A stretch of 61,985 bases of DNA from the NCBI GenBank assembly GCA_002688015.1, contig NZBT01000014.1, positions 1-61,985 on the forward strand. Direction: 5' to 3'. The notes below the pieces were generated by a model. It was not told the DNA's origin and did not search any database. It saw nothing but the letters and a program-made list of their open reading frames with translations. Position numbers and translations under genes: made by a program. Source of the stretch: Candidatus Pacearchaeota archaeon (GTDB lineage: Archaea; Nanobdellota; Nanobdellia; Pacearchaeales; GW2011-AR1). This document shows positions 1 to 61,985 of this stretch, piece by piece. Position 1 is the stretch's first letter; each line of letters begins with the position of its first letter.

Positions 1-375
1 AGCTTAAAGAGTATAGATTTCATATGGTGAGTTATAGCCCTTCCACCCCATTAATAGCCGAATACTCAACAGAGGCTGAACAGTTACATCCTTTTCAAGG
101 ACAACCGATAGTTAATTCAGTCAGCAACAGTACTTAAGGACTTGTATTAACTAAGAAGTTACAATTAAATCTACAGAATTATCTGGGATTTTCTTCATTT
201 GCTCTACTGCTGTCCTTATGAATTAGCTATCCCTAACCTAAAACTCATATCAGAAAATAAATGGCTGGAGTTGATTAAAATGGCAAACTAAATTTTTTTG
301 ATGTTTTACCAACCTCTTAGGTAACAATGCATCATCAAGGCATAGTTTTAAAAAGCCTTAGAATTTTTGTTATTT

Positions 376-2232
376 ATGAGTCAAGACAATCACGCAAAAA
401 AAGAGAAAACACCAGAGACACTTACAGGAGAGCTGAATTCTAATAAGAAGTATGAGCCAAATATGGTTATGCCGGGAATGCCTGCTGGTATGGGGAAGAT
501 GCCTCAAATGCCAAAGCAGAAGACCCCTGAGGAAGTTAAAGCTGAGTTTGAAGCTCTTAAGAAGAAATTAGAGAATGTTAAGAAAAAGATTCTGAAGAAA
601 TATAAATTCACAAAATTCTTGAGTGTATTGCCAGGAGTTGGATTACCTTTATTTGCAGAAGATGAAGGAATGCCTGTTGAAGTTGAAAAGACAAATCCAA
701 CATTATTGCTGATGTGTATTCCTGAAGAACAATTTAAGGATATAAATAAGATTAAAGACGAAGTTGTAAAGATTATAAAAGAAAGTAAAGAGAATGTTTG
801 GCTTTTAGTTAAGACAGAAGTTGATTTGTGGAACTATGGATTAGACAGTAAGTTTGACTTGATGGATCTTGTTTCCGGAAGTTTTCCATTATATGACAAT
901 GGATTTTTAGGAGCATTAAGACTTGCAAATATTCATAAGTCTCTTGTATTGAGAAAGTTTGAGAAATATGTTGCTACATATGCGATTGGAGGAAGTTTAG
1001 TTAGAGGAGTTGCTGATAAGGATTCTGATTTTGATTGTATTGTGATTATTGATGATACGGATGTTAAAAGAATGCCAAGGCTTGAGCTATTGGAGAAACT
1101 TAGGGCAATGATTCATGATTATATAAGAGAAGCGATGGCTTTAGCTGGAGTTAAGAATAATTTACATGTTCAAGTATGGCTTCTTACTGATTTCTGGCAG
1201 AGAGTTAGAGATGCGGAGCCTGTTGCATTTACTTTTGTTAGAGATGGGATTCCATTTTATGATAGAGGAACATTTATTCCTTGGAAATTACTTTTGAAGA
1301 TGGGCAAGATTAAGCCAAGTCCGGAAGCAGTTGATATGTTTATGAAGTCTGGAGAGCAGACTGAAAACTTACTGAAAAGAAGAATGATTGATGCAATGAT
1401 AGATATTTATTATGGAGTTATTACTCCAACACAAGCGTTGATGATGCTTGCAGGACAAGCACCTCCTGACCCTAAAGGAATGGTTGCTGAAGTGAAGAAA
1501 ATTTTAGTTGAGAAGGAAAAACTTATGTCTCTTGCTGATTTAAAGATTTTAGAAAAAGCGATTAAGTTGTTTAAGGATTATGAACATGGTAAATTAAGTG
1601 AAATTTCTGGAACAGAGCTTGATAAGTTTAAGAAGGAACATGATGGTTATGTTAAAAAGATGAAGGAGATGAGAGGAAAGATTGAAGAGAGAATGCAGGA
1701 ATATGAAGCAGAGAGAGTTCAAAATGAAATTTTTGATTTAACAAAGAGCGTTTTTGGGAATAAGTCAAGAGAATCAATAATTAAAGACTTTGATTCCGAA
1801 TTGGTAAAGAAAGGAAAAGTCCCTAGAAGAATGTTGCAAGTTATTAGAAATGTTTCAGAAATTAAGCATAAAATTAAGGGAAAGAAGAAATTGAGTCCAA
1901 CAGAGATGCAAAAGTTTACAGCAGAAGCTAATGAACTTATTTCTGTATTGACAGAATATGCTCAGAGAAAGGAACTAGTTGCTATTGAGAAGTCTTTAAT
2001 ACAAGTTAAGGGAAAGAAAGGGAATGGAGAGTTAATGGTAACGGACAAGGAGACGTTTTTAGTACAATCAGGAAAGATAAGTAAGATTGTTGGGAAAAAG
2101 CTTGTTGATTCTAATGAAGAAGAATTGAGAGAAGCAAGTAAAAAAGCTAAAGACAGTTTGAAAGTTTCTCTTTCTGGAAATGTATTTTCTGTTCTACAAA
2201 AAGAGTTGGGCGACTTTGAGATAGTTTTGTAA
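376..2232 (+). CDS. Nucleotidyltransferase (Pol-beta/MNT-type) domain protein with long helical/coiled-coil C-terminal extension
   Basis: ORF 367..2232. NTase signature GGSLVRGVADKDSDFDCIVIIDD. The following helical domain (PSPEAV...AGQAPPDP) is paralogous to ORF 15009..16004. Start moved from TTG 367 to ATG 376 because TTTAAA 347-352 is centred 27 nt upstream. Confidence 0.7.
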   Translation: MSQDNHAKKEKTPETLTGELNSNKKYEPNMVMPGMPAGMGKMPQMPKQKTPEEVKAEFEALKKKLENVKKKILKKYKFTKFLSVLPGVGLPLFAEDEGMPVEVEKTNPTLLLMCIPEEQFKDINKIKDEVVKIIKESKENVWLLVKTEVDLWNYGLDSKFDLMDLVSGSFPLYDNGFLGALRLANIHKSLVLRKFEKYVATYAIGGSLVRGVADKDSDFDCIVIIDDTDVKRMPRLELLEKLRAMIHDYIREAMALAGVKNNLHVQVWLLTDFWQRVRDAEPVAFTFVRDGIPFYDRGTFIPWKLLLKMGKIKPSPEAVDMFMKSGEQTENLLKRRMIDAMIDIYYGVITPTQALMMLAGQAPPDPKGMVAEVKKILVEKEKLMSLADLKILEKAIKLFKDYEHGKLSEISGTELDKFKKEHDGYVKKMKEMRGKIEERMQEYEAERVQNEIFDLTKSVFGNKSRESIIKDFDSELVKKGKVPRRMLQVIRNVSEIKHKIKGKKKLSPTEMQKFTAEANELISVLTEYAQRKELVAIEKSLIQVKGKKGNGELMVTDKETFLVQSGKISKIVGKKLVDSNEEELREASKKAKDSLKVSLSGNVFSVLQKELGDFEIVL

Positions 2233-2233
2233 T

Positions 2234-2273
2234 TTGTTATTACTTAAAAATTATACTTTTAGAAAGGTTTAAG
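2234..2273 (+). promoter_or_regulatory. Promoter cassette A: upstream element TTGTTATTACTT plus AGAAAGGTTTAAG (BRE/TATA) for ORF 2297
   Basis: TATA hexamer 2268-2273 is centred 27 nt upstream of ATG 2297. The cassette matches 41 of 48 positions, without gaps, with 2659-2706. Confidence 0.6.
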
Positions 2274-2296
2274 TACCTCTTGTTTTCGTTTGTTTT

Positions 2297-2656
2297 ATGA
2301 AATTAGAAGATAGAATAGATTCAACTGAAATGAGAGAGAAATTGAACCATTTAGAGGATCATGTGCCTGGTTTAGGTGATGATGTTTATGAGTTTGGAAG
2401 ACTTTTGTCTGGAAGATTAAGTGAAGTAGATTCAATGGTAATTCCTGCAGGATATAATTTGTTAGTAGAAGTATTGTTATTTGATTTAGTTGAAGGATTT
2501 GATGGAATGGGAGAGCCAATAATTAGTGAATTATCTGGAGATTCTTCGAAGATTTATCAAGTGGAAAAATATATTGAACAGATTACTAATACAGTCTGTC
2601 CTGAAAAATTTGCTCAAAAAGTGAATGCGTTTAGAGGAACAATGTCAAGATATTGA
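2297..2656 (+). CDS. Hypothetical protein (119 aa), first gene of the GHKL cluster
   Basis: Complete ORF with a correctly spaced TATA. No motif recognised. Confidence 0.55.
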   Translation: MKLEDRIDSTEMREKLNHLEDHVPGLGDDVYEFGRLLSGRLSEVDSMVIPAGYNLLVEVLLFDLVEGFDGMGEPIISELSGDSSKIYQVEKYIEQITNTVCPEKFAQKVNAFRGTMSRY

Positions 2657-2658
2657 TA

Positions 2659-2698
2659 TTGTTATTACTTTAGAATTACACTCTTAGAAAGGTTTAAA
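2659..2698 (+). promoter_or_regulatory. Promoter cassette B: TTGTTATTACTT plus AGAAAGGTTTAAA for ORF 2735
   Basis: Same element and same 27-nt spacing to AGAAAGG as cassette A. TATA 2693-2698, with ATG 2735 about 12 nt past the expected TSS. Confidence 0.55.
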
Positions 2699-2734
2699 AA
2701 CGTCTTTTATTGGATATTCTGATAGGTATTTTAT

Positions 2735-3565
2735 ATGGAAGCTAAAACTTGGAATGCAAAATTGAATGATTGGATAGTTGATAATCCTGATAGGCTGACT
2801 GAACTTAAAGAGATATTTCCAAAAACAACTCTACAAGACTATAGAAATGGAAATGTATCAAATATTGGTAAAGTGAATTCATATTCTAGAGCTATGTTAT
2901 ATAAGATTACAGGTATTGAAGTTTTTAGGCCGGATAATTATGTAGACCCAAAGACTATAACAATTGGTCAAATTGAAAGCGGAAGGTTGCCAAGAGGAAG
3001 TTTAGATATTTGGCTCGGTTCTAAAGGAATTTCAAAAAGAGAAGTTGCTGAATCTGCAGGAGTTAGTATTGATTCTGTAACTGGATACATAGAAAGCAGG
3101 TCTTCTAGAAGAAGGGTTGTAACTAAGATTGAAAGAGCATTAAAGCAATATGAAAACATAGCTCCAAAGAGAGAAAAGGATCCAGTAAGAAAGGAGCCTG
3201 CGGAAGAAGCGCCCATGAAAGAGGATAGTGAAAATACAAAATTAACTGAATTGACTAAAGCAGTTGGAGAATTAGTAGAGCAAGTAGGGGCTCTTGGTGG
3301 AAGTTATGAGAAAGATCATGAAGAGAGAAGATTAGCATTGGATAATCATTTAGATGGTCTTGTGGATCAAATAGATTATTTCAGACAATGTTCTCAAGAG
3401 GAAAGGGACCAATTAGTGTCATATTTAAGAGAGACTGGACAAACGACTAGATGGGGTTGGTTAGTAAATATGTTTGGAGGAATTCATAGAGAAAAGGGTG
3501 TGCCAAGCACATTTTTGAGAGATATGGATGTTCCAGAAAAATTAAGCCCTAGGAGAAAAAGATGA
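2735..3565 (+). CDS. Putative DNA-binding protein with two XRE-like helix-turn-helix segments and a C-terminal helical region
   Basis: LKEIFPKTTLQDYRNGNVSNIGKVNSYSRAMLYKITGIEV and KGISKREVAESAGVSIDSVTGYIESR resemble Cro/C1-type HTH. The stop overlaps the next start (ATGA at 3562-3565). Confidence 0.5.
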   Translation: MEAKTWNAKLNDWIVDNPDRLTELKEIFPKTTLQDYRNGNVSNIGKVNSYSRAMLYKITGIEVFRPDNYVDPKTITIGQIESGRLPRGSLDIWLGSKGISKREVAESAGVSIDSVTGYIESRSSRRRVVTKIERALKQYENIAPKREKDPVRKEPAEEAPMKEDSENTKLTELTKAVGELVEQVGALGGSYEKDHEERRLALDNHLDGLVDQIDYFRQCSQEERDQLVSYLRETGQTTRWGWLVNMFGGIHREKGVPSTFLRDMDVPEKLSPRRKR

Positions 3566-5181
3566 CATATATAAAACCAAAAATAACTGAAGCTGGACAA
3601 CATAGAGCAATTGTGGAAGCTGGAGATATTTATACACATCCTTTATTTGCCTTTAAAGAATATCCAACTAATGGTCTTGATGCAATTTATAGAGCAATGG
3701 CGGAAAATGGATCTTTTGGGGGAGGAGTGCTTGATATTTTGATTGACTCGCAAAATAGAAGAGTGTTAGTAAGAGATGATGGTACTGGGATGCCTAACCA
3801 AACTGTGAAAACCCTTCCTGAGAGAATTTTTGAGGGAGATAAATTTGATAGGCCTAATGAAAGAGGAGAAAAAGGTATTGGGCTTACATCTTTCATTTCC
3901 CTTGGAGGAAGAGATAGAGGATCAAATGTAGATATTATTTCTAAAGTTCCTGAAGAAAGTCAATATGGTAGACTTAATTATAGTATAAAAGATGGAAGAC
4001 TTTATCCTGATTTTACAACTGTCGAAGATGAGGAAATGGAGAAAGGTTTTGGAGGAGGATTTGAGCAAGGAACAAAAGTTGTTTTAAATCTTGATAAATT
4101 AACTTTTAATGAGAATTTTAAGAATTTAAGTGTATTAAAAAGGTTTCTTAGAGAGACATACAGCCCTCTTTTAATGAGAAGTGAGATGATTGTTTGTTTA
4201 GGATCTTTATTAGGAGAGAAAAGTGAAGTTGTTTCTCCTATGAATTATCCTGGAGTGCCTTTGTTAGGATTGACAGGTAGAACAGAAACATATCAAGCAA
4301 TGACTGTTTTTCCAGATGGAAGTAGAGGAATGGATACTTTCCCTGTTCAGGTATTATTGTTTGCAGATCCAACTTCTAAGGCAAGAAAAGTAGGAGTTTA
4401 TACAAAAGATGTTAATGTTTATGATTCTGTAACTAGGTTATTGGAAAAAGACCCTAGAGTAGCTGCACTTCCTTTGTGGAGTTCTGGACATGTTTCTGGG
4501 TTTATTAATAATATGAATTTGAGTTTAGTTTTAGGAAGAGATGGTATTAGAAGAGGATCAAAAGTATTCAAGAAATTAGTTGATGTTTTAGAAGGATTAA
4601 ATGATGAACTTTGGCCTCAGGTAGAGTCATTAGTTACTCAGAAAGGGACAGATCAACAAAACCAAGATTTAAATGAAGCTTGGAATGTGCTTAGACAGAG
4701 TTATAAAACAACAGAGCCCATTGATATAATTAGAAGAGTTAGGAATCCTCCTCAAACTCCTGCTGGCCCGAGAGAACCTAGGAAGCCAAGAGAAATTGAA
4801 CAAGAAGGAACACATTCAGATTCAGGGAGAAGAGTTCCATTTAGAGTACCGATATTAGAAGATTTTGATCTACAAGAAGAACAATTAAGATCAAGATTGG
4901 GAGAAAATTTAGGAGATCCAACTATTTTTGTAAATTCTGCTCATCCTGATTATACAAGGCTTGTTGTAAATGGAAAACCAGAGGAAAAGCAATTTTACTT
5001 AGTTAATGTTATGGCGGCAGAAGCGGCTTCTTTTGAAACAGAAAATGCAGTTTCACGTGGAAGTTTGAGAGGAAGTCCAGTAGAGATTAGTCAAATTGCA
5101 GCTAGAAGGGCGCAAGATCTTGTCTTTAATAGTATTGGGAAAAATGGAAAAGGTAGAAGAAAAAGAAAGGATAATATGTAA
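3562..5181 (+). CDS. GHKL (Bergerat-fold) ATPase, MORC/HATPase_c_3-like
   Basis: N-box EYPTNGLDAI (aa 33-42), G1 box DDGTGM (aa 72-77), G2 box GEKGIGLTSF (aa 102-111). About 400 aa of uncharacterised C-terminal region ending in a basic tail. Confidence 0.7.
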   Translation: MTYIKPKITEAGQHRAIVEAGDIYTHPLFAFKEYPTNGLDAIYRAMAENGSFGGGVLDILIDSQNRRVLVRDDGTGMPNQTVKTLPERIFEGDKFDRPNERGEKGIGLTSFISLGGRDRGSNVDIISKVPEESQYGRLNYSIKDGRLYPDFTTVEDEEMEKGFGGGFEQGTKVVLNLDKLTFNENFKNLSVLKRFLRETYSPLLMRSEMIVCLGSLLGEKSEVVSPMNYPGVPLLGLTGRTETYQAMTVFPDGSRGMDTFPVQVLLFADPTSKARKVGVYTKDVNVYDSVTRLLEKDPRVAALPLWSSGHVSGFINNMNLSLVLGRDGIRRGSKVFKKLVDVLEGLNDELWPQVESLVTQKGTDQQNQDLNEAWNVLRQSYKTTEPIDIIRRVRNPPQTPAGPREPRKPREIEQEGTHSDSGRRVPFRVPILEDFDLQEEQLRSRLGENLGDPTIFVNSAHPDYTRLVVNGKPEEKQFYLVNVMAAEAASFETENAVSRGSLRGSPVEISQIAARRAQDLVFNSIGKNGKGRRKRKDNM

Positions 5182-5200
5182 CTTAAAAGTTATAACAATA

Positions 5201-5216
5201 GTTAAATTTAAATATC
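5201..5216 (+). promoter_or_regulatory. Internal TATA box for ORF 5236
   Basis: GTTAAATTTAAATATC. TTTAAA 5207-5212 is centred 27 nt upstream of ATG 5236. Confidence 0.5.
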
Positions 5217-5235
5217 AACAAATAAGACAAATAAA

Positions 5236-6399
5236 ATGGCTAAAAAATCACTACGTACTCCTTGGACAGAAGATGCAGCTAAATTAGCTTGGATTAGAAC
5301 TCTCCAAAGAGTAAAGGCTTCAGAAATTGTAAAAGAATTAGCTAGCCCTGAAAATGTTATCGGTGTAGCTTTTCCTGGAAAGACAAATAGTTCTATCCAC
5401 ACATTAACTAGTTCTATTAGAAAGGGGAAACATGATAGATTTTCTCATTTGAGCGTCGAAATTCCAGATATGGAGAGTATTCCTGAACAATTTACTTCTG
5501 TTCCTAAACAAGCTAGACAAAGAGGGAGAAAAAGTGGATATGATGATGGAAGAAATGAATTTTTATGGAGAGCTAGAAATCAGTTAAATTTGTCTTGGAA
5601 TGATACTGCAGAAAGATATAATGCAGTATTTGGTGAAGAAAAAACTAATAAAGGACTTATGACTCAATATCATAGATTAAATTTGAAAGGATATAGTCCT
5701 ACAAATCCAGACCTTGATATTGATGATTATATGGCAAGTCTTCCTGATTCTGATGTCGGAGGCGTAAGAGGAAAATCTCCAAGAGCTAATTTGGCTAAAG
5801 CAGGAACAGGATCTTTAAGAGAAAGATTGGTTCAACAAGACAAAAGAGCTTCTGAGGTTTTAGTAGAAAGAGCCGATTTTATTTATTCTGCACTGATTGA
5901 TCAAGCAGATAGAGTAAAGAATTTTGATCTTGTGAATACTTATGGAGGAACATCTCTGGCTGATTTGATGAGTTTAGGTGATTCCGAAAGAGAGAGAATA
6001 GTTACATTGCTTGAGAGAGGAAGTAATGGAGAAGCTATTAAGAATATTGAATTGTTTGTGATGGGAAATGTAGTTTCTGGAAGATCAGGAATTAGTGTTG
6101 TAATGCCTACTTATGTAGATGATGAGAAAAAATCAGCTAGCAATTTAAGAAGCGCTTTGAATGATACGGCTTTTGCAGTATTGTCTCAAGCTACTGGTTT
6201 AAAGAGAGCAAATCCATTTAGAGGAAGATTTAGAGATCTTGTTACATATGGATTTAATGTTTCTGGAGAAGGTCCTGATTATAGCGCTTTAGGAGATCAA
6301 ATAGCAAGTGAGCTTGAGGATGAATATGAAGGAATAGGAGTTTCATTTTTAGTTGATTCATTTCCTGTTGAATTATATGGAAAGCTAAGAGGAAAATAA
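5236..6399 (+). CDS. Hypothetical protein with two weak Myb/SANT-like (Trp-spaced HTH) segments
   Basis: RTPWTEDAAKLAWIRTL and LSWNDTAERYNAVFGEEKTNKGLMTQYHRL resemble Myb/SANT repeats. This is an eye-level match only. Confidence 0.4.
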   Translation: MAKKSLRTPWTEDAAKLAWIRTLQRVKASEIVKELASPENVIGVAFPGKTNSSIHTLTSSIRKGKHDRFSHLSVEIPDMESIPEQFTSVPKQARQRGRKSGYDDGRNEFLWRARNQLNLSWNDTAERYNAVFGEEKTNKGLMTQYHRLNLKGYSPTNPDLDIDDYMASLPDSDVGGVRGKSPRANLAKAGTGSLRERLVQQDKRASEVLVERADFIYSALIDQADRVKNFDLVNTYGGTSLADLMSLGDSERERIVTLLERGSNGEAIKNIELFVMGNVVSGRSGISVVMPTYVDDEKKSASNLRSALNDTAFAVLSQATGLKRANPFRGRFRDLVTYGFNVSGEGPDYSALGDQIASELEDEYEGIGVSFLVDSFPVELYGKLRGK

Positions 6400-6400
6400 A

Positions 6401-8404
6401 ATGAGTCTTAAGCGAATGCCAAGCGATAGGCTTAGAGATTTAAAAAAGAGCCCTAGAGAATTAAGAGCTTATTGTGTTGAAAATAAATTAGATATTGTTG
6501 ATGTTTTAGATGAAATCGAAGATCTTCTTGCAAATAGAACAGAAAGAAGAAGAACAGGAAGAAGAGTAAAGAAAAAGACTAAAGGAAAATCTGATTCACA
6601 TGCTCCAAAGAGTGCAAGAGAGGTTATAGACGATGTTCAATCAGAATATAGAAAGCAGAGGTTTAGTTATGGAACATCTACATTAGAAGAGTTTTCTTCA
6701 AGAGTAGAATTCGATTTAGAACAAAATGATTTAGAGACTAATACATCTACAAGTTTTCAAGGATTTGTAGCTAATAGATTATATGAATCTTTATTTGTTA
6801 ATAAGTATACTCCTGGAGATGGAAAAAGAAGAAGGAGAATAAGAAAGAAAGTTAAAGAATGTTTGAAAATAACAAAAGATGAAGATTTCTCAAAGTTTTT
6901 GTGGGTTACTTTTGATCCGGAATCAATGGATAAAATAAGGGGAGTCTTATCTAGAGATTATGTTAGAGAAAATTATGGATTTGTAGATGGAGATCTTGTC
7001 TTATTAAGGGACGGGGAAGTTGTTAAAGAGCCTAGTATTGAAGGAACGAGAAGTTGGTATGATCCAGAAAAAGAAGAAACAAGAAAGATGCTTGTTGATC
7101 ATGTTGAAAAATTTCTTTTAAGTGAAATTAAGGGAAGAACGGGAGTTGTTGATGGTACAATTAGAACTGTTAGGGATGAGAGAAAAATCCTTGAAGATAG
7201 AATAGGAGAAATTCGAGAACAGATCGTGGAGATAGGAGAAGGTCGAAGAAAATTACAATTCTTTATGAAGGGTCCTAATTATCGAATTGATCAATTCGTT
7301 AAAGATGTTCTTGGAGGGAGATCAAGATCATCTAAAGTTGAAGGAAGAGAAGTTTCTGAAAGGGGAACACTAGTTGGAGAGAAGAATGCTCAACACTTGA
7401 CTATTACTTTTGATTTGAGAACTTATACACCTAGTCTTGTTGGGGAATTTTTTGAACAATATAAAAAATTTATAAGGTCTCTTCCTAAAAGTGAAAGAGG
7501 AGAGTTTGAATCAAACCTTAATCAAATTTTAAAGGATGGTATTCTTGGAGAACATGCAATTCAAATAAAAAATCGAGAAATTGGTAGATGTGATTTTGAA
7601 ATTAGAAAGATTGACACTCGTGAAAGAGAACTTGTAGAAAGAAAGAAGGCTCCTGTAGAACTTAATTATTTAGGTTTAGAAGGTCCTAATTTTACAAGTT
7701 TTTTCAAACTTCATAATGCTCTTTCAAGTGAAGGTGTTAGTTTAAGGGGTGTTTTCCCTGAGAATGGAGAGAGAGCATACAATTTGATGACTAGCCTTAT
7801 TGAACATGGGGAATTTGATGGAGCATTTGACTCTTCTGAAGCTGTTAGAGCTGATTTAGATGAGTTATTACTTCTTGATTTTCTTAATCATCCAGACGTT
7901 GGAGTTGTTCAAGATACTGATGAAGAAAGTGATACTAGTTTGAGAGTTAAGTATAAACGTGAATCTTTAAGTATTGATGATTATCATTCAGCAATTGATA
8001 GGCTTGAGAAAGAGAGTGTAAAAAAAGTTGCTGGACATTATGATATCTCTGAAGAGTTTGCTACAATTATATCAAATAGACCTGATTATAAATTCGATAT
8101 TGTTTTCCTTGATTATGTTGGTAGAATGACTCCAAGAAGGGAAAAAGCTTTAGAAACGCTTGTTAAGAGAAGATTGAAAGATAGTGCGGTTGTTGCAACA
8201 ACAGTTAATATTAATCCTTGGGTAAATCCTAAGAGAGAATCAGGAGACGCTGCAGAGTTAAACAATAACTTTTTAGAAATTGCATGGGACGCATTTACAA
8301 AGAATGGTTATACTCCTGTTGATATGGCTGGAAGAGAATACAATACAGATCTTGCGAATAAATCAAATATTTTGTTCCAAATTTATCCTTTGAAGAAAGA
8401 TTAA
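6401..8404 (+). CDS. Large basic/coiled-coil protein with a C-terminal degenerate Rossmann methyltransferase-like region
   Basis: One nt after the stop of ORF 5236. Arg/Lys-rich N-terminus. From about aa 418: LNYLGLEGPN (motif I-like), VFPENGE (motif II-like acidic residue), FDIVFLDY (motif IV-like, compare FDxVFxDPPF of RsmD-type enzymes). Confidence 0.35.
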   Translation: MSLKRMPSDRLRDLKKSPRELRAYCVENKLDIVDVLDEIEDLLANRTERRRTGRRVKKKTKGKSDSHAPKSAREVIDDVQSEYRKQRFSYGTSTLEEFSSRVEFDLEQNDLETNTSTSFQGFVANRLYESLFVNKYTPGDGKRRRRIRKKVKECLKITKDEDFSKFLWVTFDPESMDKIRGVLSRDYVRENYGFVDGDLVLLRDGEVVKEPSIEGTRSWYDPEKEETRKMLVDHVEKFLLSEIKGRTGVVDGTIRTVRDERKILEDRIGEIREQIVEIGEGRRKLQFFMKGPNYRIDQFVKDVLGGRSRSSKVEGREVSERGTLVGEKNAQHLTITFDLRTYTPSLVGEFFEQYKKFIRSLPKSERGEFESNLNQILKDGILGEHAIQIKNREIGRCDFEIRKIDTRERELVERKKAPVELNYLGLEGPNFTSFFKLHNALSSEGVSLRGVFPENGERAYNLMTSLIEHGEFDGAFDSSEAVRADLDELLLLDFLNHPDVGVVQDTDEESDTSLRVKYKRESLSIDDYHSAIDRLEKESVKKVAGHYDISEEFATIISNRPDYKFDIVFLDYVGRMTPRREKALETLVKRRLKDSAVVATTVNINPWVNPKRESGDAAELNNNFLEIAWDAFTKNGYTPVDMAGREYNTDLANKSNILFQIYPLKKD

Positions 8405-8802
8405 TCGTAAGTTCCCATATTATAATGAGCGATGTGTGCTCTTATTTTTGCTGGATCGAAATCTTTAAGTTCACTATCTTCATAAATTTCTGAATTTTCA
8501 GCTCCAGAGTCAAGTAATTCTGTAATTCTGTTTATTATTATTGTATCTACATCAAATAAATTGTCAAGCATTCCTAAAAGTTGAGATTTCTCTTGAGAGC
8601 TTAATCTATCAAGAGCAGATTCTGGAATTGCTACTCCTCTGAATTCGTTTCTATCTTTGCTATATTGTGCAAGCTTAACTGTTAAACCTGATTTATGGCC
8701 TGCTAGAACTTGAGGAGATATTCTTTCAGAACTTCTAATCTTTCCATCTGGTAGTCCTTCTCCTAATTTTCTATATATTCTATTACTTTTCTGTTTATTC
8801 AT
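8401..8802 (-). CDS. Hypothetical protein (133 aa)
   Basis: ORF 8401..8889 trimmed to ATG 8802. The minus-strand TATA (plus-strand TATAAAAA 8824-8831) is centred about 26 nt upstream and lies in the gap after ORF 8876..9784. Confidence 0.5.
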   Translation of the reverse strand: MNKQKSNRIYRKLGEGLPDGKIRSSERISPQVLAGHKSGLTVKLAQYSKDRNEFRGVAIPESALDRLSSQEKSQLLGMLDNLFDVDTIIINRITELLDSGAENSEIYEDSELKDFDPAKIRAHIAHYNMGTYD

Positions 8803-8875
8803 GAAAGTTTTGGAAATTGTAGGTATAAAAATCTTTTTATGAATTTTCACTATGGATTGATACTGACAAAAAAAT

Positions 8876-9784
8876 TTAAGACTGATCATTTCTTCTTGTT
8901 AATTCAGTTCCTACAACTATTTCCCAAGGAGTGAAATTTCTATAATCGAAGATATTGTCTTCTAAGTCTAGGACAAGCATTTGCATTCCTCTTTCTGCTT
9001 GCATACAACCCAAGTATTCTTCTGTAGTACAGTTTAGTCCTAAAAAGTCTACGGGATAGTAAGCGATTACTTTTCCATCTTCTTTCATGAAGGGCGTTGC
9101 TATTTGTGCAACTTCTATAATGTGATAGTTTGGATATGCTGACAAAGCTATATCTACTCCTTCAGGACAATGAGATGTGAATTGAGGTACATGATTCTCA
9201 AAATCTGCTTGAATTAATGTAACTTTGTCTTTAGCTATGGCTATATTTTGGGGAGACAGATTTTCTATATTAGTTTGTGTTCTTTGAATAGCATGTTCGT
9301 TGGAATCAATACAATAAATTCTTTCTAAGTTTTCTAGGAATAGAGCTAATCCAATTGATATTCTTCCATCTCCACATCCTAGGTCAACTATTGAAAATCT
9401 TTCTTTTTCTGTAGATAATTTTTCTAATAGAGATTGGAGAGTTTTTCTTGTTCTTAGAACTGTTTCTGGAGGAAGAAAATCACATAGACCTGTTTTGAGC
9501 ATGTGTCCGATTATATTGTCATATTCTCTTATCGTACTCTTTTCTATCTGTTCTTCGCTTAAAGCATCCCATTCATCTATAGGTTCTGGGCCGAACATTT
9601 CTTTAATTTCAAATTTATATTTTTCATATGATTCTCCTAGTTGTTTTATCTCTTTCTCAGTTACTTTTCTTCCAATTCTTTTTAAGACTTTTTGATATCC
9701 TTCTAAGGCTGGGTGTAAAGGCCAGTAAGAACTAAGAAATTCTTCTACTTTTGCGTTCTCTTGTGTTGTTACTGCTGTTTGCAT
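8876..9784 (-). CDS. Class I SAM-dependent methyltransferase
   Basis: Motif I IVDLGCGDGRISIGLA, then CIDSNEHAI and IQADFENH in the usual order. Confidence 0.75.
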   Translation of the reverse strand: MQTAVTTQENAKVEEFLSSYWPLHPALEGYQKVLKRIGRKVTEKEIKQLGESYEKYKFEIKEMFGPEPIDEWDALSEEQIEKSTIREYDNIIGHMLKTGLCDFLPPETVLRTRKTLQSLLEKLSTEKERFSIVDLGCGDGRISIGLALFLENLERIYCIDSNEHAIQRTQTNIENLSPQNIAIAKDKVTLIQADFENHVPQFTSHCPEGVDIALSAYPNYHIIEVAQIATPFMKEDGKVIAYYPVDFLGLNCTTEEYLGCMQAERGMQMLVLDLEDNIFDYRNFTPWEIVVGTELTRRNDQS

Positions 9785-9803
9785 GTATTTTCCTCTGAGA
9801 GAA

Positions 9804-9815
9804 GGTTTAAAAACC
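9804..9815. promoter_or_regulatory. Shared, near-palindromic TATA element (GGTTTAAAAACC) for divergent leaderless genes
   Basis: Centre 9809.5 is 25.5 nt from minus-strand ATG 9784 and 25.5 nt from plus-strand ATG 9835. Confidence 0.6.
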
Positions 9816-9834
9816 TAACCTTTCTTTGAAGAAA

Positions 9835-10134
9835 ATGACTAAAGGAATTGTTGTACAATTTAGACGAGGAAGAAAAACTATCAAGGAAAAGCATTTTCTT
9901 CTTGATGTAGGAGCTAAAGATCGGCCTAGTGCCTTGAAGTTAGTTGGGTCTAGTGTATTATGGAAGAGCACAGGAGGCAAGGAGATTAAAGGGGAAATCA
10001 AAAGTGCTCATGGGAATAAAGGATTAGTTAGAGCTATTTTTGAGAGAGGATTACCAGGACAAGCAGTTACTACGGAAGTTGAAGTTTCCGGATCAGGAAC
10101 AGAGACAAAAGAAAAAAAAGGAGAGAAGAAGTAA
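9835..10134 (+). CDS. rpl35ae: Ribosomal protein L35Ae (eL33)
   Basis: KGIVVQFRRGRKT...LVGSSVLWKSTGGKEIKGEIKSAHGNKGLVRAIFERGLPGQA. Start moved from TTG 9826 to ATG 9835 by TATA spacing. Confidence 0.8.
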   Translation: MTKGIVVQFRRGRKTIKEKHFLLDVGAKDRPSALKLVGSSVLWKSTGGKEIKGEIKSAHGNKGLVRAIFERGLPGQAVTTEVEVSGSGTETKEKKGEKK

Positions 10135-10674
10135 ATGGCAAGTTTAAGAAAAGCATCAAGTTATAGTAAGAGAAAAGTTCGTCCATATACTAGGAAATCA
10201 GGGAGCAGGAAGAGAGCTTATATTAAGGCGATTCCCCCAAGTAAAATTGTTAAATTTAATATGGGAGATTTGAAAGGTCATAATCAAGGGAAACATAAGT
10301 TCCAAGTAGGATATGTTTCGAGTGAAAAGGTTCAATTAAGAGACAATGCTTTGGAATCTTGTAGAACTCTTTTGAACAAGGCTTTGGACAAGTCAGTTCC
10401 TGGACAATATTATTTGGAAATTAGAGTGTATCCACATCAGATTTTAAGGGAGAACAAGACAGCTGCAGGAGCAGGAGCGGACAGATTAAGTTCAGGAATG
10501 AAGCATAGTTTTGGATCTACAATGGGAAGGGCAGCTATTGTTAATCCTGGAAAAGAGCTTTTTATTATTACAACTGTAGATGAAAGAACTGCGAGAATTG
10601 CTAGAAAGATTCTTAATTTGGTTAAGACAAAAGTTCCTTGTAGGGGAAGAATTGTTTTTGAGAAGCTAGATTAA
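10135..10674 (+). CDS. rpl10e: Ribosomal protein L10e (uL16)
   Basis: RPYTRKS...YIKAIPPSKIVKFNMGD and the RVYPHQILRENK, GAGADRLSSGM blocks typical of archaeal L10e. Confidence 0.85.
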   Translation: MASLRKASSYSKRKVRPYTRKSGSRKRAYIKAIPPSKIVKFNMGDLKGHNQGKHKFQVGYVSSEKVQLRDNALESCRTLLNKALDKSVPGQYYLEIRVYPHQILRENKTAAGAGADRLSSGMKHSFGSTMGRAAIVNPGKELFIITTVDERTARIARKILNLVKTKVPCRGRIVFEKLD

Positions 10675-10675
10675 A

Positions 10676-11164
10676 ATGGGATATAGGAAGAGAAATCTTC
10701 AATATGATGAAGGAGAAATTAGATCTATAGAGAACATGATGCATCGTTCTTCTTCTGCTTCTGATTTTAGATGTAGACTTGAAAAATTTGTATCAAGAAG
10801 GGGAAGAGATATTTCAAGACTTAGAGGGATTAACGGAAAAGAAAGGCTTGTCGTTAAGCTGGCTTTATCTGGGAAATCTCAGGAAGAGATAGAAGAAAGA
10901 ACAGAATTGAGTAATAAACCAATAAGGAACTTTCTTGAAAGAATAGGGGTTTTAGATTATTGGACTAAGCTCAGAGAGCAAGCAAGAAAGGAAAATTCTA
11001 GAGAGTATAGAGGTTTGAAAAGAGCTGCTCAGTCTGATGAACCTCCAAGTTTGAGAAAGTTGACAAAATATCAAGGACCTAATACTCCTGAAGGAGTTAA
11101 GAAGTATTTAATTTCCGAAGGGATTTATCAAGATTATCTTAAGAGAAGAGGAAAGAAGACATAA
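10676..11164 (+). CDS. Hypothetical Arg-rich protein with LuxR/sigma-r4-like HTH, directly behind L10e
   Basis: ERLVVKLALSGKSQEEIEERTELSNKPIRNFLERIG. Starts 1 nt after the rpl10e stop. Confidence 0.4.
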   Translation: MGYRKRNLQYDEGEIRSIENMMHRSSSASDFRCRLEKFVSRRGRDISRLRGINGKERLVVKLALSGKSQEEIEERTELSNKPIRNFLERIGVLDYWTKLREQARKENSREYRGLKRAAQSDEPPSLRKLTKYQGPNTPEGVKKYLISEGIYQDYLKRRGKKT

Positions 11165-11198
11165 TTAACTTTATTAAGTTTGTTTTTTTAGGAGTTGT

Positions 11199-14129
11199 AT
11201 GGGAGAAAAAGAGGCTAGTAAGGGCTCTGTGAGTTTTGTTAAATGGTTCTCTGAATTGAATCATGGAGATGTAAAGATTGCTGGAGGGAAAGGAGCAAGT
11301 TTAGGAGAAATGTATAATAATAAATTTCCCATACCTCCTGGATTTGTTGTTACAGCACAAGCATATAGTTATTTTATTGAGAAGGCCGGAATTAAGAATA
11401 AGATTAATGAAATTTTAGATAACCTAGATGTTAATAATACAGATGCATTAAATGCTGCTTCTAAAGAAATAAGGGGACTAATTGAGTCTGCTGATTTTCC
11501 TGAAGAGTTGAAGAGCCCTATTTTAGAAAGTTATGAAGTCTTAGATGTTGATAAAAAGAATATTGATAAAGCTGGGGGTGGCGCTATGGAGATATTGAAG
11601 ACAAGTCATGAGCCTCCTTTTGTTGCAGTTAGGAGCAGTGCAACTGCGGAAGATTTAGTGGATGCAAGTTTTGCAGGGCAGCAAGAATCTTTCCTAAATG
11701 TTAAAGGAAATTTTGATTTAATTAAAAAGGTGAAAAAGTGTTTTTCTTCACTCTTCACTCCGAGAGCTATTTTTTATAGAGAGAAGAAAGGATTTAAGCA
11801 TTCTGAAACAGAGCTTGCAGTTGTTGTTCAGAAGATGATTGATAGCGAGAAGAGTGGTGTAATGTTTTCTAAGAATCCTGTAAAGAAAGATGAAAGTATT
11901 TTGATTGAGGCTGTTTGGGGATTAGGAGAAGGACTTGTTTCTGGAAGGATAAATCCAGATATTTATGTGATTTCTAGAGATACTGAAAACTTACAGGTTT
12001 TAAAGGAGAAGATTTCTTATAAGAAGATTGCAGTTGTTAGAGATTCTTCAGGACAAACTGGAGTAGTGAAACTTACTGAAGATAGGGGCAAACAGCGAGT
12101 GCTTTCTAATTATGAAGTTAAAAGGCTTGGACAATATGCTATTCAGTTAGAAGAGCATTATGAACTTGGTCAAGATATTGAGTTTGCTATTGAAAATAAT
12201 CAAATCTATATTGTGCAGAGCAGACCGATTACAACAAAAGTTGAGGAGGAACAAGGAAGTTCTGAAATTGCGGGGACAGTTTTATTAAGTGGATTGGGAG
12301 CTAGTCCTGGAGTTGGAGTTGGAGTTGTTAGAATAGTTAAGAATCTGAATGAGCTAAGTAAAGTGAAGAATGGAGATATTCTTGTTACTGAAATGACTAA
12401 TCCTGATATGGTTGTTACAATGCAAAAATCAGCGGCTATTGTGACTGATGAAGGCGGGCTCACAAGCCATGCAGCTATTGTTTCAAGAGAAATGGGTATC
12501 CCAGCAGTTGTCGGAACAGGGAACGCAATAGAGACATTGAAAGATGGACAAGTTATAACTGTCGATGGGAGTAATGGAAAGGTTTTTGAGGGAAGAGGAG
12601 AGACTAAAATTATTGAAGTTGAACCTATAGAGTTTGATACTAAAACAAAGATAAAAGTTATTGTTGATTTGCCAGATTACGCTGAGAGGGCTGCTAAATC
12701 AGAAGCAAAGGGTGTGGGTCTTGTAAGATTAGAAGGAATAATTGCTTCTGGAGGGAAACATCCATTAGCATATATTAAAGAGAAGAAGGTTGATGAATAC
12801 ATAAAAGTACTTTCTAATGGATTGAAAGACATTGTTAAAGAATTTGATGAGATCTGGATCAGAAGTTCAGACATTAGAACAGATGAGTTTAGAAATTTGA
12901 TTGGGGCAAGTAAGGAAGTTGAAGGAAATCCTATGCTTGGAGATCATGGAATAAGATTTAGTTTGAGACATCCAGAGATTTTAAGGGCTGAATTTACTGC
13001 AATAAAGGAAATAGCAGATGAGTTTCCTGATAAAAAGATAGGATTAATGGCTCCTCAGATTATTTCTATTTCGGAAGTTAAGGAAATGAAAAGAATTGCT
13101 AAATCTGAGGTTTCAATTCCAAGTAATGTTAAGATTGGAGTTATGGTAGAAACTCCTGCAGCAGTTATGATAATTGATAAAATTTGTGAAGAAGGTATTG
13201 ACTTCATAAGTTTTGGGACTAATGATTTGACGCAATACACATTAGCTATAGATAGAAATAATTCTGATGTTCAATATTTGTATGATGAGGCTCATCCAGC
13301 AGTTTTGAATTCTATGAGGTATGTTATTCAGACTTGTAAAAGATATGGAACGGAAACAAGTATTTGTGGACAAGCAGGAAGCAAGCCGGAGATAGCTGAA
13401 TTCTTAGTAAAACAAGGTATTGATTCTATAAGTGTTAATGCTGATGTTGCTAACAAGTTAAGTAAAATAATAAAAGACGCTGAAGAAAATCTTCAAGCAG
13501 AAAGTGGAAAGGAAGCAGAAAGTGTTGCTTCTGTTCCTGAAGAAGTTGCTGGACATATAGGAAAGCCTTATGAAAGAAAAGCAGAAGCACCTTTGCAAAC
13601 TGTTCAGAAAGTAATAAATCAATATCAGAAGAAATATGATCCTGAGATGGCTGATATGGAAGAGCTTGTTTTGAAAGAACTAGAGTCAGAAGAGGAAAAA
13701 GATGAAGGGAAAGAGAAGGACAATGAGTATTTTCCTGGAACTTTAGATAGATTAGATAAAGAAATTCCTAATTTAAATGAAGCTATTGCAATTACTTCTG
13801 GGGAAATGGAAGAGCCTGAGAAAGAAGAAGAGGAAGTTTTAGAGGAAGGAGAACTATTAGATAACGAAGAGCCAGATGATGCTGAGGAAATGGGAGGAGA
13901 AGAAGTTGAGAAAGATGCTCTTTTAGATGATGAATTAGGAGAGGAATTGGAGATTGAAGATAATGATAAGAGTGAAGAATTGGCTGAAGAAGAGAGCGAG
14001 AATGGTGTTGATAATTTAGCTGATGAGTTAGATCAGGAAATTGCTAAGGGGATGATTGAGGATGATTTGGGAGAAGAATGGGGTAGTGATGGGGAAAGCA
14101 ATGAAGATGTTAAGTTAGATATATTCTGA
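11199..14129 (+). CDS. ppsA: Phosphoenolpyruvate synthase-like (PEP-utilising enzyme) with an acidic C-terminal extension of about 200 aa
   Basis: N-terminal ATP-grasp IAGGKGASLGEMY. Phosphohistidine swivel TDEGGLTSHAAIVSREMGIPAVVG. C-terminal TIM barrel FISFGTNDLTQYTLAIDR and ICGQAGS. Confidence 0.85.
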   Translation: MGEKEASKGSVSFVKWFSELNHGDVKIAGGKGASLGEMYNNKFPIPPGFVVTAQAYSYFIEKAGIKNKINEILDNLDVNNTDALNAASKEIRGLIESADFPEELKSPILESYEVLDVDKKNIDKAGGGAMEILKTSHEPPFVAVRSSATAEDLVDASFAGQQESFLNVKGNFDLIKKVKKCFSSLFTPRAIFYREKKGFKHSETELAVVVQKMIDSEKSGVMFSKNPVKKDESILIEAVWGLGEGLVSGRINPDIYVISRDTENLQVLKEKISYKKIAVVRDSSGQTGVVKLTEDRGKQRVLSNYEVKRLGQYAIQLEEHYELGQDIEFAIENNQIYIVQSRPITTKVEEEQGSSEIAGTVLLSGLGASPGVGVGVVRIVKNLNELSKVKNGDILVTEMTNPDMVVTMQKSAAIVTDEGGLTSHAAIVSREMGIPAVVGTGNAIETLKDGQVITVDGSNGKVFEGRGETKIIEVEPIEFDTKTKIKVIVDLPDYAERAAKSEAKGVGLVRLEGIIASGGKHPLAYIKEKKVDEYIKVLSNGLKDIVKEFDEIWIRSSDIRTDEFRNLIGASKEVEGNPMLGDHGIRFSLRHPEILRAEFTAIKEIADEFPDKKIGLMAPQIISISEVKEMKRIAKSEVSIPSNVKIGVMVETPAAVMIIDKICEEGIDFISFGTNDLTQYTLAIDRNNSDVQYLYDEAHPAVLNSMRYVIQTCKRYGTETSICGQAGSKPEIAEFLVKQGIDSISVNADVANKLSKIIKDAEENLQAESGKEAESVASVPEEVAGHIGKPYERKAEAPLQTVQKVINQYQKKYDPEMADMEELVLKELESEEEKDEGKEKDNEYFPGTLDRLDKEIPNLNEAIAITSGEMEEPEKEEEEVLEEGELLDNEEPDDAEEMGGEEVEKDALLDDELGEELEIEDNDKSEELAEEESENGVDNLADELDQEIAKGMIEDDLGEEWGSDGESNEDVKLDIF

Positions 14130-14130
14130 T

Positions 14131-14173
14131 TTTGTTACTTTTCTTGAGTAATAACATAATAGAAAGCTTTAAA
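14131..14173 (+). promoter_or_regulatory. Promoter cassette C: TTTGTTA...GAGTAATAACA...AGAAAGCTTTAAA for ORF 14197
   Basis: TTTAAA 14168-14173 is centred 27 nt upstream of ATG 14197. The 69-nt block matches 53 of 69 positions, without gaps, with 34921-34989. Confidence 0.6.
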
Positions 14174-14196
14174 TACCTGTTTTTTATTGAAAAAGT

Positions 14197-15012
14197 ATGA
14201 GTCCAGACAATGATAAAGAGAGATATGACGCGTTTGCAGGAGCTTTTATACAGAGAAAGCAGGCAGAAGGTTTAGCTAAGGCTTTGCGTGATCCTAAAGC
14301 TGATGTAGACACAAGGCAAAGTGCTAGAGAGTATGCTATGCATCATTCTCTTACTATTGAAGGAAATGAGGCTTTGCGAGATGAAGGAGTTAGAAATGAA
14401 GTTGAAACAAATGATGCTCTTATTGAAAGATTCTTACACGGAGCTGTAACTTATCATACTGTTGCATCTACTAATATTTTTGATGATAATAGGGGTGCGA
14501 TAATTTTAGGAGCACCTGAAGATAAGTTAGTAGAACATTATCTTGAATTAACACCTACAAAGGATGAATCTGGAGCTAGTGATGCCGAGACACATAATAA
14601 GAGAGTGGGTCTACATTCTAATGTTTTGGAATTAAACCAACTTTTAAGAGATCATCAAGATCCTGAGAAAAGAGTAGGGCATGCCGATTTAATTACTAGT
14701 GTTAAAGAATATGTTGAAGAAAAAACAAAGAAGATTATAGATGAAGATCTAAAAGTTAGAGGAGATGAAGCTGTTTATAAGATAGCTCTTAGTAATAATA
14801 TGCAAACATTGGCACTTTCTGAGAGAGCGGCACAGATTAGAGTTCACTTGTATGCAAACGATAAGAAGGAAGAGTTAGATGGTGTGCTCGGAAGTGATTC
14901 TGGAAAAGCAACTTATACAAGAAGAAACTTGAATTTACTTGCTGATAGAGATTCTAAAGGAAAAGATTTTGTAATGGAATACTTAGTAGGGCTCTCTCTT
15001 GAAAGAAATTAA
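14197..15012 (+). CDS. Hypothetical protein (271 aa)
   Basis: Complete ORF with a canonical leaderless promoter. No motif recognised. Confidence 0.55.
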   Translation: MSPDNDKERYDAFAGAFIQRKQAEGLAKALRDPKADVDTRQSAREYAMHHSLTIEGNEALRDEGVRNEVETNDALIERFLHGAVTYHTVASTNIFDDNRGAIILGAPEDKLVEHYLELTPTKDESGASDAETHNKRVGLHSNVLELNQLLRDHQDPEKRVGHADLITSVKEYVEEKTKKIIDEDLKVRGDEAVYKIALSNNMQTLALSERAAQIRVHLYANDKKEELDGVLGSDSGKATYTRRNLNLLADRDSKGKDFVMEYLVGLSLERN

Positions 15013-15860
15013 GATTTTTCTAACATTTCATCAATAAGTTTAATCATATCTGCAAGGAATTTTTCTGCAGTCTCTTGCCATTTGTCAATTTCAGATCCTT
15101 TTATATCGCTTATTTCTCTATAAGAAATTGTTTTATGTAAACCATAAAGGTCTTTTATGGCCCTTACTGCGTCCATTTTTAGTAAGCCAGGATCTACGAA
15201 AGTTGTCTTAAGTAGTTCGGGAATTTTTTCAGGGCTTGGAGGAACTTTTCCAGCAGTTATTAGTGCTGCTTGAGCAGAATCAATCATTGCCCAATAAGCT
15301 CCTTCTATTGCAGACATTTCTGCTTGTTTTGATCTTGCTAAATGTAGGGGGGCACGTTGTAAAGCAGCATAAACTGCTTCTGGAGTTGAACGTATTCTTC
15401 CTTGTAGTAATAAGGCTTTGATTGGTTCGAAAAATCCTCCTGAATCTATTAATACTTCTCCATATCTTAGAATGTTTAGTACAACAGGATCGCCATGAAG
15501 AACATCATTCCACCAACTTGTTAATTTTATTGTGTTTATGTGGAATCTTTCAGAATCTTTTTGTGCAGCAATTATTTTTCCTAATTCTTCCCTGTACCAT
15601 GCAATTAATTCTAAATCCCAATTAATTGATGCATCATCAAGAATAATAATTAAATCTATGTCAGAACTTTGGTTGGAAGTATTTTTTGCTTGACTGCCGA
15701 ATAAAACGGTTGCTTTAATCATCTTATCAAACTTTGCATATATCTTCTGAGCTAAATCAAGGGCAATTTCTTTCTCACTCTTAGTAAGCTTTCTAGAGAC
15801 ATTTTTTTCGGATTCTTTAGAAGACTTCTTTTTTTTAGAAGATTTTTTCTTTTTTACCAT
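15009..15860 (-). CDS. Nucleotidyltransferase (MNT-type) domain protein with C-terminal helical domain; paralog of 376..2232
   Basis: LFGSQAKNTSNQSSDIDLIIILDD. STPEAV...AGKVPPSP blocks are shared with ORF 376. Start placed at MVKKKKSSKKKK (ATG 15860), but the upstream in-frame ATG 15929 is not excluded. Confidence 0.65.
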   Translation of the reverse strand: MVKKKKSSKKKKSSKESEKNVSRKLTKSEKEIALDLAQKIYAKFDKMIKATVLFGSQAKNTSNQSSDIDLIIILDDASINWDLELIAWYREELGKIIAAQKDSERFHINTIKLTSWWNDVLHGDPVVLNILRYGEVLIDSGGFFEPIKALLLQGRIRSTPEAVYAALQRAPLHLARSKQAEMSAIEGAYWAMIDSAQAALITAGKVPPSPEKIPELLKTTFVDPGLLKMDAVRAIKDLYGLHKTISYREISDIKGSEIDKWQETAEKFLADMIKLIDEMLEKS

Positions 15861-15987
15861 CTTTCTCTTTTTGTTGTCAAGATTGTTGTTTAAATGGATG
15901 CAATCTTGAGCATCCAGAAACCTAAACATTAAGGAAAAGGTTTCTTGATATAATTGAATACTTAATATTCTTTTTAAATGTTTATAA

Positions 15988-17871
15988 TTAAGACATTGGA
16001 GCACCTGAAAATCTGCTTCTTCCTCCAGGTAGTTCTCCTCCTAATTCTATTGGCAAGCCTGTATGAGATCCGCCATATATTAATGAAAATGTTGCATCTG
16101 GAAGCATATATCCGGGACCCATATTATATGAATATCCTTCTGGGGCTCCTTGGGCTTGGCTCCAATAGGGGCCATTTTGCATTGCATAAATTGGAGAGTT
16201 GTAATGACCAAGGATTTCAGGCAAAGGAGAGGAACCTCCAAATTGTTGTATGTATGTTGCAGTTTCTGCAATTCTTTTTATTTTTTCAGGATTTACTCCC
16301 ATTTTTTTAAGAACAGCTTCATGTTCTTTCATTGGAACATTTCCCCAACCTATAGGGAGTTCTGCGTCTTCTAAGCCCATGTTGTCTGCAAGATGAACAT
16401 GTTTGATATAAGGGGTGATTTTTTCTGTTTCCTTTACTATATCTTTAGTATCATATCCAAATTTTCTTAGATTATTTATGTGTCCAACATCCCATGTAAC
16501 TCCGATCATCTTTTCAGCTTGTTTGACTGCTTGGGATTTGCTCATACCAAACTTCTTTTGAGCTTTTTTTGTGAAGTCTTCTCTGATTCTTTCTATTAAT
16601 TCTTTCATGTGATCTGCCCTGTTAAATCCGGACATTGGACTTGCAGGATGATTTTCTAAACTTATTATTGGGGCTGCATCTTTAAATTCATCATAGCTTT
16701 TTATTGCTAAGTTTGAGAAAGTTTCTGAAGCTTTTTCTAAAGCGAATTCTTTTATTGGCTCCCAGGATTCAGGAGCTTTTATGGAGTTTAACATATCTAA
16801 TCCTTCTCTTAGTGTGTTTGCAGCTCCAGGAATTTTTCTGTAATCTTCAATTGCGCCGCTTGGGGCCTTTACTGCATCTATGGCTTCTTTCCATTTTTTT
16901 GAGAAATCATCTAATTTTCCTTTTTCTTTTTCAAGGCCTTTTTCTTCAGCATATTTATAAGCTTGATTGAAAAGTTGTTTGAATTTATTTTGGGCATCTC
17001 TTAAATAAATATCTCCTGTAAAGAGTGCATCTTTTCTGTTTTCTATTAAATCTATATATCCTTCTGTTGCCGCTCCATATGCTTTTTTTTGTTCTGGAGT
17101 AAATTCTTTGTATTTTTGAACTTCTTCTAAAATTTCCCCTGGTTTTTGAGGGATGCCTTTAACTCCCTTCGTATCGTCATCAGTTTTTAAAGCATGACTA
17201 ATGTGATCTTTTGCTCTTGCTAATTCCATATTTATATTGCTTAGTTCTGTTGCCCAGCTTTGTTCATTTATATCTTCTAGAATTTTTTCAGGAGTCTTAC
17301 TTCCTGAAAGAAAATCTTTTCTACTTTCTAAATCTAATGGGCCAACTTTCCCATCTAATCTATTCACTGCTCCTATGTGTGTGACTTTCTCAGTTCCATC
17401 AGGCATCTTTACTTTTGATTCTACCTCGGGCAAGCCAGTAGAAGCATGGAAAGTTACTACGATATTTCCCTCTGGGTCTATTCTCTTTCCTCTTTCAAGA
17501 GCGAACCACATTCTATCTTCTACTCTTCTTCTGTCATCCTCGGTCCAGTTTCCCCTTTCTGCATCTACTCCTGTAGGTTCTAACATGGGACCATGAAGAG
17601 TTAATTGAGCTCCTGTTAATTTCCTAAGACGATTGATTTCGTCAAGGTGTTTGTTAGGAATTTCCTTTTCAATATCAGGAAAGGTCATTTGAACTTCCAC
17701 TACATTTTGCCCTGTATTAAGAGCTTGAGAAACAGCGTGTAACTGATTAGCTGTTTGAGCATTTACTGCAGTTCCTATTTGGGAAGCAGGGACGTCAGCG
17801 ATTCCTTCAGAGTAATCTGGAGCAAAATTATAGTTAACTCCAGTATAGATATTATGTGTGTAATCTGCCAT
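15988..17871 (-). CDS. Xylose isomerase-like / AP endonuclease family 2 TIM-barrel protein with a helical insertion of about 230 aa and a Gly/Pro/Tyr-rich tail
   Basis: Blocks in family order: LTLHGP, VVTFHAS, ISLENHPA, VTWDVGHIN, IKHVHLADNMG...ELPIGWGNVP. A long K/E-rich helical segment sits between FHAS and LENH. Confidence 0.6.
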   Translation of the reverse strand: MADYTHNIYTGVNYNFAPDYSEGIADVPASQIGTAVNAQTANQLHAVSQALNTGQNVVEVQMTFPDIEKEIPNKHLDEINRLRKLTGAQLTLHGPMLEPTGVDAERGNWTEDDRRRVEDRMWFALERGKRIDPEGNIVVTFHASTGLPEVESKVKMPDGTEKVTHIGAVNRLDGKVGPLDLESRKDFLSGSKTPEKILEDINEQSWATELSNINMELARAKDHISHALKTDDDTKGVKGIPQKPGEILEEVQKYKEFTPEQKKAYGAATEGYIDLIENRKDALFTGDIYLRDAQNKFKQLFNQAYKYAEEKGLEKEKGKLDDFSKKWKEAIDAVKAPSGAIEDYRKIPGAANTLREGLDMLNSIKAPESWEPIKEFALEKASETFSNLAIKSYDEFKDAAPIISLENHPASPMSGFNRADHMKELIERIREDFTKKAQKKFGMSKSQAVKQAEKMIGVTWDVGHINNLRKFGYDTKDIVKETEKITPYIKHVHLADNMGLEDAELPIGWGNVPMKEHEAVLKKMGVNPEKIKRIAETATYIQQFGGSSPLPEILGHYNSPIYAMQNGPYWSQAQGAPEGYSYNMGPGYMLPDATFSLIYGGSHTGLPIELGGELPGGRSRFSGAPMS

Positions 17872-17909
17872 TTTTTATTAAAGTTGAGTAGTTATATAAA
17901 TTTACCTTT

Positions 17910-18503
17910 TTAGAACATGTCTCTTCTTAGTTGTTTTCTCTCGCCAACCTCTGGTTTTTTATCTTCTTTGTATTGGTATTTTTCTTGTGGGCCTTGTCCA
18001 GGTTGATTATTCCTTGATTGTCTCTGCATTTCAGATTCAACTGTACTTATTCTTGACATTGATGAGGCAAATCTGGGATCTGAAGTTCTTAAATTTAAAG
18101 GGTGTTGAATTGGGGTAAGAGGGGTTTGATTATTAACATTTTCATTAACTTCTGAAGGAGCATAGATTCTTCCTATTGTGTATCCTCCTCTGCCTTGAGG
18201 ATTATAAGACCTGAGAACTGAGTACTCTGCGTTTTCTCCAGGCGCTGGATTAGTTTTATTTGTTCTATTAGTTTGATTTCTTTCTGGAACTAAATCATCA
18301 ATTGTTTCATTTTGTGTTACAGAAGGCTGATTCGGAAATTTTTCTATAATAGCTATTTCTTTTATCTTGTTAGAAGATTCTTCTAATACTGTTTCTTCTA
18401 AATCTTCCTCTTCCTTTCTTATTTCTTTAATCTCTTTTATTTTGCTTTTCTTAGATTTTGCAGATTTTTTAGACTTTGCAGACTTAATTTTCTTTTTCTT
18501 CAT
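17910..18503 (-). CDS. Low-complexity protein (Lys/Ser-rich N-terminus, Asn/Gln/Pro-rich body)
   Basis: MKKKKIKSAKSKKSAKSKKSK then a predicted disordered region. Lies between ORFs 18533..20197 and 15988..17871 on the same strand. Confidence 0.45.
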   Translation of the reverse strand: MKKKKIKSAKSKKSAKSKKSKIKEIKEIRKEEEDLEETVLEESSNKIKEIAIIEKFPNQPSVTQNETIDDLVPERNQTNRTNKTNPAPGENAEYSVLRSYNPQGRGGYTIGRIYAPSEVNENVNNQTPLTPIQHPLNLRTSDPRFASSMSRISTVESEMQRQSRNNQPGQGPQEKYQYKEDKKPEVGERKQLRRDMF

Positions 18504-18532
18504 CTATTTTCAAGGAAACAGAAATATATAAA

Positions 18533-20197
18533 TTATAATACTGGAGGGAATGCAGGCATATCAAGAGCTTTCTTGAATGTGTCATATAATATACGAGATT
18601 CCCATCTTGCTGCTAATAGTGATTGAGATCTTAAAACTTGTTCTTCATTGCTGTCTTCACTCAATCCAACTTGGTTTTCATCCTTGGATTTCTTCATAGG
18701 TTTGAAAAAATCAAACAGAGCTGTAAAAGGATTTGCCTCTGAAGTTTTTTTAGGATTGAAGGATTCTAAGTCTGGTTTTATTTCTCCAAGAATTTCATCA
18801 ACATCTAATTTTATTTGCTCTAATGAATCTTCTGAAGCTCCTGAGATTGCTCCAAGAATGTCTCCTAGATTATCTTTTTCAACTTGTTTTTTGAATAATT
18901 CAATTTCTTCACTAGTTAGAGCATAGCTTGTTATTGATATTTCTGCTTTTCCTCTAAATCTTGCGTGTTGTCCGAGAGATTCTGGGGTTGCTCTATATTT
19001 GAATTCTACTAAAACTAGAGGAACATAAGATTGTAATTTTAATTTTTTAAAGTATTCTGGCAATTCTCCTGAAGCTATGTCTCCCTTGGGATCATAGGCT
19101 CCTTCTCCAACCACTGTTAATTCAAATAGGGCTGTATTAAAGGCGTTGACAAAAGATGATGAAGAGGCAAGATCTTCCGATTGCTCAAGTCTTTGTGATT
19201 CTTTTAGATATGGCTTTAGCCAGTGAGCGTATAGTCTGAGGACGTTCATTTGACTTTTTAGATAATTTCTTTCTACACGATACCTTCCTCTTAATCCTCC
19301 TTCAGATTGATTGAGCCAGACATAAAATTCTTCTAATCTTTGTTTTACAAGACGTTTCAATCTGTCATTGAGATCGAGCTTGTCTGCTGCTTCTAGTGTT
19401 TCTGGTTTCATAAAGGCATCTATTAATAAAACAAAGTTTGGTTGATTTGCTCCAGTTATAGAAAGTTGTTTGATAGAAGAACCGCCCCTCAAAATGTCAA
19501 CCTTGTCAAGCCATCTTTGTTTTAAGGCGAGAAGAGCTCCAGACTTTTTTGCTTTGTCTTCTGAATTGTAATCATCATAGAGAAAAAGAACTGTTTGAAA
19601 TTCTCTTAAACTATATATAAGATTAAGAACAGATTTTGTGACTTCATTTAGATTTCCAATCAATCTTGATGCATTTTGTTCTGCCGTTGATCTTTTTTGC
19701 AGCATGTCTGTGAATAAAGAAGACCCTGGAGAAGTTATGAAGTTATCAACTAACTTGAAGGATCTTTTATATTTAGCGTTTATGTAATCAAGAATCCAAA
19801 AGTAATGTTCTTCAAGAATTTGGGTTGGTTGTCCTGTAATATCATAGTCGATTGTGTGTTTCTCAATTGGATTTTTTATTCCTTGGAGAGACATTGCTGA
19901 ACTTGCAAATCTTGTTTCAATAATGTCTAAATAATCGTTCTCTATAAGTTCAACTTTTTTTGCTGCTTTTAGATAGATATCTGTTTCTTTATCTGCATCT
20001 TTTATTTCTAATCCTTGTTTCTTTTTTTGTTCTATTTTATCATTAATTTTATCTAACTCTTCTTTAACGATTCTCTTAACAAGGTCACGAACAGTTTTGT
20101 CTTTTCTATTGTCAGATTCTCCTGATTTCAAAACTCTGTTAGAACAAAATAAATCTGGATTTATTGCCCCAATTAATTTATGAATATCTGCTGCCAT
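18533..20197 (-). CDS. Hypothetical protein (554 aa), first gene of a three-gene orphan operon
   Basis: Long uninterrupted ORF. No motif recognised. Confidence 0.55.
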   Translation of the reverse strand: MAADIHKLIGAINPDLFCSNRVLKSGESDNRKDKTVRDLVKRIVKEELDKINDKIEQKKKQGLEIKDADKETDIYLKAAKKVELIENDYLDIIETRFASSAMSLQGIKNPIEKHTIDYDITGQPTQILEEHYFWILDYINAKYKRSFKLVDNFITSPGSSLFTDMLQKRSTAEQNASRLIGNLNEVTKSVLNLIYSLREFQTVLFLYDDYNSEDKAKKSGALLALKQRWLDKVDILRGGSSIKQLSITGANQPNFVLLIDAFMKPETLEAADKLDLNDRLKRLVKQRLEEFYVWLNQSEGGLRGRYRVERNYLKSQMNVLRLYAHWLKPYLKESQRLEQSEDLASSSSFVNAFNTALFELTVVGEGAYDPKGDIASGELPEYFKKLKLQSYVPLVLVEFKYRATPESLGQHARFRGKAEISITSYALTSEEIELFKKQVEKDNLGDILGAISGASEDSLEQIKLDVDEILGEIKPDLESFNPKKTSEANPFTALFDFFKPMKKSKDENQVGLSEDSNEEQVLRSQSLLAARWESRILYDTFKKALDMPAFPPVL

Positions 20198-20342
20198 TTT
20201 TATCCTCTTTTCCTTTTTTATTTTAAGAGAAAGAGTTATATAAAGATTTCCAAGGGAGATCTTAAACCATCACTTCTAAAGAAGTATCAAGTATAAAGTT
20301 TTACTTGGAAAGATTTAAAACCTTTCTTTTTATTGAATTTTC

Positions 20343-20612
20343 ATGGTAGCGAACAATAACTATACAACTCTTGGAGATACGAGAGCATACGCTCTTCCTA
20401 AAAGGAGCGAGAGAGCAGGCGGTTCAAGTAGCCCAGGATATGCGTGGGGAGAGAGGAGCCAAGGTGAATCAGGACCTTTAGGTTATCATAATCATAGTAA
20501 GGATAGAGGGTTGGAAGTTTATGAAAGAAAGGGAGATGATCCCAGAAGGGGAAGTAATGGACTTATTCACGATACGGGGAATAGTATTAATGCGAGTTTG
20601 GGATTGAATTAG
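20343..20612 (+). CDS. Hypothetical Gly/Ser/Arg-rich small protein (89 aa)
   Basis: Promoter AGATTTAAAACCTTTCTTTTTATTGAA resembles cassettes C and D. TTTAAA 20314-20319 is centred 27 nt upstream of the ATG. Confidence 0.5.
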   Translation: MVANNNYTTLGDTRAYALPKRSERAGGSSSPGYAWGERSQGESGPLGYHNHSKDRGLEVYERKGDDPRRGSNGLIHDTGNSINASLGLN

Positions 20613-20646
20613 AAAAGTTTTTATACTCTTATTTTTAGTTGTATTC

Positions 20647-20727
20647 ATGAAAACAGAAAATAACTACATTGTGAGAAGGACTCCAAGAGTAGTTGATGCT
20701 TCAGGTTTTCAACCGTCAAGACTTTAG
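20647..20727 (+). CDS. Candidate small protein (26 aa, MKTENNYIVRRTPRVVDASGFQPSRL)
   Basis: Below the ORF-track cutoff. TTTTTATA 20618-20625 is centred 26 nt upstream of ATG 20647. Confidence 0.3.
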   Translation: MKTENNYIVRRTPRVVDASGFQPSRL

Positions 20728-20790
20728 CTTGTAAAGTTTGATTCTACATAGGCTTTAAATAAGGCAATATTCTCTTTTTAGAAGAAAAGG

Positions 20791-20934
20791 TTACAATTTT
20801 GCATCAATGTCAAAATCACTATTGTCAGGATTAATGTCTTCTGTGGAATCTGACTCATCAATGCCATCAGCTAAGTCTTTCGATGGCTTATATGCTGGCC
20901 TTCTGGGCCTACCGACTATGTCCTCTCTAGGCAT
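20791..20934 (-). CDS. Candidate small acidic protein (47 aa, MPREDIVGRPRRPAYKPSKDLADGIDESDSTEDINPDNSDFDIDAKL)
   Basis: Hand translation. The minus-strand TATA (plus-strand TTTAAA 20958-20963) is centred 26.5 nt upstream of ATG 20934. Confidence 0.35.
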   Translation of the reverse strand: MPREDIVGRPRRPAYKPSKDLADGIDESDSTEDINPDNSDFDIDAKL

Positions 20935-21054
20935 AGAATTGAAAGGCAAAACTCATATTTAAAGGTTTGAGAAAGCTTAAAAATAGCTGAAAAGGCTAAA
21001 TTTGGCCGTCTCAAGGCCTGAGAAGACAAATCACAAGGAGAAAAAAACAAGAAA

Positions 21055-22866
21055 ATGAGATTCGTAAGAAGAAAGAAGAAAAACAAGAATGACGATAGAA
21101 GGATAGACTTAAAGAGAAATATGCGAATTTATTGGGAGATAGTTTCCAAGTATAAATGGTTCTATTTCTTTGTTATCTTAATGGTCTTCATTGTTGAAGG
21201 AGTCCATATAGTAGAGAAATATTTGTTCAAGATTGTTATTGATAGAGGAACTGAGTTTTCTGCGGGAACAATAGCTTCAGAAATCTTAGTTGGAGCTTTA
21301 TTGGGTGTTGCTGCAGTATATTTGTCTCTTTTGTTAGTTAAGGCCATTTCTCAGTGGTTTAAGATTCATTTAGCAAATCTCTTTGAAGGAAGAATGCTTT
21401 TTGATTTGAAGAGAAGATACTTCAATCATATTATTCATTTAGGAAACAGATTCCACACAAGTCATAAGACTGGAAGTCTGATTTCAAGACTTACAAGAGG
21501 ATCTAGAGGACTAGAAGGGATTACAGACTTCATCATATATGATGTTGCTCCTTTGCTTTTGCAATTTGCATTATTGTCTGTGGCGTTCTTTTATCTTGAT
21601 GTAACTAGTACGATAGTTTTAGCCTTGACTATCTTTTGTTTTATCGGATTTTCTGTTATTATAAGTTTGAAACAACAGACTACAAACTTAATAGCTAATG
21701 AAGCAGAAGACAGAGAAAAAGCGAATATTGCAGATGTATTCATGAACATAGATTCAATAAAGTATTATGGGAAAGAGAATTTTATTAAGAATAGATTCGC
21801 GAAGATAGCTGACAATTCGAAGAAATGGTTGATTAAGCTGTGGCACTATGGAAGATGGTTTAACTTTGGGCAGAGTTTAATTTTAGGAATAGGAACATTC
21901 TTCCTATTCTATTTCCCATTGATTAAATTCCTTGATGGAGGAATAACAATAGGTACTGTTGCTTTCATTTATACAGCATATGGAGGCTTGTTGGGGCCTT
22001 TGTATGGATTTGTTCATAGCTTGAGAAGACTTTACATGCATCTTGCAGATGTTCAAGACTTGTTTGACTATGAGAAGATAAATAATGATATTGAGGATAA
22101 AGTGAACGCTCCCAAATTAAAAGTTAAGAAAGGAAAGATAGACTTTGAGGGAATTTCTTTCAAGTATCATGATAGAAAAGTTATCAATAACGTTTCTCTA
22201 GAAATAAATCCTGGAGAAAAGATTGCTCTAGTTGGGCATTCAGGCAGTGGAAAGACAACGCTTGTTAAGTTGCTTTACAGATTGTATGATACTGATACTG
22301 GAAAAATAAAGATAGATGGGCTTGACATAAGAGATGTTAGACAAGAAAGTCTTAGAGGAGAGCTTTCAATTGTTCCTCAGGAAGCAATTTTATTTGATGA
22401 TACTATCTTTGAGAACATTAGATTCTCAAGGCCAAGCGCTACAAAAGCTGAAGTTTTGAGAGCTATGAGATTTGCTCAGTTGGATAAGTTTGTTAAACTA
22501 TTGCCTCAAAGAGAGAATACAATTGTTGGAGAACGTGGAGTGAAACTTTCAGGCGGAGAGAAGCAAAGAGTTTCTATAGCGAGAGCTATTTTAGCAAATA
22601 AGAAAATTCTTGTTTTAGATGAGGCAACTTCTGCTCTTGACAGTAAGACAGAATGGGAAATTCAGAAGGATCTTAAAAGATTGATGGAGGGCAGGACATC
22701 AATAATTATAGCTCATAGGCTTTCAACAATAATGCATGCTGATAAGATTGTAGTGATGGATAAGGGAAGGATTGTGCAGTTAGGGAAACATAATGAGCTT
22801 ATCAATAAGCCTGGAGTTTACAAAGAATTGTGGAATCTCCAGAAAGGCGGATATATTGAAGAATGA
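21055..22866 (+). CDS. ABC exporter, fused TMD-NBD (MsbA/MdlB-type)
   Basis: Six-TM N-terminal half. Walker A GHSGSGKTT, signature LSGGEKQR, Walker B ILVLDEATSALD, H-loop IIAHRLST. AAGGAG lies about 15 nt upstream of the start. Confidence 0.9.
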   Translation: MRFVRRKKKNKNDDRRIDLKRNMRIYWEIVSKYKWFYFFVILMVFIVEGVHIVEKYLFKIVIDRGTEFSAGTIASEILVGALLGVAAVYLSLLLVKAISQWFKIHLANLFEGRMLFDLKRRYFNHIIHLGNRFHTSHKTGSLISRLTRGSRGLEGITDFIIYDVAPLLLQFALLSVAFFYLDVTSTIVLALTIFCFIGFSVIISLKQQTTNLIANEAEDREKANIADVFMNIDSIKYYGKENFIKNRFAKIADNSKKWLIKLWHYGRWFNFGQSLILGIGTFFLFYFPLIKFLDGGITIGTVAFIYTAYGGLLGPLYGFVHSLRRLYMHLADVQDLFDYEKINNDIEDKVNAPKLKVKKGKIDFEGISFKYHDRKVINNVSLEINPGEKIALVGHSGSGKTTLVKLLYRLYDTDTGKIKIDGLDIRDVRQESLRGELSIVPQEAILFDDTIFENIRFSRPSATKAEVLRAMRFAQLDKFVKLLPQRENTIVGERGVKLSGGEKQRVSIARAILANKKILVLDEATSALDSKTEWEIQKDLKRLMEGRTSIIIAHRLSTIMHADKIVVMDKGRIVQLGKHNELINKPGVYKELWNLQKGGYIEE

Positions 22867-23462
22867 TAATAACAATAACTGGCCCGAGGTCTGTGGGGAA
22901 GACTACTGTATCTAAGTTAGTTGCTAGGAAGCTCAAGTTGAGATACGTTTCATCAGATGAGCTTGGGGAGAAGGCTCTCAAAAAACAGGGCGGGCTGGAT
23001 AAGGCAATAAAGTCTGGAGCAATAATGGAATTTGTTAGGAAAAAGGGTTATAGTTTGATAACTAAAGAATACAAAAGGAACAATTTTGTTTATGATTTAT
23101 CTATAGGATCTGTTACATCAGAAGACTTTCCTAAGGCAAGTAAAGAAGTTAGAGATACTGCTAATGAGAGAGGAATAGTAATTGGTCTTCTTCCTTCAAA
23201 AAATTCTAAGGATTCGATTAGACTTTTGTTTAATAGAGAATTAAGAAGGAAACATTTCAAGAATGTTGATAAAAAAGAACTTCTTGAAAGGATAAAGAAA
23301 CGTTATCCGAAAGTTACTAAGAGATTCAAAAAGTTTCCTGATTTCGTTGTTTATACTAAAGGAAAGAAGCCAAGGGAAATTGCTGAGGAGATTGTCTCTG
23401 CATTGAAAACAGAGGTTGAGATAAAGAAAGCAAAGAGATTGGATAGGATGTGGAAGAGATGA
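22863..23462 (+). CDS. P-loop NTPase / small-molecule kinase-like protein
   Basis: MIITITGPRSVGKTTVSKLVARKL (Walker A at the N-terminus, shikimate/adenylate-kinase-like). ATGA overlap with the ABC gene. Confidence 0.5.
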   Translation: MIITITGPRSVGKTTVSKLVARKLKLRYVSSDELGEKALKKQGGLDKAIKSGAIMEFVRKKGYSLITKEYKRNNFVYDLSIGSVTSEDFPKASKEVRDTANERGIVIGLLPSKNSKDSIRLLFNRELRRKHFKNVDKKELLERIKKRYPKVTKRFKKFPDFVVYTKGKKPREIAEEIVSALKTEVEIKKAKRLDRMWKR

Positions 23463-24646
23463 TATTCAAAAAAGGAGAATTTGGATTGTTATGGCCGTTT
23501 TACTTAGATGCTCTGTTAAGTCCAATGTTGTTTTTTCTTCCTGCGTTTATGATTGTTTATTTTAGGACTCTTGATTTTAGTTTATTTCAAATAGGGATTA
23601 TAATGGCTATGGCCCCATTGTTCATGCTTTTATTTGAAGTTCCGACAGGGGCTTTTGCAGACTTATACGGGAGAAAATATTCTGTTCTGTTAGGAATGGC
23701 TCTAGAAGGAATTGGTTTCTTTAGTATATTTTTTATGAGAGATTACTATTTTATTTTGGGGGCTTTTGCATTGATTGGTTTTGGATCGACTTTTTCGTCT
23801 GGAGCGGGGGAGGCTTGGGTTACTGATTTGATTAAGGGGGAAAAGAAAGACTTTTTACATGGTTATTTTGTTAAAATGCAGAGTTTTGATAGTTTTGGTT
23901 TAGTTGTCTCTGGAATTTTGGGAGTTTTCATTGTTAAAACATTTGGATTAGGTTCTATTTGGCTAGTTACGGGAGGTTCTTTTTTATTATCCTTCATTCT
24001 TGATAGTTTTGCAAAAGAGAATTTTGTTAGGAAAAAATCAAGTGTTAGCGAATCTTTTAAGAAATTGAATAGACAGGGGAAAGAGGCCGTTAATTACAGT
24101 AGAAAACATGGAGTTTTGTTTTACTTTATTATTGCTAGTGCTATTTTAGTTTTGTCTGGAACTCTTAGTTCTCATATTGCTTGGGTTCCATTTTTACAAG
24201 ATCTTGGATTTCAAGATCATTGGTTTGGATATATGTGGAGCGCTATGGCTGCAGTTGGAATTTTTGCTCCAAGTATTGGAATGAAATTTTATAAAAAGAA
24301 TAAAGAAAGAGGTTTTCTAATGTTTTCTATAATTGCTTCTTCAATTCTTTTGCTTTTGATTTTATTAGCAAATAACTTAGTTTTTGGATTTGCTATTTTA
24401 TTAGGGACTATGTTTTTCTTCTTTATGCAAAAACCTGTTGAAAGAAGTTATTTCCATAGGTTTGTTCCTAGTAAGATAAGGGCTTCTGTAGGATCAGTAG
24501 AAAGTATGGTTTTGTCTTTAATTGCTATCCTTTCCTTGCCAATAGCAGGATTTTTAATTGATAAGATTGGAGCCCAGTATACTATATTTATTGGGGGAAT
24601 TTTAGCAATTCCTGCAGCTATTGTTTATTGGAGGATAAAAGAATGA
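23450..24646 (+). CDS. MFS transporter
   Basis: About 12 hydrophobic segments. MFS motif A-like GAFADLYGRKYSVLLG. Confidence 0.75.
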   Translation: MEEMIFKKGEFGLLWPFYLDALLSPMLFFLPAFMIVYFRTLDFSLFQIGIIMAMAPLFMLLFEVPTGAFADLYGRKYSVLLGMALEGIGFFSIFFMRDYYFILGAFALIGFGSTFSSGAGEAWVTDLIKGEKKDFLHGYFVKMQSFDSFGLVVSGILGVFIVKTFGLGSIWLVTGGSFLLSFILDSFAKENFVRKKSSVSESFKKLNRQGKEAVNYSRKHGVLFYFIIASAILVLSGTLSSHIAWVPFLQDLGFQDHWFGYMWSAMAAVGIFAPSIGMKFYKKNKERGFLMFSIIASSILLLLILLANNLVFGFAILLGTMFFFFMQKPVERSYFHRFVPSKIRASVGSVESMVLSLIAILSLPIAGFLIDKIGAQYTIFIGGILAIPAAIVYWRIKE

Positions 24647-24688
24647 GAAAAGCTATTAAAGGACATCCGCCTTTGAAGAAGAAGTAAA

Positions 24689-25540
24689 ATGGCTAAGAAA
24701 AAGAGTACAAAGAAAAACGTGAAAGAAAAAAAGGTTGATTGGCTTAAAGTTCTCGCTTTCATTTTAATAATTGCCGGGATTGTTTTGTTAATTTCTTCAA
24801 GTGAAGGGATTACAGGGAATGTTGTTAGCATTGGTGATTCTGGTGCAGAAAGAGTAAATAATATTGGATTTTGGCTTGGAGTTGCTTTGTTAGTTGGAGG
24901 AGCTTTATTGGGTATGGCAAAGCAAGGAGGGGTAAGATCTCCTGTAAGGAGAACTTTGGCAGATATAGTTAATGAACAAAGTTTGCCTGAAACTGAAGAT
25001 GTGGTTTTTCTGTTTGATACAAGTTTCATATCCCATTTTGAACAAAGAGGTGCTGAATTTACAAGAGATATGTTCTCTGGACATAGACCAGTATTAATGA
25101 GTGATATAGAAGAAGAATCAAATTATGTCCCTCGTTCTAATCGTAGAAGTGGGAAACCTTTAGTATCTAGAGGATATATGGGAAATTTAAGAAATAGTTT
25201 GGGAACAGTCCCTCAAGATTATGAACCTACTGATGATCAAGTGGAAACTGTTCTTGAAGCTTACAGAAAAGTTAAAACAATGTTTCGTGCGCCTTATACC
25301 CAAGCCGATATAGATGATTTTGAGAAAGGTGCAGATATGACTCTTCTTTCATATGCACTTCAAAGAGGAAAGAATTATACTTTTATACTTACAGATGACA
25401 ATAAAGATATTGGAAGAGTGGCAAAATATCTTAGAGAAACACAAGGAGTGAATGTTTATACTAAAAACTCAGATTTCTTTTTAGGAGCTAGGCCAAATCC
25501 AGCAGCAGCGCCAAGGAGAAAACCTAAATGGACAGACTAG
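24689..25540 (+). CDS. Membrane-anchored PIN-like domain protein
   Basis: Two N-terminal TM helices (VLAFILIIAGIVLLI, IGFWLGVALLVGGALLG). Then VVFLFDTSFI, DIEEE, GADMTLLSYA and FILTDDNKDI give four acidic positions in PIN order. Confidence 0.45.
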   Translation: MAKKKSTKKNVKEKKVDWLKVLAFILIIAGIVLLISSSEGITGNVVSIGDSGAERVNNIGFWLGVALLVGGALLGMAKQGGVRSPVRRTLADIVNEQSLPETEDVVFLFDTSFISHFEQRGAEFTRDMFSGHRPVLMSDIEEESNYVPRSNRRSGKPLVSRGYMGNLRNSLGTVPQDYEPTDDQVETVLEAYRKVKTMFRAPYTQADIDDFEKGADMTLLSYALQRGKNYTFILTDDNKDIGRVAKYLRETQGVNVYTKNSDFFLGARPNPAAAPRRKPKWTD

Positions 25541-26112
25541 TATCTTAATTCCTTTATGGCTTTTGTTATTCTCTCTGATTCTTTTTCTGTTACAAATGAC
25601 TTGATTTGTTCAAGAGTTGTAGTATTGAAACCTTTAGAAACTAATCTATTTGTTCCGGTTGGATTTATTTCATAGAGGGTTGGAAGCTCTCTATTTGGAG
25701 TTCCAATTAAAAATCTTTCAAATCCGTTTCCAAGATACATTTTTATGGCTTCTGCAAAACTGTCTGCGAAAGATTCTTCTCTGATGAAGGGAATATCATA
25801 TGTTTGAATTCTTGCTGGAAGATATTTTTCTTCTCGATCGAAATCCTGCATCAAAGCCAAATCCCATGTCTCTACCAGATCTTCTTCATTCATAGAGCCA
25901 TCAAAAGCTCCTTGTAGTGTTATTAGCTTTCCTGGCCTAATTGTTTTTACATCCATGAAATCTTCTAATACAAATAACTTATTGAAAGTTCCAGTGTATG
26001 GATTTATGCCTGGAGCCTCTACCTGTGTGTTATCTCTAGCGCTAGATCCGTCTTCAGATTCTGTTGAATCCGTTCTGTAAGGACTATTTTCATATCTTTG
26101 GTGTTTTGTCAT
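25537..26112 (-). CDS. Hypothetical protein (191 aa)
   Basis: Complete ORF. Minus-strand TATA is about 27 nt upstream of ATG 26112. Confidence 0.5.
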   Translation of the reverse strand: MTKHQRYENSPYRTDSTESEDGSSARDNTQVEAPGINPYTGTFNKLFVLEDFMDVKTIRPGKLITLQGAFDGSMNEEDLVETWDLALMQDFDREEKYLPARIQTYDIPFIREESFADSFAEAIKMYLGNGFERFLIGTPNRELPTLYEINPTGTNRLVSKGFNTTTLEQIKSFVTEKESERITKAIKELRY

Positions 26113-26224
26113 TTTATTAAGTATGTGTTCTAAGTATATTTATTTTCCGTTTATCTGTAAAAATGCCTGTTTTTAGGTGTATATAAAGTTTTGTTTTGTT
26201 ATTACTAGAAATTGATAAAATTGT

Positions 26225-27256
26225 CTATTTTTGCTTGAAAGGCATTCCTGCTGCGCTGTTAGACCAATCATATTCGGACATTTTCTTGTGTCCTTTGCTT
26301 GGGGCTGAAACCCAAAGAGTATCGTGATTTCCATATCTTTCCCAAGCATCCATAAGAATTGGGTTTATTTCCATTCCTATCAATGGACGAGTTTTTATTC
26401 TTCCAGATTCAGAAAGGTCAATTTTAAGAGTATCATAAGTTGAAGATAATGCCAATCTAAGGAAAGGTTCTGTAATCATTGGGAAAGGTTGTAAGACGAT
26501 TCTTCTTGATTTTTCTCCGACTTTTCTTGAATAAGCTGAGTGTGCTGCTACTTCATGCATGCAGTGTCTGTAAGGATGAGCGAATCTGAAAGTTATTTCT
26601 GATTCTTGTTTGTATTTACAAGCGTGTCCGCTTGAAAGTCTTGTCCATTCAAAGTGTCTTGAAGGATCGCTTAATCTTGTTAGTTTTTTTAGATCTACAG
26701 AATGTTTTATATCTCTGTCTGTTGAAGGAACTCTTGTTCTAATTGTAAATACGTCTGAGTCTTTTGCTGAATAAGGTTTTATTACTTCTACTTTATCTTC
26801 TATGTCTGGAGAAAGATGTCCATACATTTCTATTCTTCTTCCTTGGATAAGTTGCCAAGGTTCTAAAATGTGGGCCGTTCCATTAGTGTCCATCCAATAC
26901 CATGCAACGAATCTATTGTTTGGATTTGAAGGATTATCTTGTAAATCAAGATTTGCTTTAATTCTTGATTTTATTGGACTCCATTGTTGGTTGATAGATT
27001 CTTGTTTTCCAAGAGTTTGTAATTTTACATATTGTCCTCTTTTTCCGAAGTTTGCAGCGCTGTAAAATTCAGGAGGGATTAGTGTAACTGAAGGAGAAAT
27101 CATTACAATTTGATTATTAGATCTTGATTCATGAGTAGGAACGATATCCTCAAAGCGATTTACATGAATTATTTCTCTTTCGAGTCCTTTTTCTCCAAGA
27201 ATTGCTTTCTTTGTTTTAGGACGTGCGAATGCTTGTTCTCTGTCTTTGAATGCCAT
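26225..27256 (-). CDS. Hypothetical protein with SWIM-like zinc-chelating motif
   Basis: GHACKY...(18 aa)...HCMHEVAAH resembles SWIM CxC...CxH with the first Cys replaced by His. Confidence 0.35.
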   Translation of the reverse strand: MAFKDREQAFARPKTKKAILGEKGLEREIIHVNRFEDIVPTHESRSNNQIVMISPSVTLIPPEFYSAANFGKRGQYVKLQTLGKQESINQQWSPIKSRIKANLDLQDNPSNPNNRFVAWYWMDTNGTAHILEPWQLIQGRRIEMYGHLSPDIEDKVEVIKPYSAKDSDVFTIRTRVPSTDRDIKHSVDLKKLTRLSDPSRHFEWTRLSSGHACKYKQESEITFRFAHPYRHCMHEVAAHSAYSRKVGEKSRRIVLQPFPMITEPFLRLALSSTYDTLKIDLSESGRIKTRPLIGMEINPILMDAWERYGNHDTLWVSAPSKGHKKMSEYDWSNSAAGMPFKQK

Positions 27257-27380
27257 TTTATATTAAAAATAGAGCAGAAATAGAGGTTATAAACTTTATG
27301 ATTGAGTATTACTTTAGAGTTAACATTTTTCTAGTTTTTCCAATTAGTGGGGTTTAAATAATTGTGAAATATATGTAATT

Positions 27381-27827
27381 ATGGGCTGGTTTGGAAAAAG
27401 GGGAGAAACTGTCGATTTAACTGATATGAAGAAGCGTGGCTTGCTGCCTCCTGTTTCAGAGAGTGAAGTTAATGAGGATGGTGTTGTTGACCTTTCTGGG
27501 AGTTTTAACAGTTCAGCAGGAGAAAGTAATTCTAGTAGTGAAAGTGGAGGGGAAACAGGAGGATTCGGCTTTTTGAGTGGTCTTGCAGGGGCAGGAGTAA
27601 GTTCTGAATCGACTGAAAGCCAACCTGATTCTGATAGTTCCTCTGGGAATGTTGGAGAAAGTAGCAGTTTAGCTGGGGAAAGTGGAAGTTATACAGAGAG
27701 ATTGAGGAGAGCGAGAACTAGTGCTTCTAACTTAGATCATTTGCAAACAAAGATAGACGATATTGAGTACAAATTAGAGAGATTTTTGGAAAGATTGGAA
27801 AGGATGGAAGATAAATTGCCTGATTGA
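27381..27827 (+). CDS. Hypothetical protein: Ser/Gly-rich linker plus C-terminal coiled coil
   Basis: TTTAAA 27353-27358 is centred 26 nt upstream of the ATG. C-terminal heptad-like LDHLQTKIDDIEYKLERFLERLERMEDKL. Confidence 0.5.
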   Translation: MGWFGKRGETVDLTDMKKRGLLPPVSESEVNEDGVVDLSGSFNSSAGESNSSSESGGETGGFGFLSGLAGAGVSSESTESQPDSDSSSGNVGESSSLAGESGSYTERLRRARTSASNLDHLQTKIDDIEYKLERFLERLERMEDKLPD

Positions 27828-27864
27828 TAGAAGAGCTTAAATAACTCTTAATTCTATTCTATTT

Positions 27865-29568
27865 ATGCCTAAAAAGGGACCTGTTAAAGGAGGTGGAATG
27901 ACAAATAAAGGTTTTAGTAATGAAATTTACGCCTATTCTCTGAGTAATGCTTTAGAATTTGGGAGTACAGATCCTGGAAGAATATTACCTAAGTTATTTC
28001 AGTTCGGTTTACAAAAGAAAGATATAGAAAAAGTTATGCCTTTGATTAAGGAGATTGTTAAAGATGTTAATTCTTGGAATAAGGATCAAAGGGAAAGAGA
28101 ATTTGAAAAATATAAATCTGTGATTCCAGAGAAAGTTGAAGAGGAGAAGGGTCTTTCTGAACTTCCTAATATTAAGGGAAGACCGAAATTTAGAATTGCA
28201 CCATTTCCTTCTGGGGCTTTACATTTGGGAAATGCTAAGACGTTTTTACTTAATGCCCTGTATGCTGAGAAATATAAAGGGAAACTGATTTTAGTTATGG
28301 ATGATACAATAGGAAGTGCAAAGAAAGCGATTGAGAAGGAATCATATAAATTGATTACAGACGCATTGAAGTGGCTTGGAATTAAATACGAGAAGAAAAT
28401 TATTTACAAATCAGATAGGTTAAAAACGTTTTACAAACATGCTGAACAGCTTATTAAGAAAGAAGCTGCATATGTTGATCATTCTACTCAAGAAGCTATG
28501 AAAAAGATGAGAGAAAGAGGACAAGAATCTGGAGCTAGAAGCTTTCCTCCTAAAATACAATTGGAAAGATGGAAATCAATGTTTGATGCTGATGAAGGAC
28601 ATGCAATTTTGAGAATTAAGACAGACATGAATCATCCTAATCCTGCTTTTAGGGATCGTGTGTTGTTTAAAATTTCTGACAGAGAGCATCCTAGAGTGAA
28701 AAAGAAATATCGTGTGTGGCCAACCCTTGAAATGTCATGGGCAATAGACGATCATCTTTTGGGAATTACCCATATAATTAGAGGAAATGATCTTTTGATT
28801 GAGACAGATATGGAGAGATTTATTTGGGAGAAGATGAAGTGGAAAGCTCCAGAAGTGATACATACAGGAATTGTAAAAATAGATTTTTCTGAATCTGGAG
28901 AAGGAAACCTAAGTAAGTCGAAGAGTAGAGATGAAGTTGCTTCTGGAAAATATTCTGGATGGGATGATCCCAGAACTTGGAGTATTCAATCTTTGAGGAG
29001 ACGTGGGATTTTGCCGGGAGCAATAAGAGAGTTTGTTGAATCTATTGGTTTGAATAAACAGGATATTACTATTCCTATAGAAAGCCTGTATGCGATAAAC
29101 AGAAGAATTTTGGATCCTGAGGTAGATAGGTATTTTTTTGTTGAGAATCCTGTTTTAATTTCTGTTTCGGGTTTAAAGGCGAAAAAGGTAGAGATTCCAA
29201 ATCATCCGGATAAGGAAAATGTTAGAGAAGTAAAAGTTAGCAAAAGAATATTAATTTCGAAACCTGATTTTGAGAAGCATAAAGGGAAGAATGTTAGATT
29301 GATACATTTGGCTAATTTGGATTTAAAGAGTAAAACGAAAGTTTTGGATTTGGATTCTAAAGAACTTCAAAAATTACAATGGGTTTCAGACCATAATTCT
29401 GTTAAGACAAGTATTTTAATGCCTTCTGGGGAATGGATTTCTGGATTGGCAGAAAGTGCTATTAAAAGATTAAAAGTCGGAGAGATGATTCAGTTTGAAC
29501 GTGTTGGTTTCTGTAGATATGATGGGACTAAAAAGGGAATTAGAAGGTTCTGGTTCGCCCATAGATGA
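27865..29568 (+). CDS. gltX: Glutamyl-tRNA synthetase (archaeal type)
   Basis: FRIAPFPSGALHLGNAKTFLLNALYAEKYKGKLILVMDDT (HIGH region) and LSKSKS (KMSKS equivalent). Confidence 0.85.
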   Translation: MPKKGPVKGGGMTNKGFSNEIYAYSLSNALEFGSTDPGRILPKLFQFGLQKKDIEKVMPLIKEIVKDVNSWNKDQREREFEKYKSVIPEKVEEEKGLSELPNIKGRPKFRIAPFPSGALHLGNAKTFLLNALYAEKYKGKLILVMDDTIGSAKKAIEKESYKLITDALKWLGIKYEKKIIYKSDRLKTFYKHAEQLIKKEAAYVDHSTQEAMKKMRERGQESGARSFPPKIQLERWKSMFDADEGHAILRIKTDMNHPNPAFRDRVLFKISDREHPRVKKKYRVWPTLEMSWAIDDHLLGITHIIRGNDLLIETDMERFIWEKMKWKAPEVIHTGIVKIDFSESGEGNLSKSKSRDEVASGKYSGWDDPRTWSIQSLRRRGILPGAIREFVESIGLNKQDITIPIESLYAINRRILDPEVDRYFFVENPVLISVSGLKAKKVEIPNHPDKENVREVKVSKRILISKPDFEKHKGKNVRLIHLANLDLKSKTKVLDLDSKELQKLQWVSDHNSVKTSILMPSGEWISGLAESAIKRLKVGEMIQFERVGFCRYDGTKKGIRRFWFAHR

Positions 29569-29753
29569 TTTCTTAAAAGCAAAAGATATTTAAAGAATTG
29601 GCTCTTATGAGTTGTATGAAAAAGAGTAGCATGGATTGGAGTTCTGAAGGATTGAGGTTAGTGGGAACTTCGTATGTCTGCGCCACTCCAAAGTTTATTC
29701 TCTTTATCTGTTAAGACCTAACAAACTTCTTTTGGGACTGGGAAAATTTTACA

Positions 29754-30140
29754 ATGGTTTTAAAAAATAATTTACAACAAACTTCTGAAACCCTATATGA
29801 AAGGGAAACAATAGTAGAGCATGAGGTAGAAGAGATGATCTATGAAATTTTAGAGAAATCTGATTGGAGTGTTTCTGGAAAACTTATTGACGAGATAAAG
29901 AAATATGCTAATAAGAATTCTTTTGTTTTCGATTCTTATTCCATTCATGATAATGAGGATGTTACTGTTAAAGTGTGCTGTATAAAATGTTTGAAAGCGC
30001 ACGCATTAGCAAAAGCTAAGGAATTGGAGTTAAATAGTGATTTAATTAGGGTATTAGAAGAAGTTTTTAATTGTGATACAGGACATAATGGGTATTATTT
30101 GAATAGGGAGAAAGCAATAAAGGTGGAAGATTTAAAGTGA
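29754..30140 (+). CDS. Hypothetical protein (128 aa)
   Basis: Complete ORF. Its stop overlaps the next ORF's start (GTGA). Confidence 0.4.
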   Translation: MVLKNNLQQTSETLYERETIVEHEVEEMIYEILEKSDWSVSGKLIDEIKKYANKNSFVFDSYSIHDNEDVTVKVCCIKCLKAHALAKAKELELNSDLIRVLEEVFNCDTGHNGYYLNREKAIKVEDLK

Positions 30141-30460
30141 TTTCAAATTTTATAGCTATTTCTCCTGAAATGAGATTGAAAGTCCGTAAACTGATAGATG
30201 CCTCAGAAGGAAGGGATGGTTTGCAGAAAAAACATCATTTTGAAGGAGAATTAGTAAGAATGGTCAGATTAAGTTCTTGCGTAGAAGAACATACTAGAAC
30301 TTTGGGAGATTATGAAAGGATGGCTGCTGAAAATCCTAGATTAAATGATTATTTTATCCCTGTAATGATTGTTAGAGAATCTTATAAAAAAATGCAGGAG
30401 AGAGTTGATAAAATCTTTGAGGATTATGACAGAATTGCAGAGGCCAGTTCTACAGATTAA
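30137..30460 (+). CDS. Hypothetical protein (107 aa; GTG start, or ATG at codon 12)
   Basis: Overlaps the upstream ORF by 4 nt. No motif recognised. Confidence 0.4.
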   Translation: MISNFIAISPEMRLKVRKLIDASEGRDGLQKKHHFEGELVRMVRLSSCVEEHTRTLGDYERMAAENPRLNDYFIPVMIVRESYKKMQERVDKIFEDYDRIAEASSTD

Positions 30461-32421
30461 CCTTTGTTTTTTCTTTGTTTTTCCTCAAATCTCTTAATAA
30501 ATTCGTCATACTTGTGTCTGCTTTTTAGCTCTTGCATTTTGAAGACTTTTGAAGATACTTTCTCTGCTTTTATTTTTCCAATTGTTTTTTCTCTAAATGC
30601 TTCAGATATTAGTATTTGAGAGTTGGAAGTTTCTGCCATGTTCTTTACTGTGCTTATTGTGTTTCCTATTGATGTAAATCTGAACTTATTCTCTTTTGAT
30701 TCGGTTATTAATTCTCCCACGTGAATGGCGATTCCGTATTTTATCTTTGTCTTAGAACTTCTATTATGTGTGTTTAAAGTTTCTTTTATTTGGTTTGCAA
30801 TAGCAGCAGCAATTAAATTGTTATTTGCTTCTCCTGTAATTGCTTTTGCAAAAATTACTATTCTATAATTTTCTGAAACATATATTTTGGCTTTTTCTCC
30901 TTTTGCTTTGAGTAGAGCAGAATCTATCGACTTTATTGCTTCCTGATTATTTTCTATTTCTGATTGGTTTTTTATCTTTAAGGCTATAATCGAAGCATGT
31001 TGTTTTTTTCCTTCTGCGATATTTCCTGATTGAGTGTCTTGATAATTTTCATTTGATATGTCTTTGAATGTTGTTTTATTTGAAAGCTTTGGTGTCTTTC
31101 CAGTGAAGTCTTTTTTTGCAACTTTTCTATATAATATAATTGCTGCGATAATTAAAACGATAAGTACTATTGCCCAAATTATTAAGTTAAGTGTTTTTGA
31201 TTTTATTCCTAAAGTTATGTCATCTATAGAGATTGCACTTCCTGTTAGAGCGACAGAAGAAAGAGAGGAGGCTCCTTGGGAGGATGCAAGTTCTATATCA
31301 TAATCTCCTGTTGGAGCAGATAATTGATAAAACTTTGATTTTCCGGGAGAGAGATTTATATCGAAAGATTCTGTTTTGTCAGATATTTTTATTTCTAAAG
31401 GTTGATCGTAAACAACATTTCCAATGTTTGTTACTTTTAGTCTATCATCTTGTACTTCATAGGACAGTAATGGAAGAGGGTCTATTGTAAACTTTCTATT
31501 GTTTTCCAAAGCATCAGAAGATACTTGGAATATCCATTCCCCAGGAATATAGTTTGTTTCTGTTGATAGAACAAGATCATCAGATGAAGAAACTTCTGAT
31601 TCAGATAATACTTTTCCGCTTGGAGAGACAAGTTTTAAGTTTACTGGGAAAGTCATTTCATTTCCTGTTTGATCAAGAATAAGAACTTTGTACTTTAATT
31701 CGGATCCTGGAGCTATTGTTACTGAATCAAGAGCCACATCTATTGAAGTTGGAATTTGATTTATTTTTATTTCTTTTATAGCGGAGCCTTCGTTTATTGT
31801 TTCTTCATTTTCGTCTTTTTCGTAAACTAAAATATCTAGTGATTGTGTCCCTGCAGGTGTTTTTTCTGGAACTATAATAGCTGATTGGAACGTTCCTGCA
31901 TTCACTAGAGAGATTGCCTTTGTATCTGTGCCTTGTAATGAAATTTCAACAAATCCTTCTAAAGGTTGAGAGTTTGCTTTTGTTGCTGTTCCCGTAATTA
32001 GAATCTCCTCTCCAGGATTGAAATCTGCTTTTTCCAGAGATAAGGAAACAAAGATTTCTTTTGTTAATGTGAATTTTCTAGATGAAGAACTTTCAGTTCC
32101 AAATGTTGTTTGAATTTCACAGTTTCCTTCTAATCCGGAAACAAGGAAAGAATCTAAGCTAAAAGAGATATCAACTTGTTTAGATTCTAAAGGAGCAAGA
32201 GTGTGTGGAGATTTGTATATTTCAACGCTTTGTGCGTTGCAAATAAGGTTTGCGATTAAATATTCGGAAGCGTACGTACTAGGAGCAAGAATTATTGATA
32301 CTGAGAAGGAATCTCCGAAGTTATAGACTTCATTTGTTTCAGAAATAAGGATTTCAGCATTTACAATTGGTATAATAAATAGAGATAGTAGTATTATAGT
32401 TAATAACGCTCTTTTTTGCAT
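30457..32421 (-). CDS. Single-pass surface receptor: signal peptide, Ig-like/beta-rich ectodomain, TM helix, cytoplasmic degenerate class III cyclase-homology-like domain
   Basis: MQKRALLTIILLSLFIIPIVNA signal. TM LNLIIWAIVLIVLIIAAIILY. C-terminus IKYGIAIHVGELI...FRFTSIGNTISTVKNMAETSNSQILISEAF follows the RIGIHTG...GDTVNxAARLE...ILVSE pattern. The two metal-binding Asp positions are not evident. Confidence 0.45.
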   Translation of the reverse strand: MQKRALLTIILLSLFIIPIVNAEILISETNEVYNFGDSFSVSIILAPSTYASEYLIANLICNAQSVEIYKSPHTLAPLESKQVDISFSLDSFLVSGLEGNCEIQTTFGTESSSSRKFTLTKEIFVSLSLEKADFNPGEEILITGTATKANSQPLEGFVEISLQGTDTKAISLVNAGTFQSAIIVPEKTPAGTQSLDILVYEKDENEETINEGSAIKEIKINQIPTSIDVALDSVTIAPGSELKYKVLILDQTGNEMTFPVNLKLVSPSGKVLSESEVSSSDDLVLSTETNYIPGEWIFQVSSDALENNRKFTIDPLPLLSYEVQDDRLKVTNIGNVVYDQPLEIKISDKTESFDINLSPGKSKFYQLSAPTGDYDIELASSQGASSLSSVALTGSAISIDDITLGIKSKTLNLIIWAIVLIVLIIAAIILYRKVAKKDFTGKTPKLSNKTTFKDISNENYQDTQSGNIAEGKKQHASIIALKIKNQSEIENNQEAIKSIDSALLKAKGEKAKIYVSENYRIVIFAKAITGEANNNLIAAAIANQIKETLNTHNRSSKTKIKYGIAIHVGELITESKENKFRFTSIGNTISTVKNMAETSNSQILISEAFREKTIGKIKAEKVSSKVFKMQELKSRHKYDEFIKRFEEKQRKNKG

Positions 32422-32495
32422 AGTAGATTTAATTTGCGGAGATATTTAAATCTTAGGGATAGAAGATTTATAAGTTAGAATTGGATATTTATGTC

Positions 32496-33008
32496 ATGGA
32501 AAACGATAAATTAATAGTGAAAAAATCAGGAATTTCTGGGAAAGGGGTATTTGCTAAATCAGAGATAAAGAAAGGGGGAACTATTCTTTTCTTGGAGGGA
32601 GAAGAGATGGATTTGAATGAAGTATTTAGAAGAATTGATTCTAATGAAGAAGTTTCAGGAGATCCCTTGCAGATAGGAGAAGACAAGTATCTTGATTTGA
32701 ATGAGTTTTCAAGACAGATCAATCATTCATGTGATCCTAATTCATTCGTAAGGGAGAAGAATGAGCTTGTTGCTATGAGAGATATTGAAAAAGGAGAAGA
32801 GATAACGTTTGATTATTCTACAACAATGAGTGATGATGAAGAAAGAGTACATGCAGATGATAGGGAGCTTTGGGATTGTAAATGTTCTTGTGGAGCTAAG
32901 AATTGTAGGAAGATAATTGATCAGTTTAAGACACTCCCTAAAAAGAGAAGAGAGTTCTATTTGAAGAATAAATATGTGCCCAATTTTATACTTAAAAAGT
33001 TTGGTTAA
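32496..33008 (+). CDS. SET-domain protein (putative protein-lysine methyltransferase)
   Basis: NHSCDPN, EEITFDYS and the post-SET Cys cluster CKCSCGAKNCRK. Start moved from TTG 32481 to ATG 32496 (TTTATAA 32467-32473 centred 26 nt upstream). Confidence 0.8.
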   Translation: MENDKLIVKKSGISGKGVFAKSEIKKGGTILFLEGEEMDLNEVFRRIDSNEEVSGDPLQIGEDKYLDLNEFSRQINHSCDPNSFVREKNELVAMRDIEKGEEITFDYSTTMSDDEERVHADDRELWDCKCSCGAKNCRKIIDQFKTLPKKRREFYLKNKYVPNFILKKFG

Positions 33009-33044
33009 TGGAAGGTTTATAAATTAAAATCTCTTATTTTGAAG

Positions 33045-34109
33045 ATGAAAGAAACAGTAAATGTTGATAATGAAAAGCTTGTAAAAGAGTTTGGAGCAGG
33101 TTTAGTTGGGACTGTGAAAGACTTGCCTGATTTTTACACATTCAAGAGTGGAGTTATGTATTCTCATAGAGATTTTGATAAGTTTCTTTCTGCATTGAAG
33201 AAAGGAGAAAAATGTGCAATTTTGTCTGGAGTTAATGCTTCTGGGACATTACATATTGGACATAAGGCTGTTTTTGATACAAATCTGTTTTTCCAAAAGA
33301 AATATGGAATTCCTGTTTTTATTCCCATAAGTGATGATGAATCTTATGTTTCTGGGAAAGTTAAAGATCAAGAAGAAGGTCTTAAAAATAGTATGCGTTT
33401 GGCAAAAGAACTGTTAGCTTATGGGTTTGATCCTAAGAAAACATATTTCATTATAGATCAAATTTATACTAATATTTACAATTTAGCTATTAAATTATCA
33501 ACAAGAGTGAATTATAGTGAGATAAAAGCGAGTTATGGATATAGGCCTGAGGATAATATTGGATTGCATTTTTATCCTGCAATTCAAAGTGCTCATATTT
33601 TATTTCCACAAATAGAGGAAGGAATGAAGAACGTTCTTGTCCCTATTGGGCCTGATGAAGATGCCCATTTAAGAATATCAAGAGATATTGCTTCTCGTTT
33701 TGAATTAGTAAAGCCAAGTGTTTTGCATTCATTGTTCTTGCCTGGAATTGATGGAGGGAAAATGTCAACGAGTAAGCCAAATTCTGCAATCTTTCTTTCA
33801 GATTCTGAAAAGGAAATTAGGAAGAAAATCAATAAGGCTTTTTCAGGAGGACAGAAGACAGTTGAAGAGCATAAGAAGTTGGGAGGAAATCCTGATGTGG
33901 ATGTTTCATACCTTTATTTGAAATATTTATTCTTAGATGAAAAGAAAGCAAAGGCATTAGCAGAGAAATATAGGAAAGGAAAAATTCTAAGTGGAGAGAT
34001 GAAGAAATTATTTGCTGATGAAGCAGTTGCCTTTGTATCCAATTTCCAGAAAAGATTAAAGAAAGTTTCTGAGAAAGATTTAGAGAAGACAATTATGAAG
34101 AATGATTAA
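33045..34109 (+). CDS. trpS: Tryptophanyl-tRNA synthetase
   Basis: GVNASGTLHIGH (HIGH), FIPISDDESY, YPAIQSAH, VPIGPDEDAHLRISRD, KMSTSKPNSAIF (KMSKS). Start set by TATA spacing. Confidence 0.75.
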   Translation: MKETVNVDNEKLVKEFGAGLVGTVKDLPDFYTFKSGVMYSHRDFDKFLSALKKGEKCAILSGVNASGTLHIGHKAVFDTNLFFQKKYGIPVFIPISDDESYVSGKVKDQEEGLKNSMRLAKELLAYGFDPKKTYFIIDQIYTNIYNLAIKLSTRVNYSEIKASYGYRPEDNIGLHFYPAIQSAHILFPQIEEGMKNVLVPIGPDEDAHLRISRDIASRFELVKPSVLHSLFLPGIDGGKMSTSKPNSAIFLSDSEKEIRKKINKAFSGGQKTVEEHKKLGGNPDVDVSYLYLKYLFLDEKKAKALAEKYRKGKILSGEMKKLFADEAVAFVSNFQKRLKKVSEKDLEKTIMKND

Positions 34110-34846
34110 GCAGCTTCTCTGTAGAATCTATGATCTGTTTCTTCAGAAGGTTCAGGAAGGAATTTCATTTTCTTTGATTTTGCCCATGAAGGATATTTTT
34201 TCATTGTTTTTGTATGATAATGGGTTGCTCCTCGAGTAGGATCTTCTTTTGGAGAACTGTATTTTAATACAAGCCCTGCAATTAAATAACATTCTTTCCA
34301 CGCCTTTGAATTAATAGATTCAGGATCCATTATTTTAGGAAGGTTAGGATCATTTTCGTTAAAACATGAATATTGACTGTCACATAATATGGAATCTTGT
34401 ATAGTTTCTCCATTCCACCTTTTTCCATCCCTTGCCCTGTTTAATGCAGTATAAGCTATGAATATTTTCTCAGTTGGAGAACATGAACGTGCTTCTCCAA
34501 AAAGCATTCTTGCTAAAAGAACACGATCAGAGTCTTGTTCAAAAACTTGTAAATGGGAGGGTCTTTGATTTTCTTCTGCATGCGCTGTGTTTGCGTATAG
34601 TAATGATGCTCCTCCAATAGAAGCTAAAATTGTTAATTCTCTTGCTGGGACCTTCTTAGCAACTGCTTTCGCTGTTGTGGAGACAAGATCTGATGTATCT
34701 TCAGCTAAAGCGATTGCTGGTCTTTGTGGTTGGAATGTTCTTGTTATTTTTCCAACTAGGCCTGTTCTTCTAGGGCTTCCGTCCCAGTAAGTTTCTGCTG
34801 CTTTTTGCGCAGCTTCAGCGTTTTCATATACGTTTGCGATTACCAT
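34106..34846 (-). CDS. Secreted/anchored SleB/CwlJ-type cell wall hydrolase (Hydrolase_2-like)
   Basis: LLARMLFGEARSCSPTEKIFIAYTALNRARDG, SQYSCFN, GATHYHT, HRFY. Hydrophobic signal-anchor LTILASIGGASLLYANTAHA. Confidence 0.7.
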   Translation of the reverse strand: MVIANVYENAEAAQKAAETYWDGSPRRTGLVGKITRTFQPQRPAIALAEDTSDLVSTTAKAVAKKVPARELTILASIGGASLLYANTAHAEENQRPSHLQVFEQDSDRVLLARMLFGEARSCSPTEKIFIAYTALNRARDGKRWNGETIQDSILCDSQYSCFNENDPNLPKIMDPESINSKAWKECYLIAGLVLKYSSPKEDPTRGATHYHTKTMKKYPSWAKSKKMKFLPEPSEETDHRFYREAA

Positions 34847-34920
34847 TTTGTCTTATTTTCCTCTCTTTTTTCAAGGTTTGAGGAGTTTTTACTCTGAAAA
34901 TAGGTATTTAAAGCTTATGG

Positions 34921-34963
34921 TTTGTTATCTTGCAAGAGTAATAACAGTCCAGAAAGATTTAAA
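34921..34963 (+). promoter_or_regulatory. Promoter cassette D: TTTGTTAT...GAGTAATAACA...AGAAAGATTTAAA for ORF 34987
   Basis: TGTTAT/ATAACA inverted repeat with a 12-nt spacer. TTTAAA 34958-34963 is centred 27 nt upstream of the ATG. Homologous to cassette C. Confidence 0.6.
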
Positions 34964-34986
34964 ACCTTTGATTTTATTGAAAAAGT

Positions 34987-35541
34987 ATGGCAGATAAAAA
35001 TCCTGGAGATGGAGATAAGAAGAGAAATTCTTTAAATGGATCTATTGAGAATGACGTTAAATTAATCAAGAGTTCTTTCCTTTCTGGACATAAGTCAGAT
35101 GATAAAGAATCGAGAGAAGAAGCTAAGAAAAAGGCTCTGCGTGGAGTTTTAACGTATATTGCTGAAAGGCTTATGGAAAGAACAGAAGATAGAGAATTTG
35201 CTGAAAGAGTATTAGGAAGAATAGCTGAAAGTGAGGATGTTATTCATGGATACATGATTGCAGACACAGAAAAAGGAAATGTGAATAAGGGAGATGATGC
35301 GGCATTTAATATGGGAGTTGATCTTTATACTCGGGTTGAACTTTATGCTCATCTTGTGAAAGTTGTTAATGATAGAGAACACGTTAGAGGTTTGTTAGAA
35401 AAACTTGAAGGAGATTTAGAAAGGCTTCGGGGATTTTGTGATGCTATGGCTAATCCTAAGAAGATTGATGGATTGTATTACAATGCACCAAACAAAGATT
35501 ATGGGAGAGGGGTCTCTTTGTTTACGCAGTTTAATGCTTAA
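34987..35541 (+). CDS. Hypothetical protein (184 aa)
   Basis: Complete ORF with a canonical leaderless promoter. No motif recognised. Confidence 0.55.
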   Translation: MADKNPGDGDKKRNSLNGSIENDVKLIKSSFLSGHKSDDKESREEAKKKALRGVLTYIAERLMERTEDREFAERVLGRIAESEDVIHGYMIADTEKGNVNKGDDAAFNMGVDLYTRVELYAHLVKVVNDREHVRGLLEKLEGDLERLRGFCDAMANPKKIDGLYYNAPNKDYGRGVSLFTQFNA

Positions 35542-35577
35542 CAACATCTTTTTAAATTAGGGTTTTCTAATTCATGT

Positions 35578-37314
35578 ATGAGAATCATTACTTTACATTG
35601 TGATTATATTAAATTTAGGGCTTTGAAGAAAGCAATTAGAACTGTTGAGGAGCTAAAGGAGAAGGATGGAAAGGAAGTGCCTGAAGTTCTTGTTGTGTTA
35701 ACTGCTGTTGAATCTCATGACTCCGAAATTGAAGTAAAGAAGCTAGTTGAAGCTGTAAAGAAAACAGCTAAAGATGTTAAGGCAAAGAATGTTGTTCTTT
35801 ATCCTTATGCTCATCTTTCTAGTAATTTGGCAAGTCCGGACAAGGCTGAAGAATATTTGTATCTTGCTGAGGATTTATTGAAGAAACAGAAATTGAAAGT
35901 TACGAGAGCTCCTTTTGGATATTATAAGGAATTTGAGCTTAAATGTAAGGGGCATCCTCTTTCAGAGTTGAGTAAAGAATTTGGGCCTGCTGTTGCAAGA
36001 GAAGCAAAAGGAGAAGGGAAGTTGCCAAGAGATGTTTCTGAGAAGGAAGAGAAATATGATCCTGAGCAATTATTAAGGCAAATTTCAAGAGCTAAGTTGG
36101 ATACAAGTAAGTTGAAAGATAATGATCATAGAATACTTGGACAGCAACTTGATTTGTTCAGTTTCAATGAAGTTGCTCCTGGAATGGTGTTTTGGCATAA
36201 CAACGGAAGAATTATTTTTGATGAACTTGTTGATTTTTGGAAAGAAGAACAAGAGTATGCAGGGTATGAAGAGATTAAAACTCCTCAGGTAATGGATAGC
36301 AAGTTATGGAAAGTTTCTGGGCATTGGGATAAATATAAGGAAAATAATTTTATAACTGGATACGAAGGGAGACCTTTCTTAGTAAAGCCTATGAATTGTC
36401 CTGGTGGGATGTTGGTGTTTAAGACTTCTCCTAAATCCTATAAGGATTTGCCTCTGAGATCTGCTGAAATGGGAATAGTTCATAGACATGAACTTTCTGG
36501 TGTATTAGCAGGATTGTTTAGAGTTATTCAGTTTACTCAAGATGATGCACACATCTTTTGTGCTGATGAAAAACAGACAGAAGAAGAGATTGTTGGAGTT
36601 GCTAAAATGATAAAGGAGTTTTATAAAAAGTTTGGATTGAAGTTTGATCATGTTGAGCTTTCTACTAGACCTGAGAAAAGAATTGGAACTGATGAGGAAT
36701 GGGACGTCGCGGAAAAGATTTTGGAAAAAGTTTTGAAGAAAATGAAAATGAAGTACAAGGTAAATAAGGGAGATGGAGCATTTTATGGACCGAAGATTGA
36801 TTTTCATGTTAAGGATTCTTTAGGAAGAACATGGCAGTTATCTACAATACAGTTAGATTTTGCTTTGCCTGAAAGATTTGATTTGGAGTTTACTGATAAA
36901 GATAATAAGAGAAAGAGGACCATAATGTTGCATAGAGTAATTTATGGAAGCATGGAGAGATTTATTGGAATTTTGTTAGAGCATACTAATGGGGCTTTAC
37001 CAACTTGGCTGAGTCCAGAACAGGTTAAAGTTATAAGCTTTACAGATAGAAATGTTAAGGCTGCTGAAAAGCTGGCTTCCGAGCTTAAAGATCAGGGAAT
37101 TAGGGCGGAAGCAGATGTTAGGAATGCTCAGGTAAGTGAGAAAATCAGAGACAGCGAAATAATGAAAGTTCCTTATGCTATCGTGTTGGGAGATAAGGAA
37201 GAAGAGAGTGGGAAATTGGCTGTTCGTGTTAGGGGAGAAAAGAAACCAAAGTTTGGTGTTAAGAAGGATAAGTTTATTAAAGATTTAGTTGAAGAAATAC
37301 AAGACAGGAAATAA
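35578..37314 (+). CDS. thrS: Threonyl-tRNA synthetase (archaeal N-terminal editing domain)
   Basis: Class II core HRHELSGVLAGLFRVIQFTQDDAHIFC and GAFYGPKIDFHVKD. Anticodon-binding C-terminus. Confidence 0.9.
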   Translation: MRIITLHCDYIKFRALKKAIRTVEELKEKDGKEVPEVLVVLTAVESHDSEIEVKKLVEAVKKTAKDVKAKNVVLYPYAHLSSNLASPDKAEEYLYLAEDLLKKQKLKVTRAPFGYYKEFELKCKGHPLSELSKEFGPAVAREAKGEGKLPRDVSEKEEKYDPEQLLRQISRAKLDTSKLKDNDHRILGQQLDLFSFNEVAPGMVFWHNNGRIIFDELVDFWKEEQEYAGYEEIKTPQVMDSKLWKVSGHWDKYKENNFITGYEGRPFLVKPMNCPGGMLVFKTSPKSYKDLPLRSAEMGIVHRHELSGVLAGLFRVIQFTQDDAHIFCADEKQTEEEIVGVAKMIKEFYKKFGLKFDHVELSTRPEKRIGTDEEWDVAEKILEKVLKKMKMKYKVNKGDGAFYGPKIDFHVKDSLGRTWQLSTIQLDFALPERFDLEFTDKDNKRKRTIMLHRVIYGSMERFIGILLEHTNGALPTWLSPEQVKVISFTDRNVKAAEKLASELKDQGIRAEADVRNAQVSEKIRDSEIMKVPYAIVLGDKEEESGKLAVRVRGEKKPKFGVKKDKFIKDLVEEIQDRK

Positions 37315-37596
37315 TTAGGATAAATTTCTATGTTGGTGATGTTTTGCTTGTCTTGATCCACTTCCATCTAAAAATTCGTTGCCTAAATATCCCCTTGGAG
37401 TTCTAGCACAATTTTTAGGTTCTGGCATTGCTGCTAAGATTCCGACAGTTCTTAAGAAATTATCACTTGATTTTGCGAATTCCATTTTTCTATGGATTTC
37501 ATATTGATCCATAGTTAATGAATAATTTGCTCCTTTTGAATCTAAGACATTTACTCTTTCTGTTCGGTCATCTTTCTTGTTCATTAGAGAATTCAT
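37315..37596 (-). CDS. Hypothetical protein (93 aa)
   Basis: Complete ORF abutting the thrS stop. No motif recognised. Confidence 0.35.
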   Translation of the reverse strand: MNSLMNKKDDRTERVNVLDSKGANYSLTMDQYEIHRKMEFAKSSDNFLRTVGILAAMPEPKNCARTPRGYLGNEFLDGSGSRQAKHHQHRNLS

Positions 37597-37672
37597 TTAT
37601 TTTGGTTTTTAAACCTTGTTATAGTCTCTGAAAAAGATAAAAACTTAAATAGGGCAAGAGTTATGAGGGATT

Positions 37673-37698
37673 GTAAACTTTAGAAAAGTTTAATCAAA
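37673..37698 (+). repeat. 26-bp element GTAAACTTTAGAAAAGTTTAATCAAA (copy 1)
   Basis: Identical to 60739-60764. Lies 10 nt upstream of TTG 37709. Confidence 0.8.
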
Positions 37699-37708
37699 GG
37701 AGACAAAA

Positions 37709-38353
37709 TTGAAGATACAACCATATTTTGATAAATTAGAAGGGAGTAAAGAATACAAAGACTTTTCGAAGAAACATCCGGACGCGTTTATGGTAGCAGG
37801 ATTTTTTGTTCTTGATCTTGAGATGAAGAAAAACATTCATCAGATTGATTATTATTTGCCAAAAGAAAAGAAAGTTGCTGCTTTTACATTAGATGATAAG
37901 GTTATCTTACAACTTCTAGAAGTTATGGATGCCTCTAGGATTCCAGAGAAACTTGATGCTGAGACAGAGATTGACCTTGATGCTCTAGAAGGTATTTTAG
38001 AAGATGAGATGAAAAATAGAGGAATGAGTGAGGACATAAAGAAGATTATTGCTGTTCTTCAAGTTCAAGGAGGAAAGAAAGTATGGAACTTGAATTGTGT
38101 CTTGTCTGGAATGGAAATCTTGAAAGCTCATGTTGAAGATAAGAGTAAGACCGTTTTGAAAATGGAAAAAGTCTCACTTGGTGAGATAATGCAGCAGGTT
38201 CCCGGAGGAGCAAAGGCAATGGCTGGATCTGCTGGGAAAGAAGGGCAAGCAAACGAAGGAGATGTTAAGAAAGAGCTTGAGAAACTTAATAAGTTAGAAG
38301 AACAGATTGAAAAAGAGAAAGAGAAGTTGAAGAAATCTGTTAAGAAGAAGTGA
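37709..38353 (+). CDS. Hypothetical protein (214 aa) with K/E-rich coiled-coil tail
   Basis: Complete ORF with a TTG start preceded by GGAG. No motif recognised. Confidence 0.5.
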   Translation: MKIQPYFDKLEGSKEYKDFSKKHPDAFMVAGFFVLDLEMKKNIHQIDYYLPKEKKVAAFTLDDKVILQLLEVMDASRIPEKLDAETEIDLDALEGILEDEMKNRGMSEDIKKIIAVLQVQGGKKVWNLNCVLSGMEILKAHVEDKSKTVLKMEKVSLGEIMQQVPGGAKAMAGSAGKEGQANEGDVKKELEKLNKLEEQIEKEKEKLKKSVKKK

Positions 38354-38899
38354 TTATTTTCTTTTGTTCCAAAGAAGTTTTGTATAACCATCTTTAACTA
38401 TGTCTTTTTCTGAATAGCCAAGAGATTTTATTACCTTGAGAACAGAAGTCTTTGCTTTGGAAATCTCAGCTTTATTATTTTTAGATATGTATTCTATCTC
38501 CAAAAACCATCCGAGTTTTTCTACATTGTTTAATTCTATATTGAAGTTTTTCTTTATTTTGTAAAGATGTGTTGTTTTGTCCTTTCTTATCCAAGGTTTG
38601 AAGCCAAAATTGTCAATGAGAGATTGGAATGCAGTTATGTCCTTTGTTCTAAATTCTACTTCGTTCTTTGCATCAACATTCTTGTCTTTAGCAAGTCTTT
38701 GTTTAAAATTGACTTCGTAAAAGCCAGAACGAGAACGCACACGCAAGGATTTTTTAGGATAGCTAGAAAGGGGTTCTAAAGTATAGTAAATGTCTGACTT
38801 TTTTTCTTTCCCAGAATACTTGGAAATTTTAGAAATCTTAGATTTTAGTTTCTCCAGTTTAGACTTGGGGATTTCAACTTTTGCTTCTACTTCTATCAT
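38354..38899 (-). CDS. CYTH-domain protein (CyaB-like class IV adenylyl cyclase / triphosphatase family)
   Basis: N-terminal ExExK (MIEVEAKVEI), LRVRS, and LGWFLEIEYI near the C-terminus. Confidence 0.8.
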   Translation of the reverse strand: MIEVEAKVEIPKSKLEKLKSKISKISKYSGKEKKSDIYYTLEPLSSYPKKSLRVRSRSGFYEVNFKQRLAKDKNVDAKNEVEFRTKDITAFQSLIDNFGFKPWIRKDKTTHLYKIKKNFNIELNNVEKLGWFLEIEYISKNNKAEISKAKTSVLKVIKSLGYSEKDIVKDGYTKLLWNKRK

Positions 38900-38945
38900 T
38901 TTTTGTATCTTGAGAATTTAAAATAAAAATAAAAATAAATTAAAT

Positions 38946-39413
38946 TTATGCCGCAGTTTTACATGTGACACTAGGAAGTCCTTCTGCTGGACATATTCTG
39001 TCTTCAGCTGTTGAAGTCTTTGTTACTGGGACAACTGTTGCTGTTATTTCTTCACCGTCGTCCAAAGCAGCGATATTTATCTTTGCTGAGCCTGTTGCAA
39101 GTATACTTGATGGTTTTTCAGATGTTTCATTAATTAGACTTTCTGTTCCATCACTTAGGACTATTCTAAGAGAATCTAAATCATTTCCAGCTTTCCATTG
39201 GTAATTCAGATCTACCGCCGCAGTTGCGCCAGCTCCTGACAAAGTACAACCAGTTGGTTCAATTTGAATCTCTAAACAAGAGGCTGTTAAGCTTTCTCCT
39301 GTGTCTCTTACGAATTGCTGAGCAAAACCCCATACAATTGCGACTGCTACTAAGGCTAATAGGATTATTAGTACTGTTGTTATAACATCACTTAATCCTC
39401 TTTTGTTTATCAT
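38946..39413 (-). CDS. Archaeal type IV pilin-like protein (class III signal peptide)
   Basis: MINKRG/LSDVITTVLIILLALVAVAIVWGF matches the prepilin-peptidase site plus hydrophobic helix. Strong SD GGAGGT sits 7 nt upstream, unlike most genes here. Confidence 0.75.
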   Translation of the reverse strand: MINKRGLSDVITTVLIILLALVAVAIVWGFAQQFVRDTGESLTASCLEIQIEPTGCTLSGAGATAAVDLNYQWKAGNDLDSLRIVLSDGTESLINETSEKPSSILATGSAKINIAALDDGEEITATVVPVTKTSTAEDRICPAEGLPSVTCKTAA

Positions 39414-39537
39414 AAAATTTACCTCCTTTCACCTCTCCGTTTGAAGCGTAAGTATAGATATACACTGTAAAAGACGTTTAAATATGTTTTTGTTCTGTAT
39501 TCGTTAACAGTGCATGCGAAAACTTTATTAACTTTGG

Positions 39538-39552
39538 TAAACATATGTTAAC
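39538..39552. promoter_or_regulatory. Imperfect palindrome GTAAACAT|ATGTTAAC between the TATA and the msrB start (candidate operator)
   Basis: The GTTAACAT half-site is shared with the tandem repeat at 40611-40630. msrB TATA TTTATTA is at 39524-39530. Confidence 0.45.
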
Positions 39553-39554
39553 TA

Positions 39555-39881
39555 ATGAAAAAAGAAGATGAATTCAAACACTTGACTGAAGAGCAGAAAC
39601 ACGTTCTCTTAGAGAAGGGAACAGAATCTCCGGGGAGTGGGGAGCTGTTGCATAATAAAGAAAGTGGAGAGTACAAATGTGCAGCGTGTGGTAATCCATT
39701 ATATAAGTCTGGAAAGAAGTTTGATTCTGGAACTGGATGGCCAAGCTTTGATGATGCTATTCCTGGAGCTGTGAAATTGAAAGAAGATAATGATTTAGGA
39801 ATGAAGAGGACAGAAGTTGTTTGTGCTAAGTGTGGGGGACATTGCATTAATTCTGTTTGTTTAGATTTCAAGAAGAAATAG
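39555..39881 (+). CDS. msrB: Methionine-R-sulfoxide reductase MsrB homolog lacking the HLGHVF...RY segment
   Basis: CAACGNPLYKSGKKFDSGTGWPSFDDAI...RTEVVCAKCGGH then directly CINSVCLDF. The usual block of about 17 aa between GGH and CINS is missing in frame. Confidence 0.7.
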   Translation: MKKEDEFKHLTEEQKHVLLEKGTESPGSGELLHNKESGEYKCAACGNPLYKSGKKFDSGTGWPSFDDAIPGAVKLKEDNDLGMKRTEVVCAKCGGHCINSVCLDFKKK

Positions 39882-40065
39882 ATTGTTGATGATGCAGAGG
39901 AAGATTTAGGTATTCTGCTAAAGGTCTGAAAACGTCACCTGTGTCTTCAGTATCAGTGTCTCGGAAATAGACTGCTTTTATAGCGTCTCTTCTGAAGACA
40001 AAAGCTTTGTTTGTATCTCTTCTGATTGTGATAACATAAATGTTTTCTGAAGTTGGTTCTCGCAT
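39868..40065 (-). CDS. Hypothetical protein (65 aa)
   Basis: Follows ORF 40081..40350 on the same strand after 15 nt. Confidence 0.35.
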   Translation of the reverse strand: MREPTSENIYVITIRRDTNKAFVFRRDAIKAVYFRDTDTEDTGDVFRPLAEYLNLPLHHQQSISS

Positions 40066-40080
40066 TATTCTAAATGAATC

Positions 40081-40350
40081 TTACTTGTCTATATATGGGA
40101 GAATAATTTTTAAGGATTGGCTTACAGATTTGATAGTTTCAATTGCGTTTTCAAAAGAATAGTAATCTACAAGAATTAGATTTCTTGTTTCAACATTACC
40201 ATCAAGTTGGTTTGTTGGGTTTGCATACCATCCCATAACAAGTGGTTTTGGGCCGTCAGTTTCTTCTAGTTTTTTAGTTAAGGAATTAGCTGGAAGATAT
40301 ATCTTGGAAGGTTCCCCTTTTATAGATGATGGCATTTTAACCTCTTCCAT
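40081..40350 (-). CDS. Hypothetical protein (89 aa)
   Basis: Complete ORF. No motif recognised. Confidence 0.4.
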   Translation of the reverse strand: MEEVKMPSSIKGEPSKIYLPANSLTKKLEETDGPKPLVMGWYANPTNQLDGNVETRNLILVDYYSFENAIETIKSVSQSLKIILPYIDK

Positions 40351-40441
40351 TAAAGATGAAAGGTTAATAAATATTGTTGCAAACCAAAATCTTTTTTTGA
40401 ATTAGGGAAAGGGTTAAAAGCTCTTGTTTTCTAGAGAAAAT

Positions 40442-40555
40442 ATGAAGAGGATGTATAAAGTTTTGATAAGTTTAGTGGTTTTGATTGTTTTGATTATATC
40501 ATTTTTATTTATTACTGGTTGGATTAGTAAGATTACAGGATTAGTTGTTGGTTGA
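40442..40555 (+). CDS. Candidate small membrane peptide (37 aa, MKRMYKVLISLVVLIVLIISFLFITGWISKITGLVVG)
   Basis: Below the ORF-track cutoff. GTTAAAAG 40413-40420 is centred 26 nt upstream of the ATG. One clear TM helix. Confidence 0.4.
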   Translation: MKRMYKVLISLVVLIVLIISFLFITGWISKITGLVVG

Positions 40556-40610
40556 ATTTAATTTGTTAGATAGGTGTTAACCTTGTACAACAAAACATTT
40601 ATATACTTTA

Positions 40611-40630
40611 GTTAACATGTGTTAACATGT
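40611..40630 (+). promoter_or_regulatory. Tandem 10-bp repeat GTTAACATGT GTTAACATGT across the start of the HTH regulator gene (candidate auto-operator)
   Basis: Perfect tandem copies. TATA TTTATATA 40598-40605 is centred 26 nt upstream of ATG 40627, which lies inside repeat 2. Confidence 0.5.
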
Positions 40631-41013
40631 ATACTTTACCACAAGAGATAGAAGTATGGTATGTAATACCTGCTATAAGAAGAGAAATGAGTAAATGTTT
40701 TATTAGGGAACATGGAATTACTTATGAGAAGGTTGGAAAAATCTTAGGGATTAGTAAGGCTGCAATTTCTCAGTATTTGAAGAATAAGAGGGCTGGGAAG
40801 ATTAGATTGCATGAAAGAGTTCAAAAAGAAATTTGTAAATCTTGTAAAAAAATTATTGACGGAAAATCAGATAGTGTGAAAGAAATTCAGAAAATTTTAA
40901 TTTTTGTTAGGAAGAATAAATTACATTGTGAAGTTTGTGGAGAGCCTGTTGAGAAGAAGAGTAATCATGATGATTGTGTTCAAGTAATTGCGAAGTATGA
41001 GGAAGACGAATAA
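40627..41013 (+). CDS. HTH transcriptional regulator with two CxxC pairs
   Basis: ITYEKVGKILGISKAAISQYLKNKRAG (HTH), plus CKSCKK and CEVCGE. Confidence 0.65.
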   Translation: MYTLPQEIEVWYVIPAIRREMSKCFIREHGITYEKVGKILGISKAAISQYLKNKRAGKIRLHERVQKEICKSCKKIIDGKSDSVKEIQKILIFVRKNKLHCEVCGEPVEKKSNHDDCVQVIAKYEEDE

Positions 41014-41127
41014 ATTTATCTGAGATTGATGAAGCTAATAAGCTCATTGATAAAGCAATAACTGGTTTGCAAGATCTTGTTTTTATTTAATCAGAAGGTT
41101 TAAAATAGGGAAAATATAAAGATAAAC

Positions 41128-41211
41128 ATGAAAAGAGTAATTAGAAAAGTTAGGAGAAAGAGAGAAAGAGAGAAAAGAGTTAGCAGGGGAAGGAAGAAAG
41201 TTAAAGGGTGA
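41128..41211 (+). CDS. Candidate 27-aa extremely basic peptide (possible ribosomal protein eL41-like)
   Basis: MKRVIRKVRRKREREKRVSRGRKKVKG. TTTAAA 41099-41104 is centred 27 nt upstream of the ATG. Confidence 0.35.
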   Translation: MKRVIRKVRRKREREKRVSRGRKKVKG

Positions 41212-41457
41212 TTATTCAGCTGCTTCTAGAGATTCTTCAGCCATTGGAACATAAGCAATTGCATTTCCGTCTTTGTCATGGAATTCTACATGATACTGTC
41301 CGTTAGGAAGAATAATATTTATTTCTCCAATTGATCCTTTTTTTATTTCTTTGATTTCGGAAGGATTGTCAGAGACTTCTTCATGATACTCGATATATTC
41401 AGGATCTGGATTTACGAGAAGTTTTACTTTTTGTCCTCTTTTGAATTTTGTTTGCAT
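41212..41457 (-). CDS. Hypothetical small protein (81 aa)
   Basis: Complete ORF. Its start lies inside the 3' end of ORF 41399..41683. Confidence 0.45.
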   Translation of the reverse strand: MQTKFKRGQKVKLLVNPDPEYIEYHEEVSDNPSEIKEIKKGSIGEINIILPNGQYHVEFHDKDGNAIAYVPMAEESLEAAE

Positions 41458-41683
41458 TTTTCTTTTTTGTTTTTAAATCTGAGAATATGAAGATGTAAAG
41501 AATTTCTAGAATTCCTAGAGTATTGACAACTAATAGAACTACAAACCAGACGATCGAATTTCGCTTAGCAGATTTCCATAAAGCGAGACCTTTCCAAATT
41601 AGTGTCCATATTGTAATAACTAAAATTGCCCAAATAGGTAATGTACTGAGAGCTGACAATTGTGTTAGTGATTCAAACGCCAT
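41399..41683 (-). CDS. Small two-TM membrane protein with a basic tail
   Basis: IWAILVITIWTLIWKGLALWKSAKRNSIVWFVVLLVVNTLGILEILYIFIF. The minus-strand TATA is centred 25.5 nt upstream of ATG 41683. Confidence 0.55.
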   Translation of the reverse strand: MAFESLTQLSALSTLPIWAILVITIWTLIWKGLALWKSAKRNSIVWFVVLLVVNTLGILEILYIFIFSDLKTKKKNANKIQKRTKSKTSRKSRS

Positions 41684-41853
41684 ATTGGATGTTGAGAAAG
41701 AGAGTATATAAATTTACTTTTCAAGCTCTTGATTAACCGGAACTTCCTATTTGTTACTCTAAAAATAAGACACTCGAAACCAACAGGTTTATCGTCGTGT
41801 GAAAAATTAGTGCAATAAGGTTTAAATAGTAATTTTCTTTTGAGGAAGAGTTA

Positions 41854-41869
41854 ACACAAGCAATTGTGT
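41854..41869. promoter_or_regulatory. NrdR box 1 (ACACAAGCAATTGTGT)
   Basis: 16-bp palindrome matching the NrdR-box pattern acaCwAtATaTwGtgt. Abuts or overlaps the TATA-like GTTTAAAAAA. Confidence 0.7.
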
Positions 41870-41884
41870 TTAAAAAAGGGGAAA

Positions 41885-41900
41885 ACACAACATATTGTGT
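41885..41900. promoter_or_regulatory. NrdR box 2 (ACACAACATATTGTGT)
   Basis: Second 16-bp palindrome, 31 bp from box 1 start to start, ending 11 nt upstream of the nrdR ATG. Confidence 0.7.
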
Positions 41901-41911
41901 TTATTATATAA

Positions 41912-42352
41912 ATGAAATGTCCATATTGCCTTCACGAAGATACAAAAGTCATAGACAAAAGAGACTTTGAAGGAATGGCAAGACGAAGACGTGAGTGCCT
42001 TAAGTGTGAAAAAAGGTTTAACACCCATGAGAGAGTTGAGAGGGCTGAACTCAAAGTTATAAAGAAAGATGAGAGAAGGGAAGACTTTGATGTTGAAAAA
42101 TTAAAAAGAGGAATATTAACGGCTTGTGAGAAAAGGCCGATAAGTACGGAGAAAATTGATAAAATGTTAATAAATATTGAAAATAAAATTAGAATGAAAG
42201 GGAAGGAAGTCAAAGCTGATTTTATTGGAGAGATTGTTAGCAAAGAATTGAGAAAAATTGATAATGTTGCTTATATAAGATTTGCTTCTGTTTACAAAGA
42301 TTTTACTGACTTAAGTGACTTCAAAAAAGAAATAAAAGGGCTTTTAAAATAA
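41912..42352 (+). CDS. nrdR: Transcriptional repressor NrdR (zinc ribbon plus ATP-cone)
   Basis: MKCPYCLHEDTKVIDKR...RRRRECLKCEKRFNTHERVE...VAYIRFASVYKDF. Confidence 0.9.
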   Translation: MKCPYCLHEDTKVIDKRDFEGMARRRRECLKCEKRFNTHERVERAELKVIKKDERREDFDVEKLKRGILTACEKRPISTEKIDKMLINIENKIRMKGKEVKADFIGEIVSKELRKIDNVAYIRFASVYKDFTDLSDFKKEIKGLLK

Positions 42353-42355
42353 ACA

Positions 42356-45265
42356 ATGGAAACCAACAATCTATATAATGGAGAGAATGGAAGTGGAGGA
42401 ATGAATGGAGATAGTATAGAGAAGGGAGTTGGATCTGTTGACCTAGGAGTTAAATCAAAAATTGCAAATGGTGTGCCTATGATACTCTCAAGACAGTTCA
42501 GTCTTGAGGGAAAGAATCCATTTGAGTTTGATCTTTCTGGAAATAAAATTGCTTGGGTTGAAGAGGATGTAAAAGTTACAGATGATTCTGGAAAGGAAGT
42601 TTTTATTCAAAAAAATGTTAGAAAACCTGACTTTTGGAGTCCCCTTGCGTTGAAAGTTGTGGCTAGTAAATATTTTTGGGGTAATCAAGACAAAGGAGAA
42701 AGAGAGCAAAGTGTAGAGCAGTTGGTTGGAAGAATATCAAGATTTTATAAGAGGCAGGCAATTAAGCAAGGTTATTTCGATGAAAATGAAGCGAGCATTT
42801 TAGGAGATGAAATTACTGCGATATGTTTGAATCAACTTGGTGTGTTTAACAGTCCAGTATGGTTTAATGTTGGGATTACTGAATACGATAAGGAAGCTGG
42901 GGGAACTGCTCCCTATTTTTGGGACTTACAGAAGGGAGAGATCGTAGAAACAAAAAGGGGAGAAGATAAGCCTCAGTGTTCTGCTTGCTTTATTCAAGGA
43001 ATGACAGATGATATGGAGAGTATATTAGAAGTTCAAGTTTCAGAGGCTAATTTGTTTAGAGCGGGATCTGGAACAGGAAGTAATAGATCTGCTTTAAGAT
43101 CTTCTAAGGAGAGATTAAAGGGTGGAGGTTGGGCTTCTGGACCTGTTAGCTTCATGAAAGGATATGATGCTTATGCGGGAGTTATTAAATCAGGAGGTAA
43201 GACGAGAAGGGCTGCTAAAATGGAAATTCTTAATGTTGATCATCCAGATATTATGGAATTTGTAGGAGCAAAACAAAACGAGGAGAAAAAAGCTTGGGCT
43301 TTGATTGAGCAAGGTTATTCTGGAGGATTGAATGGTGAAGCTTATTCAAGTGTGGCCTTCCAGAATTGTAATATGTCTGCTAGGGTGTCAGATGAATTTA
43401 TGGAGCAAGTGAAAAAGGATGGAGATTGGCAGACAAAAGCTGTTAAGACAGGAGAAGTAGTTGAAACACTTAAAGCAAAAGAAATTATGAAAAAAATTGC
43501 TGAGGGGACTTGGATTTGTGGAGATCCTGGAATACAGAACGATACTTTGTACAATCAATATCATACTAGTAAGGCTTCTGGAAGAATAAATGCTACTAAT
43601 CCATGCTCAGAGTACGCATTTTTAGATGATACTGCTTGTAATCTTGCTTCAATAAATTTAATGAAATTCAGGACAGCTGAGGGAGGATTTGATTTTGATA
43701 AATTTAGAAAGGTTGTTAGAACTTTAATTGTTGCTATGGAACTCAATATTGATGGGGCAAGTTATCCAACAAAGAAGATTACGGAAAGAAGTCATATTTT
43801 TAGAACTCTTGGATTGGGATATGCTAACTTGGGGGCTTTACTGATGTCTCTAGGGCTTCCATATGATTCCGATGAAGGGAGAGCTGTTGCTGCTGCTGTG
43901 ACAGCAGTAATGTGTGGAGAAGCATATAAGGCAAGTGCTGAATTAGCAGGAATGGTTGGCCCATTCCCAGGATATGATGAGAATAGAGAACATATGTTGA
44001 AAGTTATTGATATGCATAGAAATCATGTTAAGGAGATTGACGTTGAAAAAATTCCAGGAAATTTGAAAGAGCTTGTAAATGTTGCTTGGGATTGTTGGAC
44101 TGAAGCTCTTGAGTTAGGGAAGAAGTATGGATACAGAAATGCGCAAGCTACTGTTTTAGCTCCAACAGGAACAATTGCATTCATGATGGATTGTGATACA
44201 ACTGGAGTTGAGCCAGACATTGCTCTTGTTAAGTATAAAGTCTTGTCAGGAGGAGGAATGTTAAAGATTGTTAATAGATCTGTAGGTTTAGCATTAAGAC
44301 AATTAGGATATGGGGAAGAAGATGTAAAGAAGATAGAAGAGTATATTGATGAGAAGGAAACTATAGAAGGCTGCGAATTGCTGAAAGAGGAGCACTTGGC
44401 TGTGTTTGATTGTGCTTTCAAGCCCGATAAAGGAAAGAGGAGTATTGAGTGGAAAGGCCACGTTGATATGATGTCTGTTACTCAGCCATTTATTTCAGGA
44501 AGTATAAGTAAGACTGTGAATATGCCTGAGGAAAGCACAATAGAGAACATAATGGAAGCTTACATGTATGCTTGGGAGAAAAGATTGAAGGCTGTTGCGA
44601 TTTATCGTGAAAATAGCAAGAGGAGCCAGCCATTGAATACAAAGAAGACAAAGGGAGAGATGTGGGATAAAGATGATAAATTCAGAGATACAATTGGGGA
44701 AAGAAATAAACTTCCTCAGACTAGGAAGAGCATGACCCATAAGTTTGAAATTACTGGGCATGAAGGCTACTTGACTATAGGAATGTACGATGACGGAAGG
44801 CCTGGGGAGATATTTATTACAATGCATAAGCAAGGAAGTACAATACGGGGCCTGATGGATGCTTGGGCAACTTCTGTTTCTATAAATTTGCAGTATGGGG
44901 CAAGCGTTGAAGCAGTTTTTCAAAGATTTAGACATCAGAAGTTTGAGCCTGCAGGGTTTGTTAAAAATTTGGGAGGGGGAATTTTAGATGACAGTATTAG
45001 AACAATTACTACTGCTAGCTCTATAGTTGATTATGTTTCTCAGTTTATGTTGAATAATTTTGCATCTAGTGCGTCAAAACCACAAATTGAAGTTGCTACT
45101 CCACTAATAGAGACAGAAGAAAATGAAGAACAAGCGGAGCTTGCTGATTTTGGACATGAAGGTCTAACTTGTCCGCTGTGTGGCGGTCCTGCAAAGAGAA
45201 TCGCTAATTGTGCAATCAGGTGCACGAGTTGTAATCAGACTGTTAGATCCGGATGTGGGGAATGA
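42356..45265 (+). CDS. nrdJ: Ribonucleotide reductase, class II (adenosylcobalamin-dependent) type with C-terminal zinc ribbon
   Basis: Active-site TNPCSEYAFLDDTACNLASINL. WSPLALKVVASKYFWG near the N-terminus. C-terminal CPLCGG...CTSCNQ. Confidence 0.85.
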   Translation: METNNLYNGENGSGGMNGDSIEKGVGSVDLGVKSKIANGVPMILSRQFSLEGKNPFEFDLSGNKIAWVEEDVKVTDDSGKEVFIQKNVRKPDFWSPLALKVVASKYFWGNQDKGEREQSVEQLVGRISRFYKRQAIKQGYFDENEASILGDEITAICLNQLGVFNSPVWFNVGITEYDKEAGGTAPYFWDLQKGEIVETKRGEDKPQCSACFIQGMTDDMESILEVQVSEANLFRAGSGTGSNRSALRSSKERLKGGGWASGPVSFMKGYDAYAGVIKSGGKTRRAAKMEILNVDHPDIMEFVGAKQNEEKKAWALIEQGYSGGLNGEAYSSVAFQNCNMSARVSDEFMEQVKKDGDWQTKAVKTGEVVETLKAKEIMKKIAEGTWICGDPGIQNDTLYNQYHTSKASGRINATNPCSEYAFLDDTACNLASINLMKFRTAEGGFDFDKFRKVVRTLIVAMELNIDGASYPTKKITERSHIFRTLGLGYANLGALLMSLGLPYDSDEGRAVAAAVTAVMCGEAYKASAELAGMVGPFPGYDENREHMLKVIDMHRNHVKEIDVEKIPGNLKELVNVAWDCWTEALELGKKYGYRNAQATVLAPTGTIAFMMDCDTTGVEPDIALVKYKVLSGGGMLKIVNRSVGLALRQLGYGEEDVKKIEEYIDEKETIEGCELLKEEHLAVFDCAFKPDKGKRSIEWKGHVDMMSVTQPFISGSISKTVNMPEESTIENIMEAYMYAWEKRLKAVAIYRENSKRSQPLNTKKTKGEMWDKDDKFRDTIGERNKLPQTRKSMTHKFEITGHEGYLTIGMYDDGRPGEIFITMHKQGSTIRGLMDAWATSVSINLQYGASVEAVFQRFRHQKFEPAGFVKNLGGGILDDSIRTITTASSIVDYVSQFMLNNFASSASKPQIEVATPLIETEENEEQAELADFGHEGLTCPLCGGPAKRIANCAIRCTSCNQTVRSGCGE

Positions 45266-45729
45266 TTGTCTGTTTGTTTTAGAGCTCTGTTAATTTCATT
45301 ATGGACATCATTTACTTTGTTGCCTAATCCTTCAAATTTAACTTTTTTTAAATAATCTGGTCTGAAATGTGAAAATGTCCCATATCCTTTTAACGCTAAA
45401 TGTACAAATGGAAGAGTTGCGATTGCTGTTGCTGCTGTTGCGACTATGGTGTCAAAAAAATCTGGAGTAGCATTTCCTGTAAGATAATCTGTAGCTGCAT
45501 TTAGTATAAACAAACCAGCACCTAATAGAGGAACACATAATGCTCCAGCTAATCCTGTCGCTCTGATAGCTCCATCAAATTTCTCTCTTCTTAAATCATC
45601 TATTAGATAATTATGAGAGTCTATTCTAGAAAGCCTTGCATTTTGGAAATCTTGCCTTGTTTCTCTAAGATTTTCTTTGAAGTCAGAGTCTGTTTCGTAT
45701 CTTTGCATTAGTTTTTTATTGAATTTCAT
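45235..45729 (-). CDS. Hypothetical membrane protein (164 aa, two TM segments)
   Basis: GLAGALCVPLLGAGLFILNAA and TIVATAATAIATLPFVHLAL. Its ATG overlaps the stop of the upstream small ORF (ATGA). Confidence 0.5.
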   Translation of the reverse strand: MKFNKKLMQRYETDSDFKENLRETRQDFQNARLSRIDSHNYLIDDLRREKFDGAIRATGLAGALCVPLLGAGLFILNAATDYLTGNATPDFFDTIVATAATAIATLPFVHLALKGYGTFSHFRPDYLKKVKFEGLGNKVNDVHNEINRALKQTDNHSPHPDLTV

Positions 45730-45905
45730 TTTTCTTCCTCATCATTTAGATCTTCTAAAACATTTATGTTTAATTCAACAATTGTTCCTGGCTTAAGACT
45801 TGATTCAAGAATTCTCGGAACAATTATGATATTTTGTGATCCATGCTTAGCTATCTTTTTTGTTATTCTGAATGATCTTTTTGTTTCTTGGTTTTTATTT
45901 TTCAT
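45726..45905 (-). CDS. AbrB/SpoVT-like (swapped-hairpin) small DNA-binding protein, 59 aa
   Basis: Hand translation MKNKNQETKRSFRITKKIAKHGSQNIIIVPRILESSLKPGTIVELNINVLEDLNDEEEK. One residue below the ORF-track cutoff. The KxxKxGxxxxIxVPxxxxxxLxxGxxVEL pattern matches. Confidence 0.5.
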   Translation of the reverse strand: MKNKNQETKRSFRITKKIAKHGSQNIIIVPRILESSLKPGTIVELNINVLEDLNDEEEK

Positions 45906-45982
45906 CTTTATGTATAAAAAATGTATAATCTGAGTATATAAACCTTTGTATATGTTATAACTTCAGAGTGACATAAAGATAG

Positions 45983-46594
45983 TTACTCTTCTTTTCTCAA
46001 AGGAACGAAAGCGAAGCCAGGGAATTCTTCTTCTGTTGTTTTTCCATTTTCTTTTGTGACTTTGAATATACTTGACTTCACTGGAACAACTAGAATTCCT
46101 GGATCTTTGAGTTGTTCAAGGAGATTGTAAGGAATTCTCATATCTTGACAAGATGCTGAGAAGAGAATTCTATCGAAAGGAGCAAAATCAGGCAGACCAG
46201 AAAAACCAGATTTGTTGAAAATACAGATATTTGAGTCTTTCGAAAGAAGAGATTTTGATTTTACAGCTAAGCGTGAATTTATTTCTAATCCGTAAACACT
46301 TCCCGACTTTATTACTTCAGAAAGAAGAGATAAAGCATATCCTGAGCCAGAACCGATTTCTAAGATTTTTTGGTTTTGTTTTGGATCAAGGAGTTTTAAC
46401 ATGAATGCAACTGTATGAGGTTGTGAGATCGTACTTCCTGACTCTATTGGGAGAGCGATATCTTCATATGCATAAGATTTTAAGTGATCTGGAACGAAGT
46501 TTTCTCTAGGAACTTTTTCAAATGCAGAGATTATCTGTTCTGAAAATTCTGAGTTCCTTAAGCTTTCTAGTAAGTTTTGCTTTTCTTTCTCCAT
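45983..46594 (-). CDS. pcm: Protein-L-isoaspartate O-methyltransferase
   Basis: ISQPHTVAFML, ILEIGSGSGYALSLLSE. Start trimmed to MEKEKQNL (ATG 46594), with a minus-strand TATA about 27 nt upstream. Confidence 0.85.
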   Translation of the reverse strand: MEKEKQNLLESLRNSEFSEQIISAFEKVPRENFVPDHLKSYAYEDIALPIESGSTISQPHTVAFMLKLLDPKQNQKILEIGSGSGYALSLLSEVIKSGSVYGLEINSRLAVKSKSLLSKDSNICIFNKSGFSGLPDFAPFDRILFSASCQDMRIPYNLLEQLKDPGILVVPVKSSIFKVTKENGKTTEEEFPGFAFVPLRKEE

Positions 46595-46678
46595 TGAAAT
46601 GTAAAGGAAAAGAAGTATTAATATTTTTGTAAACAGAGTTGCCACAAGTTTTATAAGCTCTTTTTATTTGAGTTGGAA

Positions 46679-47005
46679 ATGGCAGGGAAAAATCTTGTAG
46701 TTGTGGAAGGAGAGAAGGAATTCAATAAATTGATTGGAGAAAGTAATGTTGTTGTTGATTTTCATGCTGATTGGTGCGGCCCTTGTAAAATTCTAAATCC
46801 AATAATAGAGAAAGTTGCTCCTGAGTTTGATGGAACTGTAAAGTTTGCAAAAATAGATGTTGATAAAAATCAAGATCTGGCACAGAGGTTTCAAGTTATG
46901 ACTATTCCTACAGTTATCTTCTTTAAGGAAGGGAAACAGGTTGAAAGATTTTCTGGGGCTTTACTTGAAGATGAATTGAAGAAGAAGATTGATGAGAGCT
47001 TTTGA
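46679..47005 (+). CDS. trxA: Thioredoxin
   Basis: WCGPCK active site. Start moved to ATG 46679 (TTTATAA 46650-46656 centred 26 nt upstream). Confidence 0.9.
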   Translation: MAGKNLVVVEGEKEFNKLIGESNVVVDFHADWCGPCKILNPIIEKVAPEFDGTVKFAKIDVDKNQDLAQRFQVMTIPTVIFFKEGKQVERFSGALLEDELKKKIDESF

Positions 47006-47051
47006 TTTCTAGAATATAAATTCTTATAAACTTGAATTTTCAAAAGAAAGT

Positions 47052-47564
47052 ATGGATAAATTTGTTTCAGAGTTAAAAGATGCTTGTTTATTGAAAGGAG
47101 AATTTACTTTGAGAAATGGAAAGAAATCTGATGTTTATCTTGATATTAGACGGGCTTATGGATATCCTAGAATGTTAAATATGATAGTTGATAAGCTAAA
47201 TGAATTAATTGATCCTCATACAGAAGCTACTTGTGTTGTTGGTTATGGTTTTGGAGGAATGACTTTGGCTAATGTTATGGCCTCAAGACATGGACTAAAT
47301 CTTACAAATATTAGAGATGAACCAAAGACTTATGGAACTCAAAAACAAGTAGAAGGGTATGAACCGCGACCATCGGATAAGATAATCATTCCTGACGATG
47401 TGTTTACTTCAGGAAGTAGTTTAATAAGGGCGACTGAAGTAATAAGGCCTACTGGAGCGAAAATATTGAGATATGGTGTTGTTGTTAATAGAGAAGAGGG
47501 AGATCCAAATGTATTGGATGCTGAATTGGTTTGGTTAATGACTAAGAGTGAAATGGGCCTGTAA
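47052..47564 (+). CDS. pyrE: Orotate phosphoribosyltransferase
   Basis: PRPP-binding IIIPDDVFTSGSS. Size and N-terminal FTLRNGKKSDVYLD are typical. Confidence 0.8.
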   Translation: MDKFVSELKDACLLKGEFTLRNGKKSDVYLDIRRAYGYPRMLNMIVDKLNELIDPHTEATCVVGYGFGGMTLANVMASRHGLNLTNIRDEPKTYGTQKQVEGYEPRPSDKIIIPDDVFTSGSSLIRATEVIRPTGAKILRYGVVVNREEGDPNVLDAELVWLMTKSEMGL

Positions 47565-47612
47565 TTTCTTCTTGGAGAAGCTTTAAAAACTGATTTTTAC
47601 TTTGAAACATGT

Positions 47613-47747
47613 GGCTCCGTAGCTCAGCCTGGTTAGAGCACTGGCCTTTTACAACAGAACAAGTTCCGTTGTCCTTCAAACAAGCAAGGACATTAGAGCT
47701 TATTTGAAGTAAGCCAGGTGTCGAGGGTTCAAATCCCTTCGGGGCCA
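47613..47747 (+). tRNA. tRNA-Lys (anticodon UUU) with a 60-nt intron at the canonical 37/38 position (intron 47652-47711)
   Basis: Hand fold. Acceptor GGCTCCG/CGGGGCC, D arm GCTC/GAGC, anticodon stem CTGGC/GCCAG, loop C-T-TTT-A-[intron]-A. T arm GAGGG-TTCAAAT-CCCTT, discriminator A, no encoded CCA. BHB: central helix CTTT/GAAG flanked by 3-nt bulges TAC and TAA. Confidence 0.85.
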
Positions 47748-47890
47748 TTTTGCTTAATAGCTACTCAAAAGTGGGAATTGGAAAAATTTCAAAGGAAAGA
47801 GAAAGGTTTTTAAACCTACTTTTGCAGATTTTATTATTACCCCATTGTTAGATAAACATTTACATTAATATTTAACTCAAATCCCGAAAT

Positions 47891-48097
47891 ATGCACATTT
47901 TACAGCCAAAACACACAAAACTGAAACCTGATGAGATTCAGATTCTTCTTAAAAAGTACAACATTAGTTTAGGCCAATTACCTAAGATAAAATCTGATGA
48001 TCATGCTGTCCCTGAGAATGCTGTGAAGGGAGATATATTAAAAATTGAGAGAAAGGAGGAAGACAAGGTGATTGTTTATTACCGTGTCGTTGCTTAA
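47891..48097 (+). CDS. rpoH: DNA-directed RNA polymerase subunit H (Rpo5)
   Basis: PKHTKLKPDEIQILLKKYNISLGQLPKIKSDDHAV...GDILKIERK...YYRVV. Confidence 0.85.
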   Translation: MHILQPKHTKLKPDEIQILLKKYNISLGQLPKIKSDDHAVPENAVKGDILKIERKEEDKVIVYYRVVA

Positions 48098-48100
48098 AAA

Positions 48101-51100
48101 ATGAAGAGTAGGAATGATCTTTTAGTTAAAAGGTATCTTAAAGAGCACAGTCCTTTTGAATCTAATATTACTAGTTTTAATAATTTTTTGAACAAAAGAA
48201 TGCAGTTGATTGTGGATGAGATAAATGCTGGTTTAAATAATGAAGAAGTTGAAATAAGATTAGGAAAAGTTAGAGTTGCTGAACCAAATATTATAGAAGC
48301 TGATGGATCCTCAACGGTTATTACACCAAGTATTGCAAGACTTAGAAATTTGACTTACTCTGCTCCTGTCTTTGTTGAACTTTCTGTGAAATATGGAGAG
48401 CAGAGTGATAGTTCAGAAGTTGAGATTGGAAGAATTCCTATTATAGTGAGAAGTGCTGCTTGTTCCACTAATGGAATGAGTAAGGAAGAAATTATAGATA
48501 ATTATATGGATCCATTGGATCATGGAGGATACTTTATTGTTAATGGGAATGAAAGAGTAATCGCTATGTCAGAAGATCTTGCTCCAAATCAACCGTTTAT
48601 TGAGCATGGACGTTTGGGACTTACACTTCGTGTGTTTTCTCAAAGAGGAGCTTACAGAATTCCAACAACTATAAGTGAAACAAATGAAGGGCTTTTGGAT
48701 GTTACATTCTCAAGATTAAAGAATATTCCATCTATAATTTTGCTTAAATCTTTAGGTATGATTAAGGAATCTGAAATTGCTCAGAACATTGGATATGAGA
48801 ATGATTGCTTGATTGTGAACTTGTATGAGTTTGCAAATATTAAAAGTGAAGAAGATGCAATGATATATATTGCAGAAAAATCAGGGATTCAAGGAACAAA
48901 GAAGGAAGTTTTGGATAGAGTTAAGCAGAGGATTGACAGCTTTTTCTTACCTCATATTGGTACTGAGAAGCAAAGTAGAGGTGAAAAAGCTATGACTCTT
49001 TGTAGATTGATAAGGCTTTATCTAAGATCAAAAGATGATGACACTATAAGAACAGATAAAGATCATTATGCTAATAAGAGAATTAAGCTTTCTGGAGACT
49101 TAATGTCTGATTTGTTTAGAGTTAATATGGGAATTTTGATTAGAGATATACAATATAGTTTGCAAAAAATTTCTAAGAGAAAGAAATTTTATTCTTTGAA
49201 AACAATTGCAAAGAGTACCTTATTTACACATAGAGTTGAAAGTGCGATTGCTACTGGATCTTGGATTGGGGAGAGGTCAGGAGTAACTCAAAATATGGAT
49301 AAAACAAATTATCTTGCTGTTCTAAGTCAGTTGCAGAAAATTACTAGTTCTTTGCCTGGAGAACAAGAAAATTTTGCAGCGAGGACATTACATCCAACTC
49401 ATTATGGAAGATTTTGCCCTATTGAAACTCCTGAAGGAACTGAAATTGGATTAAGAAAGAATCTTTCTATTTTAGCAAAAATTTCTACTGCTGTTGAAGA
49501 TAATGATAAATCAATTGTTAAGAAATTTGAATCTCTGGGATTGATGAAAGAAAGGCCTGAAGGGGGAGGGACAGATGTTTTCTTCAATGGAAATTTTATT
49601 GGGTTTGTTTCTAATTCAGATGAGTTTACAGATAAAGTAAGAAAAGCTAGAAGAAAATCTGAATTTCCTGAGGTAATGAGTGTTAGATTTGATTCCTTGT
49701 TAGAGCAGGTAACAATGTCTATAGAAGTTGGAAGAGTTCTTAGACCATTAATTGTTGTTGAAGGTGGGGCGAGTAAACTTAAAGATGAGCATCTTGTTTT
49801 ACTTGAAGAAGGAAAGATAACATGGCAAGAGTTAATCAAAGAAGGAGTTATAGAATATGTTGATGCTGCAGAAGAAGAAAATGTTTATGTTTCTATTAGA
49901 CCTGAAGAGCTAAATAATGAGCATACCCATGTAGAAGTTCATCCAATTGATTTGTTTGGAGTTGTGACAAGTCTTGTGCCTTTTGCAAATCACGATCAGG
50001 GATCTAGATTACTAAGAGGAAGTAAGACTAATAAACAGAGTATTGGAATTTATGCTGCCAATTATCTTGTTAGATTAGATACAAATGTTTCTATTTTACA
50101 TTATCCTCAGAAGCCTTTGGTAAGAACATTTGTTTATGATACTTTGGATGTTTATCCATCTGGACAGAATATTATTGTTGCAGTTATGCCTTTTGAAGGA
50201 TACAATATGGAAGACGCTGTAGTTCTAAACAAAGCAAGTATAGACAGAGGAATGGGAAGAAGTACATATTTTAGACCATATAGTGCAACGGAATTACAGT
50301 ATGCTGGAGGATTAACAGATGAAATTACTATTCCAGATAAAGATGTTTCTGGATATAGAACTGAAGAAAGCTATAGACATTTAGAAGATGATGGGGTTGC
50401 ATTCCCAGAGGCAGAGATTGTATCTGGAGAGGTTTTAATTGGAAAGACTACCCCTCCTAAGTTTTTAAGTGAAGCAAGAGATTTAAGTATTCAAGCTAAG
50501 AAAGAAGCGAGTTCTTCTATGAGGCAAGCAGAAAAAGGAATTGTTGATGGTGTCTTTGTAACAATTGATGGTGAAGGAAATAGAGTTGTTCAAGTTAGAA
50601 CAAGAGATACTAGGTTCCCAGAACCTGGAGATAAGTTTTCAGCTCCTCACGGTCAGAAAGGAGTTGTTGGATTAATTGCTGATGATAAGGATATACCATT
50701 TACAGGAAAGGGAATTAAACCTGATTTGCTTTTCAATCCACACGGAATCCCTAGCAGAATGACTGTTGGATATATGATTGAACTGCTTTCTGGAAAAGCT
50801 GCTGCAACTTCTGGAAAGGTTCTTGATGGAACTGCTTTTACTGGAAATACTGTAAATGAGATTGAAGATGTTTTGGAAGAAATGGGATTCAGTTATGATG
50901 GAAAAGAGACTATGTTTGATGGAGTTACAGGAAGGAAGATGAATGCTAAAATTTACATTGGAAATATGTACTATCTTAAATTGAATAGAATGGTCAAGAA
51001 TTTGATACACGCAAGAGCTTCTGGTAAAGTTGCATTATTGACAAGACAACCAATTGAAGGGCGTGCTCGTGGAGGAGGATTGAGACTGGGAGAAATGGAG

Positions 51101-51361
51101 CAGCAAGCACTTGTAGGACACGGAGCTTCTATGTTGCTGAAGGAAAGGTATGGAAGCGATAAGACGGTTATGTATATTTCTAAAGATAGTGGAGCTGTTG
51201 CATTTGAAGATGTTATTAGAAATAAAATTGTTTGTCCATTAGATGATTCCTTAGATTCCGAACCTGTGGAGGTTTCATATGCTTTCAAGTTGCTTGTAGA
51301 TGAGTTGCTTGGGCTTGGAATAAACACCACATTTGAACTAAAAGATAAATATGAGAGATAA
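48101..51361 (+). CDS. rpoB: DNA-directed RNA polymerase subunit B (unsplit)
   Basis: 1086 aa. GDKFSAPHGQKGVVG, GGLRLGEMEQQAL and other Rpo2 blocks. Confidence 0.95.
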   Translation: MKSRNDLLVKRYLKEHSPFESNITSFNNFLNKRMQLIVDEINAGLNNEEVEIRLGKVRVAEPNIIEADGSSTVITPSIARLRNLTYSAPVFVELSVKYGEQSDSSEVEIGRIPIIVRSAACSTNGMSKEEIIDNYMDPLDHGGYFIVNGNERVIAMSEDLAPNQPFIEHGRLGLTLRVFSQRGAYRIPTTISETNEGLLDVTFSRLKNIPSIILLKSLGMIKESEIAQNIGYENDCLIVNLYEFANIKSEEDAMIYIAEKSGIQGTKKEVLDRVKQRIDSFFLPHIGTEKQSRGEKAMTLCRLIRLYLRSKDDDTIRTDKDHYANKRIKLSGDLMSDLFRVNMGILIRDIQYSLQKISKRKKFYSLKTIAKSTLFTHRVESAIATGSWIGERSGVTQNMDKTNYLAVLSQLQKITSSLPGEQENFAARTLHPTHYGRFCPIETPEGTEIGLRKNLSILAKISTAVEDNDKSIVKKFESLGLMKERPEGGGTDVFFNGNFIGFVSNSDEFTDKVRKARRKSEFPEVMSVRFDSLLEQVTMSIEVGRVLRPLIVVEGGASKLKDEHLVLLEEGKITWQELIKEGVIEYVDAAEEENVYVSIRPEELNNEHTHVEVHPIDLFGVVTSLVPFANHDQGSRLLRGSKTNKQSIGIYAANYLVRLDTNVSILHYPQKPLVRTFVYDTLDVYPSGQNIIVAVMPFEGYNMEDAVVLNKASIDRGMGRSTYFRPYSATELQYAGGLTDEITIPDKDVSGYRTEESYRHLEDDGVAFPEAEIVSGEVLIGKTTPPKFLSEARDLSIQAKKEASSSMRQAEKGIVDGVFVTIDGEGNRVVQVRTRDTRFPEPGDKFSAPHGQKGVVGLIADDKDIPFTGKGIKPDLLFNPHGIPSRMTVGYMIELLSGKAAATSGKVLDGTAFTGNTVNEIEDVLEEMGFSYDGKETMFDGVTGRKMNAKIYIGNMYYLKLNRMVKNLIHARASGKVALLTRQPIEGRARGGGLRLGEMEQQALVGHGASMLLKERYGSDKTVMYISKDSGAVAFEDVIRNKIVCPLDDSLDSEPVEVSYAFKLLVDELLGLGINTTFELKDKYER

Positions 51362-51364
51362 AAA

Positions 51365-54300
51365 ATGAATCCAGAATTTTTCAGGAAAAGAGTAAAGGCC
51401 TTGAAATTCACCTTACTTAGTCCGGACCAGATTAAGAAACTTAGTTCAGCGAAAATTGTAACACCTGAACTGTATGACATTGATGGATTCCCTGTAGATG
51501 GGGGATTGATGGATTTGCGTTTGGGAGCAATTGATCCTGGAGTTAGATGTAGAACTTGTGGAAAGAGAGTTAAAGAATGCCCTGGACATCCAGGAAGTAT
51601 TGAACTTGCAAGGCCTGTTTATCATATTAAGTATATTCCTCTTGTTGAGCTTTCTCTTAGAAGTTTTTGTCCTGACTGTGGAAAATTAACTTTGAGCGAT
51701 GAAAAAGCAGGAGGATTGACTGTTTCTGTAAGAGCAAAGAAAGCAAGAGATGCAAAGAAATGTCCTCATTGTCAAATAACTATTGAGAAAGTTAAATTAG
51801 AAAAACCAAGTACATTTAATGTTGGAAAGAGAAAATTAAGTCCTATTGAAGTTAGAGAAAGACTTGTTAATATCCCTGATGAAGAGTTTAAGAAAATAGG
51901 GGTTAATCCTAAGACTGCAAGGCCTGAGTGGGCTATTATTTCTCTTTTGTTGGTTCCTAGTGTTACTGTGCGTCCAAGTATTACATTAGATACTGGAGAG
52001 AGAAGTGAAGATGATTTAACACATAAATTAAGTGATATTATTAGAGCTAATCAGAGGCTTTGGGAAAATTTGAATGCTGGAGCTCCTGAAGTTATTATTG
52101 AAGATCTTTGGGATTTATTGCAGTATCATGTTACAACATTTTTTGATAATAATATTTCAAGAATTCCTCCTGCAAGACATAGATCTGGACAGCCATTGAA
52201 AACAATAACAGAAAGAATAAAAGGAAAAGAAGGAAGAATAAGGAATAATTTGGCTGGAAAAAGAGTAAATTACTCAGCAAGAACTGTTGTATCTCCAGAT
52301 CCTTATTTGAAAATTAATGAACTTGGTGTTCCGTTAGAAATTGCAAAGATTATTACTGTTTCTGAATCGATAACTTCAGTAAATATAGAATCAATGAAAG
52401 AACTTGTAAACAAGGGCTGTGAATATCCTGGAGCAAATTATATTGTTAGGTCTGATGGGAAGAGAAAAAGAATTACTCCTGACTTAAAAGAAGAAGTTAT
52501 GAATGAACTAATCCCAGGATATAAAGTTGAAAGACATTTGAAAGATGGAGATATTATTTTGCTTAATAGACACCCAACTTTGCATAAACAAGGATTGATG
52601 GCGCATTATGTTAAAGTTTTAGATGGGAGAACATTTAGATTGCATCCTGCCGCGGCTCCGCCTTATAACGCTGACTTTGATGGAGACGAAATGAATCTTC
52701 ACTCTCCACAAAATGAAGAAGCAGTAACTGAAGCAAAGATTCTACTTGATATTAATAATAACATTATTTCTAGTAAGAATAATATGAATATGGTTGGAAC
52801 AATTGCTGATGCTGTTACTGGAAATTATCTTATTGGACAGGAAGTTTTTGATAGAGCAGAAGCAAATCAAATTCTGTATTCAGCAGGAATTATTAATTCT
52901 GTAAAGAAAAAAGAAATTGATGGAAAAGAATTATTCTCTCAAGTAATACCTAAAGGGAGCAGCATTAAAATTCCAAATTTGATAACTGGAGACAATAGTT
53001 TTGGAGCAGAAGATGGAAAAATGGTGAAAGTTATTGATAAAGAGTTTGGAAGACAAAGATGTATTGAATCTATTAACCAGGCATTTAGATTAGGAACGAG
53101 TTATTTGACAAGAAGAGGATATACTCTTTCATTAAGTGACTTGAAAGTTTCCGACAAAGTTATAGAGCTCACTAGGAAAGTTATAGAAGACTCTGAAAAG
53201 AAAACACAAAAAATTATTGAAGATGCAGAGAAAGGACAGTTAGAATCTATTCCGGGACAGAGTTTAGATGAGACAAGAGAAACTAAAATAATGCAAGTGT
53301 TAAATGAAGTTAGAACTGAAGTTGGAGATCTTGTTAAACAACATTTCCCTGCTGATGGAAATGTAAATATGATGATTACCCCTAAAGCTGCGGGAAGCAT
53401 GTTGAACGTCACCCAAATAGGTTGTGTTATTGGACAGCAAAGTTTATGGAATAGGAGAATTGATTTTGGATTTAATGATAGAACCTTGAGCTTTTTCAAG
53501 AAACATGAGTTAACTCCTGAAGCAAGAGGATTTATTAGTTCTAGTTTTTACAAAGGGATGAATCCAAAAGAATTTTTCTTTAATTCTATTACTGGAAGAG
53601 ATGCTTTAATGGATACTGCTTTGAGAACGCCTAAGTCAGGATACTTGTATAGAAGACTAGTTTCTGCATTACAGGACTTGAAAGTTGAATATGATGGAAC
53701 TGTAAGAGATGCTTCTGAGAATATTGTTGAATTCATGTATGGTGAAGATGGAAAGGATATTTCTAAATTGCATTTATCCGATGATAAAATTTCTCCTGGT
53801 GAGGCTGCAGGAGTTGTTACTGCTCAAAGTTTTGGGGAAGCAAGTACTCAGATGGTTTTGAGAACATTCCATCACGCAGGAGTTGCGCAAATGCAGGTTA
53901 CATCTGGATTGCCAAGACTTATTGAAATATTTGATGCAAGAAAGACTCCAAGTACTCCAAGTATGGAAATTTATCTTTTGAAAGAAATTAATAACGAGAA
54001 GGATTCAAGAGTTCTTGCTGAGAAGATAAAAGAAGTTAAGCTAAGAGAAGTGTCTGATGAAGTTAAGATAGACTTTTCTAATAAGAAGATTATTATAGAG
54101 TTAGACTCAAAAGCACTTAGAAGTACTCATGTTGGCACTGAAAAAATTGTTACAAGATTGAAAGATAAAGGATTTGAGGTTAAAGGTTCTGACTTAAGAA
54201 TTTACTTGGATGCTAAAGATCTTGACTTTAAAGCAATCTATAAACTTAAAGAGAAGATAAAGGAAACCATTATTTCGGGACTTAAGGGTATAAGTCAAGT

Positions 54301-54805
54301 TGTTGTTGCTAAGATTGATAAAGATTATGTTGTTAGAACTGCGGGAAGTAACTTAAAAGATATATTAGAATTCAAGGGTGTTGATAAAGATAAAGTAACA
54401 AGTAACGATATTCATGACGTTGCGAATGTTCTAGGAATTGAAGCAGCAAGAAGAACAATAATTGATGAAATTGAGAAAGTTCTTGAGTCTCAAGGATTAG
54501 ATATCGATAGAAGACATTTAAGACTGGTTGCTGATGCGATGACTTCATCAGGAGTTGTTAAGGGTGTTACAAGAATGGGAATCATTTCTGAGAAGGCAAG
54601 CGTTTTGGCGAGGGCAACGTTCGAAACGCCAGACAAGCAGTTTATTAATTCTACAATACAGGGCGGGAAAGATGAATTGAATTCTGTAATTGAAAATATT
54701 CTATTGAATCAAGCTGTTCCTGTTGGAACTGGCCTGCCAGGACTGTTAGTTGAAGTTAAAGGTTCAATGGGTGCTGATAAGGCCAAGGCTTTGAAGAAGA
54801 AATAA
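51365..54805 (+). CDS. rpoA: DNA-directed RNA polymerase subunit A, with A' and A'' regions in one continuous ORF
   Basis: Zn CRTCGKRVKECPGHPGSIEL. Active site NADFDGDEMNLH. Bridge helix GRDALMDTALRTPKSGYLYRRL. A''-type trigger-loop AQSFGEASTQMVLRTFHHAG and C-terminal LARATFETP...VPVGTG, with no intervening stop. Confidence 0.9.
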   Translation: MNPEFFRKRVKALKFTLLSPDQIKKLSSAKIVTPELYDIDGFPVDGGLMDLRLGAIDPGVRCRTCGKRVKECPGHPGSIELARPVYHIKYIPLVELSLRSFCPDCGKLTLSDEKAGGLTVSVRAKKARDAKKCPHCQITIEKVKLEKPSTFNVGKRKLSPIEVRERLVNIPDEEFKKIGVNPKTARPEWAIISLLLVPSVTVRPSITLDTGERSEDDLTHKLSDIIRANQRLWENLNAGAPEVIIEDLWDLLQYHVTTFFDNNISRIPPARHRSGQPLKTITERIKGKEGRIRNNLAGKRVNYSARTVVSPDPYLKINELGVPLEIAKIITVSESITSVNIESMKELVNKGCEYPGANYIVRSDGKRKRITPDLKEEVMNELIPGYKVERHLKDGDIILLNRHPTLHKQGLMAHYVKVLDGRTFRLHPAAAPPYNADFDGDEMNLHSPQNEEAVTEAKILLDINNNIISSKNNMNMVGTIADAVTGNYLIGQEVFDRAEANQILYSAGIINSVKKKEIDGKELFSQVIPKGSSIKIPNLITGDNSFGAEDGKMVKVIDKEFGRQRCIESINQAFRLGTSYLTRRGYTLSLSDLKVSDKVIELTRKVIEDSEKKTQKIIEDAEKGQLESIPGQSLDETRETKIMQVLNEVRTEVGDLVKQHFPADGNVNMMITPKAAGSMLNVTQIGCVIGQQSLWNRRIDFGFNDRTLSFFKKHELTPEARGFISSSFYKGMNPKEFFFNSITGRDALMDTALRTPKSGYLYRRLVSALQDLKVEYDGTVRDASENIVEFMYGEDGKDISKLHLSDDKISPGEAAGVVTAQSFGEASTQMVLRTFHHAGVAQMQVTSGLPRLIEIFDARKTPSTPSMEIYLLKEINNEKDSRVLAEKIKEVKLREVSDEVKIDFSNKKIIIELDSKALRSTHVGTEKIVTRLKDKGFEVKGSDLRIYLDAKDLDFKAIYKLKEKIKETIISGLKGISQVVVAKIDKDYVVRTAGSNLKDILEFKGVDKDKVTSNDIHDVANVLGIEAARRTIIDEIEKVLESQGLDIDRRHLRLVADAMTSSGVVKGVTRMGIISEKASVLARATFETPDKQFINSTIQGGKDELNSVIENILLNQAVPVGTGLPGLLVEVKGSMGADKAKALKKK

Positions 54806-54882
54806 TTTTAACTTTTAAAACAAAACAAAGTTTTATAAACTACATTGCTGAGACAATTTTACAAAAGAGTTCAATCATTCTA

Positions 54883-55299
54883 ATGGCAATAATAAACATG
54901 CAGACAATGAGGTACATCAATTTATTAGACAAGGCTTCTCATGTGAAGACAAGTAAGTGTTTTGTTTATAATAATACAATTATCTTTGCTGTTCCTAAGG
55001 ATAAGGTTTCAAAGGCCATTGGACCTAGTGCAGTTAATATTAAGAAGTTGCAGGAAAAACTTGGGAAAAAAGTCAGAATAATAAGCCAAGTAAATGATAA
55101 ATATGATGCTGGAAGATTTATTGGAGATGTTGTTTCTCCTGTTAGATTCAAAAGTGTTGAAGTTTCTGATGGAATGGTAATAATTACTGCTGGAAGTAAT
55201 CAAAGTAAAGCTAGTTTAATAGGAAGAAATAAAAGAAGGCTTATAGAGCTTAGTAAAATTATTAAGGATACATTCAGTATTGAAGTAAAGGTTGTATGA
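54883..55299 (+). CDS. nusA: Archaeal NusA-like protein (two KH domains)
   Basis: About 140 aa. AVPKDKVSKAIGPSAVNIKKLQEKLGKKVRII and LIGRNKRRLIELSKII. Position between rpoA and S12. Confidence 0.8.
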   Translation: MAIINMQTMRYINLLDKASHVKTSKCFVYNNTIIFAVPKDKVSKAIGPSAVNIKKLQEKLGKKVRIISQVNDKYDAGRFIGDVVSPVRFKSVEVSDGMVIITAGSNQSKASLIGRNKRRLIELSKIIKDTFSIEVKVV

Positions 55300-55353
55300 T
55301 TCTTATTTGAATAAAACAAACATTTTATAAATTCCATTTTATGGGTTTTTCTT

Positions 55354-55845
55354 ATGCGAGATGAAGAAGGAATTAAGAAAGTAATGATGGCTGACTTAGA
55401 AAGGAGTTCATTGAATGGTGTGAAGATTGTTGTAGGGAAGCAAACTACACCTTATAGTAGAACTGGAAAGATTATGAATGCTGTGTTTATTGTTCCTGGA
55501 AAATTATCAATTGATGGATTTTTAATTGATCTAGAAAAGGGAACGGTTTTTGAATCGGATTTAATAGATTCTGTTGGTTTTAATGATCTCTTTAATCAAA
55601 GAATGGAAAGATATAATTCTCATAGAATTAATAGTCCTATGGGTTTAGGGGAGAATTGTCGGGATCTTCCTGTTTTCAGATATTATTATTCTTTTCAAGG
55701 TTCTAGGGGAGAAAGCTCAAATGCACAAAAATTGTTAATTGTGAATAAAGTTAGGGAAATTTTAGGTCATTTAAAAGATTATTTATCTTATGATTTGGAA
55801 AACCCTTCGGATTGCAGAAAGAAGATTGAAAGATCAAGATCTTAG
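55354..55845 (+). CDS. Hypothetical protein (163 aa) inserted between nusA and rps12
   Basis: Own TATA (CATTTTATAAATTCC). No motif recognised. Confidence 0.5.
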   Translation: MRDEEGIKKVMMADLERSSLNGVKIVVGKQTTPYSRTGKIMNAVFIVPGKLSIDGFLIDLEKGTVFESDLIDSVGFNDLFNQRMERYNSHRINSPMGLGENCRDLPVFRYYYSFQGSRGESSNAQKLLIVNKVREILGHLKDYLSYDLENPSDCRKKIERSRS

Positions 55846-55912
55846 ATCTTAGCAGCATTCTGTTTCATTGAAACAGAAGCTTTTTAAACTAACATTCTAA
55901 TGGATAGTTAAG

Positions 55913-56335
55913 ATGGGATTAATGAATGCATATAAATTAATGAAAAATAGGAAAAAAGATAGATGGAGCCAGAAGGCTTACAATGCTAGAATGAAGAATC
56001 TTAAGATTAAGTCTGATCCTTTGGGAAGAGCTGCACAGGCAAAGGGGATTGTTATTGAAAAATTCCAAAAAGAAGCTGCACAGCCTAACTCTGCTATGAG
56101 AAAGTGTGCTAAAGTTCAATTAGTTAGAAATGGTATTCAAGTTGGAGCATTCATTCCGGGTAACTTAGCTCAGAAGTTTATTGATGAACACGATGAAGTT
56201 GTTATTGAGAGAATTGGTGGAAAGCAAGGAAGAGCAAAGGGAGATATAAGAGGAATTAGGTTTCAAATAATTAAAGTAAATGATCAACCATTACATAGAC
56301 TTGTAAGTGGAAAGATTGAGAAGGGAAGAAGATGA
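55913..56335 (+). CDS. rps12: Ribosomal protein S12 (uS12)
   Basis: [31 protein letters not shown]...[25 protein letters not shown]. Confidence 0.9.
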
Positions 56336-56733
56336 GTTCTGGAACAGTTAAAGGATTATCGGATGCTTATTCTATGGCAATAGAAAGAGGCCGGATTTTT
56401 CGATCTTTTGAAGTATCAGTTGCTCGAAGTCTTGATAGATTAGACAACACTCTTGTAGATCCTGAAGAATTCTTCCAAGATGCTGCAGAGAGTGCTGAAA
56501 GGAGAGTAACATTACATTCTGTTTCTGAAAAAGATGGAAATTTTACAGGTGACCCTTGTAAAATATTATCAAGTCCATATGGTCCTGAAGGAAGAATCAG
56601 ACTTCAGCCAACTAGAACGGATGGACATAGAACTTACTGGATAAAAAGTAATTTGGGGGAAAAACATTATGTTGTTGAAATTTCTTCAGCTGAAGAGGTT
56701 GAGCCTGCACCTATAGTGGAGGCCAGAAGATGA
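56332..56733 (+). CDS. Hypothetical protein (133 aa) translationally coupled to rps12
   Basis: ATGA start/stop overlap with rps12 at 56332-56335. No motif recognised. Confidence 0.5.
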
Positions 56734-57011
56734 TTTTAACAGATTTGACAGAAGCGCCATTGACTGTTGAGAAAAGAGCGATAATTTCTGGAGGAGATTC
56801 TCAAATTATAAGCGGAAAATTAAGAGAGATAGATTGTGGACAGTATCTTGTTGTTGCTAGAATTGGAGAAGAATCAGATTCTGCTGATAATTATGTTAGA
56901 CCTTTGATAACTTTAGGTGTTGATATTGGTGATGAAGAGAATCAAGATTATGGTGTTGATGTGGTCTCAATGGGAAATGAAACTAAAGAAGTGAGGGTTT
57001 ATAGAAGATAA
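56730..57011 (+). CDS. Hypothetical protein (93 aa) between rps12 and rps7
   Basis: ATGA overlap with ORF 56332 at 56730-56733. Its stop is 1 nt before the rps7 ATG. Confidence 0.5.
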   Translation: MILTDLTEAPLTVEKRAIISGGDSQIISGKLREIDCGQYLVVARIGEESDSADNYVRPLITLGVDIGDEENQDYGVDVVSMGNETKEVRVYRR

Positions 57012-57012
57012 G

Positions 57013-57654
57013 ATGGCAGAACAAGAAATACAAATGGAAGAAGGAAATAATGAAGGGGAAGGGAACTTCAAGATATTTGATCTTTATGATGCAGAAAACA
57101 TAGAGATAAAGGATCCTGCCTTAGTGCCATATATTAATTTGTCAGGGAAATTATTGGTAAAGAGTCAGGGGAGAAATGTTGAAAAGTTTGGAAAGGTGAG
57201 AGTTAATATTATTGAGAGACTTGCAAATAGATTAGCAGTTCCAGGACATATTGGAAAGAAGCATAAGATAATTACTTCTTGGGCAAGTGGGAAATATTCA
57301 AGAAATATGAAAACAGTTATGCAAGCATTTGAGATTATTGCTAAAAAGACAAACAAGAATCCTTTACAAGTTTTAGTTACAGCTATAGAAAACGGAAGTC
57401 CTAGAGATGAAATAACAATTATTGAGCATGCTGGAGCAAGATATCCTCAATCTGTGGATGCTTCTCCTTTAAGAAGAGTTGACTTAGCGATAAGATGGAT
57501 TGTTCAAGGATCATATCAAAGATGCTTTGGAAAGAAGAAGAAAATGTTTGAATCTTTGGCTGACGAAATTATAAAAGCAAGTGAAGGAAATATGGAATCA
57601 TTTTCTGTTCAAAAGAGAAATGATTCTGAGAAACAGGCTGATTCTGCTAGATAA
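57013..57654 (+). CDS. rps7: Ribosomal protein S7 (uS7)
   Basis: NPLQVLVTAIENGSPRDEITIIEHAGARYPQSVDASPLRRVDLAIRWI. Confidence 0.9.
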   Translation: MAEQEIQMEEGNNEGEGNFKIFDLYDAENIEIKDPALVPYINLSGKLLVKSQGRNVEKFGKVRVNIIERLANRLAVPGHIGKKHKIITSWASGKYSRNMKTVMQAFEIIAKKTNKNPLQVLVTAIENGSPRDEITIIEHAGARYPQSVDASPLRRVDLAIRWIVQGSYQRCFGKKKKMFESLADEIIKASEGNMESFSVQKRNDSEKQADSAR

Positions 57655-57704
57655 TAGTGCTAGGGTATAGATTTATTTATAAAATCCTACATTTTAATGG
57701 AATA

Positions 57705-58070
57705 ATGATATATAGAGAATTTACACCAATTTTCTTAAGTCAGAGTGAGCATTTGAATAGATTGAAGAAAGCATTTGTTGCTCTGGAGAAAGTTATTGGA
57801 TATGTAGATGCAAAAAAACCAATGTTAGATGATGAAGATACAGTTTTTTTGAGAGTGTATCATGAAAGAGAAGTTGATGGTGAATCAGGAATTATTGAAC
57901 ATTCAATTATTGTGCAACCAGAGAAAGGAAGAATTGTTGAATATCACTTTAATAGAGGTGTAAGAGAACATCTTCCAGTTGTGCATGGTAGTACAAAATC
58001 AGGTGTTAAGTTGTCTATTGAAGATGCTGGAAAAGATAATATTTATACTTTATTGAGAAAAAGTCCTTGA
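57705..58070 (+). CDS. Hypothetical protein (121 aa) between rps7 and EF-2
   Basis: ORF 57657..58070 trimmed to ATG 57705. TATA TTTATTTATAAAA is centred about 27 nt upstream. Confidence 0.5.
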   Translation: MIYREFTPIFLSQSEHLNRLKKAFVALEKVIGYVDAKKPMLDDEDTVFLRVYHEREVDGESGIIEHSIIVQPEKGRIVEYHFNRGVREHLPVVHGSTKSGVKLSIEDAGKDNIYTLLRKSP

Positions 58071-58074
58071 TTAA

Positions 58075-58326
58075 TTATTTTCTTATGGGACAGTAAAATA
58101 GACCATTATCTTCCATTAGTTTAGGTAATTGTGACATCCTATTATTTCTGTTGTTAGATTCTACTACTCTTGATGATTTTGATACTTCTGGAGGAACATG
58201 ATAGGAAATCTTGGGAGGAGTAGTCATATTATATGTGTGATATATAATTCCTGACATCCCAATAAATGAAAGAATTACAACTAAAGGAAAGGGTCCACAA
58301 TATGATGAACTTGATTCGTTTGACAT
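58075..58326 (-). CDS. Candidate small single-TM protein (83 aa)
   Basis: ORF 58075..58452 trimmed to MSNESSSS (ATG 58326), because the longer form would run through the EF-2 promoter. TM GPFPLVVILSFIGMSGIIY. Confidence 0.35.
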   Translation of the reverse strand: MSNESSSSYCGPFPLVVILSFIGMSGIIYHTYNMTTPPKISYHVPPEVSKSSRVVESNNRNNRMSQLPKLMEDNGLFYCPIRK

Positions 58327-58442
58327 CCTCTTTTTGCTTTTGTTATGATGGATTGGAAGTTTAAAAATTCTTGTAAACAGAAGTTTTAAAAACCTAATTT
58401 TATATGAAGGAATTCTATTCATCAATTGAATTAGAATATATA

Positions 58443-60620
58443 ATGGCACCAACAGATAAGAACACAGATAAGGTTACGCAGCTTATGGGAGATCCAGAGC
58501 ATATTAGAAATATAGCTATTGCTGCGCATATTGATCATGGGAAGACAACTTTTTCAGATAATTTATTGGCTGGAGCAGGAATGATGTCTGAGGAACTTGC
58601 TGGAAAGGCTAGGACATTAGATTTTCACGAAGATGAGGCTACAAGAGGAATTACAATTGATTCTGCTAACGTTTCTATGGTTCACACTTGGGATAATGCA
58701 GATTTTTTGATTAACTTGATTGATACTCCTGGACATGTTGACTTTGGAGGAGACGTTACAAGAGCTATGAGGGCTGTTGATGGAGCAATTGTTCTTGTTT
58801 GTGCTAGTGAGGGAATAATGCCTCAGACTGAAACTGTTTTACGACAAGCTTTGAAAGAAAGAGTTAAGCCGATTTTGTTCATTAATAAAGTTGATAGATT
58901 AATTAGGGAAGTTAAGTTGACTCCTGAACAAATGCAAGAGAGATTTGTTGGAATCATAAATAAAGTTAATGAACTGATTAAGAACATTGCAGAGCCAGAA
59001 TATGGTAAAAAGTGGCAAGTAAATGTTGCTGATGGATCTGTAGCTTTTGGATCTGCATTTCATAATTGGGCCATGAGTGTTCCATTCATGAAAGATAATA
59101 ACTTGAGCTTTAAAGATGTTATAGAAGCTTATGAGGGTTCTGATGATAAATATAAAGAACTAGCAAAAAAGGCGCCGTTACATCGAGTTGTTTTAGATAT
59201 GGTTATTGATCACGTTCCAAATCCAAAGTTTGCTCAAGAATATAGAATTCCAAAGATTTGGCATGGAGATATTGAAAGTAAGTTTGGAGAGGATTTGAAA
59301 AATGCAAATCCTAATGGAGACCCTGCATTTGTTTGTACTAAAATTGTTATTGATAAGCAAGCAGGAGAAGTTGCTGCCGGAAGATTGTTTTCAGGAACAA
59401 TAAAGGCTGGAGAGCCTGTTTATATGAATTTAGCTAAAAGAAATGTTAATGTTCAGCAAGTAAGTATTTACAAGGGAGCTCAGAGAATTCAAGTTGATCA
59501 AGTTAAAGCTGGAAATATTATTGGTATTGTAGGATTGAAGGGAGTTTTTGCAGGGGAGACAGTAAGTAAAGGTGAGATAGAACCATTTGAAGCTATTAAG
59601 CACTTGTTCGAGCCTGTTGTTACAAAGAGTATTGAGGCTGAAAAGGCTGCTGATTTGCCAAAGTTAGTTGAAGTATTGAGACAAGTTGGTAAGGAAGATC
59701 CAAGTATACACATAGAGATTAATGAAGAAACAGGAGAAAACTTAATTTCCGGAATGGGAGAATTACATTTGGAGATTATTGAAAATAGAATTAAGACAGA
59801 GAAGAATTTGAATGTTAAGACTGGATCTCCAATAATTGTTTATAGAGAAGCAGTTACTGGAGAAAGTGAGGCTGTGCAATCTAGAACTCCGAACGGACAT
59901 AACATCCTTTTCTTTTCAATTGAACCTTTAGAAGAAGAAGTTTATCAGGCCATAGAATCTGGGGAGCTAGCAGATGGGAAATTAAGAAAGAAGGCAGAGG
60001 AAGTTTGGGCTGTCTTGTCTGAGAAGGGAATGAGTAATGATGAAGCAAGACAAGTTAAAGAAATTTATAAGGGGAACTTGTTTGAAGATAGAACAAGAGG
60101 TATTGTAATATTAGGAGAAGTTATTGAATCTATTTTGGACGGATGGAGACTTGTGGTAGATGCTGGGCCAATGGCAAAAGAGCCATTGACAAAGACTAAA
60201 ATTATTTTGCATGATGCTAAGTTGCACGTTGATCATATGCATAGAGGGCCAGCTCAGATTTATCCTTGTGTTAGAAAAGGAATTTTTGAATCAATGCAGA
60301 AAGCAGGAGCTGCTTTACTTGAGCCAATTCAGACACATCAGATTGAAGCTCCAGTTGATTTTATGGGATCTTTGACTGCTTTAGTTTCTTCAAAGCGTGG
60401 AGTTTTAGAAGATGTTGAGCAGGAAAATCAGAGTGTTGTTATTAAAGCAAAGATTCCAGTTAGTGAAATGATAGGATGGAGTAATGACTTGCGTTCCGAG
60501 ACGGAAGGACGTGGTGTTTCCAGTTTAATGGATCAGAAATTCGAGAAATTGCCTGCTTCTCTTCAGGAAGATGTTGTTAAGAAGATTAGAGATAGAAAGG
60601 GTCTTTCTGAAAATCAGTAG
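58443..60620 (+). CDS. fusA: Translation elongation factor 2 (aEF-2)
   Basis: IRNIAIAAHIDHGKTT, LIDTPGHVDF, NKVDR. Start moved to MAPTDKN (ATG 58443) because TATA GTTTTAAAAACC 58384-58395 lies too close to ATG 58404. Confidence 0.95.
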   Translation: MAPTDKNTDKVTQLMGDPEHIRNIAIAAHIDHGKTTFSDNLLAGAGMMSEELAGKARTLDFHEDEATRGITIDSANVSMVHTWDNADFLINLIDTPGHVDFGGDVTRAMRAVDGAIVLVCASEGIMPQTETVLRQALKERVKPILFINKVDRLIREVKLTPEQMQERFVGIINKVNELIKNIAEPEYGKKWQVNVADGSVAFGSAFHNWAMSVPFMKDNNLSFKDVIEAYEGSDDKYKELAKKAPLHRVVLDMVIDHVPNPKFAQEYRIPKIWHGDIESKFGEDLKNANPNGDPAFVCTKIVIDKQAGEVAAGRLFSGTIKAGEPVYMNLAKRNVNVQQVSIYKGAQRIQVDQVKAGNIIGIVGLKGVFAGETVSKGEIEPFEAIKHLFEPVVTKSIEAEKAADLPKLVEVLRQVGKEDPSIHIEINEETGENLISGMGELHLEIIENRIKTEKNLNVKTGSPIIVYREAVTGESEAVQSRTPNGHNILFFSIEPLEEEVYQAIESGELADGKLRKKAEEVWAVLSEKGMSNDEARQVKEIYKGNLFEDRTRGIVILGEVIESILDGWRLVVDAGPMAKEPLTKTKIILHDAKLHVDHMHRGPAQIYPCVRKGIFESMQKAGAALLEPIQTHQIEAPVDFMGSLTALVSSKRGVLEDVEQENQSVVIKAKIPVSEMIGWSNDLRSETEGRGVSSLMDQKFEKLPASLQEDVVKKIRDRKGLSENQ

Positions 60621-60630
60621 TTTTAATTTC

Positions 60631-60649
60631 TTTATTAATGTTAAATAAC
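60631..60649 (+). repeat. 19-bp direct repeat TTTATTAATGTTAAATAAC (copy 1)
   Basis: Identical to 60699-60717. Confidence 0.8.
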
Positions 60650-60698
60650 ATTTAATAACTGTTTTTGAGGTGTTTTATCGAGGATAGATAGAGAAAGG

Positions 60699-60717
60699 TT
60701 TATTAATGTTAAATAAC
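60699..60717 (+). repeat. 19-bp direct repeat TTTATTAATGTTAAATAAC (copy 2, preceded by GAGAAAGG as in BRE/TATA promoters)
   Basis: Identical to 60631-60649. Confidence 0.8.
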
Positions 60718-60738
60718 TCTATTTAATATAAAAAGAGG

Positions 60739-60764
60739 GTAAACTTTAGAAAAGTTTAATCAAA
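60739..60764 (+). repeat. 26-bp element GTAAACTTTAGAAAAGTTTAATCAAA (copy 2)
   Basis: Identical to 37673-37698. Ends 1 nt before TTG 60766. Confidence 0.8.
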
Positions 60765-60765
60765 T

Positions 60766-61005
60766 TTGGCACTTAAAACATTTAACATAGATGCTGAGAT
60801 ATATGGTGAGTTTAGTAAGCATTGTAAGGAACATGGAATTTCTATGAGTAAAAAGGTAGAGAAATTTATTGCTGAGGAATTAGGCCAAATTAAGTTGAGT
60901 CCTAAGAGAAAACAAGGAGACGGATTTGAGAACAAAGTTGCTGAAGAAAGACAGGAAAGAGAGATTGAATTGAGTGATGATCATCCACTTTCTAAATATT
61001 GTTGA
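60766..61005 (+). CDS. Ribbon-helix-helix (CopG/antitoxin-like) small protein inserted between EF-2 and EF-1alpha
   Basis: KTFNIDAEIYGEFSKHCKEHGISMSKKVEKFIAEEL fits the beta-strand/helix/helix RHH pattern. TTG start. Confidence 0.5.
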   Translation: MALKTFNIDAEIYGEFSKHCKEHGISMSKKVEKFIAEELGQIKLSPKRKQGDGFENKVAEERQEREIELSDDHPLSKYC

Positions 61006-61192
61006 TTATGGTGGAGAAATAACTTCTAATTATCATTCCCATTCTATCAATACGATTCCAAAAATTTTTAGAGTTTCAATTGGAAAGGTTGAGAAACTTC
61101 TTGAAAAAGATGAATAATTAAATAATTTCTCTTCTATAAAGCCTTCTAAATCGTAAGATTTAAATACCCTCTGGGATAAGTGACTTTACAAA

Positions 61193-61985
61193 ATGGCTAA
61201 AGAAAAACCAATCATAAATGTTGCCTTTGTTGGGCACGTTGATCATGGAAAGAGTACAGCGATAGGTCACCTTATGTTTAAAGCTGGGAAACTTCCAGAA
61301 CAAGAGTTAAAGAAATTGAAGGAAGAGGCTGAGAAGCATGGAAAACCTGGTTTTGAATTCGCATATTACATGGATAAGTTTAAGGAAGAGAGAGAAAGAG
61401 GAGTTACTATTGACTTAGCATATAAGAAGGTTGTAACACCTAAGAGATCTATTACAATAATTGATGCACCAGGCCACAAGGATTTTGTTAAGAACATGAT
61501 TACAGGAGCTAGTCAGGCAGATGCTGCTTTCTTGACAATTGCTGCTAAGGAAGGTGTACAGCCTCAGACTAAGGAGCACTTATGGTTGTTAAGAACTATG
61601 GGAGTTAAGGAAATCGCTGTGAATATTAACAAGATGGATACTGTTGACTATAAAGAAGAAGCTTTCAATAAAGCTAAAGAAGATGTATCTGCATTGCTTA
61701 AGGTTGTTGGAATTGATGCTGAAAAGACTACTTTTTTGGCGGTTTCTGGTTTGAAGGGAGATAATGTTAAAGAAAAATCGACTAATATGCCTTGGTATAA
61801 GGGTCCAACTTTGTGGGAACAATTAGATCTTTTCGAAGAGCCTAAGAAACCTACTGATTTGCCTATGAGAATGCCAATTCAAGATGTTTATGAAATTACT
61901 GGTATCGGTACTGTTCCTGTTGGAAAGATCGAGACTGGTATTATGAAAATAGGTCAGAAGGTGATAGTTCTTCCAGGGAGAAGCG
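61193..61985 (+). CDS. tuf: Translation elongation factor 1-alpha (aEF-1alpha), 5' part; runs off the window end
   Basis: Hand translation [29 protein letters not shown]...[10 protein letters not shown]...NKMD. It is absent from the ORF track because no stop lies in the window. TTTAAA 61159-61164 is upstream. Confidence 0.9.

What the first reader, a model, noticed from the sequence alone, without database searches (positions are those of the whole stretch)
2234..8404. Five-gene orphan cluster built around a MORC-like GHKL ATPase, with HTH, Myb-like and degenerate methyltransferase-like partners
Seen in sequence:
- Five co-directional ORFs of 119, 276, 539, 387 and 667 aa form three tightly packed units. 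These are the promoter at 2268 for ORF 2297, the promoter at 2693 for ORFs 2735 and 3562 (ATGA overlap), and the promoter at 5207 for ORFs 5236 and 6401 (1-nt spacer).
- ORF 3562 has all three Bergerat-fold boxes: EYPTNGLDAI, DDGTGM, GEKGIGLTSF.
- ORF 2735 carries two XRE-like HTH segments.
- ORF 5236 has two Trp-spaced Myb/SANT-like segments.
- The last 250 aa or so of ORF 6401 read like a Rossmann methyltransferase with a degraded motif I (LNYLGLEGPN, VFPENGE, FDIVFLDY) and an acidic insertion.
- A genuine SAM methyltransferase (8876..9784) sits convergently next door.

Established knowledge: prokaryotic MORC-type GHKL ATPases occur in restriction-modification-like conflict neighbourhoods (Iyer, Abhiman and Aravind, Biology Direct 2008).

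Inference: this partner set has no recognisable nuclease, helicase, restriction subunit or integrase. It does not match any defence or RM architecture I recognise, so it may be an undescribed DNA-sensing, epigenetic or chromatin-type system of a reduced archaeon.
Basis: partly seen in the sequence, partly recalled or inferred. Interest (0 to 1): 0.78.

Follow-up and report, generated by a model that had tools for sequence, protein, structure and literature searches.

The report
Archaeal HTH–GHKL ATPase gene cluster
A real, uncharacterised gene cluster of DPANN (Pacearchaeota-like) archaea pairs a helix-turn-helix protein with a GHKL ATPase and usually adds three or four further orphan proteins; it has its own palindromic promoter motif and matches no named defence, restriction or topoisomerase system.

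Summary
The membership of the cluster and the "MORC-like" label both need correcting.

- **Conserved set.** It is W2 (2735-3565, HTH protein), W3 (3562-5181, GHKL ATPase), W4 (5236-6399), W5 (6401-8404) and the convergent small gene W6 (8401-8802/8889, minus strand). The SAM methyltransferase W7 (8876-9784, minus strand) is present in 2 of 5 complete clusters.
- **W1.** W1 (2297-2656) was found in no relative and sits between two copies of a 53-nt promoter repeat.
- **Linkage.** The five genes stay together in four other genomes. Two of these have unrelated flanks and one has a rearranged gene order, so the genes are functionally linked.
- **Core.** W2+W3, nearly always abutting or overlapping, is the universal core. 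The GHKL family has 69 representative clusters at E≤1e-30.
- **W3.** It has all catalytic GHKL residues and a confident model (pLDDT 91.6). Its nearest relatives are Hsp90 and Topo VI-B/GyrB, not MORC.
- **Operator.** A palindrome, TGTWAY-N9-RTWACA, abuts the TATA-type promoter of W2 and W4 here and in relatives.
- **What is missing.** No nuclease, helicase, integrase or known defence model was found.
- **Function.** The most likely role is an autoregulated, DNA-directed ATPase clamp system of conflict or epigenetic type. This is inferred, not shown.

The parts
2234..2286 (+). Copy 1 of a 53-nt direct repeat. It carries an operator-like palindrome (2235-2255, 1 mismatch) and a BRE/TATA-like element (TATA-like TTTAAGTA at 2268) in front of W1.
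   Evidence: the repeat finder D1, 83% identity to 2659-2711.
2297..2656 (+). W1, a 119-aa acidic ORF. It is lineage-specific and not part of the conserved cluster, but it sits behind a duplicated copy of the cluster promoter.
   Evidence: No homologue in any related locus (jackhmmer). In L002, L008 and L012 the upstream 621-aa gene is followed directly by the W2 homologue. No family hits.
2660..2680 (.). Palindromic operator TGTTATTACTTTAGAATTACA (TGTWAY-N9-RTWACA), 5 nt upstream of the BRE/TATA-like AGAAAGGTTTAAAAA (2686-2700) of the W2-W3 promoter.
   Evidence: Exact pattern: 2 matches in 62 kb against 0.03 expected. The same motif lies 39-55 nt upstream of W2/W4 homologues in L002, L007, L008 and L010.
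2735..3565 (+). W2, 276 aa. It has an N-terminal HTH-like domain, a second XRE-like HTH (about residues 90-140, present only in the larger-cluster clade) and a conserved C-terminal helical domain (about 190-270). It is the obligate partner of the GHKL ATPase.
   Evidence: A homologue lies immediately upstream of the GHKL gene in every locus examined. Alignment A4. Sub-threshold HTH_3/31/26 hits in 5 of 9 members.
3562..5181 (+). W3, a 539-aa GHKL ATPase. [quoted passage not shown]
5177..5197 (.). Second copy of the palindromic operator (TGTAACTTAAAAGTTATAACA), directly upstream of the TATA-like TTTAAATA (5207) of the W4-W5 promoter.
   Evidence: (I7).
5236..6399 (+). W4, 387 aa. It has N-terminal Myb/SANT-like helical repeats whose copy number varies between orthologues, and a conserved C-terminal domain (about 186-387) of unknown fold.
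   Evidence: Alignment A6. Homologues in L002, L008, L011, L012, L013 and L015. No PDB or Pfam assignment.
6401..8404 (+). W5, 667 aa. It has an N-terminal region of unknown fold, a predicted long helices, and a C-terminal Rossmann/methyltransferase-like domain (about aa 415-667, nt 7643-8401) with a variable acidic insertion (about aa 495-560).
   Evidence: Homologues in L008, L011, L012, L013 and L015. The C-terminal domain alone, without the insertion, occurs in a 470-aa protein next to the W2-GHKL pair in L017. PF20553 sub-threshold in 3 of 6.
8401..8889 (-). W6, a small protein with two HTH-like repeats, convergent with W5. The conserved start is probably the ATG at 8802 (133 aa), with a TATA-like TTTTATAC about 25 nt upstream.
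   Evidence: Alignment A7. Homologues in the same convergent position in L008, L011 and L013, and in the rearranged L015. Sequence.
8876..9784 (-). W7, a 302-aa class I SAM-dependent methyltransferase with a conserved N-terminal extension of about 110 aa. It is an optional member of the cluster.
   Evidence: Methyltransf_31 at 2e-9. Closest solved relative is CbiT at 1e-4. An orthologue (33%) sits in the same position in L011 and is absent from L008 and L015. No conserved (D/N)PP(Y/F) motif.
367..2232 (+). A 621-aa protein with a nucleotidyltransferase domain. It is a conserved neighbour and is not assigned to the system.
   Evidence: PF01909 at 1.5e-6. It is adjacent to the cluster in L002, L008, L012 and L005 but not in L011, L013 or L015.

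Best explanation
This is a chromosomally encoded, autoregulated, DNA-directed GHKL-ATPase system of DPANN archaea.

**Shown.**
- The core is a pair whose genes almost always abut or overlap: W2 (an HTH protein) and W3 (a GHKL ATPase with an intact ATP site, a transducer domain with a conserved arginine, a long helix and a family-specific C-terminal domain).
- One clade adds W4 (Myb-like repeats plus an unknown domain), W5 (a large protein ending in a methyltransferase-like Rossmann domain), the small double-HTH-like W6, and sometimes a true SAM methyltransferase, W7.
- The promoters of the cluster carry a conserved palindrome, TGTWAY-N9-RTWACA, right next to the BRE/TATA element.

**Inferred.**
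- W2 binds that palindrome as a dimer. It thereby controls the cluster and acts as the sequence-specific adaptor for W3.
- W3 works like other GHKL+transducer engines (Hsp90, MutL, Topo VI-B, MORC): ATP binding closes an N-terminal dimer gate, so the complex clamps or remodels DNA or DNA-bound partners.
- W4 and W6 supply further DNA contacts.
- W5 and/or W7 supply a methyl mark or a SAM-dependent switch.
- The system is patchy, evolves much faster than its housekeeping flanks, and is shuffled and rearranged as modules. I therefore think it is an accessory conflict or epigenetic-type system (marking, silencing or excluding particular DNA) rather than core housekeeping.
For: **Co-conservation.**
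- W2-W3-W4-W5 with convergent W6 recur in L008/L009 (same flanks), in L011 and L013 (unrelated flanks), and in L015 in the rearranged order W4-W5, W6, W2-W3.
- The partial contigs L002 and L012 agree.
- W2-like plus GHKL is present in all 15 distinct loci. In 14 of them the genes overlap or are at most 1 nt apart.
- The C-terminal domain of W5 is linked to the pair again, in a different protein, in L017.

**ATPase competence.** The GHKL motif residues and R326 are invariant or nearly invariant. The model has pLDDT 91.6, with Foldseek hits to Hsp90, GyrB and Topo VI-B across the N-terminal and middle domains.

**Operator.**
- There are 2 exact matches in the window against 0.03 expected, both at cluster promoters.
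- All 6 exact matches in about 205 kb of related loci lie 39-55 nt upstream of W2 or W4 homologues. The first, narrower pattern found the L007 site, which had not been used to derive it.
- One-mismatch copies lie in front of W1, of the L011 and L013 W2 genes, of the L013 W6 gene, and of the 12-gene block that ends in W2-W3 in L001.

**Accessory and fast-evolving.**
- Between the window and L008 the flanking genes are 59-68% identical, but W2 is 30%, W3 29%, W6 30% and W5 47%.
- W3 of the window is closer to the L011, L012 and L013 proteins (34-36%) than to L008.
- The family has only 69 representative clusters at E≤1e-30 among 1.84 billion proteins.

**Not a recent insertion.** GC content is even across the region. 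No integrase was found, and there are no relatives in IMG/VR.
Against: - No effector (nuclease, helicase, protease, TIR and so on) was recognised in any member. PADLOC found nothing for W1-W6 apart from one weak Cas10 match for W2 (E 0.0019).
- The loci lie among housekeeping genes, not in obvious defence islands.
- DNA binding by W2, W4 and W6 rests on sub-threshold HTH hits and on sequence patterns.
- The methyltransferase nature of the W5 domain is unproven.
- W7 lacks a DNA amino-methyltransferase motif IV, and its nearest solved relative is CbiT.
- One-mismatch versions of the palindrome also precede two unrelated orphan genes in the window, at 14133 and 34923. The motif may therefore belong to a wider regulon or to another regulator.
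- Nothing here measures ATPase activity, DNA binding or methylation.
Confidence: 0.4

Rival explanations
1. Housekeeping chromatin or transcription module. The same proteins form a lineage-specific nucleoid-organising or gene-regulatory machine: HTH and Myb-like factors plus an ATP-driven remodeller that controls host genes. There would be no role in conflict with foreign DNA.
For: - The cluster sits in a stable chromosomal position between a nucleotidyltransferase-domain gene and the L35Ae/L10e genes in the window, L008 and L012.
- Base composition is even.
- No effector or defence hit was found.
- Operator-like sites occur in front of other genes of the window: 14133, 34923, 143 and 45953. 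A similar site lies at the position equivalent to 14133 in L008 (18210).
Against: - The distribution is patchy and the family is small.
- W2 and W3 diverge twice as fast as their flanks and do not follow the flank phylogeny.
- The cluster also occurs in unrelated neighbourhoods and in a rearranged order.
- The module content varies: a pair, a pair plus a small gene, five genes, or six genes.
Confidence: 0.25
2. Maintenance or regulatory module of an old integrated mobile element (plasmid or virus). The HTH protein would be the repressor and the ATPase a partition, replication or packaging-type factor.
For: - In L001 the pair closes a block of twelve small co-directional orphan genes that sits next to an AbrB/MazE-type gene and is preceded by an operator-like site.
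- W1 is bracketed by a 53-nt direct repeat.
- The gene content is modular and shuffled.
- GHKL proteins such as rIIA and Hsp90-like proteins are common in viruses.
Against: - No integrase, transposase, capsid or replication hits were found by Pfam or PHROGs.
- The only tRNA gene in the window lies about 38 kb away.
- There is no compositional shift.
- Three scans of 2.9 million IMG/VR contigs found no relatives.
- Flanks are syntenic between genomes whose housekeeping proteins are only about 60% identical.
Confidence: 0.1
3. A cryptic DNA-cleaving or topology-changing machine. W3 would be a Topo VI-B-like or MutL-like subunit, and its catalytic nuclease partner would be hidden in the unassigned parts of W4, W5 or the W3 C-terminal domain.
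For: - The best NCBIfam hits of W3 are Topo VI-B models, at 9.6e-7.
- Foldseek aligns about 490 columns with Topo VI-B, including the long helix after the transducer domain.
- The W3 C-terminal domain has conserved polar residues (R443, N458, H461).
- Large parts of W4 and W5 have no assignment.
Against: - The NCBIfam score is 27.7 bits against a cut-off of 274.
- No Toprim, 5Y-CAP/Spo11, PD-(D/E)xK, HNH or MutL-type nuclease hit was found in any partner.
- Inspection of the conserved W5 residues found no E...DxD or ExK arrangement.
Confidence: 0.08
4. A protein chaperone. W3 would be an archaeal Hsp90 analogue, and its neighbours would be co-chaperones or clients.
For: - The strongest sequence match is to the Hsp90 N-domain, at 2.8e-13, including the Hsp90-type Y-x-x-x-x-x-A/F-L-R/K-E-L/Y-x-x-N-x-x-D-A segment.
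- The strongest fold matches are TRAP1, GRP94, HtpG and Hsc82, at E~1e-14.
Against: - The partners look like DNA-binding and methyltransferase-type proteins, and the cluster has a dedicated operator.
- Foldseek E-values for GyrB and Topo VI-B are almost as good.
- The transducer domain has no sequence match to Hsp90.
- The region after residue 330 (long helix, basic linker, small alpha/beta domain) is family-specific.
- W3 is about 100-150 residues shorter than HtpG/Hsp90.
Confidence: 0.05

Closest known systems
MORC / paraMORC GHKL ATPases of prokaryotic restriction-modification-like neighbourhoods (Iyer, Abhiman and Aravind 2008, PMC2292703)
   Same: - An N-terminal GHKL domain with all ATP-binding motifs.
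- A following transducer/S5-like domain that supplies a conserved basic residue.
- A family-specific C-terminal extension, as in paraMORC1-5.
- Sporadic distribution.
- Occasional linkage to a methyltransferase.
   Different: - No SF-II helicase, restriction-fold, HNH, Vsr or TIR partner.
- The MORC-specific S5 motif was not recognised.
- Hsp90, GyrB and Topo VI-B outrank any MORC structure.
- The obligate partner here is an HTH protein, and the extra partners are orphans.
Hsp90/HtpG family
   Same: It gives the best sequence and fold match over the N-terminal ATPase domain and the first part of the middle domain. This includes a conserved arginine in an N-L-S-like context, where Hsp90 has its catalytic-loop arginine (that equivalence is inferred).
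   Different: - W3 is shorter.
- The C-terminal half differs.
- W3 sits in an operon with HTH proteins.
- The middle domain shows no sequence similarity to Hsp90.
Topoisomerase VI subunit B
   Same: GHKL domain, transducer and a long C-terminal helix. The ATP-lid sequence RGEKGIGL resembles the RGQQGIGI of Topo VI-B.
   Different: - No Topo VI-A/Spo11 partner.
- No H2TH domain was recognised.
- Scores are far below the family cut-offs (27.7 against 274 bits).
MADS and other methylation-based defence systems (BREX, DISARM)
   Same: A multi-gene cluster containing a SAM methyltransferase. W7 hits the PADLOC mad2 model at 1.6e-13 and DrmMII at 1.5e-3.
   Different: - Only the generic methyltransferase fold matches.
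- None of the mandatory MAD6-8 proteins, nor any BREX or DISARM component, is present (bioRxiv 10.1101/2023.03.30.534895 for the MADS model).
- W7 is dispensable for the cluster; it is absent in L008 and L015.

Membership tests
GHKL ATPase superfamily (Bergerat fold) | Motifs I (ExxxNxxD), II (DxGxG), III (G-rich ATP lid) and IV (GT), in a Bergerat fold. | tested here: met
   - E33, N37, G76, G107 and G170 are invariant; D40, D72, G102, E103 and T171 are at least 90% conserved in 60 sequences.
- HATPase_c_3 is hit by 58 of 60 members.
- The model has pLDDT 91.6, with Foldseek probability 1.00 to Hsp90, GyrB and Topo VI-B.
GHKL + transducer (S5-like) subgroup (Hsp90, MutL, type II topoisomerase ATPase, MORC) | A second alpha/beta domain after the GHKL domain that contributes a conserved basic residue to the ATP site. 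| tested here: met
   Foldseek alignments of about 390-490 columns span the N-terminal and middle/transducer domains. R326 in LGRDGxxR is nearly invariant. Its catalytic role is inferred.
MORC family sensu Iyer et al. 2008 | The MORC-specific GhXhhpXXRhl motif in the S5 domain, with MORC proteins as the closest relatives. | tested here: not met
   - The segment G313-F-I-N-N-M-N-L-S-L-V-L-G-R326 does not place the Arg at the motif's spacing (by inspection).
- No MORC appears in the top 50 Foldseek PDB hits.
- The transducer-only profile hits MORC4 only at E 0.42.
MORC/paraMORC restriction-modification-like systems | A conserved neighbourhood with an SF-II helicase and/or restriction-fold, HNH or Vsr nuclease and a DNA methylase. 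| tested here: not met
   No helicase or nuclease family hit in W1-W7 or their orthologues. A methyltransferase is present in only 2 of 5 complete clusters, and it has no DNA-methylase motif IV.
Hsp90/HtpG | The full three-domain architecture (N, M, C-terminal dimerisation domain) at family-level scores. | tested here: inconclusive
   - The N-domain profile hit is 2.8e-13.
- Fold hits cover about 400 columns of N and M.
- The middle domain shows no sequence match.
- The C-terminal half is family-specific.
- No Hsp90 Pfam or NCBIfam hit was reported for W3.
Topoisomerase VI (type IIB) | A B subunit at family score, plus an A subunit (5Y-CAP and Toprim) encoded alongside. | tested here: not met
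   NCBIfam PRK04184 gives 27.7 bits against a cut-off of 274. No Toprim or Spo11 hit in any neighbour.
Known anti-phage defence systems (PADLOC-DB v2, including MADS, BREX, DISARM) | Matches to the mandatory components of a system. | tested here: not met
   No hit for W1, W3, W4, W5 or W6. W2 gives only a spurious Cas10 fragment at 0.0019. W7 matches only the methyltransferase models mad2 and DrmMII.
Class I SAM-dependent methyltransferase (W5 C-terminal domain) | A Rossmann fold with a Gly-rich motif I, an acidic residue at the end of beta2, and motif IV, at profile or structural significance. | tested here: inconclusive
   - Conserved LxLE(G/S)xN, E454, D485, LDY(571-572) and TxN fall in the expected order.
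- PF20553 is hit by 3 of 6 domain sequences, but below the cut-off (best 19.6 bits against 27).
- There is no PDB hit.
- hhalign against W7 is negative.
- The AlphaFold model has pLDDT 47.
Class I SAM-dependent methyltransferase (W7) | A Pfam methyltransferase domain above the cut-off, with an intact motif I. | tested here: met
   Methyltransf_31 at 37.7 bits against a cut-off of 27; also MTS and Methyltransf_32. The DLGCGDG motif is conserved in the L011 orthologue.
XRE/Cro-C1 HTH (W2) | An HTH_3-type domain at the Pfam cut-off. | tested here: inconclusive
   HTH_3 gives 16.2 bits against a cut-off of 23 for W2. Five of 9 homologues hit HTH_3, and others hit HTH_31, HTH_26 or HTH_19, all sub-threshold.
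Myb/SANT (W4 N-terminus) | A Myb_DNA-binding or SANT profile match, or a three-helix fold. | tested here: inconclusive
   - No Myb or SANT hit in any of 6 homologues.
- DUF7626 is hit in two (1.1e-5) and CENP-B_N in one (5.6e-3).
- Only the W-x-E-E...L / I-x-x-E-L...G-R-T pattern supports the reading.

The most novel reading that the evidence does not exclude
The cluster is a nuclease-free, sequence-targeted DNA-clamping and silencing system of DPANN archaea. An HTH adaptor would load an Hsp90/MORC-type ATPase clamp at specific palindromes. Myb-like and methyltransferase-like partners would write or read a mark. This would be a prokaryotic counterpart of eukaryotic MORC-type epigenetic silencing, or a new kind of immunity that works without a nuclease. 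The operator identified here would make it directly testable.
Probability: 0.2. Interest if true: 0.85.

Novelty: new variant of a known kind. Interest (0 to 1): 0.62.

Why it matters
GHKL+transducer ATPases are the engines of topoisomerases, mismatch repair, Hsp90 and MORC chromatin silencing. Their prokaryotic "conflict" versions have so far been described with helicase and nuclease partners.

This family differs in two ways. Its constant partner is a DNA-binding HTH protein, and its extended form brings only further DNA-binding-like and methyltransferase-like orphans.

It is confined, as far as seen here, to DPANN-type archaea. These have tiny genomes, and a 6-7 kb accessory cluster is a large investment for them.

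The work gives a defined gene set, a family alignment, a confident ATPase model and a candidate 21-bp operator. An uncharacterised system therefore becomes experimentally approachable through EMSA, an ATPase assay, pull-downs and methylome analysis.

Tried and rejected
1. **Named defence systems.** PADLOC gave nothing except the generic methyltransferase domain of W7 and one weak Cas10 fragment for W2. MADS was read up and rejected because its mandatory MAD6-8 proteins are missing.

2. **Virus or mobile-element origin.** PHROGs gave only weak regulator hits. Three IMG/VR scans, with the GHKL family (two alignments) and with W5, found no relatives. A fourth scan with W2 could not run because the alignment had no conserved stretch.

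3. **GTDB genome scan.** It returned only one distant bacterial GHKL protein (L003, N-terminal similarity only). This protein is not a family member.

4. **W5 homologues and structure.**
   - Two word-index searches found only one cluster, P0005.
   - The two-sequence job gave pLDDT 47, so no fold search was run on it.

5. **Sequence-level assignment of W4, W5, the W5 C-terminal domain and the W3 transducer to solved structures.** There were no significant hits.

6. **W5 C-terminal domain against the W7 methyltransferase by hhalign.** No similarity.

7. **Toprim, PD-(D/E)xK or HNH readings of conserved W5 and W3 C-terminal residues.** Inspection found no consistent motif. This is inspection only.

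8. **The small third gene of pair-only loci as a W6 homologue.** hhalign gave E 0.038 with probability 1.4%, so it is left open.

9. **Sigma-70 promoter and terminator scan.** The count was at chance level and the scan is irrelevant for an archaeon.

10. **Literature searches.** Searches for GHKL/MORC with DPANN or archaeal HTH operons found no description of this cluster.

Full report
**1. What is in the window**

The ORF listing reproduces the five co-directional ORFs exactly:

| Name | Coordinates | Length |
|---|---|---|
| W1 | 2297-2656 | 119 aa |
| W2 | 2735-3565 | 276 aa |
| W3 | 3562-5181 | 539 aa |
| W4 | 5236-6399 | 387 aa |
| W5 | 6401-8404 | 667 aa |

- W2 and W3 overlap by ATGA. 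W4 and W5 are 1 nt apart.
- Two genes converge on the cluster from the minus strand: W6 (8401-8889, 162 aa as the longest ORF) and W7 (8876-9784, 302 aa).
- Upstream lies a 621-aa ORF (367-2232) with a nucleotidyltransferase domain (PF01909, 1.5e-6).
- GC content is flat at 0.33-0.35 across the region.

The contig is an archaeal chromosome piece. It carries:
- L35Ae and L10e directly downstream;
- RpoB, RpoA, aEF-2, a ThrRS with the archaea-specific editing domain, GluRS and a class II ribonucleotide reductase;
- a 135-nt, hence intron-containing, tRNA that Rfam finds and ARAGORN misses.

A member of the 90%-identity cluster of the closest W5 homologue is annotated Candidatus Pacearchaeota archaeon (MBS3071447.1). 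"Reduced DPANN archaeon" is therefore supported.

**2. The ATPase (W3)**

*Superfamily.*
- On its own W3 is only sub-threshold in Pfam (HATPase_c_3, 2.3e-4). Its best NCBIfam hits are Topo VI-B models far below cut-off (27.7 against 274 bits).
- The word-index search found just two relatives.
- An exhaustive HMM search with a three-sequence profile found 811 hits at E≤1e-3, 69 of them at E≤1e-30. Nearly all are full length at 500-560 aa.
- In a 60-sequence alignment, E33, N37, G76, G107, G170, P202 and G313 are invariant. D40, D72, G102, E103, T171, R326 and others are at least 90% conserved. All four GHKL motifs are therefore intact.
- 58 of 60 members hit HATPase_c_3, best 2.3e-16.

*Nearest relatives.*
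- The family profile hits the Hsp90 N-domain in the PDB at 2.8e-13. The match includes the segment before motif I.
- AlphaFold with this alignment gives a confident model: pLDDT 91.6, pTM 0.83.
- The model comprises a Bergerat domain, an alpha/beta transducer-like domain ending in the conserved LGRDGxxR, a 50-residue helix (334-383), a low-confidence basic linker, and a small alpha/beta domain (431-538).
- Foldseek against the PDB ranks Hsp90-family chains first: TRAP1, GRP94, HtpG and Hsc82, at E~1e-14 over about 400 columns of the N and M domains. GyrB and Topo VI-B follow at E~6e-13 over about 490 columns. No MORC entry is in the top 50.
- Against viral models the hits are giant-virus Hsp90-like proteins, phage rIIA and topoisomerase II.
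- A profile of the lid and transducer part alone has no significant PDB sequence hit. MORC4 appears at E 0.42.

*Conclusion.* W3 is a GHKL ATPase of the transducer-bearing class and is probably active. It forms a family of its own and is not a MORC in the sense of Iyer et al. 2008 (PMC2292703). Their MORC-specific S5 motif is not evident by inspection.

**3. Which genes belong together**

Related loci were fetched through W3 and W5 homologues. They were compared by BLAST, hmmsearch and jackhmmer.

- **(a) L008/L009.** This is a related genome whose flanks are syntenic: nucleotidyltransferase gene 59%, L35Ae 68%, L10e 64%, PEP synthase 59%. It has W2 (30%), W3 (29%), W4 (42% over the C-terminal half), W5 (47%) and convergent W6 (30%). 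It has neither W1 nor W7.
- **(b) L011 and L013.** Their flanks are unrelated, yet they carry W2-W3-W4-W5 with convergent W6. L011 also has a W7 orthologue (33%) in the same position.
- **(c) L015.** Its GHKL is only about 24% identical, but it has all five genes in a different order: W4-W5, convergent W6, then W2-W3.
- **(d) L002 and L012.** These short contigs agree as far as they reach. In both, the nucleotidyltransferase gene is followed directly by the W2 homologue.
- **(e) Every locus.** All fifteen distinct loci have a W2-like gene immediately upstream of the GHKL gene. In fourteen of them the two genes overlap or are at most 1 nt apart.
- **(f) L017.** A 470-aa protein just upstream of the pair matches only the C-terminal domain of W5 (model positions 400-472 and 559-666), that is, without the acidic insertion.
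- **(g) L001, L005, L006 and L010.** These pair-only loci share a third small gene (125-228 aa). Its similarity to W6 is only suggestive (hhalign E 0.038).

The conserved system is therefore a W2+W3 core plus a W4-W5-W6 module, with W7 optional. W1 is not part of it.

W2 and W3 evolve about twice as fast as the flanking genes and do not follow their phylogeny. W3 of the window is closer to the L011, L012 and L013 proteins (34-36%) than to L008 (29%), whereas W5 follows the flanks (47% to L008).

**4. The partners**

- **W2.** It has an N-terminal HTH-like domain. A second XRE-like HTH is present only in the larger-cluster clade. A conserved helical C-terminal domain ends in a basic PPxK tail. 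HTH profiles hit 5 of 9 homologues, all below cut-off.
- **W4.** Its N-terminus is variable, with one to four repeats of a W-x-E-E...L...I-x-x-E-L...G-R-T pattern that reads as Myb/SANT-like. There are only DUF7626 and CENP-B_N hits in homologues. Its conserved C-terminal 200 aa have no match.
- **W5.**
  - No PDB or Pfam assignment exists for the first 400 aa.
  - The C-terminal domain is a discrete unit with invariant LxLE, E, D, LDY and TxN, arranged as in motifs I-IV of class I methyltransferases, and with an insertion of variable length.
  - Three of six domain sequences hit PF20553 (Methyltransf_35), best 6.6e-4 and below cut-off.
  - A profile comparison with W7 is negative, and the only structure job possible gave pLDDT 47.
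- **W6.** It has two HTH-like repeats, and its real start is probably the ATG at 8802.
- **W7.** It is a bona fide class I SAM methyltransferase (Methyltransf_31, 2e-9). Its closest solved relative is CbiT. Motif IV is not conserved as (D/N)PP(Y/F), so a DNA amino-methylase role is not indicated.

PADLOC, PHROGs and NCBIfam give nothing else.

**5. A shared operator**

- The repeat finder shows a 53-nt direct repeat (83% identical) at 2234-2286 and 2659-2711 that brackets W1. An inverted match links 2657-2680 and 5177-5200.
- The common element is a palindrome, TGTWAY-N9-RTWACA. It ends 3-5 nt before an AGAAAG(G/A)TTTAAA-type BRE/TATA element.
- Exact matches in the window number two, at 2660-2680 and 5177-5197. 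The expected number is 0.03, and none of 100 shuffles reached two.
- In about 205 kb of related loci all six exact matches lie 39-55 nt upstream of W2 or W4 homologues: L002 twice, L007, L008/L009 and L010.
- The pattern was derived from some of these sites. The L007 site was recovered by the first, narrower pattern before it had been looked at.
- One-mismatch copies precede W1, the W2 genes of L011 and L013, the W6 gene of L013, and the first gene of the 12-gene block that ends in W2-W3 in L001.

*Caveat.* With one mismatch the window has 10 sites against 2.0 expected. Two of them sit in near-identical promoter cassettes of unrelated orphan genes (14133-14153 before ORF 14197; 34923-34943 before ORF 34987). 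The regulon may therefore be wider, or the motif may be read by another factor.

**6. Interpretation**

*Shown:* a conserved, co-regulated gene set; a competent-looking GHKL engine; an obligate HTH partner; an optional methyltransferase; and no recognisable nuclease, helicase or integrase.

*Inferred:*
- W2 binds the palindrome, autoregulates the cluster and targets W3.
- W3 acts as an ATP-gated dimeric clamp or remodeller on DNA-bound complexes.
- W4 and W6 add DNA contacts.
- W5 and W7 add methylation or SAM sensing.

The patchy distribution, fast evolution and modular shuffling point to an accessory conflict or epigenetic role (confidence about 0.4). The rivals are a housekeeping chromatin or regulatory module (0.25), a relic mobile-element module (0.1), a cryptic cleavage or topology machine (0.08) and a protein chaperone (0.05).

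**7. Comparison with what is known, and novelty**

The system works like the GHKL+S5 engines that Iyer et al. describe for MORC/paraMORC systems. It fails the tests for membership of MORC, Topo VI, MADS and every PADLOC system. Its Hsp90 similarity is limited to the ATPase half.

Literature searches found no description of it. I file it as a new variant of a known kind: a new GHKL family with a new, conserved partner set and a candidate operator.

**8. Limits**

- Only 15 distinct neighbourhoods were seen.
- Taxonomy rests on one annotated homologue and on marker genes.
- All HTH, Myb and methyltransferase assignments of the partners are below curated thresholds.
- No function was measured.

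Noticed in passing
window 2234-2286 and 2659-2711: A 53-nt direct repeat (83% identical) brackets W1. The W2 promoter and operator have been duplicated in front of a lineage-specific 119-aa acidic ORF that has no homologue in any related locus.
   Followed up: partly
window 14133-14153 (before ORF 14197-15012) and 34923-34943 (before ORF 34987-35541); also 143-163 and 45953-45973: One-mismatch copies of the palindrome sit in front of BRE/TATA elements of other genes. The two cassettes at 14133 and 34923 are nearly identical down to the start codon (…TTTTATTGAAAAAGTATG). Both precede orphan proteins with no Pfam hit and no similarity to each other. L008 has a similar site at 18210-18230, before the gene that follows its PEP synthase.
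   Followed up: partly
window 47613-47747: A 135-nt tRNA, presumably intron-containing, is found by Rfam (55 bits). ARAGORN reported no tRNA in the whole 62-kb window.
   Followed up: no
window 51365-54805: A single 1146-aa ORF carries Rpb1 domains 1-5. RNA polymerase subunit A therefore appears unsplit here, whereas most archaea encode A' and A'' separately (the latter from general knowledge).
   Followed up: no
window 367-2232 and 15009-16004: A 621-aa protein with a nucleotidyltransferase domain is a conserved neighbour of the cluster in L002, L005, L008 and L012. It has a shorter paralogue 13 kb away. Orthologues of both also occur in L008, and the short form lies near the pair in L017.
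   Followed up: partly
L005 1535-2998: The GHKL gene of this locus seems disrupted at its 5' end. The longest ORF starts at the equivalent of residue 77, while tblastn similarity extends back to residue 25. This suggests a frameshift, a pseudogene or an assembly error.
   Followed up: no
L001 11639-12325, L006 11648-12025, L010 3808-4326, L005 190-723: Loci with only the W2-GHKL pair share a third small conserved gene (125-228 aa) next to the pair. Its Y-x-K-A-R-D-E-G-M-S…Q-I-K segment aligns weakly with the C-terminal repeat of W6 (hhalign E 0.038).
   Followed up: partly
L001 5424-12656: The W2-GHKL pair lies within a run of twelve co-directional, tightly packed orphan genes. The run is preceded by a one-mismatch operator copy (5424-5444) and by a divergent AbrB/MazE-domain gene, and two Ser/Thr protein kinase genes lie upstream.
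   Followed up: no
window 10676-11164: A 162-aa ORF between the L10e gene and PEP synthase has weak GerE/sigma-70 region 4 HTH hits. L008 has an unannotated 129-aa gene at the same position.
   Followed up: no

Follow-up and report, generated by a model that had tools for sequence, protein, structure and literature searches.

Lineage-restricted small genes in fast-turnover slots of an archaeal rpoB-rpoA-nusA-S12-S7-EF2 block

In one family of Woesearchaeota/Pacearchaeota-type DPANN archaea, the rpoB-rpoA-nusA-S12-S7-EF2 block typically contains slots into which small open reading frames are inserted. Here, we analyze a window of 61,985 nucleotides (one stretch of a Pacearchaeota contig, taken at its full length) with five such ORFs, A to E, between nusA and EF-2. 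We find that A-D are probably real, lineage-restricted genes, and that the junctions they occupy are fast-turnover slots for unrelated small genes rather than homes of new conserved ribosome parts. The explanation that we favor, and consider probable, is that A-D are in-line orphan passenger genes in insertion slots of this block, with B and C coupled into the core operon.

Anatomy of the block and coding status of its ORFs

An earlier note on this DNA had placed five orphan ORFs among nusA, S12, S7 and EF-2, and we confirm the positions of all five:

54883..55299, + strand: archaeal NusA (KH domains; Pfam KH_5 and KH_1), the conserved left flank of slot 1
55323..55331, + strand: TATA-like box TTTTATAAA, 30 nt 5' of the ORF A ATG, at the genome-wide -30 peak
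55354..55845, + strand: ORF A, 163 aa, pI 8.8; small fast-evolving family of the nusA|S12 position; coding score +0.215
55881..55889, + strand: TATA-like box CTTTTTAAA, 31 nt 5' of the S12 ATG; probable promoter of S12-B-C-S7
55913..56335, + strand: ribosomal protein S12 (uS12; Pfam Ribosom_S12_S23, E 2.5e-35)
56315..56338, + strand: imperfect 24-nt direct repeat (core AGAAGATGA), left copy, across the 3' end of S12 and the start of B
56332..56733, + strand: ORF B, 133 aa, pI 5.4; strict orphan, a lineage-specific addition 5' of C; coding score +0.221
56713..56736, + strand: right copy of the 24-nt repeat, across the 3' end of B and the start of C, with GGAGG inside it
56730..57011, + strand: ORF C, 93 aa, pI 4.4; three-lineage family, always immediately 5' of S7; coding score +0.379
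57013..57654, + strand: ribosomal protein S7 (uS7; Pfam Ribosomal_S7, E 4.2e-34)
57672..57684, + strand: TATA-like box TTTATTTATAAAA, 29-33 nt 5' of the ORF D ATG
57705..58070, + strand: ORF D, 121 aa, pI 6.6; strict orphan with its own predicted promoter in the variable S7|EF-2 slot; coding score +0.310
58075..58326, - strand: ORF E, doubtful gene of 83 aa with a single predicted membrane helix; coding score -0.04
58443..60620, + strand: EF-2, the right flank of the block (ATG of MAPTDK... at 58443)

The junctions between S12 and S7 are as tight as the earlier note had described. The S12 stop and B start share an ATGA (56332-56335), as do the B stop and C start (56730-56733), and the C stop codon TAA (57009-57011) is separated by one base from the S7 ATG at 57013, giving junctions of -4, -4 and +1 nt. 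GGAGG lies 8-12 nt 5' of the C start, within the 3' end of B. The two repeat copies recovered by a repeat search agree at 18 of 24 bases and are spaced 398 nt apart, the length of B. For ORF D, an alternative start is possible at GTG 57657. The lack of an L30e gene between rpoA and nusA also stands and proves to be a lineage trait, with rpoA and nusA likewise adjacent in relatives; this genome has a single L7Ae-family gene, and its nusA is 50-73% identical to those of relatives.

Codon usage, a check suggested in the earlier note, separates A-D from E. With 250 long ORFs of this genome as its training set, the model gives real-gene chunks an average of +0.208 (sd 0.13) and shadow ORFs one of -0.27 (95th percentile +0.10). 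ORFs A-D fall within the real-gene range and above all or nearly all shadow ORFs, and B and D are as gene-like as S12, S7 and nusA. ORF E has an ambiguous score inside the shadow-ORF range and a TATA box at -40, off the -30 peak; its exact 83-aa sequence is absent from the protein collection, and the corresponding position of the related locus L081 has a membrane ORF, also on the minus strand, that E does not significantly resemble (BLASTP E 0.98; shuffle p 0.14). The oppositely oriented membrane protein of the earlier note is therefore present as an ORF, but probably is not a gene. None of A-E has a match in Pfam, NCBIfam, PHROGs or PADLOC.

It is extremely improbable that this layout is an artefact of chimeric metagenome assembly, or of spurious ORF calls in AT-rich DNA. 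The bin does hold a redundant contig end (C8) that carries the same junctions, is 100% identical to the window from 56081 to ~61192 and beyond that point diverges by 20% in EF-1alpha; among public contigs, L035 is a chimera at a point just 5' of A, and ORF E scores ambiguously. Against this, independent assemblies from Logan (run L033), JGI (L034), Tara (L062) and ENA (L035) reproduce the junctions at 99.9-100% identity, which removes the chimeric assembly that the earlier note had named as one of its refuting cases. ORFs of 93-163 codons are moreover unlikely to arise by chance at ~33% GC, A-D outscore the shadow ORFs, and homologs of A and C occupy the same positions elsewhere.

Predicted promoters and proposed translational coupling

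TATA-like hexamers in this genome peak sharply 30 nt before ATGs (149 in that 5-nt bin, versus 9-33 in others). Boxes at this position precede A (-30), as the earlier note had seen, as well as S12 (-31) and D (-29), and the same upstream scan finds none at -30 before B, C or S7. This pattern suggests that S12-B-C-S7 is probably a single transcription unit, and supports predicted leaderless-type promoters of their own for A and D. Together with the tight junctions and the GGAGG motif, it also supports the earlier note's proposal that B and C are likely co-transcribed and co-translated with S12 and S7, as internal cistrons with a geometry that appears built for translational coupling.

Junctions of -4 or -1 nt and very short spacers (the classes -4, -1 and 0 to +2 nt) have been shown experimentally to couple translation strictly, by termination-reinitiation, in the archaeon Haloferax and in E. 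coli, and a spacer of about 20 nt abolishes this coupling (Huber et al. 2019, PMC6728339; 2023, PMC10666635). Our junctions resemble these pairs in their spacing and in the Shine-Dalgarno motif inside the upstream gene; they differ in that the coupling is predicted, the partners are orphan ORFs rather than known complex subunits, and the chain has been lengthened by insertion, from S12 to B to C to S7. Tightly coupled gene pairs are also enriched for subunits of heteromeric complexes (PMC10666635), which allows that B or C could associate physically with S12 or S7.

From these features we infer that the S12 TATA box (at -31) would drive a leaderless mRNA spanning S12-B-C-S7, and that B, C and S7 would be translated by ribosomes terminating and restarting at the ATGA and TAAGATG junctions, where GGAGG motifs resembling Shine-Dalgarno sequences, located within the 3' end of the upstream ORF, would assist. 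Whatever DNA landed between S12 and S7 would then have to be an open, tightly abutted frame, or S7 synthesis would suffer; such a constraint would explain the seamless packing. The S12-S7 intercistronic region of the E. coli str operon is reportedly the site of S7 translational autoregulation, in work of the Nomura laboratory in the 1980s-1990s; there, the spacer of about 100 nt acts as a regulatory RNA and does not encode protein. The junction is the same, and in both cases S7 synthesis would hinge on the end of S12 translation, but here the additional DNA is hypervariable coding sequence that takes up the entire gap; a search with Rfam found no RNA motif.

Occupancy and turnover of the slots

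Across 83 distinct Woesearchaeota/Pacearchaeota loci, 41 carry an insert of more than 100 nt between S12 and S7. Filled slots usually contain one or two small ORFs, and up to about seven; 48 ORFs of 56-155 aa are found in 38 of the 41 inserts, and in 31 inserts coding sequence makes up at least 98% of the length. The fit is far tighter than elsewhere: 76 of 86 slot-ORF junctions (88%) lie between -4 and +2 nt, versus 25% of same-strand neighbor pairs in this genome, and SD-like tetramers precede 64% of slot-related starts, versus a background of 18%. The ORFs themselves fall into at least seven unrelated families and about 29 singletons, with profile-profile comparison revealing no link between the families. 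Their pI values (median 6.7; 22 acidic, 15 basic) indicate no common chemistry. Similar seamless ORFs of 54-97 aa occur at rpoB|rpoA in 6 of 19 genomes, and at rpoH|rpoB in none of the 19. Occupants of the S7|EF-2 slot include pairs of a RelE-like toxin and an antitoxin in two relatives (L038, L010).

On a tree built on S12+S7, inserts at this junction are found in 0 of 11 outgroup and 47 of 87 ingroup members, and occupancy switches at least 25 times, with 15 of these switches forced by well-supported branches. Even loci with near-identical flanks differ in slot content (L099 versus L136, L078 versus L082). The stable embedding in a ribosomal operon on which the earlier note had built is thus not borne out: about half of related loci have an empty slot, and in the others it holds unrelated ORFs. 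Patchy presence of this kind suggests that slot proteins are accessory proteins, which may be made in step with S12 and S7, and not core ribosome parts.

These data bear on the earlier note's proposal that such ORFs encode lineage-specific ribosome- or translation-associated proteins, a reading of B and C (perhaps also of A and D) that we now regard as quite unlikely. In one form, B and C could be small acidic proteins that escort or chaperone S12 and S7, which are very basic, with coupling keeping them at a fixed ratio. Their co-translation geometry fits this idea, as do the acidic pI values of B (5.4) and C (4.4) beside S12 (10.7) and S7 (9.3), the enrichment of complex subunits among close gene pairs, and the fixed position of the A and C families. 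A dedicated factor is nonetheless hard to square with a slot that is empty in about half of loci, is filled elsewhere by at least seven unrelated families of mixed chemistry and changes content between very close relatives; B and D are strict orphans, B is missing from the sister locus L081, similar inserts occur at rpoB|rpoA, and we found no similarity to any known factor. Eukaryotic ribosomal-protein chaperones such as Yar1 (uS3) and Tsr2 (eS26) are dedicated, conserved families. By analogy, B and C may likewise be small acidic proteins able to encounter a basic ribosomal protein during its synthesis, but slot occupants are patchy and non-homologous.

Rapid gain and loss could also point to selfish or conflict cassettes at conserved operon junctions, be they mobile elements, toxin-antitoxin, defence or virus-derived genes. 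B is flanked by the imperfect direct repeat, the B/C ATGA overlap resembles that of many toxin-antitoxin modules, and relatives carry the RelE-like pairs at S7|EF-2. We nevertheless judge this very improbable for A-D, which lack matches in PADLOC, PHROGs and Pfam and relatives among 2.9 million viral contigs, are single copy and position-specific, and leave no space for attachment sites, with no integrase or transposase nearby. The presence of C without B in L081 further argues that the two are not an obligate pair. Of the selfish insertion that the earlier note had offered as its alternative, the mobile element is thus disfavored (single copy, no viral relatives, no integrase or terminal-repeat machinery), while the insertion hot spot stands. 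Phage morons have their own promoter and terminator, and homing-endonuclease genes have nuclease domains and are multi-copy or mobile. The slots share with morons and free-standing homing genes the patchy occurrence of unrelated small genes at one junction between conserved neighbors in collinear genomes, but B and C are single copy, with no promoter, terminator, nuclease domain or viral relatives; another slot family, F1, is likewise single copy and confined to S12|S7.

A precedent for our preferred reading of passenger genes is ORFan insertion. ORFans commonly enter native operons, where the resident promoter expresses them, even between two ancient operon parts, as in sdhCDAB-b0725-sucABCD, and their location is a poor guide to function, as for flhE and btuE (Price, Arkin and Alm 2006, PLoS Genet, PMC1480536). 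As there, narrow-range genes here lie beside native genes, probably under a native promoter. Here, however, they lie inside a putatively coupled pair of universal ribosomal-protein genes rather than at an operon end; they recur at the same junction in approximately half of an archaeal family, as many unrelated ORFs with very fast turnover; and their stops and starts abut those of their neighbors, with SD motifs serving the cistron that follows.

Relatives, constraint and history of the window's ORFs

An exhaustive HMMER search, run for A alone, identified two relatives of ORF A (P0008, E 2.8e-6; P0009, E 4.9e-4) that the word-based protein search would have missed. Relatives of A occur in three lineages, and the family is always in the nusA|S12 slot (rpoA-nusA-A' in L060, A'-S12 in L061, nusA-A'-S12 in G343/L145), with an invariant PVFRYYY motif. 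ORF C, which is predicted with low confidence to be all-beta, has relatives in two other lineages, at the same spot directly upstream of S7: a 51% identical homolog in L081, arranged S12-ATGA-C'-ATGA-S7, and an 87-aa homolog in G181/L042 (BLASTP 9e-5; jackhmmer 1.6e-17). Six-frame HMMER over 300 family genomes returned nothing for B, C or D, the five matches to D (E 0.03-0.05 per genome) being at chance level. A word search of 5.8 billion proteins, which misses relatives at 35-40% identity, recovered no homolog of B and only D itself for D. B also lacks a homolog in six frames of 40 + 300 related genomes, in ~120 fetched loci, in viral contigs and elsewhere in its own genome, and D is unlike the L081 ORF of the same S7|EF-2 slot. 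Structure models (pLDDT 38.6 and 46.8) were unusable.

The earlier note had proposed dN/dS as a check for purifying selection, and for A and C some such selection is evident. Both evolve 2-7 times faster than their neighbors (dN of 0.65-0.77 for A versus 0.20-0.29 for nusA; 0.40 for C versus 0.055 for S12 and 0.22 for S7), and dN/dS for C is about 0.49, a rough value since dS is at or near saturation between the compared lineages. Families A, C, F1, F2 and F3 all show protein conservation well above neutral expectation, even though synonymous sites are saturated. Lacking relatives, B and D offer no view of selection on their protein sequences, and they may be open frames without protein function. 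B and D could be proto-genes or relay frames, inserted or expanded DNA kept open and abutted only to hand ribosomes on to S7, with a peptide so far functionless. Extreme turnover and the lack of any relative of B and D fit such a view, as do the junction geometry and SD motifs that unrelated ORFs share and the dependence of reinitiation on distance (PMC10666635). We consider it unlikely, given that B and D have gene-like codon usage, that D has its own predicted promoter and relays nothing, that slot families with relatives are constrained, and that simple deletion, evidently frequent, would be a cheaper way to restore coupling. Our data establish the layout of these genes, how they are distributed and turn over, and the constraint on their sequences; the single transcript, reinitiation and any protein function are things we infer.

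The tree places the window and L081 as sisters (support 98/95), and in L081, which has C and lacks B, the same S12 3' end as in the window directly precedes C'. We propose that C was already present in their common ancestor, and that B was added later in the window's lineage, either bringing with it a duplicate of the S12 3' end or forming one anew; A would be a separate family, with its own promoter, tied to the nusA|S12 slot.

Layout and predicted expression of the small ORFs in the nusA-EF-2 block

Five small ORFs, here called A to E, lie in the block that runs from nusA through S12 and S7 to EF-2, with B and C placed between S12 and S7. Every ORF and junction that the earlier note had described was found again in a six-frame ORF list and in the sequence itself.

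Features of the nusA to EF-2 block (window coordinates, strand, description)
54883-55299, plus: nusA, 138 aa, Pfam family match
55354-55845, plus: A, 163 aa, from six-frame ORF list and sequence
55913-56335, plus: S12, 140 aa, Pfam family match
56332-56733, plus: B, 133 aa, from six-frame ORF list and sequence
56730-57011, plus: C, 93 aa, from six-frame ORF list and sequence
57013-57654, plus: S7, 213 aa, Pfam family match
57705-58070, plus: D, 121 aa (137 aa if an upstream GTG at 57657 is used)
58075-58326, minus: E, 83 aa, single hydrophobic helix
from 58443, plus: EF-2, 725 aa

S12 and B overlap by 4 nt (ATGA), as do B and C, and a single nucleotide separates C from the S7 ATG. None of A to E has a match in Pfam, NCBIfam, PHROGs or PADLOC. 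By a codon model for which 250 long ORFs from the window's 592-kb genome served as the training set, A scores +0.215, B +0.221, C +0.379 and D +0.310, as against a mean of +0.208 (sd 0.13) for 100-codon pieces of real genes and of -0.27 for shadow ORFs (95th percentile +0.10, maximum +0.212), and on these scores A to D look like real genes. E is doubtful as a gene because its score is ambiguous (-0.04), its 83-aa sequence was not found in a collection of 15 billion proteins, its TATA-like element is off-register relative to the genome-wide peak near -30, and its likeness to the membrane ORF that L081, the sister locus of the window, has here on the minus strand is not significant, which led us to reject the two as positional orthologs.

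TATA-like hexamers upstream of 334 long ORFs in the window's genome fall mainly in the -30 to -26 bin (149, versus 9-33 in the other bins), so that leaderless mRNAs are the rule in this genome. Such boxes stand at -30 for A, -31 for S12, -29 for D and -34 for EF-1alpha; before B, C and S7, none was found at -30. The start of C is preceded at 8-12 nt by a GGAGG that lies within the 3' end of B. The most economical reading of these signals is that the block would form four units: nusA, A, S12-B-C-S7, and D. On the anatomy of the locus, with junctions of -4 to +1 nt and no TATA box in register at any of the three inner starts, B and C are probably co-transcribed and co-translated with S12 and S7, as suggested earlier. 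Strict coupling by termination and reinitiation occurs in Haloferax volcanii and E. coli where genes overlap (-4 or -1 nt) or are set apart by a very short spacer, and a spacer of about 20 nt abolishes it (PMC6728339, PMC10666635). The pairs S12/B, B/C and C/S7 share this geometry (same strand, and a -4/-1 overlap or a spacer of a few nt), and by this likeness we infer translational coupling in the window. An Rfam search for a hidden RNA element gave no match.

Chimeric assembly at these junctions, which the earlier note had raised as a concern, is countered by independent assemblies (Logan, JGI, ENA and Tara) and by C8, another contig of the same bin, all of which carry this DNA at 99.9-100% identity. 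The end of C8 (69912-75785, reverse strand) is 100% identical to the window from 56081 to about 61192, and beyond that point, inside EF-1alpha (61193-61985), a divergence of about 20% and indels set the two apart. The C8 end is a redundant copy, identical over the shared stretch and so rejected as a strain variant, and the fork between two EF-1alpha variants lies outside the region of interest; given this fork, another organism may be the source of one or the other EF-1alpha end. In a low-coverage ENA contig (L035; ERZ5402418, NODE_120358), a PanC-like C-terminus (positions 1-284) whose source is an AT-rich organism is fused to window base 55361, just upstream of A; the contig is probably chimeric, and the join accounts for the 204-aa protein that figures in the protein collection as a "variant" of A.

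Relatives of the window ORFs and their constraint

A has three relatives at 34-39% identity, two recovered by exhaustive HMMER search over 1.84 billion representatives and the third by profile search, all located between nusA and S12 and all sharing an invariant PVFRYYY motif. A homolog of C occurs in the metagenome locus L081, where it is 51% identical and stands in the order S12-ATGA-C'-ATGA-S7 with B absent; a more distant one occurs in genome G181 (BLASTP 9e-5; jackhmmer 1.6e-17), and C was not found in 300 related genomes searched. All relatives of A and C fall within one archaeal family. The window and L081 are sisters on an S12+S7 tree (support 98/95), and since both carry C, it was inherited, while B, being absent from the sister, is either a gain of the window's lineage or a loss in L081.

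A word search of 5.8 billion proteins and a six-frame search of 340 related genomes found no relative of B, nor did searches of about 120 loci, of viral contigs and of the genome that carries it; D has none in the protein collection or the related genomes, and bears no likeness to the ORF that L081 has between S7 and EF-2. Two origins for B were considered and rejected. As a diverged copy of C, it aligns locally with three C-family members no better than shuffled sequences do (p 0.78-0.96); as a diverged duplicate of S12, it resembles neither S12 nor the rest of the genome, in DNA or in six-frame translation, apart from a 24-nt repeat at its ends. This imperfect direct repeat (56315-56338 and 56713-56736; 18/24 bases identical, core AGAAGATGA) makes the end of B (..IVEARR-stop) mimic that of S12 (..IEKGRR-stop), and could be a scar left by recombination or else an initiation region formed anew for the cistron that follows.

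Between the window and L081, C has dN 0.40, dS 0.81 and dN/dS of about 0.49, compared with dN 0.055 and dN/dS 0.08 for S12 and dN 0.22 and dN/dS 0.18 for S7; dN for A is 0.65-0.77 against three loci (L060, L061 and L145), and for nusA 0.20-0.29 against L060 and L145, synonymous sites being saturated or nearly so. Purifying selection, proposed earlier as a check on all the orphans, is thus indicated for A and C, which nonetheless evolve 2-7 times faster than their neighbours. Such fast evolution explains why most ORFs of this kind appear to be orphans. The strain variants L033 and L034 (independent assemblies, 99.9% identical) were set aside as a source of dN/dS, as they offer too few changes: two, both non-synonymous and in C (K15E and A17T). 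AlphaFold2 single-sequence models of B and C (pLDDT 38.6 and 46.8) were too low in confidence for a fold search.

Occupancy and turnover of cluster junctions in relatives

The adjacency of S12 and S7 is one of the most conserved gene pairs in life. We collected S12-S7 loci from species-representative genomes, a metagenome scan and named genomes, the related loci coming from MAGs named Candidatus Woesearchaeota, Pacearchaeota or Nanoarchaeota, and the genomes of these DPANN relatives measuring 0.4-1.3 Mb. S12 and S7 overlap or lie 0-7 nt apart in 40/87 ingroup loci and in 11/11 outgroup loci (Methanomassiliicoccales and Methanosarcinales), where S12 adjoins S7. More than 100 nt separates them in 41 of 83 distinct loci; 38 of these 41 inserts contain 48 ORFs of 56-155 aa (median 103), and 31 inserts are at least 98% coding. 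Junctions of -4 to +2 nt account for 76/86 across the S12-S7 loci, versus 25% of adjacent gene pairs that share a strand in the window's genome, and SD-like tetramers lie 4-18 nt upstream of 64% of starts in these loci, versus a background of 18%.

The occupants of this slot are diverse. An all-against-all phmmer comparison sorts them into families of 8, 5, 4, 3, 2, 2 and 2 members, of which F1, F2 and F3 are those of 8, 5 and 4, and about 29 singletons, and a deep common origin was rejected, with hhalign profile-profile probabilities all below 5% and no link between families. Family F1 is present in one copy per genome, with the S12-S7 junction as its only site. Slot proteins have a median pI of 6.7 (22 acidic, 15 basic), and Pfam searches with 20 of them from relatives gave only sub-threshold hints: PadR/winged helix and HTH_45 for the L133 insert (E 0.04-0.09; PadR 0.04) and HicA for family F2 (E 0.05). 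A pattern typical of winged-helix DNA-binding domains, ..G(L/I)(I/V)..(strand)..Y.LT..G.., occurs in the inserts of L133, L099, L093 and L073 and in family F3 (L067, L076, L092 and L104). Unrelated slot ORFs (L011, L041, L073, L089, L124 and others) share similar tails (..EAVA, ..VVA and ..AIAK, each followed by a stop) encoded by GGAGGCAGTTGCTTAA-A-ATG, which is a common S7 translation-initiation region into which each slot ORF reads. Where two slot ORFs are present, their 3' ends are often alike (L080 and L089). In L082 (Ga0209541_10041497, 2078-4005) the slot is filled by about seven small ORFs, tightly packed into a 1.9-kb array, and its near-identical relative L078 (S12+S7 tree path 0.04) carries a single 77-aa slot ORF.

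A maximum-likelihood S12+S7 tree of 98 rows requires at least 25 presence/absence changes of the insert, 15 of which are forced by well-supported branches. Near-identical flanks enclose different content in L099 (a 100-aa ORF) and L136 (none), and likewise in L067 versus L038, L040 versus L120, and L078 versus L082. When L099 and L136 are aligned, the additional DNA runs exactly from the S12 stop to the S7 ATG, and the inserted ORF has no relative in the genome of L136, its nearest relative.

Inserts are also found elsewhere in the cluster. The rpoH-rpoB junction holds none in 19 genomes, the rpoB-rpoA junction holds one in 6/19 (174-323 nt, seamless ORFs of 54-97 aa) and the S12-S7 junction in 8/20. 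The rpoB-rpoA carriers are loci L163, L165, L169, L175, L180 and L181 (genomes G158, G130, G180, G119, G229 and G142), and the window has only a 3-nt gap there (51361/51365). The rpoA-nusA, nusA-S12 and S7-EF-2 junctions vary widely in relatives. Several cluster junctions thus behave in this way in this family, and S12-S7 is only one of them. At S7-EF-2, where the window has D and E, L038 (4566-5078) and L010 (2140-2470) carry pairs of a RelE/ParE-like toxin and a small antitoxin.

To the earlier note, stable embedding in the operon had suggested that the orphans are lineage-specific ribosome- or translation-associated factors. Neither stable embedding nor new ribosome parts is supported, because presence is patchy (about half of the loci have nothing in the S12-S7 slot, and B and C went unmatched in the 340 and 300 related genomes, respectively), the occupants are unrelated and chemically varied, gain and loss are rapid, and an RNA-polymerase junction behaves alike. 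Searches of Pfam, NCBIfam and PDB sequence profiles also revealed no likeness to known ribosomal proteins or assembly factors. The alternative offered earlier, selfish insertion, fares no better in the form of a classical mobile element: each window ORF occurs once in its genome, F1 likewise occurs once and is tied to its position, viral contigs hold no relatives, and the imperfect 24-nt repeat of the S12 3' end that brackets B is the only one present. A toxin-antitoxin or defence module is likewise not supported, with no match in Pfam, PADLOC or PHROGs and with C occurring in L081 without B.

Possible roles of the junctions, and neighbouring genes

The closest described concept is the insertion of ORFans into native operons (Price et al. 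2006), in which location does not predict function (PMC1480536). A to D have no homologs outside close relatives, and the native flanks S12 and S7 adjoin in relatives that lack the ORFan, or enclose C' without B in L081. The present case is unusual in that the site lies inside a coupled pair of universal genes, that about half of a family is affected, with diverse occupants, and that each ORF is fitted stop-to-start and supplies an SD for the next cistron. We found no report in the literature of fast-turnover small-ORF slots in DPANN. Our best guess is that A to D are small cytoplasmic proteins with an accessory role, produced in step with S12 and S7; alternatively B and D, for which no relatives were found, may be relay frames or proto-genes.

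We tentatively raise a broader reading, which we ourselves hold to be rather unlikely: that coupled core-operon junctions of reduced DPANN genomes (S12-S7 and rpoB-rpoA) act as gene nurseries, with B very young and C and A somewhat older. S7 or RpoA would be made only if ribosomes were relayed across the junction, so that inserted DNA would be forced to be open, tightly abutted and translated at ribosomal-protein levels. This obligatory high expression would put random or foreign sequence under selection, and the outcome would be a steady supply of new, fast-evolving small proteins.

These loci indicate that even the S12-S7 pair can admit new genes while coupling is kept, which counsels caution in annotating function by operon neighbourhood in DPANN and CPR genomes. 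The S12-S7 slot, a single defined and highly expressed site, holds about 50 small ORFs that are independent and unrelated, and is empty in close relatives; it offers a natural system for the origin of orphan genes, their fitting into polycistronic translation and their loss. The slots may also serve as strain-level markers within otherwise conserved marker-gene contigs, and as a source of abundant small proteins in organisms that depend on host interaction.

Several neighbouring genes merit separate mention. The absence of L30e between rpoA and nusA, reported earlier for the window, holds throughout the family, in which rpoA is followed directly by nusA; the window's 83%-complete genome contains only one L7Ae/L30e-family gene (contig C12, 247-516), and the cluster seems to lack L30e family-wide. 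A 79-aa RHH-type ORF after EF-2 (window 60766-61005) has counterparts at 44-52% identity downstream of EF-2 in at least four loci (L051, L052, L055 and L117), and, unlike B and D, it is a conserved neighbour and no solitary insertion. Finally, in the EF-2 genes of many relatives (L036/L119, L041/L125, L044, L050, L077-L079, L088, L114, L136 and L143), no similarity to the window's EF-2 is seen before residue 34, and the GHVDHGK P-loop is followed by a long additional stretch of ORF (L036, for instance, has a 505-aa frame); this segment, absent from the window's EF-2, looks like an intein.
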